Shown: positions 1 to 64,000 of the stretch, piece after piece | Layout: the number at the start of each line of letters is the position of its first letter | How positions within the stretch are numbered: position 1 is the stretch's first letter | Assembly: GCF_006345805.1 (NCBI RefSeq) | Contig: NC_043006.1 | Span: forward strand, 248,001 to 312,000 | DNA length: 64,000 nt | Direction: 5' to 3' | DNA from: Octopus sinensis | Lineage: Eukaryota | Program-made: the position numbers and the translations under genes | The notes under the pieces: model-generated | The model's database searches: none | What the model was told of the DNA's origin: nothing | What the model saw: the letters and a program-made list of their open reading frames with translations, nothing else

Positions 1-3000
1 GGCACAGGAGCCAGTCAGGCAGTATTGGCACTGATCACGCTTGAATGGTGCTTTTTACGTGCCACTGGCACAGGAGCCAGTCAGGCAGTATTGGCACTGA
101 TCACGCTTGAATGTTGCTTTTTATGTGCCACCTGCACAGGGCCAGTCAGGCAGTATTGGCACTGATCACGCTTGAATGGTGCTTTTTACGTGCCACTGGC
201 ACAGGAGCCAGTCAGGCAGTATTGGCACTGATCACGCTTGAATGGTGCTTTTTACGTGCCACTGGCACAGGAGCCAGTCAGGCAGTATTGGCACTGATCA
301 CGCTTGAATGGTGCTTTTTACGTGCCACTGGCACAGGAGCCAGTCAGGCAGTATTGGCACTGATCACGCTTGAATGGTGCTTTTTACGTGCCACTGGCAC
401 AGGAGCCAGTCAGGCAGTATTGGCACTGATCACGCTTGAATGGTGCTTTTTATGTGCCACTGGCACAGGAGCCAGTCAGGCAGTATTGGCACTGATCACG
501 CTTGAATGGTGCTTTTTATGTGCCACTGGCACAGGAGCCAGTCAGGCAGTATTGGCACTGATCACGCTTGAATGGTGCTTTTTATGTGCCACTGGCACAG
601 GAGCCAGTCAGGCAGTATTGGCACTGATCACGCTTGAATGGTGCTTTTTATGTGCCACTGGCACAGGAGCCAGTCAGGCAGTATTGGCACTGATCACGCT
701 TGAATGGTGCTTTTTACGTGCCACTGGCACAGGAGCCAGTCAGGCAGTATTGGCACTGATCACGCTTGAATGGTGCTTTTTATGTGCCACTGGCACAGGA
801 GCCAGTCAGGCAGTATTGGCACTGATCACGCTTGAATGGTGCTTTTTACGTGCCACTGGCACAGGAGCCAGTCAGGCAGTATTGGCACTGATCACGCTTG
901 AATGGTGCTTTTTATGTGCCACTGGCACAGGAGCCAGTCAGGCAGTATTGGCACTGATCACGCTTGAATGGTGCTTTTTACGTGCCACTGGCACAGGGGC
1001 CAGTCCAGCGGCACTGGCAATGACCATGCTTGAATGGTGCTTTTTATGTGCCACTGGCACAGGAGCCAGTCAGGCAGTATTGGCACTGATCACGCTTGAA
1101 TGGTGCTTTTTACGTGCCACTGGCACAGGAGCCAGTCAGGCAGTATTGGCACTGATCACGCTTGAATGGTGCTTTTTATGTGCCACTGGCACAGGAGCCA
1201 GTCAGGCAGTATTGGCACTGATCACGCTTGAATGGTGCTTTTTACGTGCCACTGGCACAGGAGCCAGTCAGGCAGTATTGGCACTGATCACGCTTGAATG
1301 GTGCTTTTTATGTGCCACTGGCACAGGAGCCAGTCAGGCAGGCAGTATTGGCACTGATCACGCTTGAATGGTGCTTTTTACGTGCCACTGGCACAGGAGC
1401 CAGTCAGGCAGTATTGGCACTGATCACGCTTGAATGGTGCTTTTTATGTGCCACTGGCACAGGAGCCAGTCAGGCAGTATTGGCACTGATCACGCTTGAA
1501 TGGTGCTTTTACGTGCCACTGGCACAGGAGCCAGTCAGGCAGTATTGGCACTGATCACGCTTGAATGGTGCTTTTTACGTGCCACTGGCACAGGAGCCAG
1601 TCAGGCAGTATTGGCACTGATCACGCTTGAATGGTGCTTTTTATGTGCCACTGGCACAGGAGCCAGTCAGGCAGTATTGGCACTGATCACGCTTGAATGG
1701 TGCTTTTTATGTGCCACTGGCACAGGAGCCAGTCAGGCAGTATTGGCACTGATCACGCTTGAATGGTGCTTTTTACGTGCCACTGGCACAGGAGCCAGTC
1801 AGGCAGTATTGGCACTGATCACGCTTGAATGGTGCTTTTTACGTGCCACTGGCACAGGAGCCAGTCAGGCAGTATTGGCACTGATCACGCTTGAATGGTG
1901 CTTTTTACGTGCCACTGGCACAGGAGCCAGTCCAGCGGGACTGGCAATGACCACGCTTGAATGGTGCTTTTTACGTGCCACTGGCACAGGAGCCAGTCAG
2001 GCAGTATTGGCACTGATCACACTTGAATGGTGCTTTTTACGTGCCACTGGCACAGGAGCCAGTCAGGCAGTATTGGCACTGATCACGCTTGAATGGTGCT
2101 TTTTACGTGCCACTGGCACAGGAGCCAGTCAGGCAGTATTGGCACTGATCACGCTTGAATGGTGCTTTTTACGTGCCACTGGCACAGGAGCCAGTCAGGC
2201 AGTATTGGCACTGATCACGCTTGAATGGTGCTTTTTACGTGCCACTGGCACAGGAGCCAGTCAGGCAGTATTGGCACTGATCACGCTTGAATGGTGCTTT
2301 TTACGTGCCACTGGCACAGGAGCCAGTCAGGCAGTATTGGCACTGATCACGCTTGAATGGTGCTTTTTACGTCCACTGGCACAGGAGCCAGTCAGGCAGT
2401 ATTGGCACTGATCACGCTTGAATGGTGCTTTTTACGTGCCACTGGCACAGGAGCCAGTCAGGCAGTATTGGCACTGATCACGCTTGAATGGTGCTTTTTA
2501 CGTGCCACTGGCACAGGAGCCAGTCAGGCAGTATTGGCACTGATCACGCTTGAATGGTGCTTTTTACGTGCCACTGGCACAGGAGCCAGTCAGGCAGTAT
2601 TGGCACTGATCACGCTTGAATGGTGCTTTTTACGTGCCACTGGCACAGGAGCCAGTCAGGCAGTATTGGCACTGATCACGCTTGAATGGTGCTTTTACGT
2701 GCCACTGGCACAGGAGCCAGTCAGGCAGTATTGGCACTGATCACGCTTGAATGGTGCTTTTTACGTGCCACTGGCACAGGAGCCAGTCAGGCAGTATTGG
2801 CACTGATCACGCTTGAATGGTGCTTTTACGTGCCACTGGCACAGGAGCCAGTCAGGCAGTATTGGCACTGATCACGCTTGAATGGTGCTTTTACGTGCCA
2901 CTGGCACAGGAGCCAGTCAGGCAGTATTGGCACTGATCACGCTTGAATGGTGCTTTTTACGTGCCACTGGCACAGGAGCCAGTCAGGCAGTATTGGCACT

Positions 3001-6000
3001 GATCACGCTTGAATGGTGCTTTTTACGTGCCACTGGCACAGGAGCCAGTCAGGCAGTATTGGCACTGATCACGCTTGAATGGTGCTTTTTACGTGCCACT
3101 GGCACAGGAGCCAGTCAGGCAGTATTGGCACTGATCACGCTTGAATGGTGCTTTTTACGTGCCACTGGCACAGGAGCCAGTCAGGCAGTATTGGCACTGA
3201 TCACGCTTGAATGGTGCTTTTTACGTGCCACTGGCACAGGAGCCAGTCAGGCAGTATTGGCACTGATCACGCTTGAATGGTGCTTTTTATGTGCCACTGG
3301 CACAGGAGCCAGTCAGGCAGTATTGGCACTGATCACGCTTGAATGGTGCTTTTTACGTGCCACTGGCACAGGAGCCAGTCAGGCAGTATTGGCACTGATC
3401 ACGCTTGAATGGTGCTTTTTACGTGCCACTGGCACAGGAGCCAGTCAGGCAGTATTGGCACTGATCACGCTTGAATGGTGCTTTTTACGTGCCACTGGCA
3501 CAGGAGCCAGTCAGGCAGTATTGGCACTGATCACGCTTGAATGGTGCTTTTTACGTGCCACTGGCACAGGAGCCAGTCAGGCAGTATTGGCACTGATCAC
3601 GCTTGAATGGTGCTTTTTACGTGCCACTGGCACAGGAGCCAGTCAGGCAGTATTGGCACTGATCACGCTTGAATGGTGCTTTTTACGTGCCACTGGCACA
3701 GGAGCCAGTCAGGCAGTATTGGCACTGATCACGCTTGAATGGTGCTTTTTACGTGCCACTGGCACAGGAGCCAGTCAGGCAGTATTGGCACTGATCACGC
3801 TTGAATGGTGCTTTTTACGTGCCACTGGCACAGGAGCCAGTCAGGCAGTATTGGCACTGATCACGCTTGAATGGTGCTTTTTACGTGCCACTGGCACAGG
3901 AGCCAGTCCAGCGGCACTGGCAATGACCATGCTTGAATGGTGCTTTTTACGTGCCACTGGCACAGGAGCCAGTCAGGCAGTATTGGCACTGATCACGCTT
4001 GAATGGTGCTTTTTACGTGCCACTGGCACAGGAGCCAGTCCAGCGGCACTGGCAATGACCATGCTTGAATGGTGCTTTTTATGTGCCACCTGCACAGGGG
4101 CCAGTCAGGCAGTATTGGCACTGATCACGCTTGAATGGTGCTTTTTACGTGCCACTGGCACAGGAGCCAGTCAGGCAGTATTGGCACTGATCACGCTTGA
4201 ATGGTGCTTTTTACGTGCCACTGGCACAGGAGCCAGTCCAGCGGCACTGGCAATGACCATGCTTGAATGGTGCTTTTTACGTGCCACTGGCACAGGAGCC
4301 AGTCAGGCAGTATTGGCACTGATCACGCTTGAATGGTGCTTTTTACGTGCCACTGGCACAGGAGCCAGTCAGGCAGTATTGGCACTGATCACGCTTGAAT
4401 GGTGCTTTTTACGTGCCACTGGCACAGGAGCCAGTCAGGCAGTATTGGCACTGATCACGCTTGAATGGTGCTTTTTACGTGCCACTGGCAGAGGAGCCAG
4501 TCAGGCAGTATTGGCACTGATCACGCTTGAATGGTGTTGCTTTTTATGGCCACCTGCACAGGAGCCAGTCAGGCAGTATTGGCACTGATCACGCTTGAAT
4601 GGTGCTTTTTACGTGCCACTGGCACAGGAGCCAGTCAGGCAGTATTGGCACTGATCACGCTTGAATGGTGCTTTTTACGTGCCACTGGCACAGGAGCCAG
4701 TCAGGCAGTATTGGCACTGATCACGCTTGAATGGTGCTTTTTACGTGCCACTGGCACAGGAGCCAGTCAGGCAGTATGGCACTGATCACGCTTGAATGGT
4801 GCTTTTTACGTGCCACTGGCACAGGAGCCAGTCAGGCAGTATTGGCACTGATCACGCTTGAATGGTGCTTTTTACGTGCCACTGGCACAGGAGCCAGTCC
4901 AGCGGCACTGGCAATGACCATGCTTGAATGGTGCTTTTTACGTGCCACTGGCACAGGAGCCAGTCAGGCAGTATTGGCACTGATCACGCTTGAATGGCTT
5001 TTTACGTACCACTGGCACAGGAGCCAGTCAGGCAGTATTGGCACTGATCACGCTTGAATGGTGCTTTTTATGTGCCACTGACACAGGAGCCAGTCAGGCA
5101 GTATTGGCACTGATCACGCTTGAATGGTGCTTTTTACGTGCCACTGGCACAGGGGCCAGTCCAGCGGCACTGGCAATGACCATGCTTGAATGGTGCTTTT
5201 TATGTGCCACCTGCACAGGAGCCAGTCAGGCAGTATTGGCACTGATCACGCTTGAATGGTGCTTTTTACGTGCCACTGGCACAGGAGCCAGTCAGGCAGT
5301 ATTGGCACTGATCACGCGTGAATGGTGCTTTTACGTGCCACTGGCACAGGAGCCAGTCAGGCAGTATGCATTGGCATGATCACGCTTGAATGGTGCTTTT
5401 ACGTGCCACTGGCACAGGAGCCAGTCAGGCAGTATTGGCACTGATCACGCTTGAATGGTGCTTTTTACGTGCCACTGGCACAGGAGCCAGTCAGGCAGTA
5501 TTGGCACTGATCACGCTTGAATGGTGTTTTTACGTGCCACTGGCACAGGAGCCAGTCAGGCAGTATTGGCACTGATCACGCTTGAATGGTGCTTTTTACG
5601 TGCCACTGGCACAGGAGCCAGTCAGGCAGTATTGGCACTGATCACGCTTGAATGGTGCTTTTTACGTGCCACTGGCACAGGAGCCAGTCAGGCAGTATTG
5701 GCACTGATCACGCTTGAATGGTGCTTTTTATGTGCCACTGGCACAGGAGCCAGTCAGGCAGTATTGGCACTGATCACGCTTGAATGGTGCTTTTTACGTG
5801 CCACTGGCACAGGAGCCAGTCAGGCAGTATTGGCACTGATCACGCTTGAATGGTGCTTTTTACGTGCCACTGGCACAGGAGCCAGTCAGGCAGTATTGGC
5901 ACTGATCACGCTTGAATGGTGCTTTTTACGTGCCACTGGCACAGGAGCCAGTCAGGCAGTATTGGCACTGATCACGCTTGAATGGTGCTTTTTATGTGCC

Positions 6001-7999
6001 ACTGGCACAGGAGCCAGTCAGGCAGTATTGGCACTGATCACGCTTGAATGGTGCTTTTACGTGCCACTGGCACAGAAGCCAGTCAGGCAGTATTGGCACT
6101 GATCACGCTTGAATGGTGCTTTTTACGTGCCACTGGCACAGGAGCCAGTCAGGCAGTATTGGCACTGATCACGCTTGAATGGTGCTTTTTACGTGCCACT
6201 GGCACAGGAGCCAGTCCAGCGGCACTGGCAATGACCATGCTTGAATGGTGCTTTTTACGTGCCACTGGCACAGGAGCCAGTCAGGCAGTATTGGCACTGA
6301 TCACGCTTGAATGGTGCTTTTTACATGCCACTGGCACAGGAGCCAGTCAGGCAGTATTGGCACTGATCACGCTTGAATGGTGCTTTTTACGTGCCACTGG
6401 CACAGGAGCCAGTCAGGCAGTATTGGCACTGATCACGCTTGAATGGTGCTTTTTACGTGCCACTGGCACAGGAGCTAGTCAGGCAGTATTGGCACTGATC
6501 ACGCTTGAATGGTGCTTTTTATGTGCCACTGGCACAGGAGCCAGTCAGGCAGTATTGGCACTGATCACGCTTGAATGGTGCTTTTTACGTGCCACTGGCA
6601 CAGGAGCCAGTCAGGCAGTATTGGCACTGATCACGCTTGAATGGTGCTTTTTATGTGCCACCTGCACAGGGGCCAGTCAGGCAGTATTGGCACTGATCAC
6701 GCTTGAATGGTGCTTTTTACGTGCCACTGGCACAGGAGCCAGTCAGGCAGTATTGGCACTGATCACGCTTGAATGGTGCTTTTTATGTGCCACTGGCACA
6801 GGAGCCAGTCAGGCAGTATTGGCACTGATCACGCTTGAATGGTGCTTTTTACGTGCCACTGGCACAGGAGCCAGTCAGGCAGTATTGGCACTGATCACGC
6901 TTGAATGGTGCTTTTTATGTGCCACCTGCACAGGGGCCAGTCAGGCAGTATTGGCACTGATCACGCTTGAATGGTGCTTTTTACGTGCCACTGGCACAGG
7001 AGCCAGTCAGGCAGTATTGGCACTGATCACGCTTGAATGGTGCTTTTTACGTGCCACTGGCACAGGAGCCAGTCAGGCAGTATTGGCACTGATCACGCTT
7101 GAATGGTGCTTTTTACGTGCCACTGGCACAGGAGCCAGTCAGGCAGTATTGGCACTGATCACGCTTGAATGGTGTTTTTACGTGCCACTGGCACAGGAGC
7201 CAGTCAGGTAGTATTGGCACTGATCACGCTTGAATGGTGCTTTTTATGTGCCACTGGCACAGGAGCCAGTCAGGCAGTATTGGCACTGATCACGCTTGAA
7301 TGGTGCTTTTTACGTGCCACTGGCACAGGAGCCAGTCAGGCAGTATTGGCACTGATCACGCTTGAATGGTGCTTTTTACGTGCCACTGGCACAGGAGCCA
7401 GTCAGGCAGTATTGGCACTGATCACGCTTGAATGGTGCTTTTTACGTGCCACTGGCACAGGAGCCAGTCAGGCAGTATTGGCACTGATCACGCTTGAATG
7501 GTGCTTTTTATGTGCCACTGGCACAGGAGCCAGTCAGGCAGTATTGGCACTGATCACGCTTGAATGGTGCTTTTTACGTGCCACTGGCACAGGAGCCAGT
7601 CAGGCAGTATTGGCACTGATCACGCTTGAATGGTGCTTTTTACGTGCCACTGGCACAGGAGCCAGTCAGGCAGTATTGGCACTGATCACGCTTGAATGGT
7701 GCTTTTTATGTGCCACTGGCACAGGAGCCAGTCAGGCAGTATTGGCACTGATCACGCTTGAATGGTGCTTTTTACGTGCCACTGGCACAGGAGCCAGTCA
7801 GGCAGTATTGGCACTGATCACGCTTGAATGGTGCTTTTTACGTGCCACTGGCACAGGAGCCAGTCAGGCAGTATTGGCACTGATCACGCTTGAATGGTGC
7901 TTTTTACGTGCCACTGGCACAGGAGCCAGTCAGGCAGTATTGGCACTGATCACGCTTGAATGGTGCTTTTTATGTGCCACTGGCACAGAAGCCAGTCAG
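1..7999. repeat. Tandem satellite array, 66-bp unit (GGCACAGGAGCCAGTCAGGCAGTATTGGCACTGATCACGCTTGAATGGTGCTTTTTACGTGCCACT), about 120 copies, running off the left edge
   Basis: Unit read directly. Near-identical copies with occasional variant units and T5/T4 indels. The unit matches the tandem module in RTE 3' tails elsewhere in the window. Confidence 0.98.
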
Positions 8000-8305
8000 C
8001 AGCCCTGGCAACGATCACACTCATATGGTGCTTTTAACGTTCCACTGGCACGGATGCCAATCAGACGGTACTGTTATCGACCACAACAACGAATTCACTT
8101 GCCTCAACAGGCCTTCACAAGTGTAGTTTATTGTCCAATGATTGAAGGGTACTCTTAAATGGGCTGGTTATACAGCACTGGCATAGGCCATGGTTATGGT
8201 CTCATTTGGTTTGCCGGGTCTTCATAAGCACAGCATATCTCCAAAGGTCTCGGTCACTTGTCATTGCCTCGGTGAGGCGCAATGTCCGAAGGTTGTGCTT
8301 CACAT
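8000..8305 (-). mobile_element. Truncated RTE-type LINE 3' segment contiguous with the satellite
   Basis: Diverged repeat units, then CACTTGCCTCAACAGG and TTGCCGGGTCTTC..CACAGCATA..GGTCTCGGTCA..CGAAGGTTGTGCTTCAC, homologous to the ORF2 end and 3' UTR of the RTE copies at 21.3 kb and 51.9 kb. Confidence 0.8.
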
Positions 8306-8661
8306 CAAGAGGAATGAATGTAAAAATACATTATGCAGGATATATTGTAGACAATTCAAAATTACCCACGAATATATCAGTGGCAAGAACATGCAATCAA
8401 AAAATTATTATATGAGAAGAGAGCAATAATTGTAAATAAATCACAATTATAATGGAGAAGGTTAAAAACCCTTACATGCCTTTCTGTTTCCATCTACTAA
8501 ATCTATTCACAAGGCTTTGGCCAGTTCAAGGCTGAGACACTTGCCCAAGGTGCCACACACTGGGACTGAACATGGAACCATGTGGTTGGGAAGCAAGCTT
8601 CTTACCACACAGCCATGCAAGTGCCTATTATAATTTGTATTAAAAACTTAAATATTTCATA

Positions 8662-9093
8662 CTCTTTACACTTTACTCTTTTACTTGTTTCAGTCATTTG
8701 ACTGCGGCCATGATGGAGCACCGCCTTTTAGTCGAGCAAATCGACCCCGGGACTTATTCTTTGTAAGCCCAGTACTTATTCAATCAGTCTCTTTTTGCCG
8801 AACCACTAAGTGACGGGGACGTAAACACAGCAGCATCGGTTGTCAAGCAATGCTAGGGGGACAAACACAGACACACAAACACACACGCGCATACACATAT
8901 ATATATATACATATATATGACAGGCTTCTTTCAGTTTCCGTCTACCAAATCCACTCACAAGGCATTGGTCGGCCCAAGGCTATAGCAGAAGACACTTGCA
9001 GAAGACACTGGCACAAGGTGCCATGCAGTGGGACTGAACCCGGAACCATGTGGTTGGTTAGCAAGCTACTTACCACACAGCCACTCCTACGCC
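8662..9093 (-). mobile_element. tRNA-derived SINE (family A, with internal TA/CA microsatellite); a further partial copy at ~8478-8625
   Basis: Reverse complement of the copy at 18335-18752, with A-box/B-box-like head. Confidence 0.85.
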
Positions 9094-9224
9094 TGTATTG
9101 TACAATACGCATGTATTGTAAAAGTATAAACAATTTATTTAATTTTAATAAGAAAATCTCATATGGACCCCCAACGGCCACATGGACCCCGGTTGAAAAC
9201 CCCTGCTTTAGAGAACCTGTTTAC

Positions 9225-9315
9225 CTGTCATTCCTGATTCTTCTATGTCTTTTTTAGTTTCAACTATTATTTCTGGCAGGTGGGAAATTGGTACACACAC
9301 ATCTGTACTATAGGC
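9225..9315 (-). CDS. LDHD: LDHD coding exon 10 ([31 protein letters not shown])
   Basis: TTTCAG acceptor and GTAAAC donor; 91 nt, phase 0 to 1; matches the [17 protein letters not shown] region of vertebrate LDHD. Confidence 0.93.
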
Positions 9316-9494
9316 CTGAAAGAAAGAGAAAACAATGTAGAATGGCAAATTACAACAGCGCTACATTATTCTTTTACTTGTTTCAGTCATTTGATTGCAG
9401 CCATGCTGGAGCACCGACATGCTAATATTACTATATTATCCTATATTACTATATTACACGACAATGTATCCTAGAATTATAAAAACTAAAGTTG

Positions 9495-10374
9495 CTATTT
9501 TTATTCTTTTACTTGTTTGCGTGGCACGGTGTAGAGTCCTGTTGCCAGACACAGGGTCTTCCAGCAGCCACCCTCTTCCCCCAGGGCAGCACTACCTCCT
9601 CCAGGCACTTGATGTAGGCCCCTATGTTGAGCCTGAGTCTGTGTGGGAAGACGAATGGAGGCATAATGCCCTCATTGCTAGTGATCACTCCAAACACTAT
9701 GATGTTGACTGGGTTTAATTTTTATCACTCTCAGGACATGTTTTGGGGACACGGCAAGCCAACAGTTGTTCTGTGTGTTCCCCATCTGATCCTGGCAGAA
9801 ATTTTTCTTGTCTGAGAAAAACCAAAGCATATTTGGTTGCAGGGAATGCTTCAGTTTGTTCAAAACCTTTTGCAGTGTGGTCTTTCCTCGTTTTTGATGG
9901 CATGGGATTAAAATTGGCCCTTTCTTATCATGTATGAGAAATACCGAATGCTTTCATGCATTACCTGCCTGATAAGAAACTCAGTCACTCCCATGTCCCT
10001 GGCTATGGACCTCATTGACTTGGAGGGATCATTGTCAATCATGGCCTGGATCTCACCAACAAATTCAGGAATTCTTTTCTTAGAATGATCAGAGTGAGTT
10101 TACCAAGCTGCCGTACATTCATAATCACCATTAGACTCATCCAACTCTTTCCAAATCTGCACTGTCCTCAGATTGACATATCCAGACACTCTGAAATGTT
10201 CATACTGGAGCTTCCGTGCAAATACCAAGCAGTACAGCATGTCGTTTCCAAGTTTTCTGGCAGATTGAATTGCATCATGGTGCTGTTTTAGTCACAGACA
10301 GTGCCCAACCAACCCTACTATACATGTGCAAAATTAAAAATATAAAATGGTTACAATTTACCCATCACACCCTG
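9495..10374 (-). mobile_element. Degenerate Tc1/mariner (maT, DD37D-like) transposon fragment with one TIR
   Basis: Minus-strand remnants GIMPPFVFPHRLRLNIGAYIKCLEEVVLPW..VWQQDSTPCH. The terminal CAGGGTGTGATGGGTAAATTG plus TA is shared with the copy at 43974-44812. Confidence 0.8.
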
Positions 10375-10432
<58 letters not shown>

Positions 10433-10609
10433 ATGAGGGTGAAAAAGTGTATATTAATTTAATAATATCAGTTTAACACCAATGGTTTAGCGCATAAAAA
10501 ACTGAGATTCAGTAAATATTATTAACACATATATGAGAGGGAATCCACTAAAAGTGAACTCCCTTATGCTAGCCACTAAAAGTTGTTCTCAAGAAAAAAT
10601 TTAGCACAG

Positions 10610-10665
10610 CATGGACGTAAGCGGGCAGGACTATTTTTCATTTGTCCTGCCCGCTTACGTTCATG
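10610..10665. other. Inverted repeat: 22-bp stem (21/22 Watson-Crick) with 12-nt loop
   Basis: CATGGACGTAAGCGGGCAGGAC-TATTTTTCATTT-GTCCTGCCCGCTTACGTTCATG. Confidence 0.9.
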
Positions 10666-10839
10666 GCGTGTCACTTTGATCGCATGCACTGCTCTCTCAC
10701 TCAATGATAATAATAATAATAATAATAATTCATTCTTTTATTAGCCACAAGGGCTCACATAAAACATCGTTAAATGACATGCAACAACATAAAAGACAAA
10801 AACGGGATGATACAGAAGGTTTTACAGCGTGTAAACATC

Positions 10840-11080
10840 ATCATCATCATTATCGTTTAACGTCCGTTTTCCGCGCTAGCACGGGTTGGACGGTTTCGAC
10901 CGGGGTCTGGGGAGCTAGGGACTGCCCCAGGCTCCAGTCTAGTCTGGCAGTGTTTCTACAGCTGGATGCCCTTCCTAACGCCAACCACTCCGCGAGTGTA
11001 GTGGGTGTTTTTTACGTGCCACCTGCACAGGTGCCAGAGGGGTCTGGCATCGGCCACGTTCGGATGGTGCTTTTTTATGT
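10840..11080 (-). mobile_element. RTE-tail element (SINE-like or 5'-truncated RTE 3' end) with (GAT)n tail
   Basis: CATCATCAT..CGTTTAACGTCCGTTTTCC..GCTAGCACGGGTTGGACG..GGATGCCCTTCCTAACGCCAACCACTCC, the same as the RTE 3' ends. Confidence 0.85.
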
Positions 11081-11089
11081 GGGGGGGGG

Positions 11090-12300
11090 TGCAGAAATAT
11101 ATAGGGGAGCACCAGTGGGGAGGGGTGGTTCAGAGAAATGATGACAGGTTCTAGGCAAGTAGAACGTAGGATATCAAGAGAGGGGTAATGCATGGTGAAA
11201 TAGCGTGTTGAAGAGGGGGGTTCGAAGAGTAGACACCTATAATGGTGGTGGGAGAAGCGACATCCGGTATAGATGGAGCAAAAATATAGAGATATCCGGT
11301 ATTGGTGGTGGGGGTGGGCAAGGGCGGGTGCACCGGGAATATGCGAAGGTTGAACTTTAGAGAAACGGGCGGGAATGGCGATGTTTTTAGGGTGGCATAT
11401 AGAAAGAAAAGGAAAGCAAAGCAGATTGGTGGTTATAAGTTCAAAACATTTAAACGGTAGACAAATGTATGTATGTATGAAAAAGAAGGGAGAAAATCTT
11501 CTTAGCTTGCTTATGGACATCGCTTTAAGTCGGAGAAGAAATGATAGTGAATGGTGGAGCACCGGGAATATGCGATGGTTGAACTTTAGAGAAACGGGCG
11601 GGAATGGCGATGTTTTTAGGGTGGCATATAGAAAGAAAAGGAAAGCAAAGCAGATTGGTGGTTATAAGTTCAAAACATTTAAACGGTAGACAAACAATAT
11701 AAATAATTAAAATTGAACAAATTAAAACTCCCAATAGGGGTGGCGCTTTAAGGTCCTTGTGGAAAAACTCACAACAGCCACAGGTGCCTGATCAACAGTG
11801 CACGCTCAGAATTGGTCCTTTCACACTGGCCATTCTTCCAACATTCACCCACCTTTCAACAAACTTGCTACAAGGCAACACTTTCCTCTCCACCCTCAAC
11901 TTCCTTTTCAAGTGAAACTTGAAAAAGTTGATGTGGGCTTGACCAAAGAGGAAAGTGTCTGTCTTTAGCCCTTTCAAATGGGTCCACCGTACTACCTATT
12001 TTGGTACAGCCACTGGACAAATAAAAAATGCCTGCCCCTCCCAGCCAAAAGAGGGCAGCGGGGCAATCTGATAATGGATTCAGCTGATAGCTGGATCCGT
12101 CCTACACGTGACAGCAGGTATTCAACATAAACCTACTGGTCAGCAATACTTGGGCAATAGACTAGGGTGTGCAGAATGGTTTCATCATTCTGGGTGCACC
12201 TCGGGCAGGCCCAGCTGACGGCACTTCCGTGCCTGTAAAGTTTATCTCAAACAGGCAGCGCCCCTTGGTAGCATTGTCAGGCAAAGGGATTTCTGGAAGT
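11090..12300 (-). mobile_element. L1/Tx1-like LINE 3' fragment (ORF2 C-terminus and 3' UTR) with an internal 136-bp duplication
   Basis: Minus-strand CPRCTQNDETILHTLVYCPSI (Cys/His motif) and FFKFHLKRKLRVERKVL..FVERWVNVG resemble Tx1 ORF2 C-termini. Direct repeats at 11330-11465 and 11559-11694. Confidence 0.6.
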
Positions 12301-12734
12301 AATAATAATAATAATAATCCTTTCTACTATAGGCACATGGCCTGAGATTTTGGAGGAGGGGGCTAGTTGATTACATTGACTCTGGTGCTTGACTGGTACT
12401 TATTTTATCCATGCTGAAAGGATGAAGGGCAAAGTCAACTTTGGTGGGATTTGAACTCAGAACACGAAGACAGATGAAATGCCAAGTATTTTGTCTGGTG
12501 TGCTAACGATTTTGCCAGATCACTGCCTAATAATAATAATAATAATGATAATTTCTGTTGTAGGTACAAGGCCTGAAAGTTTGGGAGAAAGGAATGGTAC
12601 TTATTGCATTGACCCTGAAAGGGTGACAGGCAAAACCAACTGTGGTGGCATTTGAACACAAAACATAAAAATGAACAAAATGTTAAACATTTTACCTGAT
12701 GTGCTAACAACAATTCTGCCAGCTTGCTGCCTTC

Positions 12735-12735
<1 letters not shown>

Positions 12736-12793
<58 letters not shown>

Positions 12794-13076
12794 TCAGCTC
12801 TGGAAACATGGGTGGTTCTTTCAACATCCTTAAACAACCCTTATTCAGGGACCTTTTGAGCGGGATGGGCTACTCAACATGAAGAAAATTCTAACTGGGC
12901 TCCACCTGCAAGGTCATGTGCTGTTTATCTTGATATGAGATCACCATGTCGCGCACATATGGTTGTGATACATGTGCCTGGTGTACCCTTATCAGACGGG
13001 TAGTCATGATGGGTATATTGGGCTTCGTATATTTTACCCCAGTGTCACTTTGATGGCATGCACTGCTCTCTCACTC

Positions 13077-13080
<4 letters not shown>
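12736..13080 (+). mobile_element. Retroposon 3' end fragment flanked by (AAT)n runs; related pieces at ~10667-10705 and ~37545-37640
   Basis: The shared sequence GTGTCACTTTGAT..GCATGCACTGCTCTCTCACTCAAT and CTCAAAAGGTCCCTGAATAAGG recurs in the window. Orientation and family are uncertain. Confidence 0.55.
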
Positions 13081-13123
<43 letters not shown>

Positions 13124-13341
13124 TAATAATGATAATAATAATCCTTTTCTTTACTATAGGCACAAGGCCTGAAATTTGGAGTCAATTATATCAACTTCAG
13201 TTTTTAACTAGGTACTTATTTCATTAACCCCAAAAGGATGAAAGGCCCTGGGCAGAATTTGAACTCAGAACGTGAAGACAGACAAAAAGCCACTGCGCAT
13301 TTTGCTCAGTGTGCTAAACACAAACTGTGCTGATAACGTAC

Positions 13342-13469
13342 CTTTGAGCCAGGCCGGAGAGCTAGGCATGCATACAACATGTCGTGCCGAGCCCTCCATA
13401 ACTTGTTTCTTTCATCAGCATCTGTAGCCCACGTAAAGTCAGAACCTTCGTTAGATTTGGCGATTTCAC
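13342..13469 (-). CDS. LDHD: LDHD coding exon 9 ([42 protein letters not shown])
   Basis: AAAG acceptor and GTACG donor; 128 nt, phase 1 to 0; matches [34 protein letters not shown]. Confidence 0.93.
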
Positions 13470-13589
13470 CTTTTGAAAGTTTATAGAGAAAAAAAAAATT
13501 AATAACAAAAGCAAAGACATGATAAGCAAAAATAAGCTAAACAACAGATATATTGTTTGGACATTGCAATAAACTAGTGAAAGTTAATT

Positions 13590-13995
13590 CGGATTTATCA
13601 GACAGAAAATTAAATTATAATAAAGATAATTAAACTCCACCAAAAATTTAAGCAAAAAGATATTTTCAAAAGTCATGGGTGTTGTGCTGATTTTTGATTT
13701 TATAAAAATGTTCATGAGTTGTAGGGGTTTTGGATTGAAAAAGATAATCAAAGTTGTTGGAAAGATTGTGGATAATCCTGTGGGCTTCAACCAAGTTAGC
13801 TGCGAGGCATTGAAACTTTAAACCCGTTGATGTCCAGAGAAGCAAAATGTTCAAGATATGGTGAGTGACAGAAGGGTATTTGTTTGGTTGCACATTCCTC
13901 GACAGCTTTCAGCAGATTGATATTCTGGACAAGATGAGGGTTCCAGATGAGAAAAACAAACTGTAAGTGTGGATGTACCATAGCCATATATAGTT
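13590..13995 (-). mobile_element. Degenerate CR1-like LINE 3' fragment
   Basis: Remnants MVHPHLQF..WNPHLVQNINLLKAVEECATKQIP and ANLVEAHRIIHN..NTHDF parallel the CR1 copy at 31.2-32.6 kb. Confidence 0.7.
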
Positions 13996-13999
13996 TTAA

Positions 14000-14221
14000 C
14001 CCTTTCATTACCAACCTGGCCAAAACTGGCTCTGGTTCTGTAGTACAAATGCCTTGTTTTCTTAAGTTTTGAATTAAAATCTTCCACCAAACCTTAGTCA
14101 CAATTTACATTCCTAACACTAGCTGAATGGTAATTAAGTTATTTTACTAAATTCTTTGTTATATTTAAAATTAATGGAAAGAAACACAGAGCATCTCAAA
14201 ATAAATACGGTAACAAAAGGG
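14000..14221. mobile_element. piggyBac-like MITE (TTAA flanks, CCCTTT..ACC TIRs); similar elements at ~14834-15058 and ~17565-17700
   Basis: TTAA|CCCTTTCATTACC ... GGTAACAAAAGGG|TTAA. Confidence 0.75.
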
Positions 14222-15397
14222 TTAAATAGCTAACAGGTGAGTAACTGACAAAGGTGTTACTGAGAATTGCTAAGACACTTTTGGCCTTTTTGACTATTAG
14301 GAATGTGGTTCATTCAACACAAATCATTGTAGACAATAATGCCTTGGTCACATTCCTTAGCAGACTTCTATTCATCTGTTCTTCCTTCTTCTCTAACTCC
14401 AGATTTAGTTTATAAGATCGTGAAATGCCAGAGTCATTAGAGTGTTGGAGAGAATGCTATACAGTATTCTTTCTGGTTTTCTGGGATTGAGTTCAAATCT
14501 CAGTGAGGTCAACTTTACCTTTCATGGTCAATAAAATAAAGTACCAGTTCTGTACTATGACCAATCTTTTTTTTCTCCTTTCTCTCTGTAAGAAGCAGAT
14601 CCTGGGCAGACAAAGGGGAAGATGGTTTCTGCCAGATTCAAAATTCCTAAGGGATGCTATATGCCATGAAGGTGTCCCTATAACTTTAGCAGGAATTGAG
14701 GGGCAGGGCAAGGAAGGAAAGAATTGTCTTACACATGCAATATTTTCAAAGGTTTCTCAAGCTTCTCATTACAGTCTGAAGTTTCAAGAAATGAAGCTAA
14801 CGAATGTGTAACCCTAAATTTAAACAACTTTAACCCTTTAGCATTCAGATTACTTCTCTGTCAAATGTAATCCTTATTTATTCACATTGTTTTCAATTAA
14901 TCAGGCATTATCTTGTAGCGTTGAGATTTTGTTGATGTGATTGCTTCTTTTTAGAATGATATTATAGGACAGGTGTAAGAGGCCAGATCTAGTTAGTCTG
15001 AACTTAAAATAGGTAGAATATATGGGTTGGATATAGCTGGTTTAAATGCTAAGGTGTAAATAAATAGAAATACTAAAATTTTTAAGTCTCTCTAAAGGAG
15101 ACTATGGCAGCGGTACTGGAAATTAATAATTATCGCCAAGCTAATATGCCAGTCTATAAATATAAGACTAAAGCTGCCGTTGATTAGCTCCAGAGGCCAT
15201 CACCTCTAGCTACCTATGTGACACATGAGCCTATGTCCATTATAACCTTTGAACAGGGGAGGTCAGCTGCTTCCCCTTGCTGGTCAGGCAGCAGTATTGA
15301 GGGAAGTGGATTTTATGCCAGGTGTTGATATATAAAATTCTTGTTCACAAGTGTGGACAATAATAAATACTGCACTTCCACTCAAATGAGTGTCTGA

Positions 15398-15441
<44 letters not shown>

Positions 15442-15725
15442 AAGGTCTTGTTTTGTGAGTTCGTTAGCAACCACACTAGTGCTGGTACCATGTAAAAAGT
15501 ACCAAATATATTCTGCAAAGTGGTTGGAATTAGGAAGGACATTCTGCCATAGAAACTGTACTGAAGCATATATTGGAACTCAGCACAGTCCTCTGTCAAT
15601 CTGTCCAACCGATGCCAGGAAGGAAGATGAAGATGAAACAATGATGATGAAAGAAGATTTATAGCTTTAGTCTGTGTAGACACAAGTTACCTTGACTACA
15701 GGATATAGCACGCTCCTGGGATATA

Positions 15726-15942
15726 CAAGGGGGTGGTGAAAAGTTCCTGGTTTTAAGGGTATCACAAAAGGCCTGGTTAGAGACTCAACCTTCCAAGTTC
15801 CTTTACAGGGCTTAGAAAGACTGAAGGACCGCTGCAATAAGTGTGTGAATCTGAGAGGAGGAATATGTTGAATAAAATCATAATTAACTAATCCTCTGTA
15901 TTTTCTCTTATTTGAAGCCGGGAACTTTACAGCACCTCTTCG
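15726..15942 (+). mobile_element. Mariner-derived MITE (TA flanks); second copy at ~27397-27610 and a fragment at ~24315-24400
   Basis: Imperfect TIRs CAAGGGGGTGGTGAAAAGTTCCTGG / CCGGGAACTTTACAGCACCTCTTCG; internal RCNKCVNLRGGIC/E resembles a mariner transposase C-terminus. Confidence 0.7.
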
Positions 15943-16022
15943 TATATATACATTAAAATAATCTGTTAACGTGTACATATGCTAACAAAAGAGGTATTTT
16001 AATAAATTTCTTAAATACATAC

Positions 16023-16151
16023 AGACTGTTTCCACTTGACTGTCCAGTGATTCTGCAGCACCATGGAACTCCAGGAAAAGTGTTGGCGCCACATTTAGTG
16101 AGAGATTACTGAATTTGTTGCAGGCATCAATCATAACATCATCCATGAATT
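16023..16151 (-). CDS. LDHD: LDHD coding exon 8 (EFMDDVMIDACNKFSNLSLNVAPTLFLEFHGAAESLDSQVETV)
   Basis: TTAG acceptor and GTATGT donor; 129 nt, phase 1 to 1; matches EFLDEVMMDACNRYSKL..APTLFLEFHG. Confidence 0.95.
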
Positions 16152-16237
16152 CTAAGAAGAAAAATATGTAGATCAAAGCAATAAATAAGTTTCCTAAATA
16201 TTCAATTTAAGTTCATGATAAACCGTAAATTATTTTC

Positions 16238-17150
16238 AATAATATAATAATGAAATTATTGTATACAGTGCTCAGGTGCACCACAACTTGTCAGAAAGTG
16301 CATATAAAGAACATGCAGTAATGTAAAAATGTTTGGAAAGCGAACAATGTATGAGTCAGATACATGCTTGTGTGTGTATGGAGGGGAGAAAATCTGGTAT
16401 AGTGTTGGCGAATCTCAGAAAGCATGGAAGTTTTGAAGGATGCAGTACTCCGACAACTAACAACTGATGCTGGCAGTTTGTTCCATGCTTCAGAAACTCT
16501 TAGCATGAAAAAATGTTTCCGAAACTTATGGGAGCTGTGCTGTTTTCTGACTTTCATCATCATCATCATCATCGTCGTTTAACGTCCGTTCTCCATGCTA
16601 GCATGGGTTGGACGGTTCGACCGGGGTTCTGGGAAGCCAGAAGTACTGCATCCTTCAAAGCTTCCATGCTTCCTGAGATTCACCGACACTACACTCCGTG
16701 AGTGTAGTGGGTGCTTTTTACGTGCCACCTGCACAGGTGCCAGGCGGGGCTGGCAACGGCCACGGTCAGATTGGTGTATTTTATGTGCCACCGGCACGGA
16801 AGCCAGTCGAGGCGGTGCTGGCATCAGCCACGAGTCGGATAGTGCTTTTTACGTACCACCAGACCAGGGATCCTGGCTAATGATAATAATGAAATTATTG
16901 TATACAGTGCTCAGGTCCATCGCAACTTGTCAAAAGTGCATATAAAGCATATGCAGTAATGTACAAATGTCTGGGAAGTGAACAGTGTATGAGTCAGGTA
17001 CATGCTTGCTTGGGTGTATGGAGGGGAGAAAATCAGGTGTAGTGTCGGTGAATCTCAGGAAGCATGCAGTACTCCGACAACTAACAACTGATGCCGGCAG
17101 TTTATTCCATACTTCAGAAACTCTTGGAGTGAAAAAATGTTTCCTGAAGT
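16238..17150 (-). mobile_element. Two CR1-like 3' ends (16238-16550 and 16878-17150) separated by an RTE-tail element (16555-16875)
   Basis: Both CR1 ends are reverse complements of 32300-32611 (FRKHFF..EAWNKLPASVVSCRSTASFKTSML). Confidence 0.85.
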
Positions 17151-18334
17151 CAATATTTTTGTTTCTTTGTTCGTTTCTTCATTTTTAGATTTGCTCTTAT
17201 TGTATGAGACGAAATAGTTCTGCAGCAAATATTTAATATCCATTTTCACTTAAGTCAAAGAGAGTGCCTCTATGCAGTTGCTTGACCAGCTAGAAATAGC
17301 TGCCAAATCTTCCTCAAATTACCTACTATGTCTTAAGAAGCACACACTAGGTATTACAGTCTAAGGTAAACTATGTCACAAGAATTTTTTTCTCTATAAA
17401 CATTTTTATACTGGCTAAAACAAATCAGCCTTACCTTTCCTTCTTAACTCCACTCCCACAGAATTACATTCTCACCTCCCCCCCCTCCCCTGGTTTTCTT
17501 TTTTCTTTCTAAACCATAATTTTAGAGTGGATTTATGATGCATTGACCTGTCAGTCAGTTTTAACCCTTTTGTTGCCATATTTCTGTTGAAAAACCCTGC
17601 CGTCATTTCAATTAATTTTGAAAACACCGAATAATTTGGTCCTAATTAAGCTGATGTTTGGAATACAAATCAACCTAAAATTTTGAGCTAAAGGGTTTAA
17701 CACAGATCACTTTTAGACAGGAATGTTGTTTCATAGGATGAAAGTTGGTCTCAGGCGGAATTGTATCCAAATGTTTAATAGTAGTTCAACAACAGAATAC
17801 AAAAGAAGCGAACCAAACATAGCATGCAGCAACCAAAATGATACTCCATCACATATTTGTTTTTAGCGTATTTTCTAAACAATGACATTCTTTGATAGAG
17901 ATTTCCAGTGGAGAAATCACAGATCCACACCATTTCAGTGGTAACTGTGACAAGGATGTGTGTGCAACGATCCATTAAAATCTATGAATTATTCACATCT
18001 CATGCTAACACCAAATATGTCAACACGGTCATTTGATTTGCTAGTAATAACAGCCAAATCTTCCTCAAATCACAGTCTGCTGTTTCAAAAAATGAACCTA
18101 ATGGGTAATCTGGCAAAATGTAAAAAAGTTGGGATGATTATGTTTGTGCTGTTCAGGCAGAATTAATGCCACGACACATTTTCGTTTGAATGCATTATCA
18201 TGTGGCAAAAGGTAAAGAGACCAGTAAGTGATAAATCCAATGTTCTCAGAACACAAGGTAGAACCAGGAAACAACAGACGAGGATAATATCAATGCAAAT
18301 AGAAATTTTGAGAATACAATATTACAAAAGTAAA

Positions 18335-18752
18335 CCGCAGGAGTGGCTGTGTGGTAAGTAGCTTGCTAACCAACCACATGGTTCCGGGTTCAGTCCCACT
18401 GCGTGGCATCTTGGGCAAGTGTCTTCTGCTATAGCCCCGGGCCGACCAATGCCTTGTGAGTGGATTTGGTAGACGGAAACTGAAAGAAGCCTGTCATATA
18501 TATGTATATATATATATATATGTGTGTGTATGTGTGTGTGTTTGTGTGTCTGTGTTTGTCCCCCTAGCATTGCTTGACAACCGATGCTGGTGTGTTTATG
18601 TTCCCATTACTTAGCGGTTCGGCAAAAGAGACCGATAGAATAAGTACTGGGCATACAAAGAATAAGCCCCGGGGTCGATTTGCTCGACTAAAGGCGGTGC
18701 TCCAGCATGGCCGCAGTCAAATGACTGAAACAAGTAAAAGAGTAAAAGAGAG
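18335..18752 (+). mobile_element. tRNA-derived SINE family A, full length, ending about 22 bp from the LDHD exon 7 donor
   Basis: Head GGAGTGGCTGTGTGG (A-box-like) and GGTTCAGTCCC (B-box-like), CTTGGGCAAG core, internal (TA)(TG)n, AGTAAAAG-repeat tail. Confidence 0.9.
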
Positions 18753-18774
18753 AGCATTAATTTTGTATACGTAC

Positions 18775-18868
18775 CTATTCTTGCAATGGGAATACCACAC
18801 TGCAAAGTCATCACTGTCGTGTCTACTGCTGCTTGCACAGAGGGAAAATGGCAAACAGCCGAAATAGT
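18775..18868 (-). CDS. LDHD: LDHD coding exon 7 ([31 protein letters not shown])
   Basis: TTGCAG acceptor and GTACG donor; 94 nt, phase 0 to 1; matches [28 protein letters not shown]. Confidence 0.94.
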
Positions 18869-19364
18869 CTGCAATGACAAACAGGAATATAAATAGATAC
18901 TGCATCAAGTTTTAGAACACCATTACAGTATAGTAGTAATATTTATAAACATATCGTGGTTATGTTGCTATCACTTTTAAGCAATAATATACTTAAATAT
19001 ACATAAAAAGGGTGCAGGTGTAGCTGTGTGGTTAAAAAGTTTACTTCCTAACCACAGGGTTTTGAGTTCAGTCCCACAGTGGGGCAGTATCTTCTGTTAC
19101 TGCCTTGCCACCGACCAAAGTTTTGTGAGCAGATTTGGTATGCTCACCAGCTAAGTGAATATCACAATATGACAGTGATACACACAAAAATATAATGGAC
19201 CAGTTTGCTATTGTAGTATATCAGTAATCTATCTATCTATATATATATATATACATATGTATATGTATATATACATATATACATATATGTATATATACAT
19301 ATATATATATATACATATGTATATGTATATATACATATATACATATATATATATGTATATATAC

Positions 19365-22300
19365 ATCATCATCATCATCATCATCATTTAGCGTCCGTTT
19401 TCCATGCTAGCATGGGTTGGACGGTTCAACTGGGGTCTGGGGAGCCCGAAGGCTGCACCAGGCCAGTCAGATCTGGCAGTGTTTCTACAGCTGGATGCCC
19501 TTCCTAACGCCAACCACTCCGAGAGTAGTGGGTGATTTTATGTGCCACCGACACAGGTGCCAGATGAGGCTGGCGAACGGCCACGCTCGGATGGTGTTTT
19601 TATGTGCCACCGGACACAGGTGCCAGACGAGGCTGGCAGACGGCACGCTCGCTGATGGTGTTTTTATGTGCCACCGACACAGTGCCAGATGAGGCTGGCA
19701 GGTGCCAGACGAGGCTGGCAGACGGCCACGCTCGGATGGTGTTTTTATGTGCCACCGACACAGGTGCCAGATTGAGGCTGGCGGACGGCCACGACGGATG
19801 GTGTTTGTTACGTCCCCAAAGCACGGAGGCCAGTCTATGCGGTACTGGCTACGGCCACGTTCGGATGATTTTCTTGTGTGCCACCGGCACCCTGAACAAA
19901 GATACAAATTCCATTTATGTTCATCTATTTTGATTTGTTTTGATTTGATTTGATTTTCACTTGCCTCAACAGGTCTTCACAAGTGTCACTTGCCTCAACA
20001 GGTCTTCACAAGTGTCACAGAAGGAAGGTATGCACAGGTGGACTGTCTACGTCGCCGGGTCTTCGGATGGTGTCTTTATGTGCCACCGACACAGGTGCCA
20101 GATGTGGGTGGCGAACGGCCACGATCGGATGGTTTTCTGTGTGCCACCGGTACTGGAACCACAAAGATACAAATTCCATTGATGTTCATCTATTTTGATT
20201 TGGTTTGATTTTCACTTGCCTCAACAGGTCTTCACAAGTGTCACGCGTGTCACACACTTGCCAAACAGGTCTCCACAAGTGTCACACACTTGCCTCTGCC
20301 TCAACAGGTCTTCACAAAGTGTCAAACACTTGCCTCTGCCTCAACAGGTCTTCACAAGTGTCATAAGAGGGAAGGTATGCACAGGTGGACTGACTACGTC
20401 GCCGGGTCTTTGGATGGTGTTTTTATGTGCCACCGACACAGGTGCCAGGTGAGGCTGGCAAACGGCCACGATCAGATGGTGTTGTTGTGCCCACAGCACG
20501 GAGGCCAGTCGATGCGGTACAGTACGGCACTCGGTTCGGTTGGTTTCTTGTGTGCAACCGGTACTGGAACCACAAAGATACAAATTCCATTGATATTCAT
20601 ATTTTGATTTGGTTTGATTTTCACTTGCCTCAACAGGTCTTCACAAGTGTCACACACTTGCCTCAACAGGTCTTCACAAGTGTCATAAGAGGGAAGGTAT
20701 GCACAGGTGGACTGACTACGTCGCCGGGTCTTCGGATGGTGTCTTTATGTGCCACCGGCACAGGTGCCAGATGAGGCTGGCGAACGGCCACGATCGGATG
20801 GTGTTTGTTGTGCCCACAGCACGGAGGCCAGTCGATGCGGTACCAGCTACGGCCACTTCGGATGGTTTTCTTGTGTGCCACCGTACTGGAACCACAAAGA
20901 TACAAATTCCATTGATATTCATCTATTTTGATTTGGTTTGATTTTCACTTGCCTCAACAGGTCTTCACAAGTGTCATAAGAGGGAAGGTATGCACAGGTG
21001 GACTGACTACGTCGCCGGGTCTTCGGATGGTGTCTTTATGTGCCGGCACAGGTGCCAGATGAGGCTGGCGAACGCCACGATCGGATGGTGTTTGTTGTGC
21101 CACAGCCGGAGGCCAGTCGGAGGCGGTAGTGGGTACTGGTTACGGCCACGTTTGGGTGGTTTTCTTGTGTGCCACCGGCACTGGTACCACAAAGAATACA
21201 ATTCCACTGATGTTCATCTATTTTGATTTGTTTTGATTTGATTTGATTTTCACTTGCCTCAACAGGTCTTCATAAGTGTCACAAGAAGGAAGGTATGCAC
21301 AGGACTGACTACGTCCCAGGTCGGGGCCACGGGTTATGGCCTGACTAGTCTTGCCGGGTCTTCTCATGCACAGCATACTTCCATAGGTCTCGGTCTCTAG
21401 ACATTTCCTTAGTGAGACCTAAAGTTCGAAGGTCGTGCTTCACCACCTCGTCCCAGGTTTTCCTGGGTCTACCTCTTCCACAGGTTCCCTCCACTGCTAG
21501 GGTGTAGCACTTTTGCACACAACTATCTTCAGCCTTTCTTGTCACATGACCATACCAGCGCAGCCGTCTCTCTTGCACGCCCAACTGACGCTTCTTAGGT
21601 TCAGCTTTTCTCTCAAGGAACTTACACTCTGACGATTATGAACACTGACATTACACATCCATCGGAGATACTGGCTTCATTTCTTGCGAGCTTACGCATA
21701 TCCTCAGCAGTCACGGCCCATGTTTCACTACCATGTAGCATGGCTGTACGTACACATGCATCATACAGTCTGCCTTTTACTCTGAGCGAGAGGCCTTTTG
21801 TCACCAGCAGGGGTAAGAGCTCTCTAAACTTTGCCCAGGCTATTCTTACTCTAGCAGTTACACTTTCAGCACACCCACCCGCTACTGACTTGGTCTCCTA
21901 GGTAGCGGAAGCTATCAACTACTTCTAGTTTGTCTCCTGGAACGGCAAAGTTGGTCTCTGCATATTTCCAGTGTTTATTGCTCCTGAGCATTTGCCACAG
22001 ACAAAAACTATTTTCCTAGTTAGCCTTCCTTTGACATTGCTGCACCTCTTATGTGTCCATAGCTTACACTTGGTGCATCTTATAGAGTTTCTACCTACAC
22101 CTTTTTTGCAGATCGAGCAGGGCCATCTACCTGAAGGCGTTTGTGATTGATCTACCTTCCTACTTATTAGAACTTTGGTTTTGGCTAGGTTGATTCTAAG
22201 GCCTTCGATTCTAATCCTTGTTTCCACACCTGGAACTTCTCCTCCAGTTCTGATAGTGACTCAGCAATTAGAGCAAGGTCATCAGCATAGAGGAGCTCCC

Positions 22301-22824
22301 AGGGGCAACCTGTCTTGAATTCCTCCGTTATTGCCTGGAGGACTATGATAAATAGGAGGGGACTGAGGACTGAACCTTGGTGGACCCCAACCTCTACCCG
22401 GAATTCTTCACTGTACTCGTTGCCCACCCTCACCTTACTAGCAGCGTCTCTGTACATGGCTTGCACAGCTCTCACCAACCATTCTTCTATCCCTAGTTTC
22501 CTCATTGACCACCAGATAAGGGACCGGGGGACCCTGTCAAAGGCTTTCTCCAAGTCAACAAAAGCCAGGTACAAGGGCTTATCTTTGGCTAGGTATTTCT
22601 CCTGCAGCTGTCTTACCAGGAATATAGCATCAGTAGTACTTTTCCCTGGCACGAACCCAAACTGCATATCATCTAAGGTAACTCTCTCTCTAATTAGTTG
22701 GGCTACAACCCTCTCCGTAACCTTCATTACCTGATCCAGCAGCTTGATGCCCCTGTAGTTATTTGTCTCTAGGGCGTCGCCTTTACCTTTGTAGCAGTCG
22801 ACTATTATGCTGCTACACCAGTCA
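19365..22824 (-). mobile_element. 5'-truncated RTE-clade LINE (RT and C-terminal part, frameshifted) with an expanded ~2 kb tandem-repeat 3' UTR, in LDHD intron 6
   Basis: [67 protein letters not shown]; C-terminal RLRWYGHV..GRGRPRKTW; (GAT)n tail. Confidence 0.95.
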
Positions 22825-23503
<679 letters not shown>

Positions 23504-23624
23504 AATACCTAGCAATGGTTTGTGGCATGCTAAGGGAGATAACTCAGAGATAGCAAAACAACGGTAGTTATGTTAGTCGTAGAGGCAGCATAAGTGACGT
23601 TGATAATTGATAAGCAAATGGTGG

Positions 23625-23663
<39 letters not shown>

Positions 23664-24099
23664 TGATAGACAAACAAATAATAAAATATAAAAGTACAGT
23701 GAGAGTAAACGTTAAAGGAAATAGGATATGAGAGAGGGAGAGAAAAAAAGAGGCAGATATAGTGGAATCAATAAAGAGATGAAGAGACATGGAAGAAAAA
23801 CAAAGAAAACAAGAGAAGAAAAGAAAATAAAAATGACAGATGATAATGGCAAATGGTGGTGATAGCAGGGGTCTGTTTAATACTAAAATGTCAGAGAGAG
23901 AGAGAGAGAGAGAGAGTGTGTGTTAGATTAGAGTTATAATAGGAGAGGAAATGAGAGAGACATGAGAGAGAGAGAAAGTAAGAGAGAGGATTCTAAAAAG
24001 TGAGAGGCTGAGTAACTGTGCAAGGGAAGAGGAACAAAATGTAGAAAGCTGGGAGGATGAAAGTGTTACAGAGATGGGAAGTGGGGGGGAGGAGGGAAA

Positions 24100-24208
24100 C
24101 TATATGAAGCCCGAGTGCTTTGCATTCAAATTAGCTTTTGTAACAGTTCCCAGAATTCCTTCACTTCCAATAAACAGATTTGTTAGGTTATAACCAGCAG
24201 ATGTCCTT
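24100..24208 (-). pseudogene. Duplicated, truncated copy of LDHD exon 6 with intact acceptor; reads [35 protein letters not shown] then stop
   Basis: About 83 nt are closely similar to 24726-24831, including the upstream AATTATTCCTTATTTTTTCCAG acceptor. Sequence diverges after GCTAATTTGAA; TAG at 24102-24100. Confidence 0.9.
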
Positions 24209-24267
24209 CTGGAAAAAATAAGGAATAATTTGTCAATTCTTGAGAATGACAAATTTTGTATATGTAC

Positions 24268-24311
24268 CTATTCTTGCTATGGGGATACCACACTACAAAG
24301 TCATCAACTGC
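24268..24311 (-). pseudogene. Duplicated 3' half of LDHD exon 7 with intact donor; in-frame CAG to TAG change and an internal deletion
   Basis: TGATGACTTTGTAGTGTGGTATCCCCATAGCAAGAATAG|GTACATATACAAAATT versus the true exon 7 TGATGACTTTGCAGTGTGGTATTCCCATTGCAAGAATAG|GTACGTATACAAAATT. Confidence 0.88.
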
Positions 24312-24725
24312 AAAGCCCAACCTTCTGAGTTCTTTTACAAGGATTAGGAAAACTGAAGGAATGCTGCAATAAGTATGTGAATCTGAGAGGGGGAATATGT
24401 GCCATAAATATGTGGCATGTGTGACTGCTTATTCCTGTTATCTTGACACTGCGTGCAAGATGTGTAAACAGTGACAGCCAGGACATTGCATAAACTAAAA
24501 ACAGCTTCTTTGCCGACGTTAACTGTAAAAACAGGTATGGCCTCTGAGCTGTTTGTTGTGCAAACCATGGGGGAGTAGTACCTTACTTGGAAACAAGTAG
24601 GTATTGATGACAGGAAGCACATTCGGCTTTATAAAAATTTGCTTCAATAAGCCTTGTCTGCAAAAAGTGAACATTAAAACAGTAATGATGATGACGATGA
24701 TGATGATGATCTGATACTAACTTAC

Positions 24726-24831
24726 CTTTTCAGGTTGTCCATACAATTTCAAAGTAGCTTTTGTGATAATTCCCAGAGTTCCTTCACTTCCAATAAACAA
24801 ATTTGTTAGGTTATAACCAGCAGATGTCTTT
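24726..24831 (-). CDS. LDHD: LDHD coding exon 6 ([35 protein letters not shown])
   Basis: TTCCAG acceptor and GTAAG donor; 106 nt, phase 2 to 0; contains the GYNL..FxGSEGTLG motif of FAD-linked oxidases. Confidence 0.95.
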
Positions 24832-24995
24832 CTGGAAAAAAATAAGGAATAATTTTTGACAAATGGCAGAGTTGCAAACAAAGTATAGACAAAGCCAAGA
24901 AAATATGTACAGCTTCTGGCAACAATGGAAAGAGTTCATCCAAGTAAAATGTAAAGAAGTATGTGGTTATTAACCAGTGTATATGAATGAGTGTA

Positions 24996-25461
24996 CCATA
25001 AATCTTCAAGTATAAGCTGCATTTTTTCCCCAAAATTTAAAGGTCAAAATATTTTCTAAGCAATGTCCGAGTCTCTATTTGCTGTCTGGCTATGTTTATT
25101 CAGATGTATTTTGTGATGTCGGGCGCGAAAATACCTTAAGCTAAGCCTGAAAGCAATGAAGTCATAAAAGAATCACCCATAACTTGCAGTAAGCAACATT
25201 TATTAAAATAAAAGTATTCAGAACAGAATAACATGTAACAAAAACAATTTGCAAACATATTTACATTCCCATACAACAGTTAAGAACATCACCATTATTG
25301 TATTACGCATGCGCGGAAGTGCTTGTTCGACTAGGTGCTGCTGGCTTAATTACGCACGACTCAACTGTATTATACACAAGGTTTAGGTTTTTCAGAAGTA
25401 CAGCCCCCTAAAAACCCCTGCGTATTATACTCAAGGGCGGACTATACTTGAAGATTTACGG
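24996..25461. mobile_element. pogo/Tc2-like MITE with TA flanks
   Basis: TA|CCATAAATCTTCAAGTATAAG ... CTATACTTGAAGATTTACGG|TA terminal inverted repeats. Confidence 0.75.
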
Positions 25462-25504
25462 TATGCACATGTATGGTTGCATGTGAGTGTATATGTAAGT
25501 AATC

Positions 25505-27050
25505 ACTAATATGGCTTCAAATTTTGGCACGAGGCCAGCAATTTCGGGCGAGGGGATAAGTTGATTACATCAACCCCAGTGTTCAACTGGTACTTATTTT
25601 ATCGACCCTGAAAGGATGAAAGGCAAAGTTGACCTCGGCAGAATTTGAACTTAGAATCTCAGAATGTAAACACTGATTATATGCTGCAAAGCATTTCGCC
25701 CTGGGTGCTAATGATTCTGCCAGCTCGCAGCCCTAGTAATCATTAATACGAAGACTTAATTTTTTGTCTCAATTCCAAGTCCACACATATTGGTAACGAA
25801 AGTCTTTTCCCTCAGAGTGAAGGACAGTTTGTATGACTCTTGTGTTAGAACTATGATGCTGCATGGTAGTGAGACACACAGACCCTTGGATGTAGAAGAC
25901 CAGAGAAAACTAGAAAGGAATAAAGTGAGCACACACTGTTAGATGCACAATGCAAGTGTGCATGAACACTATACCATAAATGCATTGAGAGAAAAACTGA
26001 GAAGAAGAAACAACAGCAGGTGACGGAATTAACTTAGATTCATGACTGGTGCTCTACTGATTATAGTGACAGCAGAATTGCAAACTGAACTAATGACAAT
26101 AATACAATAATAATCCTTTCACTTATAGGCACAAGACATGAAATTGGGGGGGGGGGATTACATGACTCCAGTGTTTCACTGGTATTTAATAAAGGTGGCG
26201 AGCTGGCAGAATCGTTAGCACACCGGGGCGAAAAGCGTAGCCGTATTTCGTCTGCTGTTACATTCTGAGTTCAAATTCCGCCGAGGTCAACTTTGCCTTT
26301 CATCCTTTCGGGGTCGATAAATTAAGTACCAGTTACGCACTGGAGTCGATATAATCGACTTGATCCATTTGTCTGTCCTTGTTTGTCTTCTGTGTTTAGC
26401 CCCTTGTGGGTAGTAAAGAAATAGGTATTTGATTCATCAACCCTGAAAGAATGAAAGACAAAGTTGACCTCAGCAGAATTTGAACTCATAATGTAAAAAC
26501 AGATGCTTTTTATCCCAGCATGCTAACAATTCTGCCGCTTCACTACCTTAATAATGATAAATTTTTTTCTAGTATAGGCACAAGGCCTGAAAATTTTTAA
26601 GAGTGAAGGGGGGGGAGCTAGTGAATTGCATCAACCCCAGTGCACCACTGGTACTTAATTTAGTGAACCTGAAAGGATGAAAGGCAAACTCATCCTCAGC
26701 GGAATTTGAACTCAGAACATAAAGACAAATGGAATGCTGCTAAGCATATTTGCCCAGCATCATAATGATTCGGCCAGCTCGCCAACTTAATAATAATAAT
26801 GATGATGATAATGATAATGATAATGATGATGACAACAATCCTTTCTACAATAGACACAAGGCCTGAAACTTTTTAGGTGTTGGGGGAGCTAGCCAATTGC
26901 ATCAACCCCAGTGCACCACTGGTACTTATTTTATCAACCCCCAAAAGGATAAAAGGCAAAGTTGACTTTAGCAGAAATTGAACTCAGAGCATAAAAACGG
27001 ATGAAATGCCACTAAGCATTATGTCCGGTGTGCGAATGATTTCCATCATC
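25505..27050. mobile_element. Cluster of about five SINE family B copies; the + copy (26193-26424) is nested inside a - copy
   Basis: The consensus GGCGAGCTGGCAGAATCGTTAGCAC..GAGTTCAAATTCCGCCGAGGTCAACTTTGCCTTTCATCC occurs in both orientations. Confidence 0.85.
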
Positions 27051-27070
27051 TCAGAATAACAATAAGTAAC

Positions 27071-27108
<38 letters not shown>

Positions 27109-27174
27109 TAATAATCTACAGTTCATAAACAGTGGACTAGATTCACATAACTGCAAATGACAAACATTTCATAC

Positions 27175-27334
27175 TTCATGCGTCTCTGTTTCCCAGCTGT
27201 GTTGACGATTCGGCCGTCAGCTAAGACCACTTCCAAGTTCAGGACATTCTCTCTCATGGTGCCATAACGGACGGCATTTGTACCAGAAGCACTTGTAGCA
27301 CACATTCCACACAAGGATGCATCGGCACCAGGAT
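27175..27334 (-). CDS. LDHD: LDHD coding exon 5 ([54 protein letters not shown])
   Basis: TTTCAG acceptor and GTATGA donor; 160 nt, phase 1 to 2; near-identical to the LDHD FAD-binding segment. Confidence 0.97.
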
Positions 27335-28492
27335 CTGAAAACAATGTGTACGATGTAAAAGTATTTACTAGGGAATTCAAGAGCAAAAATAAAATATGAG
27401 GGGTAACTGAAAAGTTCCTGGTTTTAAGGGTTTCGTGAAAGGCCCGGTTGGTGACCCAACTTTCTGAGTTCTTTCACAGGGCTTAGGAAAACTGAAGGAC
27501 AACTGCAATAAGTGTATGAACCTGGGAGGGGAATATGTTGAATAAAATCATAACTGATCCTCCTAGTATTTTCTTTTACCCAAAGCCAAGAACTTTCCAA
27601 CATCCACTAGGAGTAATACTGTCTTAAAACAGAGAGAAAATATATTCAAAATAAAATAAACTTCAATAGCCATTTTAAAAATAGACTTATATTCCAGCTA
27701 ATGTAAGATACCGGTCAGTTGATTAGTTTGAGTAGATAAAATCAATCTGTAAAATTCATAACTGTAAGAAAACTATAGAAAAGGTAAATTTGTTAGTTTC
27801 AAATGATGAGTTTAAGTTCTAATATGAAGTCTTGAAGGTTAGTCTGATGTCATAAGTAGTTGTAATGTTCAAGGCATGCCATCATATTACGAAAATCCCT
27901 TCCCAGAATTCTGAGAGCTATTGAGTTATTAACCAAAATATTTGCAATATTTTGTGGAGACGTTTATGTGTTGTGTAGTGATGTGATTCTGATATGTTGG
28001 GCTGAGCCCTTCTTCAAAGGCATTTTGATGCCCTGTAAACTACTTGCTCTAATAACTCATGCCAATACCCAAATATACATACCGAATGAGTCGTTTAATA
28101 GATAAACAATCACTAAAAAGTACCACAACCATTCTCCAGTTAAAAAATTTTTTTTTTCATAAAACTGGGAACCATTCTTTTCATTTTAACTTCATTATTC
28201 TTACTATTCAAAAAGCTTAGTGGTATTCCATTCATGTTTACGTGATGAGTTCAAATTCCACCAAGGCTGACTTTGCCTTTCCTCTTTTTGGGGTCAATAA
28301 AATAAGCTCCAGTTGAGCACTGGCATCAATGTAATCGATTGGTCCCCACACACAAAATTTCAGGCCTTGTGCCTTAAGTAGAAAGGATTATTATTATTAT
28401 TATTATTGAAATATGATGATAATGAAATGTATCAATGTTTTACTCATGAAACTAGCAACATGAATTGAAATACTCAGAGCAATTTTACAAAC

Positions 28493-28634
28493 CAATCGGG
28501 AACCAAAGCCCAGTATCTCTTAGGTAAGAGTTTAATGTTCTACGAGTAACTCCACACTCAACTGTTACATCAAAGTCCTCTTGGTGTAGGTCAAGGATTT
28601 CTGTCATTTTGCTCAAGTCTACACACACACCACC
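28493..28634 (-). CDS. LDHD: LDHD coding exon 4 ([47 protein letters not shown])
   Basis: TTTCAG acceptor and GTTTGT donor; 142 nt, phase 0 to 1. Confidence 0.96.
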
Positions 28635-28795
28635 CTGAAATGAGCAAGAAAACAGAGAAGCACAAATCAGCTGAGATTTAGAATAAAAGAGACAAAGAGG
28701 ACTTCTTATAAAGCTGAGTGGCCTAACAGAAGCGGCTCCTTTGCTGGACACTGAGGCCAGCTGATATACATGCACATTATCTATATATAAGGATA

Positions 28796-29296
28796 CTAGC
28801 AGTATCACCCGGCGTTGCTCGGGTTTCTAAGGGAAATAACTATATAAGCATTTTTAGAGAGTTATAGCCAAAAAATAGCAAAAAATGCATTAAAAATGGA
28901 AAAAAAAAAATTATGGTAAATTTTTTTTTAAATCGTTGACTCATCGTAGACATTTTTAGAGTTACTTCCCTTATATAATAGCGAAAAATGCATTAAAATG
29001 GAAAAAAATTATGGTAAATTTTTTTTTAAATCGTTGACTCATCGTAGACATTTTTAGAGAGTTACTTCCCTTGTATAATAGCGAAAAAATGCATTAAAAT
29101 GGAAAAAAATGATGGTAAATTTTTTTTAAAATCGTAGACTCATCGTAGACGCGCGCTAATACACAGAAGGGCTCGATATGAATCATGACTATAAGATACC
29201 CGGTTTTGGTTAAACTGCACCGCAAAATGTGGGAGTAGTTAGGAATCTAAATCGTAGGAGACAGACAGCACACAACCTCACTTTTATATATAAAGA
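28796..29296 (-). mobile_element. Non-autonomous Helitron with ~3 internal ~100-bp tandem repeats
   Basis: Minus strand: A|TCTTTATATATAAAAG start; ACCCGAGCAACGCCGGGT hairpin followed by CTAG|T end. Confidence 0.8.
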
Positions 29297-31231
29297 TATA
29301 AAGATATATTGTAAGACAGCAATACATCAGATAGAAGACAACTTCATGCATTTTGTATTTCATTACATCAGAAAGAAGATTAGAACAAGAAAAAGAAGTA
29401 GGAGATATGAATTACTGAGGGAGGGTTCGATAATTAGCGTTAGCTGTGTTTCAATTACATCATCATCAAAGGCAGTAAGCCGGCAGAATCGTTAGAGCAC
29501 TAGGCAGAATGCTTAGTGCCATTTCACCTGTCTTTACTTTCTGAGTTCAAATTCCAATAGGGTCAACTTTGTCTTTCATCCTTTCAGGGTCAATAAGTAC
29601 CAGTGGAGTACTGGGGGTCAATGTAATCAACTTAACCCCCTCCCCCAAACTTGCTGGCCTTGTGCCAAAATTTAAAACCAATTACATCATCATCATTTAA
29701 CATCCATTTCCCATGCTGCTATGGGTTGGAAGGTTCCACAGGATATATGCAAGGGGTGTGCATCAATCTGCAATGTCTACTTAGGCATGGTTTCTATGGC
29801 TTAATGTTCTTCCTAATGCCAACCACTTCACAGAGTGTTCTGAGAGCTTTTTCGTGGCACCTGGCACTAATGAGGTTACGTGTCATGCACCATTTACATC
29901 ACCCTTATCACGATTCAGTACATACAACAAATATATTATGTGTCACTGTCACATTCGTTTACCTAATTAAGTCAACTACCGGCTTTACTGTCTTAGAAAC
30001 TACTGAATTCAGAAAGTTAAAATTTTAATCATTGCTTACAAAGTAAAATAAAATAAAAATCTAAGGCAATTCTTTTCTCGGCAAGTTTTTTATTTATTAA
30101 ATACACAATCTTGTTCTGTATTCAAAATGTTAGCACAGATGGTGAGTTATGGGTTATACACAAACAAATATTTAAAAAGTCCCACAGTGTTTTAAAGAAT
30201 ATGTCCACACAAAAAGACACACATAAGTACATACCATCACAATTTCTGAACTTCTAGTAGATAAGTGTTAATATATATATAATAGTAGTGCAAAATACAT
30301 TCAATTACTAACTACAGGTGTTGAGGAAAATTTACTTTTGTGTTTTACTTGTTAAATATTTTGGTTAGAATCAGGTCAAACATTTCTACTGGAAATGGAA
30401 AGGGAAATGGGCAAACACGGGGCAAAACTCTATGTAAGTCAATGCTTCAGATTCTACTCATTCAACTACGACAAATTCAGAAAGGGAAGATTTATAAACA
30501 GGTTCGGTAAAATCAATAATGATTCGAGACACAATAATTTCAACACTAATGGACACTTACATTGGTGGAATTGTTTCCCCATAATTTGCATATTTTCTTA
30601 CAATCAACAGTTTACTGTTGTTCACGGTGTTTTAGCTCCTGTTACGTCCTGTTTAAGCTAACCTATAAAGAAAAGCTTTATAGCTGTGACCATACGGTAA
30701 TTTCTGTTTTTGTTTTTCAAACACAATAGTACAATATCTAATCTGCACTTGTCTTTCTTTTTTTTTTTTGTAAGAAATGATTGGTGGAGGCATGCTGTAT
30801 GGCTTATGAAGGTTGCTTCCCAACCACATGGTTCCAGGTTCAGTCCTACTGCACAGTGCCTTGGACAGGAGTTTTCTACTACAGCACTGGGTTGACTAAA
30901 GGCTTGTGGATGGATTTGATAGACAGAAACTAAAAGAAACCCATCGCGCGCGTGCGTGTGTGCATGAGTAAGTGATTGAGCGTGTATATTTGTATCTCCT
31001 TATCTTGACATTGCATGGTTGTTGTAAACGAATGTCATTTATTTCTAGTATTCTGTGAAAACATGTTTGACCATGGTGAAAATATTACCTAGCTTGGAAA
31101 CAGGTAAGAGCATCTGGCCGCAGTAAACAGCTGTCCAATCCAAATGAACAGGGAAAAGTGGACGTTAAAATGACAATGATGGTGGCAGTGGTGAGATTTA
31201 AGGCAGGTAGTTTCAGAAGTCTGAAGCTACT

Positions 31232-32611
31232 TTGTTGATTCAGAATATAAAAAAATATATGGAACACTGGCCCTCGCAATTTGGATTTATCCCCAACTCC
31301 AGCTGCTGTGATCAACTTGTCATGTTTCTAGAAGACATCACCTGGGTCACTGATGGCAGCTCATGGGTGGATGTTGTTTACCATGACTTTGCTAAAGCTT
31401 TTAATTCTGTGCCACACAAAAGTCTTATGGCAAAACTCTCTGCAATGAGTGTGAAAGATAATCTTTTTAACTGGTTGGAGTCCTTCGTTCTCAGCCAAAA
31501 AGAGGTAGTTGTGGTTCTAGGACAGCATTCTTCACTCTATGAGATGTCATCTGGTGTACTGCAAGGATTTGTTCTTGGTCCCCTTTTGTTTGTTGTAGAC
31601 ATTGATGAGATAGATGCCAACTTAAAGAATGCCACAATGCTGAAATACGCAGATGACACCAAGCTGTATCTTGAGATAAAAAGGGCAGATCCTGAACATT
31701 ACATATCTTTCCGGCAAATGAACCTGGACACAATGCAACAATGGATCATGGACTGGCAACTCAGGCTGGCTGTGGACAAGTGTACCACCATGCATTCTGG
31801 GAGGGAAAACCCAATATCCACATACTCTCTCCACAACACTGATATCAAGAAGTCTTCTTGTGAACATGACCTGGGCATTACTGTCAGCAGCGATTTGTGC
31901 TGGACAAAGCACATCTCTAAAATTGTCAAGGAGGCCGAGGGTGTCTTGGCATCACTCAGCCAGGCCTTTGTCAGCCACTCTCCAGCTATCTATTTAAGGC
32001 TGTATATGGTTATGGTGCAGCCACACTTGGAATTTGCATCACCAGGCTGGAACCCCTATCTTGCTCAGGACATCGACCTTCTGGAAACTGTTCAGAGATG
32101 TGCAACCAAGCGAATACCCTCCATCAGGCAACTACCATACTCCTAATGCCTTGCTTCCCTGGGCATAGATACACTGAAGATCCGACATTTGGCTACTGAC
32201 TTGGTAAACACCCACAAAATTATTAACCGTCATGCCAACAACCACCTTGAGCACCTTTTTGAGCTCCATGTATCGAACACACGTGGGCATGTCTACAAAG
32301 TTAGAAAACACCATAGCTCCCATGACTTTCGAAACACTTTCTCACACTCAGCATCACAAAAGCATGGAACAAACTACCTGCATCAGTTGTTAGTTGCTGA
32401 AACATTGCATCCTTTAAAACTTCCATGCTTCCTGAAATTTGCCAACACTTCACCTGATATCCACCCCCTCTCCGTACGCACGCACACATGTATATAATGA
32501 CTCATACCCTGTTCACTTTCCTGATTTTTGTACATAATTATATGTACTGAACACACACCTTTAATGAGTTGTAGTACACCTGAGCACTACACACAATAAT
32601 TTCATTATCAT
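31232..32611 (+). mobile_element. CR1-clade LINE, 5'-truncated (RT domain to 3' UTR), degenerate
   Basis: QFGF..DVVYHDFAKAFNSVPH..SGVLQGFVLGPLLF..KYADDTKLY..PHLEFASPGWNPY..LETVQRCATKRIP; stop at 32146. Confidence 0.92.
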
Positions 32612-33370
32612 AAATTTGTATGCGATCCTTGATTAGGCTCATGTTAATCTTCTTTGTATTTTCAATTTTAGAATATATACTACTGAAGACAAATGAATAG
32701 CTCTGGTTGTTGAATAACAAAAATTGGTCATCTTCCTTCTTAAACGCCTGCTTCCATTTCTACAACAGTAAGCAAAACATAAGACATGTCCATCCACTAA
32801 ACCATTTTCACTAGTGGAACCTCTTCGTAGAAATATTAACAATTTCATTAAATCTAACATTCTATTGGATGAGATCATCATCATCATCATTTAATTTCTG
32901 CTTTCCATGCTGGCATGGGTTGGACAGTTTGACCAGAGCTGGTAAGTGGGGTGGCACACTAAACTCCTTTGTCTGTTCTGGCATGGTTTCTACACCAATC
33001 ACTCCTACTTCCTAACACCAATCACTCCATAGTTTTGTACTGGGTGCTTTTTATGTGGCACCTGCACAGGTGTATCAATTCTGCTTGACAGACAGGTCTT
33101 ATTGAATACAGAAAGACACCAGATATCTCAGTCCTTTGTCATCTCTTTCATGAGGCTCAAGATCTTAAGATTGGCCTTCAATACTTCATCCCATGTCTTC
33201 CTAGGTCTCCCTCTTCCACAAGTTGCTTCCACTTTCATCAATTTGCGAAATGTTTTTCACAAAGCAACAAAGTTTACAGCTTTATTTTTGTGATCCAGAA
33301 AAGTACAGGAGAAGCATAATACCATCTTCCTGTACAAAGTACAATATTGCATAGTAGTGAGACATGTTGA

Positions 33371-33708
33371 AGGCGCATGGCTCAGTGGTTAGAGCGTCAA
33401 GCTTACGATCGTAAGGTTGTGAGCTCAAATCCTGGACCGGGCTGCATGTTGTGTTCTTGAGCAAGACACATTATTTCAAGTTGCTCCAGTTCACTCAGCT
33501 GTAGAAATGAGTTGCGATGTCCCTGGTGCCAAGTTGTATCGGCCCCTTTGCCTTTCCCTTGGATAACATCAGTGGTGTGGAGAGGGGAGGCTGGTGTGCA
33601 TGGGTGACTGCTGGTCTTCCATAAAACAACCTTGCCTGGACTTGTGCCTGGGAAGGTAACTTTCTAGGTGCAATCCCATGGTCTGTGTCGTGACCGAAGG
33701 GGGTCTCA
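33371..33708 (+). mobile_element. tRNA-derived SINE family C; second copy at ~49650-49972 (-)
   Basis: Head GGCGCATGGCTCAGTGGTTAGAGCG..TCAAATCC; the body matches the reverse complement at 49.7 kb. Confidence 0.85.
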
Positions 33709-33874
33709 GTGAGACATGGGGGTGATGAGGTGGGGAATATATAAAGGCTAGAAACAATGTACCAGTAGTGTGTCAGTCTTTTCAGAATATGTTATATCAG
33801 AATTAATCTTTTGAATGTAAAATACTATCAGCTAAGCAGATCTTTAATGTGAAGGTATCAAAGTAAATGCTTGT

Positions 33875-34240
33875 TCATCATCATCATCATTTAATGTCCG
33901 CTTTCCATGCTAGCATGGGTTGGATGATTTGACTGAGGGTTGGTGAACAAGATGGCTGCACCAGGCTTCAATCTTGACCTGGCAGAGTTTCTACAGCTGG
34001 ATGCCCTTCCTAACGCCAACCACTCCAAGAGTGTAGTGGGTGCTTTTACATGCCACCGGCACGGGGGCCAGTCAGGCGGTACTGGCAACGACCTCGCTCG
34101 AATGTTTTTACATGTGCCAATAAGGTGACGCTGGTAACGATCACGCTCGAATGGTGCCTTTTATGTGCCACCAGCACAGAAGCCAGTTAGCTGCTCTGGC
34201 AACGATCACACTTGGATTGTGCTCTTAGCCCCCTACTACA
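33875..34240 (-). mobile_element. RTE-tail element with several diverged ~62-66-bp units; further copies near 32880, 35550 (+), 36165, 40440 (+), 41040 (+), 44520, 48655 (+), 61480 and 63540
   Basis: Shared (GAT)n tail, GGATGCCCTTCCTAACGCCAACCACTC core and GGTGCTTTTTACGTGCCAC units. Confidence 0.85.
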
Positions 34241-34753
34241 AATGTCCAGCATCCTTATGTTATCATATTATACCTTAATCTGGTTATTGAAACTATAATA
34301 CAATGTTTGATTGTACCAGGTGCAATATTGCAGTCAAGGTAAATTAAATATATCAACTCAGAATCAACTCGTTACTGGTTTGTTTTAACTAATTTACAGG
34401 GTGTGATTTGACAAAAATTTGTCTGCTATTTCTAACATGTCAAGAACCTGTAAAGAAATGTCCTCGTTGGTTTGGATCAATCAGTTCATGATGTGATGTG
34501 TTATGCCGCACTAATAACTGGCATAACAGTGGCATCATGAACTGACCATTGACTGACCAAGGCAGAAAAGTAACAAAGTTTATTAGGGAAAGAACCACTT
34601 TGGACGGGATGCAGTTTGGGTTTGTACCAGGACGTGGAACCATTACAAATGAAGCAACTATAAATGAAGTTTTTAGCCATGAACAAACATCATCATCATC
34701 ATCATCATTTAGCACCTGCTTTCCATGCTGGCATAGGTTAGACCGTTTTTAAG

Positions 34754-34985
34754 GCGGCGAGCTGGCAGAATAGTTAGCACGCCGGACGAAATGCTTAAGT
34801 GTATTTCGTTTGCCACTACGTTCTGAGTTCAAATTCTGCCGAGGTTGACTTTGCCTTTCATCCTTTCGGGGTCGATTAAATAAATACCAGTTACGCACTG
34901 GGGTCGATATATCCGACTTAATCCGTTTGTCTGTCCTTGTTTGTCCTCTCCTTGTTTAGCCCCTTGTGGGTAGTAAAGAAATAGG
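34754..34985 (+). mobile_element. SINE family B, full length; another at 58196-58428 (-)
   Basis: Nearly collinear with 26193-26424. Confidence 0.85.
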
Positions 34986-35214
34986 CATAGGTTAGACCGT
35001 TTGACTGGAACTGGTAAGCCAGAGAGCTGCACCAAGCTCCAGTCTGATTTGGCTTGGTTTCTATGATTGGATGCATAGGAAAGCAGACACAAAAGTAATG
35101 ATATTGAAATAGCTGCCAAAATTGGAAATATTTCAACAATCTAATTATGACGGTAATATAACAGAGAGAGAGAGAGAGACAATCAGACAGATGATAGAGA
35201 AAGATAATACACAC

Positions 35215-35356
35215 CACTGTGGCATTTACTCCACCTTCCAGGCCAGTTCCAGAACCAAAAGGTATGAGAGGTATTCGTTGGTTATTACAGTATTTGGCAA
35301 TAGCACTAACCTCTTCTGTACTATTAGCAAAGGTAACTACATCCGGTGGGAAGCAC
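35215..35356 (-). CDS. LDHD: LDHD coding exon 3 (CFPPDVVTFANSTEEVSAIAKYCNNQRIPLIPFGSGTGLEGGVNATV)
   Basis: CAACAG acceptor and GTGTGT donor; 142 nt, phase 2 to 0; contains the PFGxGTGLEGG FAD-binding loop. Confidence 0.96.
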
Positions 35357-37007
35357 CTGTTGTAAGATAAAGGTAAACATTTATACAGTTCAGCTGCATT
35401 ACCAAATTATAATTATGTATCAATAAGAGAGACAAATCCACAGAAAACTCCAACCATTGGTTAATCACAGTTCAAATTCATACTATTGGCATAAAACATT
35501 AACTTAGTTAACCATCCCCCAACTCCTGTCTAAAGAGTTAAATAAAGCCCGTGCTAGTAGGGTGCTAAGAGCGCCATCCGAGTGCGATCGTTGTCAGAGT
35601 GGCTAAATGGCTTCCGTGCCAGTGACATGTAGAAGGCATCATTCGAGCGTGATCGTTACCTGCATTACCTTACTGGCACTTGTGCCGGTGGCATATGTAA
35701 AAGATTCGATCAAGGTCATTGCCAGTACCGCCTGACTGGCCCCCATTCCGGTGGCACGTAAAAAGCACCCACTATATTCTCGGAGTGGTTGGCATTAAGA
35801 AGGGCATCCAGCTGTGGAAACTCTGCCAGATCAGATTGGAGTCTGGTTCACCAGCCCTCAGTGAAACTGTCCAACCCATGCTAGCATGGAAAGCGGACGT
35901 TAAATGATGATGATGAGTGATAGATGGACCTTTAGTATATTCTTCTGTCTCTAACTTCTGTGTACTCTAAAAGCTGTGTACTCTAAATCATAAAGAGTCT
36001 AAATTGTGAACCCCTAATTATGAAGAGTCTAAGAAGTGAAAAAGCAACCATGTTATGTTTATTTGTCATTCTGAATGAGAGCAGCAACGCCTAAGCTTTT
36101 CAAGTTCTCTAAAGTAGTTTTTATGAAGTAAAGGAGTTCAATCAGTAAAAGGTTACATCATCATCAACATCGTTTAACATCCGCTTTCCATGCTAGCATG
36201 GGTTGGATGAATGACTGAGGACTGGTGAACCAGATGGCTGCACCAGGCTCCAGCCTTGATCTGGCAGAGTTTCTAAAGCTGGATGCCCTTCCTAACACCA
36301 ACCACTCTGAGAGTGTAGTGGGTGCTTTTACATGCCACCTGCACAGTAGTTAGTCCAGCGGCACTGCCAATAACCTTGCTCAAATGTTTTATTCACGTGT
36401 CAGTAAGGTGACGCTGGTAACGATCACACTCAAATGGTGCTTTTTACGTGCCACTAGCACGGAGCCTATAAACAGTAAATGAAAGAAAGAAATAATCAAT
36501 AGTGGCAGAAGCGATATTAATACCAAACGGTAACTTTGATCTCCAACTTAATGTGGAGGTTGTGTTAGAACACAGAATACGGTGTTATTTATCTTGAGAG
36601 AACCTCTCATAAGGAATCATAGTGTGTAAAAGCACTGTTATATCGTTGACAGATGAGAACCAACTGCTATGGCTACTGGGACTGCTAGATCATGTGATTT
36701 CACCCTCCTATGGGTTCCTCAGTGACAGACGTCCAACAGCAACAACAGCCACATGTAACCTGACAATTCAGAAAACCATAGCAGATGATTCTCGTCTGCC
36801 AATGATATATAACAGTGCTTCTATGCACCATGAGGCCATATGAGAGACCCTCTCAAGGTAAATGATGCAGTATTCTGTGTTCCAATATCACCTCTACATT
36901 AAGTTGGAGATTAAGATTACCTTTCGAAAGAAAAAAAAAGTTTTTCTAAAGAGCAATGATTCGTATAAATATATTAATGTACAAAAGTAGAACTTTAGAA
37001 ATCTTAC

Positions 37008-37135
37008 TTATGGTAAGATTCATCGTGTCCGTGTTGTTCTCGAACAGCAAGTGCTATGCTCACATTTTCTTTGCCGACTATAGAGCGAAGATCTTCCACA
37101 ACACTGTCTGGTAGTTGCTTTTGACTATTAGGTAC
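37008..37135 (-). CDS. LDHD: LDHD coding exon 2 (VPNSQKQLPDSVVEDLRSIVGKENVSIALAVREQHGHDESYHK)
   Basis: TTCTCAG acceptor and GTAAGA donor; 128 nt, phase 0 to 2; contains the VREQHGxDES motif. Confidence 0.95.
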
Positions 37136-37893
37136 CTGAGAAAATACAACCATTTTGAAAGAAGTCATAGCACAATACAACAAAGTTTACTGCCTTTCAA
37201 TAAAAAACCAAAAATTTCAAACAGAAAGTTTGGGAACCATTAACTATTATATTGATGCATGCAGACATCTTGAGTAAGATCAAAACCACGGCTGACTAAT
37301 CTTCAATTTTAAATACATCCACATATCTTAAAGGTGTTGCTTCTTTCAGCACCAACACAATGGAAGTTTTGGCATCTAACAGGTGACTTGATAGAAGCCC
37401 ACAAGATTATCCACCCAACAATTTTAGTTACCTTTTTGAATTCAGTACCTCTACCATTCATGATCATGCTTCTAAATTTTCGAACAATGCAGCACCTGTC
37501 ATTTCAGAAATACTTCTTCACACCCAGAATTATCTTCAAGTCAAGTAGCTTGTCCCACTCAAAAGGTCCCTGAATAAGGTTTGTTTCAGGATGATGAATG
37601 AAACACTAATGGTTTCTAGCAGTGAATTATTCAAATGCCAAAAAAGTCCCCTTAACACATGGCTATGATGCTTCCACACTACTCCAGCTCAGATATGCAC
37701 ATATCATCAGCCACTAAGAGACATGCTCAACTGGTTAAGGATCAAGCAACTAACAAGCAAATCTGTGGTATTGAGCAGAATATTTGCTGTAGCCCATCTT
37801 TTATACCAAGACAAAACGTGTACATGATAACACTTCCAATCAGTTAAGATCAGAAGCCATGAGAGCCACTGCCTGGTATTGCATCAGGGCAGC

Positions 37894-37937
<44 letters not shown>

Positions 37938-40900
37938 GGTAAATGTGATGTGAAATGAAGCTAAATTAAAGAGTTCATAGCGTATTCTGATCTGCTTGCC
38001 ACACTGCACCTAACAACAAATGGTCAACCGTCTGAACCAACAAAGAACCTCTATCCAGCTGTTCAACCAGCTAGAAAGAGAAGCCAAACATCCATAAAAA
38101 TCATGCGTTGTCACAGCACATTGCTGCAACTACCATTTGTATTTGCTTGGGTCTTTTCGACCCTTTAGAATTGGAATTTTTGAAAAGTAAATATTTTGCA
38201 TTATGTAGCTTGTTATTCTCTTTGAGTGAACATTTTTCTGGTTGAAATACACAGAAAAATGGCGACACAGCAGTAAAAAAATCGTAAAAAATAGAGATTT
38301 TCATAGGAAAAAAGCACCTTTTTGATGTAAATAATTTTTGGTGTTAACATGGTCCGATTTGAATTTTTTCTTCTACGGAATGAAGAGCAAGCCTTCTTCT
38401 ATCATACTCTCAATTTTGGTCAACTTGTGCCACAGGGTCTCGGAGGAGATAGTGTTAGTTGAAGCCTACCAAACCTGCCACACACAGACAACTTCAGCTT
38501 TATATATAAAGATTTAATATTAAATTCAGAAAGTTTGCAAAATACAACTCACGACCTTACAATCGTGAACTGAATACCCTAACCACTAAGCCAGGCGCCT
38601 TCACTATGAAATAGTTGAATGTACATTAAATTCAAGGTAGGTAGCAATACTCATTAATGCAAGCAGGCCAGGTGAAGAGTATGCCAGTGCCTAAATAGTT
38701 GTTTGATAAGATAGAAAGAAAAGGTAACGAATGTCAATATAGTGTTTCTCGTGTGGAGAATAGTAAGAGTAGCATTTAAGCAGGAATGGAATTAGATATG
38801 CGCATATGAGACTTCATAGCACAGGCCTCAGCCTATGAAGCCAGGGACATCTGCGACGTCCTATTGATACTCTGAACTCATTATCAAAATTGTATGCAAT
38901 GTTGTTTCATAGTGACCTCAGAGGGGTTTTTCAAAAAATTCCATCCCCTTTCCCTTAGGAATATTTCTTCCAACATGTAAGATGACGAGCTGGCAGAATT
39001 GTAAGTATGCCAAGCAAAATTCTTAGCGGCATTTTGTACATCCTTATGTTCTGAGTTCAAATTCTGCCAAGGTCAACTTTGCCTTTCATCATTTCGGGGT
39101 CAATAAAATAAGTACCAGTTGAACACTGGGGTCGATGTAATCAACTTACCCCCTTTCCCCGAAATTGCTGGCCTTGTGTCATAATTTGAAACCAGATTAG
39201 TGATTACTTACATACACACTCACACGCAACCATACATGTGCATACACACATTCATATACACTGGTTAATAACCACATACTTCCTTACATTTTAGTAATTT
39301 ACATAATTTGAAACCGATATTTCTTCCAACACAGATACCACAGATTCCCTATCATAGGTCTCTAAGAACTTCCCAGGTGTAAAATATTGACTCTGGTGCT
39401 GTAAATTATACCATTTATCCCCCCCCTACACACACAAACACACTTCAAATCATCTTATTAATGTCTCCTAACACCTCCTCTTCCTCCTTCTCCTCCCTGG
39501 CCCATTTCCATTTCCCCAACTGCTTTCAAAACTGATATTCACCAATGATCATGCCTCCACCCGTCTACCCCATTCACTACATCCATCTCAATTCTCATCT
39601 CTAACCATCCTTTCACACTCTCCTACCCACCCACTCTTTCTCTATCCTCTCTTTTATATTCACCTTGTACCTTGAGTGTATACTCTCTCCATCTTCTCTC
39701 TTTCCAGCTGGAGAAGCTATGTATCTCCTCTTCGGTTAAACATCAGTTCCTCTCTCTCTCTCTCTCTCTCTCTCATTCTTCTAATTCCCTCAAAACTATA
39801 CCTTCACTACTTAGTTGAGGAATTATGTCTTGCAAGTTACTTGGTGACCTTATTAGCAATGGTACTACAAAAAGCAGTACCCAGGTACACTCTGTAAAGT
39901 AGTTGGCTTTAGAAATGGCATCCAGCTGTAGAAACTAGGCCAAAGGAAACATCGGAGCACAGCACGGTTCTCTTGCTTACCAGTTCCTTCCAAACTGTCC
40001 AACTCATAGCAGCATAGAAAACAGACATTAAATGATGCTGATGATGATGATAAAGTAAAGCAATGTATCATTTGATTTTATTTACAGAACAAGGACTCAA
40101 TAATTCCAGACATTTTGTCCTTTCTACACATAAATTTCCTTAAGAATGTATATTTTCCAAAAAGTATTGAGGAAGATCACAAGCTGTGTAATAGAGAAGC
40201 AATATAACATTCTACTCATAAACTAATCATAAATAAAGTTTATAAAGAGAATGGTTACATTAGGAGTATAGAGGAGAAAGTGAAAATATAGCAGTCAGTT
40301 TGCTTCCCAACCACATGGTTTCAGGTTCAGTCCCACTGTGTGGCACCTTGAGCAAGAGTCTTCTACTAAAGCCCCAAGATGATCAAAGCCTTGCAAGTAG
40401 GTTTGTAGACAAAAACTGAAAGAAACTTATATATGTGTGCCGCTTCACTGGCACGTGTAAAAAGATTCGAGCGAGGTGAATGCCAGTACCACCTGACTGG
40501 CCCCCATGCCAGTGGCACGTAAAAAGCACCCACTACACTCTCGGAGTGGTTGGCGTTAGGAAGGGCATCCAGCTGTAGAATCCCTGCCAGATCAAGACTG
40601 GAGCCTGGTGCAGCTATCTGGTTCGCCAGCCCTCAGTCAAATCGTCCAACCCATGCTAGCATGGAAAGCGGACGTTAAACGATGATGATGATATATATAC
40701 AAAAGTAAGTATATAAATGCAAAACAAGGTGGGAAAAAATAGTACTCAAATACCAAAGGTAGAGTAATTTGCTTTTTTATAAAAGCTGCAAAAACATCAC
40801 AAAACCTATTCAGAGTTTCACGTTTCCATTCGTTGGACAGTTGTGATGAAGACTGGAATAAAACTGTGATGGTACATGTAATCTATGATTTGATAAAAAT

Positions 40901-41471
40901 TCAATTTGATGAATAAACATTTGAATTCGATTGGGTAACTTATTCTCAAAACAATATTTGCTAACAGTTGGGTGGGTTGGGGGTCTATAAACTGAACAGT
41001 AAAATATTCATAAAAAAACATATATCTATTTATATGTCTCACCGGGCCCCTGTGCCGGTGGCACGTAAAAAGCACCATCTGATCGTGGCCGTTGCCAGCC
41101 TCGCCTGGCCCCCGTGCTGGTGGCACGTAAAAAGCACCATCCGTCCGTGGCCGTTTGCCAGCTCCATCTGACACCTGTGCGGATAGCACGTAAAAAGCAC
41201 CCACTACACTCACAGAGTGGTTGACGTTAGGAAGGGCATCCAGCTGTAGAAACACTGCCAGATCAGACTGGAGCCTGGTGCAGTCTCCAGGCTTCCCAGA
41301 CCCCAGTTGAACCGTCCAACCCATGCTAGCACGGAAAGCGGACGCTAAACGATGAGAAGGTTTGGAGATGATGTACAGGTATTTTATATTAGAAGAAATG
41401 ACGTACTCAGAAATTCAGATGGTTTTATATTTACAGATATTTATTTGTATATTACATGTTTTTATACATCA

Positions 41472-41984
41472 CTAGCAGTATTGCCCGGCGTTGCTCAGGT
41501 TTGTAAGGGAAATAACTATATAAGCATTTTTAGAGAGTTACTTCCCTTATAGATGCCAATTCGGGCTTTCTTAGCCATTTCTGTTTTGGTGTCTTCAAGC
41601 CATGAAGTCGTTGTTCTAAAAGAACGCTGGTCTCCTTGACAACGCTTTACGACGTTGATTTCCTTACACTCCCTTCCCCACAGCTTCACGAGGGAGGGAA
41701 GAAGGGGGAGAAGCAAACAGGTGCAGGTGTGACCATGGACGCCAACTCCACCGCCATCGACACACGAAAAATTATGCATTAAAATAGAATAAAAAATTAT
41801 GTTAAATTATTTTTAAAATCGTAGACTCATTGTAGATGCGCGCTAATACCCAGACGGGCTCGATATTAATCACGACTATAAGATACCCGAATTTGGTTAA
41901 ACTGCACCGCAAAGTGTGGGAGGAGTTAGGAATCTAAATCGAAGGGGACAGACACTCACACAACTACAGTTTTATATATATAGA
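41472..41984 (-). mobile_element. Non-autonomous Helitron, same ends as 28796-29296 but different interior; other partial Helitron ends near 38512 (-) and 57516 (+)
   Basis: A|TC start, GCAACGCCGGG hairpin and CTAG|T end. Confidence 0.8.
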
Positions 41985-42419
41985 TATATCATATATCAGC
42001 GCTTTCGTCCATTCTAGTGGAGTCTTCAAATTGAACTATTTATATATATATATATATATATATATGTGTTTGTGTTTGTGTGTGTGTGAGTGTGTATACT
42101 TGTCTCACCTTGTCTTGACATCAAAGTGATAGTTGTAAATGACAGTCATACAAGCTTTCATTTATTTTCAGTATTCTGTAAAAGCATATCTGGACACAGG
42201 AAAATGTTACCTTGATGTGTGAAAGGAAGCAGAAAGTTGCCTCAACAAATTCCATCCGACCTATGCAAGCTTATTTTATCAACCCCTTTCATCCTTTCGG
42301 GGTAGATCAAATAAGTACCAGTCAAGCACCGAGATCAACGTAATCAACTTAACCACCTCCCAATATTGCTGGCCTTGTACCAAAATTTGAAATTATTATT
42401 ATTATTATTATTATTATTA

Positions 42420-42818
42420 CTGCTCTTTACTCTTTCATTTGTTTCAATCAATTGACTGCGGCCATGCTGGAGCACCATCTTTAGTCGAGCAAATCGACCC
42501 CAGGACTTATTCTTTGTAAGCCTAGTACTTATTCTATCAGTCTCTTTTGCCGAACTGCCAAGTTACGGGGACATAAACACACCAGCATCGGTTGTCAAGT
42601 GATGTTGGGAGGACAAACAGACACACAAACACACACAGACACATATATATATACATATACACGACAGGCTTCTTTCAGTTTCCGTCTACCAACTCCACTC
42701 ACAAGGCTTTGGTCAGCCCGAGGCTATGGTAGAAGACACTTGCCCAAGGTGCCACGCAGTGGGACTGAACCCGGAACCATGTGGTTGGTAAGCAAGCTAC
42801 CTACCACACAGCCACTCA
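42420..42818 (-). mobile_element. SINE family A; a further copy at 56530-56912 (-)
   Basis: Reverse complement of 18335-18752. Confidence 0.88.
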
Positions 42819-43519
42819 GTGTAACCTAAGTTGTTGTAGCACTTCCCTTTACCCTACATTAAGTGCGTTAGGCCCTGACTTAATTAAGGCAAAGAAACTC
42901 TCCTGAAGACCAGTAACAGGAAACAGACTCAACATGCAGACTCAACTTCAAATAATATTATTCCACACTGCCTAATAGTATTGAGTGCTCTGCTTCATTG
43001 CCTTCCACAGCAGTGTGAAACTACCAGCAACTATAATCCAGGCAATGGTATTTTATAACTTCTTTGGTCACAGTCAGAAATATTATATTACCTTAATTGT
43101 AATATATCTAGTGAAACAACTTTGTTAGTAGAAATCTGATATAACTTCACTGGTTTGTATACGCCCAATCAAAGATATTCTACAACTTTGTTAGTTTGTA
43201 CCCGGAACCATGTGGTTGGTAAGAAAGCTACTTACCACACAGCCACTCCTATGCCTTGACAAGACTTTGATATATTCATCTATTTTACTGCAAACCTTGA
43301 ACAAATAACTGACCCATTATAGCAAAATCCAAAGGTCAAGATGTCGAAAGAAAATAACCCAGTATTCATCAGACTCAAATGTCAATAGTTATTTGTCTAT
43401 TTAATAATATTCAGTTTATTGTATACAGATGCATCACAACTTGTTGGAAAAGGTTAAAAGATGAGACAAAAAGCAGACATACAAGTAAAGGATGACAGTA
43501 TATTCATGTTCATGTGAAG

Positions 43520-43925
43520 AGCACAAGGTGGGCGGGCAGGCCACCTTGAGTGAAAGCCTGACATACAACTCTCCAAGAGACTGTTTTATAGTGAACTGGC
43601 AAAAGGCAAGTGCACACAAGGTGGACAGAAAAATGCTTCTGGGACACACTGAAAGCCTCACTGAAGAGCTTTGGGATCAACCCCTGCACAAGGCCGTCCT
43701 GCCTAGTGAAGATGAATCAAAAGAGGTGCTACCTTCTACAAACAGAACAGGACTGTAAGGGCAGAAAAAACCATGCAAATACAGAGCCAGTTCCTTGTCT
43801 TCAGTTCCAAAGCTGTAGCAGAGCCTTCCAGGCATGCATCAGACTGACTGGCCACAGCTGGACACACTGTGCTCCATCGTCTCCCATGTAATGTTCTTCC
43901 CCATCGTCGACAACAACGGACAAGC
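43520..43925 (+). mobile_element. Degenerate RTE (BovB-like) LINE 3' fragment, a different family from the 19-22 kb and 51-54 kb copies
   Basis: KRLFYSELAKGKCTQGGQKKCFWDTLKASLKSFGINP..CSRAFQACIRLTGHSWTH. Confidence 0.75.
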
Positions 43926-43973
43926 TAATAATTTATGTTTGTGTTGGTATTTATAGTAGTATAAATATATATA

Positions 43974-44812
43974 CAGGTTGCAGGGAATAAATTATTGCCT
44001 AAATTACGCAAAAATGAAAATAATACTGACATCTCATTTTAACAGATATGTTAACCACAATTACATAAAAATATCTTGAAATACTAAAGAGTAAATGTAT
44101 CCAATAAAATCGCCATTGGCTTCAACCACGGCCTCCAGACGACTTCAGAATCTCCTGCAACAATTCTGGGTGGTCTCCTTGTTTAAGTTGGGGAATGCTG
44201 CCATAATCCCTTCCTTCTGTTCATCTTTGGTGTTACAAGGAGTTTTGTTGGTCTCTCGCTCAACTACGACCCGCACATAATAACCAAGAGACTTGCAGTC
44301 TGGGAAGTTAGGTGGCCAGATGTTAGGGGTGATGTGGTCGCAGAAATTGTCTGACAGCCAAGATTGGGTTCTCATGCTTGTGTGACATGGTGTAGAGTCC
44401 TGTTGCGAGACATAGGGTCTTCCAGCAACTACTCTCTTGACCCAGGGTAGGACTATCTCCTCCAGGCACTTGATGTAATTCTCCGTGTTGAGTCTGAGTC
44501 CATGTGGAAAGATGAATGGAGGCATAACAGCGAAAATCATCATCATCATCATCATTTAACGTCCGTTTTCCATGCTAGCATGGGTTGGACGGTTCGACCG
44601 GGGTCTGGGAAGCCAGGAGGCTGCACCAGCTCCAGTCTGATCTGGCAGTGTTTCTACAGCTGGATGCCCTTCCTAATGTCAACCACTCTGTGAGTATAGT
44701 AGGTGCTTTTTACGTGCCACCGGCACAGGGGCCAGGGGAGGCTGGCATCGGTCACGTTCAGATGGTGCTTTATAAAAATATATAATAGCGACAATTTACC
44801 CATCGCACCCTG
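43974..44812 (-). mobile_element. Internally deleted maT/DD37D transposon with both (imperfect) TIRs, interrupted by an RTE-tail element (~44518-44772)
   Basis: QQDSTPCH..WPPNFPDCKSLGYY: 37 residues separate the second catalytic D from the expected third D position. Confidence 0.8.
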
Positions 44813-45925
44813 TTTACAAATATACATAAAACATACACACAGTATATATTTGCGAATGTGTATGTAAATGCTTCCCTTCAAATGGTTTCCTCGGTGACTG
44901 CTTCAGGTGAAAGTCCTAAGTCCTGACATATCAGTCACTCACATCTGAGCACAGTTTCTTGTGATTATAAGCCAACGAATGTGATTACAGAACTCCACAA
45001 GTGCACATGTATATTTAATTATAGAGTAGCATCTTTAAAACATTTCGTTTCACCAATTTTAGAAAATCCCTTCGTTCTCTCTGTCTATCTATCTATCTAT
45101 CTATTTATCTATCAAGCGTGCGCGATAGAAGATCTTACAAACGCTTATCCAAACAATGTTTAAAAATGTGCAATCTTCCTATACAAGTTAATATTTCCAA
45201 AAGAATAGTTTCGTTCTCCCGACTTTTTGGTGGACCCTACATATTGCTTGTACAGGTGACCAGAAAGCCGAGTGAAGAAAACTGTCTTTAGAAATGTAAC
45301 CCTGTTTACGTCAGGCTACAGACACACACAAACACACAATGTTACTGGGTCAATCTAAATAAACTATGACACTACCATAGCATTGAGTACTTCTTCAACA
45401 GGTTGTTATAAACTACTTCGAACAACTAAGTCCGGCAGAGCACTTTAGAGGAGCAGAAACCATTCAGCCCTCCGTCTCAAAATCGAAAGACACCCGATTT
45501 AGAAAACAAAATATTGTTTTGCTCACCAGAAAACTCTAAACTAAGCAACTCACAGACGAAACGAAGAGTGTGGTTAGATGAATATAGTGGAAAACTTACA
45601 AGATCCACTCAATTTCTGGCTGTGGAACCAGGAAGAGAACGGGTTAACTCTAAAATAACGGGCATCTGGATCAACTTAAACATGTAAACTAATAAACTAT
45701 TTTATGGCAATGAGTAATATTTTTCCTCGTTCGTTATAAAAGAACATGTGTGTGTGTATTGAAACTAACTAAAGGAAAACAACTTAGTACATAATTGTAT
45801 ATATATCTTTTATTCGGCTGAAAAGTTACTTAAAAGAGACCCACGGATGGAAATTTCGTGCAGACTAAATACAATGAATGAAGCTCTCGGGTTTTGTGTC
45901 ACTAATAGAACTTGACAGCCGAATC

Positions 45926-46397
<472 letters not shown>

Positions 46398-46587
46398 TTC
46401 CTGATCAGCAGTATACACGAAAATTAAACTAGTTACGTAAATGTATTCAAATATATTTATATATTTAATTCTTCTCGGATGAATTGAAGAGTGGGACAGA
46501 TAGCAATAAAATACGATAAAACAAAGGTAATAATAATCATAATAATGATAATTAAGGTAAAAAAAAATAACAAACTGTAGTCCTTAC

Positions 46588-46659
46588 CGTTGTCAAACAT
46601 CTGCTCATGGCACCGGAATGGGACAGAATTCTTCCCAACCTGAGAACTCTGAAGGCCAT
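46588..46659 (-). CDS. LDHD: LDHD coding exon 1, mitochondrial transit peptide (MAFRVLRLGRILSHSGAMSRCLTT)
   Basis: AAAAATGG start context; Arg/Leu/Ser-rich with no acidic residues; GTAAGG donor; phase 0 joins exon 2 in frame. A possible acceptor lies at 46681. Confidence 0.8.
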
Positions 46660-46791
46660 TTTTGAAAAGTTTCTAATTCACTAGAAAAACAAAAGAAGGA
46701 AATATCAAGTTTTGAATAAGCTAAATGCTAAAAAAAAATCGAAAGAATAGCAAATTAGGCTCGTTTGCTGAGGTAAATATTGGTTGTTTAC

Positions 46792-46900
46792 CTGAGACGA
46801 GATGGTAAATTAAATGTCTTGGATCTGTTTCAGAATAAACAAAGTCAAGGACAAAAACTGCGCAGGGGAGATAATCAGTGACGAAAACAAGTCTTGACGC
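46792..46900 (-). other. Possible non-coding 5' UTR exon of LDHD (donor CTCAG|GTAAAC, 111-nt intron 46681-46791)
   Basis: Splice-site motifs only; the 5' boundary is a guess. Confidence 0.4.
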
Positions 46901-47061
46901 CCACCACAGGACCTGGAGTGAAATGTTTGCTTCTTCACATTTGGTTATCTTAGCCAACTGCCTGTTTTAGCCAACAATTTGGCATGCACGCACATAACCA
47001 CCCCACACACACATGCACACACGCACACATACATATATATATACACACTTATGTGTGTGTA

Positions 47062-47098
<37 letters not shown>

Positions 47099-47099
47099 G

Positions 47100-47140
<41 letters not shown>

Positions 47141-47274
47141 CCAGACAGACAGACAGATAGATAAATAGATAGATACATAGACAGACAGACAGACAGATAG
47201 ATAAACAGATAGATACATAGACAGACAGACAGACAGATAGATAAATAGATAGATACATAGATAGACAGACAGAC

Positions 47275-47309
<35 letters not shown>

Positions 47310-47314
47310 GAGAG

Positions 47315-48300
47315 GACTGGCAAACCAGATGGCTGCACGAGGCCCCAATTTGATTTGGCAGGGTTTCTACAGCCAGATGCTCTTCCTAACATCAAGCACT
47401 CCGAGAGTGTAGTGGGTGCTTTTACGTATCACTGGCACGGGTGCCAGTCAGGCGGCACTGGCATTGGCCACGCTTGAATGGTGCTTTTGATTCTACTTAA
47501 ATATAGAGGTCCCTTAACTGCACCACTTAAATACCGGTGCTATGTACAAAACATTTTAAATGTACACTGTGTGGACGTGTAATGACACCCAAACCCTAAC
47601 TCTAACTAACCCTAACCCTAACTAATTCTAAAACTACCCCCCACCTTAATATCATTATGTTGATGCATTGGGACCTCTGTATTTAAGTAGTGCCGTGCTT
47701 TTTACTTACCACTGACAAGGTACCAGTCAGGCAACACTGGCATTGGTCACGCTCAAATGGTGCATTTTACGTGCCACCGATTTGGTTGCCAGTTAGGCGG
47801 CACTGACATTAGTCACACTCAAATGGTGCATTTTATGTTCCACTGACGCACATGCCAGTCAGGTTATACTGGCATTGGCCACACTCAAATGGTGCATATT
47901 ATGTGCCACCTGCACGGGTGTCAGTCAGGCGGCACTGGCATCGTTCACGCTTGAATGGTGCTTTTTATATACCACCAGCATGGATGCCTGTCAGGCGGCA
48001 CTGACATTGGCCACACTCAAATGGTGCTCTTTACATCCCACCGGCACAGGTGCCAGTCAGGCAGCACTGGCATTGGCCTTGACTACAACTTCACTTGGTT
48101 CAACAGGACTTCGCAAGCATGGCATATTGCCCAACAATTGAAGGGTGCTTTTAAACAGGTCGATTATGCAACACTGGCATTGGCCATGACTATGCTCTCA
48201 CTTGGCTTGCCAGGTCTTCTCAAGCACGGCCAGTCACCTATCATTGCCTCTAGGAGGCTCAACGTTTGAAGGTTGTGCTTCACCACCTCATCCCAGGTCT
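47315..48300 (-). mobile_element. RTE 3' end with about 8 diverged 62-66-bp units, interrupted by a MITE
   Basis: Units such as GGCACTGGCATTGGCCACGCTTGAATGGTGC; ends in RPRKTWDEVVKHNLQTL. Confidence 0.85.
47489..47694. mobile_element. MITE with 21-bp inverted repeats and internal telomere-like CCCTAA repeats
   Basis: CTACTTAAATATAGAGGTCCC (47493-47513) / GGGACCTCTGTATTTAAGTAG (47670-47690); GTGCTTTT on both flanks. Confidence 0.75.
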
Positions 48301-48309
48301 TCCTGGGTC

Positions 48310-49560
48310 TCCTTCTGCAACGTGAGTTGGTCACAATACAGAGGTGAGCTGGGGAAAATAACATGCAGTTTAATGCTGGAAAATTCCAAGCCCCACCCCT
48401 ACCAACACAAGAAGCTCAATGGAAAGCAGATAGGATACACTGACCGACAAGGGATTCTAATCCCTGAATCAAAATCACTGCATTACCTGGGCATTAACAG
48501 GAGTGATGATGCATCTTTGCAGGTGCACATTACAGAGCTGGCAGTAAAATGCAGATGTCTGGAAGCAGAGATCCTTCAAACTTTCAAGATAAGAGGAAAG
48601 TAAACCAAGACAGTCATCTAGAGGTCTTTTGTTCTCGGCTGTCTGGATTACTGACCCCCATGCCGGTGGCACGTAAAAGGCACCAACCGTTCGTGGCTGT
48701 TGCCAGCCTACCCTGGCACCTAAAAAGCACCATCCATATGTGGCTGATGCCAGCGCCACCTTGACTGACTTCCGTGTCGGTGGCACATAAAAACCACCAG
48801 CCGATCGTAGCCATTGCCAGCCTCCCCTGGCACCTGTGCCGGAAGCACGTAAAAAGCACCCACTAAACTCATGGAGTGGTTGGCGTTAGGAAGGGCATCC
48901 AGCTGTCGAAACATTGCCAGTTCAGACTGGAGCCTGGTTCAGCCTCCTGGCTTACCAGACCCCGGTCGAACCGTCCAACCCGTGCTAGCATGGAAAACGG
49001 ATGTTAAACTATGATGAGGATGATGATGATGAACTATGGTCACTAAACAAGGTAAAATTAACGATGGAACTCGAGACAATCCACTGAAGCTACACAAAGA
49101 ACATTGATACAATGCAACATATCAGCTCCTGAAATAGACTGAAAGAGTTAAAATTCTACTCCCTGGAGTGAAGACAGGAAAGATATGCAATAATATCACG
49201 TGATCAGGTGACTGACCAGGCCATCAGATGTTGCCACACATCGCTGGTCACAATGCGCTTCGCCTCCACATGCAATAATATACATCTGGAAAATCCTAGA
49301 AAAACTTGTTCCAAACTTTGGTATTGTCACTTACACAAACAGACAGATGGGTCACTACTACACGGTACCAAAGGTCTCACCATTGCCGTTAGGATACAGG
49401 ACCAGATACTGCAAAAGCTTGGGCTTCAAAGGCCCACAGATCTTCAATATCCTCCCACAAAGCCTGAGAGACCTGCACAGCATGGATGTAGGATTTTTCA
49501 AAACAAAACTAGAATTCCTTCTGTCAAGGGTTCCTGATGAACTAGGCAAGAAACAAAGAT
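48310..49560 (+). mobile_element. Degenerate CR1/L2-group LINE fragments split by an RTE-tail insertion (48655-49010)
   Basis: KSLHYLGINRSDDASLQVHI; KGPQIFNILPQSLRDL..FFKTKLEFLLSRVPDE. Confidence 0.65.
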
Positions 49561-51189
49561 GAGGGTAGCGAAGTGAAAACCCACATCCACCAAATGTGAC
49601 ATATCAGAGGAGGTTTAGTGAAAGATATATAATATATATATATGGTGGTGGTGACCCCCTTCGGTCAGACACAGACCATGGGTTTGCACCTAGAGAGTTA
49701 CCCTCTGAGGCACAAGTCTGGGCAAGGTTGTTTTATGGAAGACCAGCAGTCGCCCATGCATACCGGCCTCCCCTCTCCACGTCACCGATGTTGTCCAAGG
49801 GAAAGGCAAGGGCCGATACAGCTTGGCACCTGTGACATCGCAACTCATTTCTACAGCTGAGTGAACTGGAGCAATGTGAAATAAAGTGTCTTGCTCAAGA
49901 ACACAACACGCAGCCCGGTCCGGGATTCGAGCTCACAACCTCAGGATCGTAAGCTCGATGCTCTAACCACTGTTTCAGTAAAAACAATTAAGATTCAAGT
50001 GAGTTCCAATGAATTCACATGAAAGTGGTACTTAACTTAGATGCACCAGAATTCTTTATGGTATTAACCATAAAATAAATGGTATTTGTACGTTGCCAAA
50101 AATTTTTAATTGGCTATATAGTTAATTTAATTTAATGTAATTTAATGAACCCAACTTAAATCAAATAAATTGCTAATACTTCCTAATTCTATTCTAAGTT
50201 TAATAGGTAATGCTACTCCCTTAATAATAATATAAAGTATTTTCACTATGATTTTCACTATATTTTGAATAAACCTTTTACTATAGAAATTAATTGACCT
50301 CTAGTATAGACCTAAAGTCTGTCTTACAATGTATAAACGTTTATATAAATAGAAATAATAATAATTAAATGACCTCCTGCTCTAGTGTTGCACTTAAATC
50401 TCTTAATGTATTTTCCTCTACTGATAGCCTTTGACCCCTTTGATACTTTCTTTTGTTCTCTTTATATTCTTATACCTGCCTTTAACTCTGTAGGATTGGC
50501 AGTTAATAGCTGTATGATGGTCAAAAGTAATGTTCTCTTTTATAAATTATAAATCTCAGATTCCTGCAACACTGACCTAGATTTTCTGTCACCACAGAAA
50601 TAAACTAAACCTTGTAGGTTGTGTACTTACACCCCTTCCTCCCATAATGTCCCATAATGTCCTTATTTGGGCGGTTTCTGCTTCACTGACTTCTTTTGCA
50701 ACTTCTTTTAGCCAATATAACCAATCTCTTCTTCCAACATAGTAGTTTTGTGAAACAATTAGAAGTGTGATCAACATCTTCTCATATATCAGAAAATTAC
50801 ATCTACATTATTATGGATACATTCATCTTCTCTGAGTATGAAATATCTCCTCATATCTCCAGAAATTACACCTGCATTATTATGGATGGATTTATCTTTT
50901 CTGTGAAGCCAACAAACTTTTTTTAAAAAACCTTTTATAAAACTGTGCATCATTAGAGAACTTTTGAAGTCTGCTTACAATCTAACTTTGCTTTTCATAG
51001 AACTCTCTTCGATACTTCATGAGTGTAGCCTCACCCCCTAGGATGTTTGGAAAACTCATATGTGTTTTGGCTGATGAATACGGGACACTTGTATTTGCTG
51101 CAATATTTGCAGCTTTTAATAAAGCTGTTCTTCGTATGAAACAATTGCACTGAACAACTAATCCATTCTTGTTGCTTTTTTCTAGTATA

Positions 51190-54100
51190 TATATATATCA
51201 TCATCGTTTAGCGTCCGCTTTCCATGCTAGCATGGGTTGGATGGTTCAACTGGGGTCTGGGAAACCAGAAGGCTGCACCAGGCCCAGTTTGATCTGGCAA
51301 TGTTTCTACGGCTGGATGCCCTTCCTAATGTCACACACTATATGTATCATCATCATCATCATCATCGTTTAACGTCCGCTTTCCATGCTAGCATGGGTTG
51401 GACGGTTCAACTGGGGTCTGGCAAGCCCGAAGGCTGCACCAGGCCAGTCAGATCTGGCAGTGTTTCTACAGCTGGATGCCCTTCCTAACGCCAACCACTC
51501 CGAGAGTGTAGTGGGTGATTTTATGTGCCACCGACACAGGTGCCAGACGAGGCTGGCAGACAGCCATGCTCGGATGGTGTTTTTTATGTGCCACCGACAC
51601 AGGTGCCAGACGAGGCTGGCAGACAGCCACGCTCGGATGGTGTTTTTTATGTGCCACCGACACAGGTGCCAGACGAGGCTGGCGAACGGCCACGATCGGA
51701 TGGTGTTTGTTACGTGCCCACAGCACGGAGGCCAGTCGATTTGGTACTGGCTACGGCCACGTTCGGATGGTTTTCTTATGTGCCACCGGCACTGGTACCA
51801 CAAGGATACAAATTCCATTGATGTTCATCTATTTTGATTTGGTTTGATTTGATTTGATTTTCACTTGCCTCAACAGGTCTTCACAAGTGTCACAGGAAGG
51901 AAGGTATGCACAGGTGGACTGACTACGTCCCAGGTAGGGGCCACGGGTTATGGCTTCACTAGTCTTGCCGGGTCTTCTCACGCACAGCATACTTCCATAG
52001 GTCTCGGTCTCTAGTCATTTCCATGGTGAGACCTAATGTTCGAAGGTCGTGCTTCACCACCTCGTCCCAGGTTTTCCTGGGTCTACCTCTTCCACGGGTT
52101 TCCTCAACTGCTAGGGATTGGCACTTTCTCACACACCTATCTTCATCCATTCTCACCACATGACCATACCAGCGCAATCGTCTCTCTTGCACACCACAAC
52201 TGATGCTTCTTAGGTACAACATTTCTCTCAAGGTACTAACGCTCTGTCGAGTAAGTACACTGACATTACACATCCATCGGAGCATACTGGCTTCATTCCT
52301 CATGAGCTTACGCATGTCCTCAGCAGTCATGTAGCATGGCAGTTCGTACACATGCATCATACAGTCTGCCTTTTACTCTGAGCGAGAGGCCTTTAGTCAC
52401 CAGCAGAGGTAAGAGCTCCCTAAACTTTGTCCAGGCTATTCTTATTCTAGCAGTTACACTTTCAGCGCACCCACCCCCACTACTGACTTGGTCACCTAGA
52501 TAATGGAAGCTATCAACTACTTCTAGTTTTTCCCCCTGGAAAGTGACGGAAGTTGTTTTCTGCAGATTTTCGGAGGTCAATGTTCCCGAGCATCTGCCAC
52601 ATACAAAAACTATCTTCCCAGTTAGCCTACCTTTGACATTGCTGCACCTCTTATATGTCCATAGCTTACACTGGGTACATCTTATAGAGTTTCTACTTAC
52701 ACCTTTTCTACTGATCGAGCAGGGCCATCTTCCTGAAGACATTTGTGGATTGTCTACCTTTCTACTTATTAGTACTTTGGTTTTAGCTAGGTTGAGTCTA
52801 AGGCCCCTCGATTCTAAACCCTCCTTCCACACCTGGAACCTCTCCTCCAGTTCTGATAGTGACTCAGCAATTAGAGCAAGGTCGTCAGCATAGAGGAGCT
52901 CCCAGGGGCAACCTGTTTTGAATTCCTCTGCAATTGCCTGGAGCACTATGATAAATAGGAGGGGGCTGAGTACTGAACCCTGGTGGACCCCAACCTCTAC
53001 TTTGAATTCTTCTGTGTACATGTTGCCAACCCTAACCTTACTTACGGCATCTCTGTACATGGCTTGCACAGCCCTCACCAGCCATTCATCTATCCCTAGT
53101 TTCCTCATTGACCACCAGATGAGGGATCGGGGGACCCTATCAAAGGCTTTCTCCATGTCAACGAAAGCCAGGTACAGGGGCTTATCTTTGGCTAGGTATT
53201 TCTCCTGCAGCTGCCTTACCAGGAATATAGCATCAGTGGTGCTTTTCCCTGGCACGAACCCAAACTGCATCTCATCTAAACTAACTCTCTCTCTAATTTG
53301 TTGGGCTATGACCCTCTCCGTAACCTTCATTACCTGATCCAACAGCTTGATACCTCTGTAATTATTTGTATCCAGGGCATCACCTTTACCTTTGTAGCAG
53401 TTGACTAGTATGCTGCTACACCAGTCATTGGGTATGACTCCTTCGTGTATCACCTGGTTGACTATACGGGTGACTCGGTTATAGCCGACACTGCCAGATA
53501 TTTTGAGCATCTCTGCAGTAATTCCTGATGGGCCTGGGGCTTTCCCTGTCTTCATGCTTCTAATTGCCTTAGCTACCACGGAACTATCAACTCGGATAGC
53601 TGGTCCCTCTGTTGGGTCAACATTCGGCAGACTCTCTTTATCCCATTCATTTTCTTTATTCAGCAACCTTTCATAGTGGCATCTCCAAACCTCTCTCTTT
53701 GCATCCTCATTTAGTGCAAGGGAACCATCATCCATGCGAAAACACTTCTCTCCTACCACATCACGATTCTCTCTCACACACTGTCTTGCAACATGAAATA
53801 CCTCAAGTCTTTCATCCTCACGGCTCAGAACATTGGCAAATTTTTTCTTATCCGCTTCCCTTCTGGCTAAATAAACCTGTCTCCTAGCTTCCTTTCTGGC
53901 TGGCTGATACAATTCCCTGCTACCACCGTTCTTCCAGTCCTTCCAAGCCTGTCTCTTTTGTCTAATAGCCCTGTCAACCACAGTGTTCCACCACCATGTT
54001 ACTCTGGGTCAAGATGGTACTTTGCTCCATCCACAGATCTGGTCAGTGGCTGTCAGCAGATTGTCCCGTAGAAATCTCCAGTTGTCTTCCACATTAAGTG

Positions 54101-54705
54101 AAGCTATATCCCCTTCTATTTCGTCAAAGGCTTCGAGTAGTATGTCTCTAAATCTCTGTCCATTTGCAGGATCTTTAAGCTTCCAGACCCTTCTCCTCCA
54201 AGCTGGTCTTCTTCTGGGCAACCATTTAGCTCTGATCCTGAAGTCACTAACTACTAATCTATGTTGAGGAGTACATTCTTCGCCTGGAAAGGTTTTGGCA
54301 TTTATAATCAGCCCTCTTTCCCTTTTTCTGGCAAGGATGTAGTCAATCTGGCTGGTGTGTCTGCCAGAACGGTAGGTGACTAGGTGAGAGGTGGGTTTCC
54401 TGAAGTTGGTATTGCAGACCATAAGGTCATTTGCATCGCAGAACTCCAGCAGCCTGGTTCCCTCCTCATTACGAGAGTCAAAACTGTAGCCTCCATGGAC
54501 GCCCCCGACATGCCGTCCGACATGTCCATTGAAATCACCTGCCACGAAGAGAAGGTCACTGTCATTTGTCAACGAGGTAGTCCGCAATAGGGTGTCATAG
54601 AATTGGTCTTTTTGTCCTTCCGGTAGCCCTGGTTGAGGGGCATATGCCGAGATGATGGTAGCTGTCCTATGGTGAAGGACTAATCTAATTTTAATTACTC
54701 TGTCA
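51190..54705 (-). mobile_element. Nearly intact RTE-clade LINE (partial APE endonuclease, RT, C-terminus, 3' UTR), truncated within the endonuclease, with a duplicated extreme 3' end
   Basis: ISAYAPQ..VAGDFNGHVG..SQIDYIL..QHRLVVSDF; RT with YADD. One in-frame TGA at 54009-54011 and a ~20-bp deletion near 52327 relative to the 21.7 kb copy. Confidence 0.96.
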
Positions 54706-56510
54706 CCCTTGTCCTACGTCCTGGTTCTGTTTTGTTGTTTATTTTTTATTTTCACCGTTATTGTTTTTACGTTTTTGTATTCTTATTGGTGTCACGTATT
54801 CTGTATTTTTGTTTGTGTACTTCGATCGTTTTCCGTCCTTTCGTTGTATACATTCGAAGCTTTGGGCTGGCCATATCGGAGCAATCTCAAGATTAATCAG
54901 CCGAAATTGCTAAGATGATCTGGTTCTTGACTGATGATGAGGGCTTCGAATGTCCCGTCCTGTGGTTCTTGTGTCGTCTCTGTGGTGTTTCATGTTCTTG
55001 TCCATGTCTGTATTTAATTTTACTGTTTACCTATATAATCGGCGGCTACGTATCCACAATTGTCCTTATACGATAAGTATATTTTTTTCTCAAGCTTTGA
55101 TACGACTCTTAATCTGTCTCTTTTTCTCTCTCTCTCCCTCCTCCCTTATTCCACTTCCGTTCTTTCCCTCTCCATCCGTCTCCCCCCCCCCTTTCTACGT
55201 TTCTCTATCTCTCTCACCTCCAGCCCCCTCGATCTGTCTCTTTCTTCTCCTCCCTCGTCCACCTTCTCTCCCTTTTCATCTGTCCCTTTCTCCTGTCTTT
55301 TGTTCTCACGTGACAGCTAGCCGCTGTTGAGCGCTCTTTTCGTTTTCAGCAGCCTCAGAAGCAACACGGATTTGTTCGTCTCCCCGTGGCCTTTAGGCAC
55401 AACTTCACAAGCCAGCCCCTACTCAAATCGTCCTGTCGAAAGACCCTTGTCCTACGTCTGGTTCTGTTTTGTTGTTTATTTTTTATTTTCACCGTTATTG
55501 TTTTTACGTTTTTGTATTCTTATTGGTGTCACGTATTCTGTATTTTTGTTTGTGTACTTCGATCGTTTTCCGTCCTTTCGTTGTATACATTCGAAGCTTT
55601 GGGCTGGCCATATCGGAGCAATCTCAAGATTAATCAGCCGAAATTGCTAAGATGATCTGGTTCTTGACTGATGACTGAGGGCTTCGAATGTCCCGTCCTG
55701 TGGTTCTTGTGTCGTCTCTGTGGTGTTTCATGTTCTTGTCCATGTCTGTATTTAATTTTACTGTTTACCTATATAATCGGCGGCTACGTATCCACAATTG
55801 TCCTTATACGATAAGTATATTTTTTTCTCAAGCTTTGATACGACTCTTAATCTGTCTCTTTTTCTCTCTCTCTCCCTCCTCCCTTATTCCACTTCCGTTC
55901 TTTCCCTCTCCATCCGTCTCCCCCCCCCTTTCTACGTTTCTCTATCTCTCTCACCTCCAGCCCCCTCGATCTGTCTCTTTCTTCTCCTCCCTCGTCCACC
56001 TTCTCTCCCTTTTCATCTGTCCTTTCTCCTGTCTTTTGTTCTCACGTGACAGCTAGCCGCTGTTGAGCGCTCTTTTCGTTTTCAGCAGCCTCAGAAGCAA
56101 CACGGATTTGTTCGTCTCCCCGTGGCCTTTAGGCACAACTTCACAAGCCAGCCCCTACTCAAATCGTCCTGTCGAAAGACCCTTGTCCTACGTCCTGGTT
56201 CTGTTTTGTTGTTATTTTTTATTTTCACCGTTATTGTTTTTACGTTTTTGTATTCTTATTGGTGTCACGTATTCTGTATTTTTGTTTGTGTACTTCGATC
56301 GTTTTCCGTCCTTTCGTTGTATACATTCGAAGCTTTGGGCTGGCCATATCGGAGCAATCTCAAGATTAATCAGCCGAAATTGCTAAGATGATCTGGTTCT
56401 TGACTGATGACTGAGGGCTTCGAATGTCCCGTCCTGTGGTTCTTGTGTCGTCTCTGTGGTGTTTCATGTTCTTGTCCATGTCTGTATTTAATTTTACTGT
56501 TTACCTATAT
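54705..56510. repeat. Head-to-tail tandem of a ~737-bp unknown element (one partial plus two full units, nearly identical)
   Basis: CCCTTGTCCTACG recurs at 54706, 55444 and 56180; units end in ACTGTTTACCTATA. Confidence 0.93.
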
Positions 56511-58598
56511 ATATATTATATATATATATATATTCTCTTTTACTTATTTCAGTCATTTGACTGCAGCCATGCTGGAGCACCGCCTTTAATCGACCAGCTC
56601 GACCCCGGGACTTATTCTTTTGAAAGCCTAGTACTTATTCTATCGGTCTCTTTTGCCGAACTGCTAAGTAACGGGGACATAAACACACCAGCATCAGTTG
56701 TCAAGCAATGCTAGGGGGACAAACACAGACACACATACATGTATATACATATATATGACGGGCTTCTTTTCAGTTTCCGTCTACCAAATCCACTCACAAG
56801 GCTTTGATCGGCCTGAGGCTATAGTAGAAGACACTTGCCCAAGGTGCCACGCAGTGGGACTGAACCCGGAACCATGTGGTTGGTAAACAAGCTACTTACC
56901 ACACAGCCACTCATATATATATATATTTATTTATATACATATATATATATATTTATTTATATACATACATATATATATGTATGTATATGTATCATCATCA
57001 TTGTCTTCCATGGGTCATGGGTGGGATGGTTCCACAAGAGCCAGCCAGGCCGAAGCCTGCACCAGACTTCTGTGACTATTTTGGACGCCCTTCCTAACAC
57101 CAACCACTTAGCTGAGTGCTTTTTATGTGGCACATGCACAGGGAAAGTCAGTTTTGGAAAGGTTTCTACAGCTGGATACCCTTCTGAACACCAACACTTT
57201 ACAGTGTGGACTGGGTGCTTTTAAGTGGCACCTGCACTGACAAAGTCACCAAGTACTTGCAAGACATAAAACAAACATAAGAAAGCTTATAAGAGGGGTA
57301 GAGGCGTTGGAGGAGGTGATGTTGAAATGGTTACAGTGCATCCTGGGTGCCAATCAGGTTGATCTGGCATCGACCACATTTGGATGATGCTTTTTATGTC
57401 CCACCTGCACAGGAGCCAGTCAGGGGGAACTGGCCACAGCTACAATAAAAAAAAAACTAGAGTTGGGATTTCACAAGCACGAGCACTAGACCGGCAACGC
57501 CGGGTCATAGTACTAGTGTGTGTCTGTGTGTGTGTGTGCGCGTGTGTGTATATATATATATGAGAGAGATGGGGGAGAGAGCGAAGTAAGAGAAAGAGTG
57601 ATTAAAATTTAAATGTGTGTATTACTTGTCAGGTTGATTGACAGGCGTTAGTTAATTGACCTCATACCGCGTGTACCCGAGTCAGGAAACATTTGGAATA
57701 AATGAAGTAATGAGAAATTGATGCAATGCGCCATCACAAGGTTGTATCTATGTATAATTGACTGCAGAGCATTGAGTGAGTGGCTGTGTGAAGAGCAATT
57801 GCAGAGAAATGATTGAAATTTCGAGATTGTTCTGAACGAAATATAATTGGCGTTGTTCCGGTGGATTAAGTATTTAATAGACAACAACAACAACAACAAC
57901 AACAGCACAGTGTCTTTCTGTTTTCTTTTTCTTACTTTATATAATTTCTAATCGTTCTTTTTAATGGTCTGTACATTAAGTATATTAACACTAATTGATA
58001 TTACACTTAACATTCTTTAGACTTAGCAATCGGAACGAATAGTTGAAATAAAAACTATACAAAGAACGCCAACTCTTTGTGAGTTATTGTTCCAGGCCAA
58101 CATGTCAACGTGTACCTGACTGAAGCACATTTTTTTTTCTTTCATGTCATTTCCTGGGAAACAATATCGCATTGCTGATGAAGCAGAGAGAAATACCTGT
58201 TTCTTTACTACCCACAAGGGGCTAAACACAAAGAGGACAAACAAAGACAGACAAAGGATTTAGGTCGATTACATCGACCTCAGTGCGTAACTGGTACTTA
58301 ATTTATCGACCCCGAAAGGATGAAAGGCAAAGTCAACCTCGGCGGGATTTGAACTCAGAAGGTAACGGCAGACGAACTACTGCTAAGCATTTCGCCCGGC
58401 GTGCTAACGATTCTGCCAACTCGCCGCCATACTCTTTGAGAGTTATTGTACCTGTCCAACATGTCAACGTGTACCTGACCGAAGCACATTTTGTTCCCTT
58501 TTATGTCATTTCCTCTGAATATGGGGAAACAATATCGCATTGGTGACGAAACATAGAGAAACAGAGGGAAATTGACAAATTAGTAACTAATGAACTGA

Positions 58599-58660
58599 CC
58601 AATGAAAATAGAGATGAAATGATTCGGTGTGGTGACGTAAAGTCGATTGCAGCCAATCAG
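58599..58660 (+). promoter_or_regulatory. Candidate PDCD6 promoter: CCAAT boxes (58599-58603, 58653-58657) and a CRE/ATF-like TGACGTAA (58633-58640) in a locally CpG-richer region
   Basis: Motifs read directly about 170-230 bp upstream of the ATG; function is inferred. Confidence 0.5.
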
Positions 58661-58826
58661 AACCGTTAAGGCAAGTGCCCCATTGCAATGTGATAATCCA
58701 TATCCTCGCGTAGGATTTTACTAAAGCTCTGTTTTTATTTACTCGTTTCCTCTCAGCCGTGATTTTTTTTTCACTAATTAGTAGATTCCCCCGCACAGAG
58801 ACTGTTTTAAGGCGAGCTGTTTGAAA

Positions 58827-58882
58827 ATGGCATATTACGGATCTAACGTAGACCAGAATTTTCTATGGGGTATTTTCCAGAA
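58827..58882 (+). CDS. PDCD6: First coding exon of a programmed cell death protein 6 (ALG-2, penta-EF-hand) like gene: MAYYGSNVDQNFLWGIFQ(K); later exons not found in the window
   Basis: AAAATGG start; DQNFLWGIFQ resembles ALG-2 DQSFLWNVFQR; strong AA|GTAAGT phase-2 donor at the position I recall for the vertebrate exon 1 end. Confidence 0.72.
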
Positions 58883-61800
58883 GTAAGTGGCGATTCCATA
58901 AACAAACGGACATTTCTTGATTCTCTTCTTTCCAAGATGTTTAAACTTTGTGTTTCTCAAATATTCCTGTTGTCTTAATCGATTATTTTATTTTTTGTTT
59001 TGTCCAGAATTGAACCTTTTTTCAATAAGAAATTCCTCACGTTTTCAGTTCCCATTTATAAGCTTCCACTTGCCTCATCTTTACCGAAATCTCAAGAGGT
59101 CTCCTTCATTCATTTATGTCTAACTCTGATGTCGGAAAATATTCTAATTAATTACATTTAATTATGTCAATCCTGTATGTTAGTGAATTTACAGTTTTAT
59201 TTTTCAGAATAACCGTTTCCACACCAAATCGGTCAATACCCAGATCCGCACCACATTTTTTCCGTTTCCATTTCCCCGACCGGGTGCGGCGGATCTTCAT
59301 ATTAACAACCACTTACATCTGCCATCACCACACAACGTGTTGTACTTCATTTGATTTACCTGTCATAAATGTTGCCATTCAATCTTAACCGTCTCTTATC
59401 CAGCTTAAAACATCATTTTTTTCTTAAAAATCTAAATTTCATTCCGATTATATTCTAGTTCTGTGCTTCTCCATTTCTCTAACCATCTGTTCCAATACTC
59501 ATAACATGCTTTCAGCCGCTTTCCTATAGAATAAAGTCGGAAACACACAACTTGAGATGTAATTATAAACTAATTAATACTCAACTAATTACCGTTTCTC
59601 ATTCTATAATTTCCATTCTCTTCTATAGGAGTGATGCTTTTAATGTTTCTGTATCCCTTACTCTAATATCATATTCTTTGTCTCTAATTCCCATCATCTC
59701 TAATCTCACAAATTCCACATCATCTTCTCTGGGTTTGGTTTTTCGGTCAAACTTTTATCTGCTTTGCTAAGTGGGTTATGGAGTGCGCGCGCTCCTATCT
59801 ACATTTTTCTAGACATTCGTCATTATGTCATCATATTGTGAGCGAACTATGACATTATTACTATTAATAAATGTTATTTACCCATCCTAAACTTCATTTG
59901 TTTAAAAGGACTTCATTTCCTGATTTAAGCTGGCCTTTTTTCTTTTGCTGCTGTGTCTCAAGCCCTGCCCAGTAACAACGGGAAGGGATATTAATTCAGG
60001 CGCAACTTTTCAGCTCAGATTAATTTGAATTGAATCTGCCCTTGAATGAGAAATTGTTACACTTAACCATGAATTTACTGCTAGGCTTAACGGCTTACTT
60101 CAAAACTCATCAATATATAAAGCTTACTAAACCTTAATCTTTCTCAATATTTATTTTTGTTTTAGTTTAGGAAGGAACACGTTTTTATCTACTCTATCTT
60201 TATGAAATAAAACTTATTGGCTATTTCATAAGGAATCTTGCAAACACAAATACATAAACGTAAAAATTAGATCTCCTCTCTAATTTTTTACTCTTTATTC
60301 TTTAGAAACTACCTACACATGCTCTTAAGGTGTCGCTAAGTGACATAGTTATTATTATTGCCCCACCTGTAAAGATCACCGATTTAACAAAGAAGGTATT
60401 AATTTGGAAATTGAGTCAGATCGACTTCTTAAATGGAAGGAATTCAGACATTTGTCTCTTAACTCGTAAAACCCTTTCTTCAACCCATGCTTCGTGAATA
60501 TGCATATTATGGTTTGAATCCAAGAGATCCGATTTTGCGGATAGTAACAATGTTTCTACATTTTATAAAAGTGATTTTCTCAAACTTTTATCGATGTAGT
60601 ATTACTCTTTATATTAAAATGATTTCATGTAATATACATACTACATCGATTTATAGATAATAGATAGTTCTATAGATTAGGAAATCTCTAGTAACTAACC
60701 CATATGGTTTATTGGCAGTAATGTTAAAGCACCGAATCGAATAAACTTGCAGTTTTTAATTAGACCTCTTTATTCCAATCGAGGTCAACTTTGCCTTTCC
60801 ATGGTCTAGAGTCAGTAAAATAAAATTCCGGTCAAGTACTCTAGTTGATTCTTATAGAACATTCTAGATGTACATAGAATTGTAGTAGACAAATACTTGC
60901 TCACTTAAACATTCAACACTACTGTTCTTTTGGACGAAACCCTTAAGTCATTTCTGTTGTAAATCTGAATAACCGGGCAACAGAAGTTAATCAGTAATTC
61001 CTAGTTCCCACTCTATCATGGTGTTGCTATACACGAGGTTGTTAGGGATGCCAATGACACATACCAGTAATATAAACTTCAGAATGTTCCATTTCTTCTC
61101 CCTACCCTTTAATCTAGTTTTTTTAATTTTTTATGATAGCATATCACATTTTCTTTATGGCGAATCTGTCTCCTTTAAAAAGTTGAATGATAGACGTCGA
61201 GTAGTGTGTTGTCATAAGTAAACTAAATAAAAAATATTAGTTGCTATTAGGAGTTAAATAAATTCACAAATAACCAAAACAGTTGACGTGTATCTCTATT
61301 ACAAATGACAATACTTAACCGGAAGTTCAATATACCGTATACCAAAAAGTTTAGAATTGCTAAATGTTAATGGTTTCTTCAACTCAAGTTGCAGTTTTCC
61401 CAGTCCTTTTGACTGACTGCTACCAGCTATCCATCTGTATGCCTTGCTGCATATTTATTTCAGAAGAGGAGTTCATCATCATCATCATTTAACGTCCGCT
61501 TTCCATGCTAGCATGGGTTGGACGATTTGGTTGAGGTCTGGCGAACCAGACTCCAGTCTGATCTGGCAATTTCTACTGCTGGATTCCCTTCCTAACGCCA
61601 ACCACTCCGAGAGTGTAGTGGGTGCTTTTACGTGCCACCAGCACGAGGCCCAGTTTGGTGGTACTGGCAACGGCCACGTCCAAATGGTGCTTTTTATGTG
61701 CCACCTGCACCGGAGCCAGTCCAGCAGCACTGGCGACGACCTCGCTCGAATGTTAGTATTTCTCAGAAGCATAAAGGCTTAATTTCTCTGGTAGACTGTA

Positions 61801-64000
61801 TTTCTTTTAAAGACCTTTTAGCTACAATTTTGATCTTGTCCCACATCACCATCAACACTGCTGCTCCTCAATCAGGAGAGGTATCATTTCACCTGGACAC
61901 TATTGCCATCATTCCAGCTTGTTTCACATGGCTCAAGTTTATACCTGATTCGGTCTGTCTGCATGAGTCCAATTCCTTGTTGCGAGTGCAGTGCCATGCT
62001 GCACTGACTGGCATGGTCATGTGATGTGTATCTGAACTCTTCATATGGACATAAAACCTGTCATAAAGGGGGGGGGGAGCGACGCAGTGGGATGAAGAGG
62101 GGAAGATTGATTTCAACATGTTGGCATCTCATGAAATAGGTAATAAAGGGACCTTGATGACTGGCAACAAGTGATGCTGAGCAAAGACTTGGCCACCCAA
62201 GCAAATATGCTGACATTTATTAAAATGGGAATGGTAATGGAGTCTAAAATGTTTAGCATGAATCTACATCTGAACCTGTGCATCTACTAAGTTTCCCCTC
62301 TGCTGTTCATCATTCATGCTCTCTCCTACCACCAGACATTATGCTCCTCCACTGCTAGCTGCCTCTCCCTGTACACCAAGAGCATCCATGTAGCATTCAG
62401 CTGTAGCACCCATGCCAAGGTTGACAATGGCAGTCTTGGACTTTTCATGTCCTTTCAAACCATCCAAACTCATGTCACCCTGGAATAAGGACATTAAATA
62501 ATGATGATACATTAAAGACCAAATTTTGCAAAAACATCCATCTTAGTTAATGAGTGAAATGTATATTTAATATTAGCATTTCAATAATCTTGATTAACAT
62601 TTACCTTTTTACCCCAGACACACAAACTTTTTCTGGTTTTTTGATGCTCACTTGTTACACTTGAGGAATAATCTGAAATTGTATAAGTCCAAGGTTTTAC
62701 TTGTTTATCGGTCAGACTGCTAAGGTTACAGATGACTTTTGAGAAATTTGTGATTGACAATGAATATCCAAAAGTTACTTGGAATTCAAGTAACCCGACT
62801 TTCAGTTTTCACTTGCATATCAAACTGACAGTATTCCATTTAAATTTCATAGAATGGTTCTTTCCTTACCTGATAATGTACTGGATCTTTTCTCATCAAT
62901 TTCATGATCATGTTCTACACCTTTTTTTCTTTTTAAAGCTACAAAATGGGGGTTGATGGGGGGGTTATTTTGATGTACAATTTGTGAAGTTACTTTCAAA
63001 TACAAGACATTTTTTTTCTATTGAAAAACCTGTTTCTAATCACAAAATTTGTGTGTCAGACATTGGCAATTTTTGGTGCTGGTTCTTCTGCATGCAAAGT
63101 GCTGACTGTAAAGCCATGATATCATTTTCTGTTGTGGTATGAAGTTCACATGCCACAACCGACTTATTTTCCTCCTGCAATTGTTCCAATGTTCTTGGTC
63201 TGTAGGAGAGTCTCACTTGTAACAATTCATTTTGAATATTTAGGTCACCTCAACGAAGCTTACCAAACAAACACAACAATGTCAAGGCAGGTTACAATAA
63301 GAGTGCAAGAATTTTTCAATGATCAATGGTTCATGAAACAGACACATGACTCTGGTTCCTATGACAACAAAGTTTCATGTTATTCATCACGGTCACACAT
63401 CTGTTTCTGTTGAATCATTAGTGACATCTTCAGTAATGGTCTCACTTTTGGCCAGCAACACATTCTTAACTTTCAATTTGTTCTTCTTCCCAGAATGACT
63501 AAAAGACATCTTAACCATGCTTCAACATTATGATGATGATGATCATCATCATTTAACGTCTGTTGTCCATGCAGGCATGGGTTGGACAGTTTGACCAGGA
63601 CTGGCAAGCTGTAAGGTTGTACCAGACTCCAATATGATTTAGCAAGGTTTCTCTGGCTGGATGCCCTTCCTAACACTAACCATTCTGAGAGTGTAATGAG
63701 TGCTTTTACGTGCCACTGGCATGGGTGCCAGTTGCGTGACACCAATATCTGCCACGACTGCAATTTTACCTGGCTTGATGGGTCTTCTTCTCAAGCACAC
63801 CATAATGCCAAAGGTCTCGGTCATTCGTCATTGCCTCCATGAGGCCCAGCACTTGAAAGATGCTTTTCACAGGCCACCAGCATCAGCCACCTTGCCTGCG
63901 TGAGGCCAAATGCTTGAAAGGTGCTTTTTACATGTCACTGGCACGGGTGCCAGATTCTACCAGCAATGTTGTAAGCTATGAAGTAAATAATTCACAAAGA

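What the first reader, a model, noticed from the sequence alone, without database searches (positions are those of the whole stretch)
24100..24311. Scrambled duplicate of LDHD exons (7' then 6') inside intron 6, with live splice sites
Seen, in transcription order: true exon 6; a mariner-MITE fragment; the 3' half of exon 7 with its GT donor; a 59-nt GT..AG spacer made of intron-7 start fused to intron-5 end; most of exon 6 with its acceptor, ending in a new TAG; then true exon 7 5.3 kb later. Inference: relic of a tandem duplication of the exon 6-7 block, largely deleted afterwards. Retained intron flanks argue against a circRNA retrocopy. The 6' acceptor has the same phase as exon 6, so exon 5 to 6' splicing would give an in-frame truncated FAD-domain protein or an NMD (poison-exon) isoform. 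This could be an unannotated regulatory switch for LDHD.
Basis: partly seen in the sequence, partly recalled or inferred. Interest (0 to 1): 0.7.

Follow-up and report, generated by a model that had tools for sequence, protein, structure and literature searches.

The report
Scrambled exon-fragment relic in octopus LDHD
An intron of the octopus D-lactate dehydrogenase gene holds real but decayed copies of parts of two neighbouring exons, most likely left by two separate DNA copy-and-paste repair accidents, and nothing yet shows that the cell uses them.

Summary
The window is Octopus sinensis chromosome CM016868.1, and the gene (minus strand) is LDHD. Intron 6 holds a 59-nt copy of the end of exon 7 plus 17 nt of intron 7 (7'). 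Directly after it comes a copy of the intron-5 tail plus the first 84 nt of exon 6 (6'). Both are about 92% identical to their parents (E=1e-17 and 8e-40).

The same patch is present in an independent O. vulgaris assembly, so it is not an assembly artefact.

The single tandem-duplication story is not the best fit:
- O. bimaculoides has an orthologous 6' but lacks 7' and the MITE fragment.
- Its intron-5 homology runs at least 14 nt past the sinensis 7'|6' junction.
- Argonauta hians has neither copy.

The most parsimonious history has two steps. A small 6' copy arose before the bimaculoides split. Later, in the sinensis/vulgaris lineage, about 40 nt were replaced by a MITE fragment plus 7', with microhomology at the junctions.

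On function: 7' carries an in-frame TAG and a weakened donor. 6' has protein-damaging changes and no good donor downstream. Any use of the 6' acceptor gives an early stop, and no public protein model contains the patch. The one hint of constraint is that the 6' acceptor region is identical in all three octopuses. Splicing could not be tested here.

The parts
27175..27334 (-). LDHD exon 5 (160 nt), donor GAA|GTATGA; the upstream exon for the proposed exon 5->6' junction
   Evidence: Sequence read; tblastn with XP_029641647 aa 162-215
27408..27578 (-). Full-length MITE-like repeat, copy B, in intron 4 (~174 bp, imperfect terminal inverted repeats GAAAGTTCTTGG / GAAAAGTTCCTGG); possible template for the MITE fragment
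   Evidence: blastn 27408-27578 vs 15737-15910, 83.5%; sequences; orthologous copies in O. vulgaris and O. bimaculoides; agrees with fragment A at 3 of the 4 sites that separate ancestral B from C
24726..24831 (-). True LDHD exon 6 (106 nt, starts in phase 1, donor AAG|GTAAGT); parent of 6'
   Evidence: tblastn aa 215-250
24316..24408 (-). Internal fragment of the MITE-like repeat (copy A), lacking both terminal inverted repeats; present in O. sinensis and O. vulgaris, absent in O. bimaculoides. The leftmost ~16 nt (24408-24393) can be aligned both to the bimaculoides resident sequence (12/16) and to the MITE family (14/17).
24307..24315 (-). 9-mer CTTTGCAGT, identical to exon 7 positions 18807-18799. 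The 7' copy then restarts 15 nt further upstream in exon 7, which looks like a slip-back during copying.
   Evidence: Read directly; chance of an exact 9-mer match within exon 7 is about 3e-4 (own arithmetic, noticed after the fact)
24252..24306 (-). 7': copy of the last 39-43 nt of exon 7 (to 24268) plus the first 17 nt of intron 7 (24267-24252). In-frame TAG at 24295-24293; donor TAG|GTACAT has lost the +5 G.
   Evidence: blastn 91.5%/59 nt, E=1.3e-17; alignments; translation; donor scores
24209..24254 (-). Intron-5 tail copy in front of 6': ATTTGTCA (24254-24247), 15-nt insert TTCTCAAGAATTGAC (24246-24232), then 23 nt of polypyrimidine tract plus AG (24231-24209). Inverted repeat ATTTGTCA / TGACAAAT (24235-24228). 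No substitution in any of the three Octopus species.
24125..24208 (-). 6': copy of the first 84 of 106 nt of exon 6; 7 differences, 5 of them amino-acid changing, including conserved EGTLGIIT residues
   Evidence: blastn 92.6%/108 nt, E=7.6e-40
24100..24124 (-). Unrelated sequence read through from 6' to the TAG at 24102-24100. The stop is not conserved in O. bimaculoides, where a 1-nt deletion changes the frame.
18775..18868 (-). True LDHD exon 7 (94 nt, donor TAG|GTACGT); parent of 7'

Best explanation
The patch is a non-coding molecular fossil in LDHD intron 6 of Octopus sinensis. It was most likely built in two steps by error-prone, template-copying DNA repair or replication, not by one tandem duplication of the exon 6-7 block.

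Step 1, before the O. bimaculoides / O. sinensis split and after the Argonauta split: a short genomic copy landed a few hundred nt downstream of exon 6, in the same orientation. It comprised at least 46 nt of intron-5 tail plus the first 84 nt of exon 6, with a 15-nt hairpin-like insert.

Step 2, in the sinensis/vulgaris lineage: about 40 nt just upstream of that copy were replaced by about 143 nt. The new stretch is an internal MITE fragment, a 9-nt stutter, and the last ~40 nt of exon 7 with 17 nt of intron 7. The pieces are joined at short microhomologies.

Shown here: the copies, their parents, their distribution among species, and their decay. Inferred: the order of events and the repair mechanism.

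The pieces are most probably inert today. If the intact 6' acceptor is ever used, the transcript meets a stop codon at once.
For: Copies and identity:
- The copies are real and far beyond chance, and are present in two independent assemblies.
- The gene is LDHD of O. sinensis: the window is 100% identical to GCA_006345805.1, and the proteins are named.

Distribution among species:
- O. bimaculoides has 6' at the orthologous position, with alignments continuous on both sides (24900-24393 to L001 12445-12936, and 24254-24050 to L001 12977-13170).
- It shares the same 15-nt insert, the same truncation point and two derived substitutions.
- In place of the 138-143-nt MITE plus 7' block it has 40 nt. 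There is no assembly gap at that spot.
- The last 14 nt of those 40 continue the intron-5 homology (12/14; anchored score 10 against 0.6+-0.9 in shuffles, 0/200).
- Argonauta hians has only the true exons.
- No intron-6 sequence is duplicated around the patch.

Junctions:
- ATT is shared at the 7'|6' junction.
- A ~16-nt stretch of imperfect similarity lies at the resident|MITE junction.
- There is a 9-mer slip-back, and an 8-nt inverted repeat in the 6' tail.
- Such features are described for SD-MMEJ / polymerase-theta repair (PMC2943611, PMC5068794) and for template switching with microhomeology (PMC6902434).

Decay:
- TAG inside 7'; donor +5 G>A.
- 5 of 7 changes in 6' alter amino acids.
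- Sinensis-vulgaris substitutions are 11/309 in the patch against 10/1166 in the flanks.

No sign of use:
- All public Octopus LDHD models skip the patch.
- No protein has the exon 5->6' junction.
- No donor matching at least 6/9 of the consensus lies within 600 nt after the 6' acceptor.
Against: - Polarity rests on three Octopus genomes plus Argonauta, whose intron cannot be aligned. No species branching between Argonauta and the bimaculoides/sinensis node was available, so loss of 7' and the MITE in O. bimaculoides is not excluded.
- Substitution counts do not separate the ages: about 3-4 changes in 59 nt on the 7' lineage against about 6 in 108 nt on the 6' lineage. 7' also keeps an ancestral A where sinensis/vulgaris exon 7 has a derived T, so 7' is not very young.
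- Two independent events within ~40 nt of each other in a ~2-kb intron is a coincidence that either model has to accept.
- The origin of the other ~26 bimaculoides-specific nt is unresolved. They are weakly alignable to exon 7/intron 7 (p~0.05) and to the intron-5 tail (p~0.14).
- The 48 nt around the 6' acceptor are identical in all three species. Only 6 of 1220 other intronic windows are, and the true exon-6 acceptor region is only 43/48. This hints at constraint and argues against complete inertness.
- No RNA data could be examined.
Confidence: 0.55

Rival explanations
1. One tandem duplication of the block from ~35-50 nt upstream of exon 6 to 17+ nt into intron 7 created a 7'|6' head-to-tail junction. 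Later deletions removed most of both extra exons and the extra intron. O. bimaculoides then lost 7' and the MITE fragment secondarily.
For: The order 7' then 6', in the same orientation and with intron-7 start abutting intron-5 end, is the classic junction of a tandem duplication. Divergence from the parents is similar for 7' (8.5%) and 6' (7.4%). 7' retains an ancestral base. The ~26 unexplained bimaculoides nt align weakly with the exon 7/intron 7 border (score 11 against 7.9+-1.6, 51/1000).
Against: It needs at least four events: a duplication, two large deletions and a bimaculoides-specific replacement. The two-step model needs two. In O. bimaculoides the intron-5 homology runs significantly past the supposed junction, so the junction seen in sinensis cannot be the original limit of the copy. 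No duplicated intron-6 sequence survives. The MITE fragment lacks both ends, which a simple deletion of one side does not explain. The weak bimaculoides match to exon 7 is only ~68% identical, whereas orthologous neutral sequence here is ~92-95% identical.
Confidence: 0.22
2. The 6' acceptor is a working, selected splice site. Splicing of exon 5 or exon 6 to 24208 gives a transcript with an early stop (a poison or decoy exon, or a truncated FAD-binding-domain protein) that tunes LDHD output.
For: The acceptor copy is almost identical to the true one (one T fewer in the T-run) and in the same phase. A plausible branch point TTGAC lies ~25 nt upstream, read from the sequence. The 48 nt 24254-24207 are identical in three species, against 0.5-1.5% of other intronic windows and 43/48 for the true acceptor. 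Both junctions give early stops.
Against: One post-hoc conservation test, and a longer 53-nt identical run lies in the same intron. The 6' body and the stop are not conserved: 7/84 sinensis-bimaculoides differences, a frameshift in bimaculoides, and a faster sinensis-vulgaris rate than the flanks. No donor matching at least 6/9 of the consensus lies within 600 nt, so exon definition is doubtful. No annotated or assembled product contains it. The truncated protein would lack the whole FAD-oxidase_C domain, aa 248-488.
Confidence: 0.13
3. Capture by a mobile element. The MITE-like repeat, or an autonomous relative, picked up LDHD fragments during abortive gap repair after excision, and the patch is what is left of that element.
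For: A MITE fragment sits directly next to the gene fragments. Full copies with terminal inverted repeats lie in introns 4 and 8 of the same gene.
Against: The fragment has neither terminal inverted repeat, and no element end flanks the far side of 6'. 6' exists without any MITE in O. bimaculoides. No second copy of the composite exists in the 64-kb window or the 82-kb locus.
Confidence: 0.05
4. RNA-templated repair. The pieces were copied from one unspliced LDHD pre-mRNA by a reverse transcriptase during break repair.
For: All pieces are in the sense orientation of the gene and contain intron sequence. The MITE fragment agrees with the intron-4 copy at 3 of 4 diagnostic sites, so every piece could come from the same primary transcript. 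Active non-LTR retrotransposons exist in this genome: an RVT_1 open reading frame lies in the same intron.
Against: Nothing here tells an RNA template from a DNA template. The same orientation for three pieces has a 1-in-4 chance. The two-step distribution means at least two separate events. There is no poly(A) or target-site duplication.
Confidence: 0.05

Closest known systems
Unannotated tandem exon duplicates / intronic pseudoexons (e.g. Ivanov & Pervouchine 2022, PMC9013439; pseudoexon review PMC8819188)
   Same: An exon-like sequence with an intact acceptor sits in the intron next to its parent exon, on the same strand, and is missing from annotation. It was found purely by similarity to the neighbouring exon.
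   Different: Here the copies are partial (84/106 nt and ~40/94 nt), scrambled (7' before 6') and carry stops. They arose at different times. No expression evidence is available.
Templated insertions at repaired breaks: synthesis-dependent MMEJ / polymerase-theta end joining (PMC2943611, PMC5068794, PMC4912351)
   Same: A deletion plus an insertion made of stretches copied from nearby sequence. There are 1-4-nt microhomologies at the joins, a slip-back repeat (the 9-mer) and a snap-back-like inverted repeat in the 6' tail.
   Different: The pieces here are 55-110 nt long and copied from 0.5-3 kb away, or from a dispersed repeat. That is longer and more distant than the few to ~30 nt flank-derived inserts typical of those studies (own knowledge). 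The enzyme cannot be inferred from sequence.
Replicative template switching (FoSTeS/MMBIR) with microhomeology (PMC6902434, PMC5120786)
   Same: Several short segments from the same gene neighbourhood are joined in one orientation. One join lies in a ~16-nt stretch of ~75% similarity, which fits the 7-14-bp, 70-90% 'microhomeology' described there.
   Different: Those cases are kilobase-to-megabase copy-number gains in patients. This is a 0.3-kb fossil fixed in species, and it seems to be the sum of two events.
The alternative exon pair of the same LDHD gene (isoforms X1/X2, aa 396-435)
   Same: An exon duplication inside LDHD, with the copies lying side by side in the same orientation.
   Different: That pair is intact, of equal length, only ~31 nt apart, conserved from Argonauta to Octopus, and annotated as two isoforms. 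6' is truncated, decayed and unannotated.

Membership tests
Intronic relic of partial exon duplication (pseudoexon) | Significant similarity to a neighbouring exon of the same gene, same strand | tested here: met
   92.6%/108 nt, E=7.6e-40, and 91.5%/59 nt, E=1.3e-17
Intronic relic of partial exon duplication (pseudoexon) | Copied from genomic DNA (intron flanks retained), not from spliced RNA | tested here: met
   17 nt of intron 7 and at least 31 nt of intron 5 are retained; at least 46 nt in O. bimaculoides
Intronic relic of partial exon duplication (pseudoexon) | No coding constraint (stops, truncation, damaging substitutions) | tested here: met
   TAG in 7'; 6' truncated at 84/106 nt; 5 of 7 changes are non-synonymous; faster sinensis-vulgaris rate than the flanks
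Intronic relic of partial exon duplication (pseudoexon) | Absent from known transcripts and proteins | tested here: met
   Seven public Octopus LDHD models skip it; no matching protein. RNA-seq itself was not available.
Single tandem duplication of the exon 6-7 block | Head-to-tail junction (end of block joined to start of block) | tested here: met
   Intron-7 start abuts the intron-5 tail at 24252-24254
Single tandem duplication of the exon 6-7 block | Both sides of the junction have the same distribution among species | tested here: not met
   6' is in three Octopus species; 7' is only in sinensis and vulgaris
Single tandem duplication of the exon 6-7 block | The junction is the limit of homology in every carrier | tested here: not met
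   In O. bimaculoides the intron-5 homology goes at least 14 nt further (0/200 shuffles)
Single tandem duplication of the exon 6-7 block | Remains of the duplicated intron 6 | tested here: not met
   No similarity between 24725-24409 and the intron distal to 6' apart from dispersed repeats
Templated insertion by microhomology-mediated repair or template switching | Insert composed of stretches with identifiable templates | tested here: met
   Exon 7/intron 7, intron 5/exon 6 and a MITE family member. The exact MITE donor was not identified.
Templated insertion by microhomology-mediated repair or template switching | Microhomology or microhomeology at the joins | tested here: inconclusive
   ATT at 7'|6'; ~16 nt at 75-82% similarity at resident|MITE; 9-mer slip-back. 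These are short stretches read after the fact.
Templated insertion by microhomology-mediated repair or template switching | Loss of resident sequence at the insertion point | tested here: inconclusive
   40 nt in O. bimaculoides against ~143 nt in O. sinensis. Polarity lacks an outgroup.
Templated insertion by microhomology-mediated repair or template switching | Dependence on a given polymerase or pathway | not testable with these tools
   Needs genetics.
Poison exon / NMD switch | Usable 3' splice site | tested here: inconclusive
   The sequence is nearly identical to the true exon-6 acceptor. Usage is not testable here.
Poison exon / NMD switch | Usable 5' splice site closing the exon | tested here: inconclusive
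   No site with at least 6/9 consensus matches in 600 nt. But the real exon-5 donor itself scores only 5/9, so the yardstick is crude.
Poison exon / NMD switch | Premature stop on inclusion | tested here: met
   Exon 5->6' stops at TAG 24102-24100; exon 6->6' stops after KDICWL
Poison exon / NMD switch | Junction reads, rising when NMD is blocked | not testable with these tools
   No RNA-seq access. The indirect protein search was negative.
Poison exon / NMD switch | Conservation above the intron background | tested here: inconclusive
   The acceptor region is 48/48 identical in three species (6/1220 other windows), but the exon body is fast-evolving.
circRNA or processed retrocopy | Exact exon-exon (back-splice) junction without intron sequence | tested here: not met
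   59 nt of intron-derived sequence lie between 7' and 6'
Mutually exclusive exon pair | Two intact copies of equal length and phase with their own splice sites | tested here: not met
   6' lacks the last 22 nt and the donor of exon 6
   Full copies B and C have ~13-nt imperfect terminal inverted repeats. No TA duplication is evident. Fragment A has neither end. No repeat library was available.

The most novel reading that the evidence does not exclude
The copied 3' splice site of 6' (24254-24207), perfectly conserved in three Octopus species while its own parent site drifted, is a selected decoy or poison acceptor that diverts part of the LDHD pre-mRNA into a dead-end transcript. It would be a regulatory element born from a repair scar.
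Probability: 0.12. Interest if true: 0.5.

Novelty: new member of a known kind. Interest (0 to 1): 0.25.

Why it matters
As it stands, this is a well-dated example of how short, scrambled exon fragments get into introns. Three related genomes show one piece arriving before a speciation and a second piece arriving next to it afterwards, with junction features typical of error-prone template-copying repair.

It is also a caution. A head-to-tail junction alone does not prove a tandem duplication, and exon-like intronic sequences with perfect acceptors can mislead gene prediction.

It would matter more if the conserved 6' acceptor turned out to be used, because that would show a splice-regulatory element arising from a repair scar in a metabolic gene. 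Nothing found here demonstrates that.

Tried and rejected
1. Assembly artefact: rejected. The patch with identical junctions is in an independent O. vulgaris assembly, and the O. bimaculoides site has no N-gap.
2. circRNA or processed retrocopy: rejected, because intron flanks are retained.
3. MITE fragment A as a fresh copy of the intron-4 MITE: not settled. A differs from ancestral B at 9/90 sites and from ancestral C at 11/90, and agrees with B at 3 of 4 diagnostic sites.
4. Longer intron-5 homology upstream of 6': free local alignments are not significant. Only the anchored 14-nt extension in O. bimaculoides is.
5. A 7' remnant in O. bimaculoides: scores 8-11, p 0.05-0.5, inconclusive.
6. 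Dating 7' against 6' by substitution counts: too few sites.
7. A non-coding RNA in the conserved part of the intron: Rfam gives only sub-threshold hits.
8. Evidence of translation or assembly of the exon 5->6' isoform: none among 5.8 billion proteins. Exact look-ups of the 50-aa 6' ORF and of a 92-aa neighbouring ORF found no contigs. These are weak negatives, because the collection seems to hold no Octopus RNA-seq ORFs for this gene.
9. The first protein search, with a 66-aa exon 6+7 query, returned only short exon-sized fragments from other animals. A full-length reference had to be obtained through the representative search.
10. My first exon-6 and exon-7 coordinates were off by one (note). 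They were corrected.
Full report
**What the window is.** The gene lies on the minus strand. A peptide joined from the exon-6 and exon-7 candidates hits D-lactate dehydrogenase fragments. A longer query built from the window's exons is 98% identical to 'probable D-lactate dehydrogenase, mitochondrial isoform X2 [Octopus sinensis]', XP_029641647. The locus of that protein in GCA_006345805.1 (chromosome CM016868.1; L004) is 100% identical to the window over 1501 nt around the finding. The protein has FAD_binding_4 (aa 71-207) and FAD-oxidase_C (aa 248-488) domains. Borders read from the sequence:
- exon 5: 27334..27175
- exon 6: 24831..24726 (106 nt)
- exon 7: 18868..18775 (94 nt)

**Check of the observation.** blastn of 24050-24420 against the window gives three matches:
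- 24125-24231 to 24748-24855, 92.6% over 108 nt, E=7.6e-40. This is the intron-5 tail plus the first 84 nt of exon 6.
- 24252-24310 to 18759-18816, 91.5% over 59 nt, E=1.3e-17. This is the last ~42 nt of exon 7 plus 17 nt of intron 7.
- 24316-24400 to a repeat at 27455-27538 and 15786-15868, about 86%.

The alignments confirm the acceptor ...ttattttttccag|AAGG at 24209/24208, the donor ...AATAG|GTACAT at 24268/24267, and the 59-nt spacer. In the exon-6 phase, 6' reads [35 protein letters not shown] and stops at TAG 24102-24100.

- 7' has an in-frame TAG at 24295-24293 (MTL*CGIPIARI).
- Its donor has lost the +5 G (GTACGT to GTACAT).
- The intron-5 tail in front of 6' carries a 15-nt insert, TTCTCAAGAATTGAC (24246-24232). 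This creates an 8-nt inverted repeat ATTTGTCA/TGACAAAT.
- The nine bases in front of 7' (CTTTGCAGT, 24315-24307) repeat exon 7 positions 18807-18799. The copy then restarts 15 nt further upstream (read).

**The repeat.** The full element is about 174 bp (27408-27578 against 15737-15910) with imperfect ~13-nt terminal inverted repeats (sequences). Copies B (intron 4) and C (intron 8) are orthologous in O. sinensis, O. vulgaris and O. bimaculoides. The copy next to 7' (A, 24408-24316) is an internal fragment lacking both ends. I saw no TA duplication, so 'MITE-like' is justified and 'mariner' is not established.

**Comparative evidence.** The LDHD loci of O. bimaculoides (L001), O. vulgaris (L002) and Argonauta hians (L003) were fetched through their annotated proteins.
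- O. vulgaris, an independent assembly, has the whole patch with the same junctions. This removes the artefact explanation.
- O. bimaculoides aligns continuously on both sides: 24900-24393 to L001 12445-12936, and 24254-24050 to L001 12977-13170. It carries 6' with the identical 46-nt tail including the 15-nt insert, the same truncation point, and two shared derived substitutions. The three 6' copies are therefore orthologous.
- The 138-143 nt holding the MITE fragment and 7' are missing in O. bimaculoides. 40 nt stand in their place (L001 12937-12976), and no assembly gap is nearby.
- The last 14 of those 40 nt continue the homology to intron 5 directly upstream of ATTTGTCA (TTTTCAACGCTGCT against TTTGCAACCCTGCT, 12/14). 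The anchored extension score is 10, against 0.6+-0.9 for 200 shuffles, none reaching it.
- The copy of the intron-5 tail was therefore originally longer than in O. sinensis. The sinensis 7'|6' join cuts into it.
- Argonauta has only the true exons 6 and 7.
- Within the window, nothing from intron 6 is present twice around the patch.

**Origin.** A single tandem duplication of the exon 6-7 block would need the duplication, two large deletions and a further replacement in O. bimaculoides. The alternative needs two events:
1. A short copy of the intron-5 tail plus 84 nt of exon 6 was placed a few hundred nt downstream. This happened after the Argonauta split and before the bimaculoides split.
2. 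In the sinensis/vulgaris lineage, about 40 nt were replaced by a MITE fragment, a 9-nt stutter and 7'.

The joins fit template-copying repair:
- ATT is common to intron 7 and the resident tail at the 7'|6' join.
- The left join lies in ~16 nt that align both with the bimaculoides resident sequence (12/16) and with the MITE family (14/17).
- There is a slip-back 9-mer and a snap-back-like inverted repeat.

These are the features described for synthesis-dependent MMEJ and polymerase-theta scars (PMC2943611, PMC5068794, PMC4912351). They are also described for template switching with 'microhomeology' of 7-14 bp at 70-90% identity (PMC6902434). I hold the two-step history at about 0.6. The mechanism is an inference.

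**Caveats on the origin.**
- There is no outgroup between Argonauta and the bimaculoides/sinensis node.
- Substitution counts cannot separate the ages. 7' keeps an ancestral A where sinensis/vulgaris exon 7 has a derived T.
- The remaining ~26 bimaculoides-specific nt are weakly alignable to the exon 7/intron 7 border (51/1000 shuffles) and to the intron-5 tail (138/1000).
- The MITE fragment differs from reconstructed ancestral B at 9/90 sites and from ancestral C at 11/90. It agrees with B at 3 of the 4 sites that separate them. A local template in intron 4 is possible but unproven.

**Function: evidence for decay.**
- 6' has seven differences from exon 6. Five change amino acids, including residues of the conserved EGTLGIIT stretch.
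- Its stop is not conserved, because O. bimaculoides has a 1-nt deletion.
- 7' has a stop and a weaker donor.
- Sinensis-vulgaris substitutions are 11/309 in the patch against 10/1166 in the flanks (Fisher p=0.0013). Part of this comes from CpG decay and multi-nucleotide events.

**Function: splicing signals.**
- The 6' acceptor is nearly identical to the true one.
- No GT site with at least 6 of 9 consensus matches lies within 600 nt downstream. This is a crude yardstick, since the real exon-5 donor scores only 5.
- Exon 5->6' gives a protein ending 35 residues after exon 5. It would lack the FAD-oxidase_C domain.
- Exon 6->6' stops after KDICWL.

**Function: evidence of use.**
- None of the seven public Octopus LDHD protein models includes the patch.
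- A search with the predicted exon 5->6' product found only ordinary LDHD fragments, at most 70% identical.
- Exact look-ups of two open reading frames of the patch found nothing.
- These negatives are weak. RNA-seq could not be examined.

**The one hint of constraint.** The 48 nt 24254-24207 (tail, pyrimidine tract, AG and two exon bases) are identical in all three species. Only 6 of 1220 other intronic 48-nt windows are, all from one 53-nt run at 24570-24518. The true exon-6 acceptor region is only 43/48. This test was chosen after seeing the alignment. I take it as a reason to check RNA-seq, not as evidence of function.

**Comparison with what is known.** The object belongs with unannotated intronic exon duplicates and pseudoexons (PMC9013439, PMC8819188), and, by origin, with templated insertions at repaired breaks. 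It fails the defining tests for a single tandem duplication, a retrocopy and a mutually exclusive exon pair. The tests for a poison exon are open. LDHD itself contains a genuine, ancient alternative exon pair (aa 396-435, isoforms X1/X2, ~31 nt apart, present from Argonauta to Octopus). That pair shows what a retained exon duplication looks like in this gene.

**Verdict.**
- Observation: confirmed.
- Interpretation: partly supported. It is DNA-level exon copies with a potential premature-stop acceptor, but probably not one tandem duplication, and there is no evidence for a switch.
- Novelty: a new member of a known kind.
- Interest: low to moderate, 0.25.
- Most novel surviving reading: a selected decoy or poison acceptor, probability about 0.12.

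Noticed in passing
window 19367-23290: A block of ~3.9 kb in intron 6 that is absent from O. vulgaris and O. bimaculoides. It is bounded by (AT)n tracts (22824-23502 and ~19209-19366). It holds a minus-strand ORF with a reverse-transcriptase domain (RVT_1, E=5.7e-28) and a 322-bp repeat at 20297-20976. This looks like an O. sinensis-specific 5'-truncated non-LTR retrotransposon, and it is the reason exon 7 lies 5.3 kb from the patch rather than ~1.3 kb as in O. vulgaris.
   Followed up: partly
window 1-8064: A 66-bp satellite, 122 copies, 96% matches, with GC 53% and constant skew. It runs off the window start, inside the LDHD intron downstream of the exon at 9223-9318. The same intron is 14.6 kb in O. 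sinensis and 3.8 kb in O. vulgaris.
   Followed up: partly
L004 53029-53148 and ~53180-53299 (outside the window); also L001 22184-22451, L002 36708-36978, L003 22969-23232: LDHD has two tandem alternative versions of the exon for aa 396-435, annotated as isoforms X1/X2 in O. sinensis. They lie only ~31 nt apart and are present from Argonauta to Octopus. The spacing seems too short for an intron, which would by itself make the two exons mutually exclusive.
   Followed up: partly
L003 13007-13099 vs 13161-13253 (Argonauta hians): A 93-nt, 92/93-identical copy of the intron-4 tail, acceptor and first 39 nt of exon 5, lying 154 nt upstream of the true exon 5. It is an independent, recent partial exon copy with an acceptor in the same gene of another octopod, or possibly an assembly duplication near a T-run.
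   Followed up: partly
window 24408-24100 vs L002: The sinensis-vulgaris substitution density is four times higher in the patch (11/309) than in the flanking intron (10/1166; Fisher p=0.0013). Several changes are CpG decay or adjacent multi-base changes (24363-24361, 24156-24155).
   Followed up: partly
window 24570-24518 and 24654-24456: The proximal part of intron 6 is 94-98% identical between O. sinensis and O. bimaculoides, with a 53-nt run identical in three species. That is as conserved as exon 6 itself. There was no Rfam match above threshold.
   Followed up: partly
window 18600-18750: A dispersed SINE-like repeat starts ~25 nt after the exon-7 donor, with many copies in the LDHD loci of O. 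sinensis and O. vulgaris (88-94% identity).
   Followed up: no
cluster of P0268: A 48-aa protein (P0392, NCBI, contig of 4635 nt) with no visible similarity to LDHD is listed as a member of the 90% cluster of Octopus LDHD.
   Followed up: no
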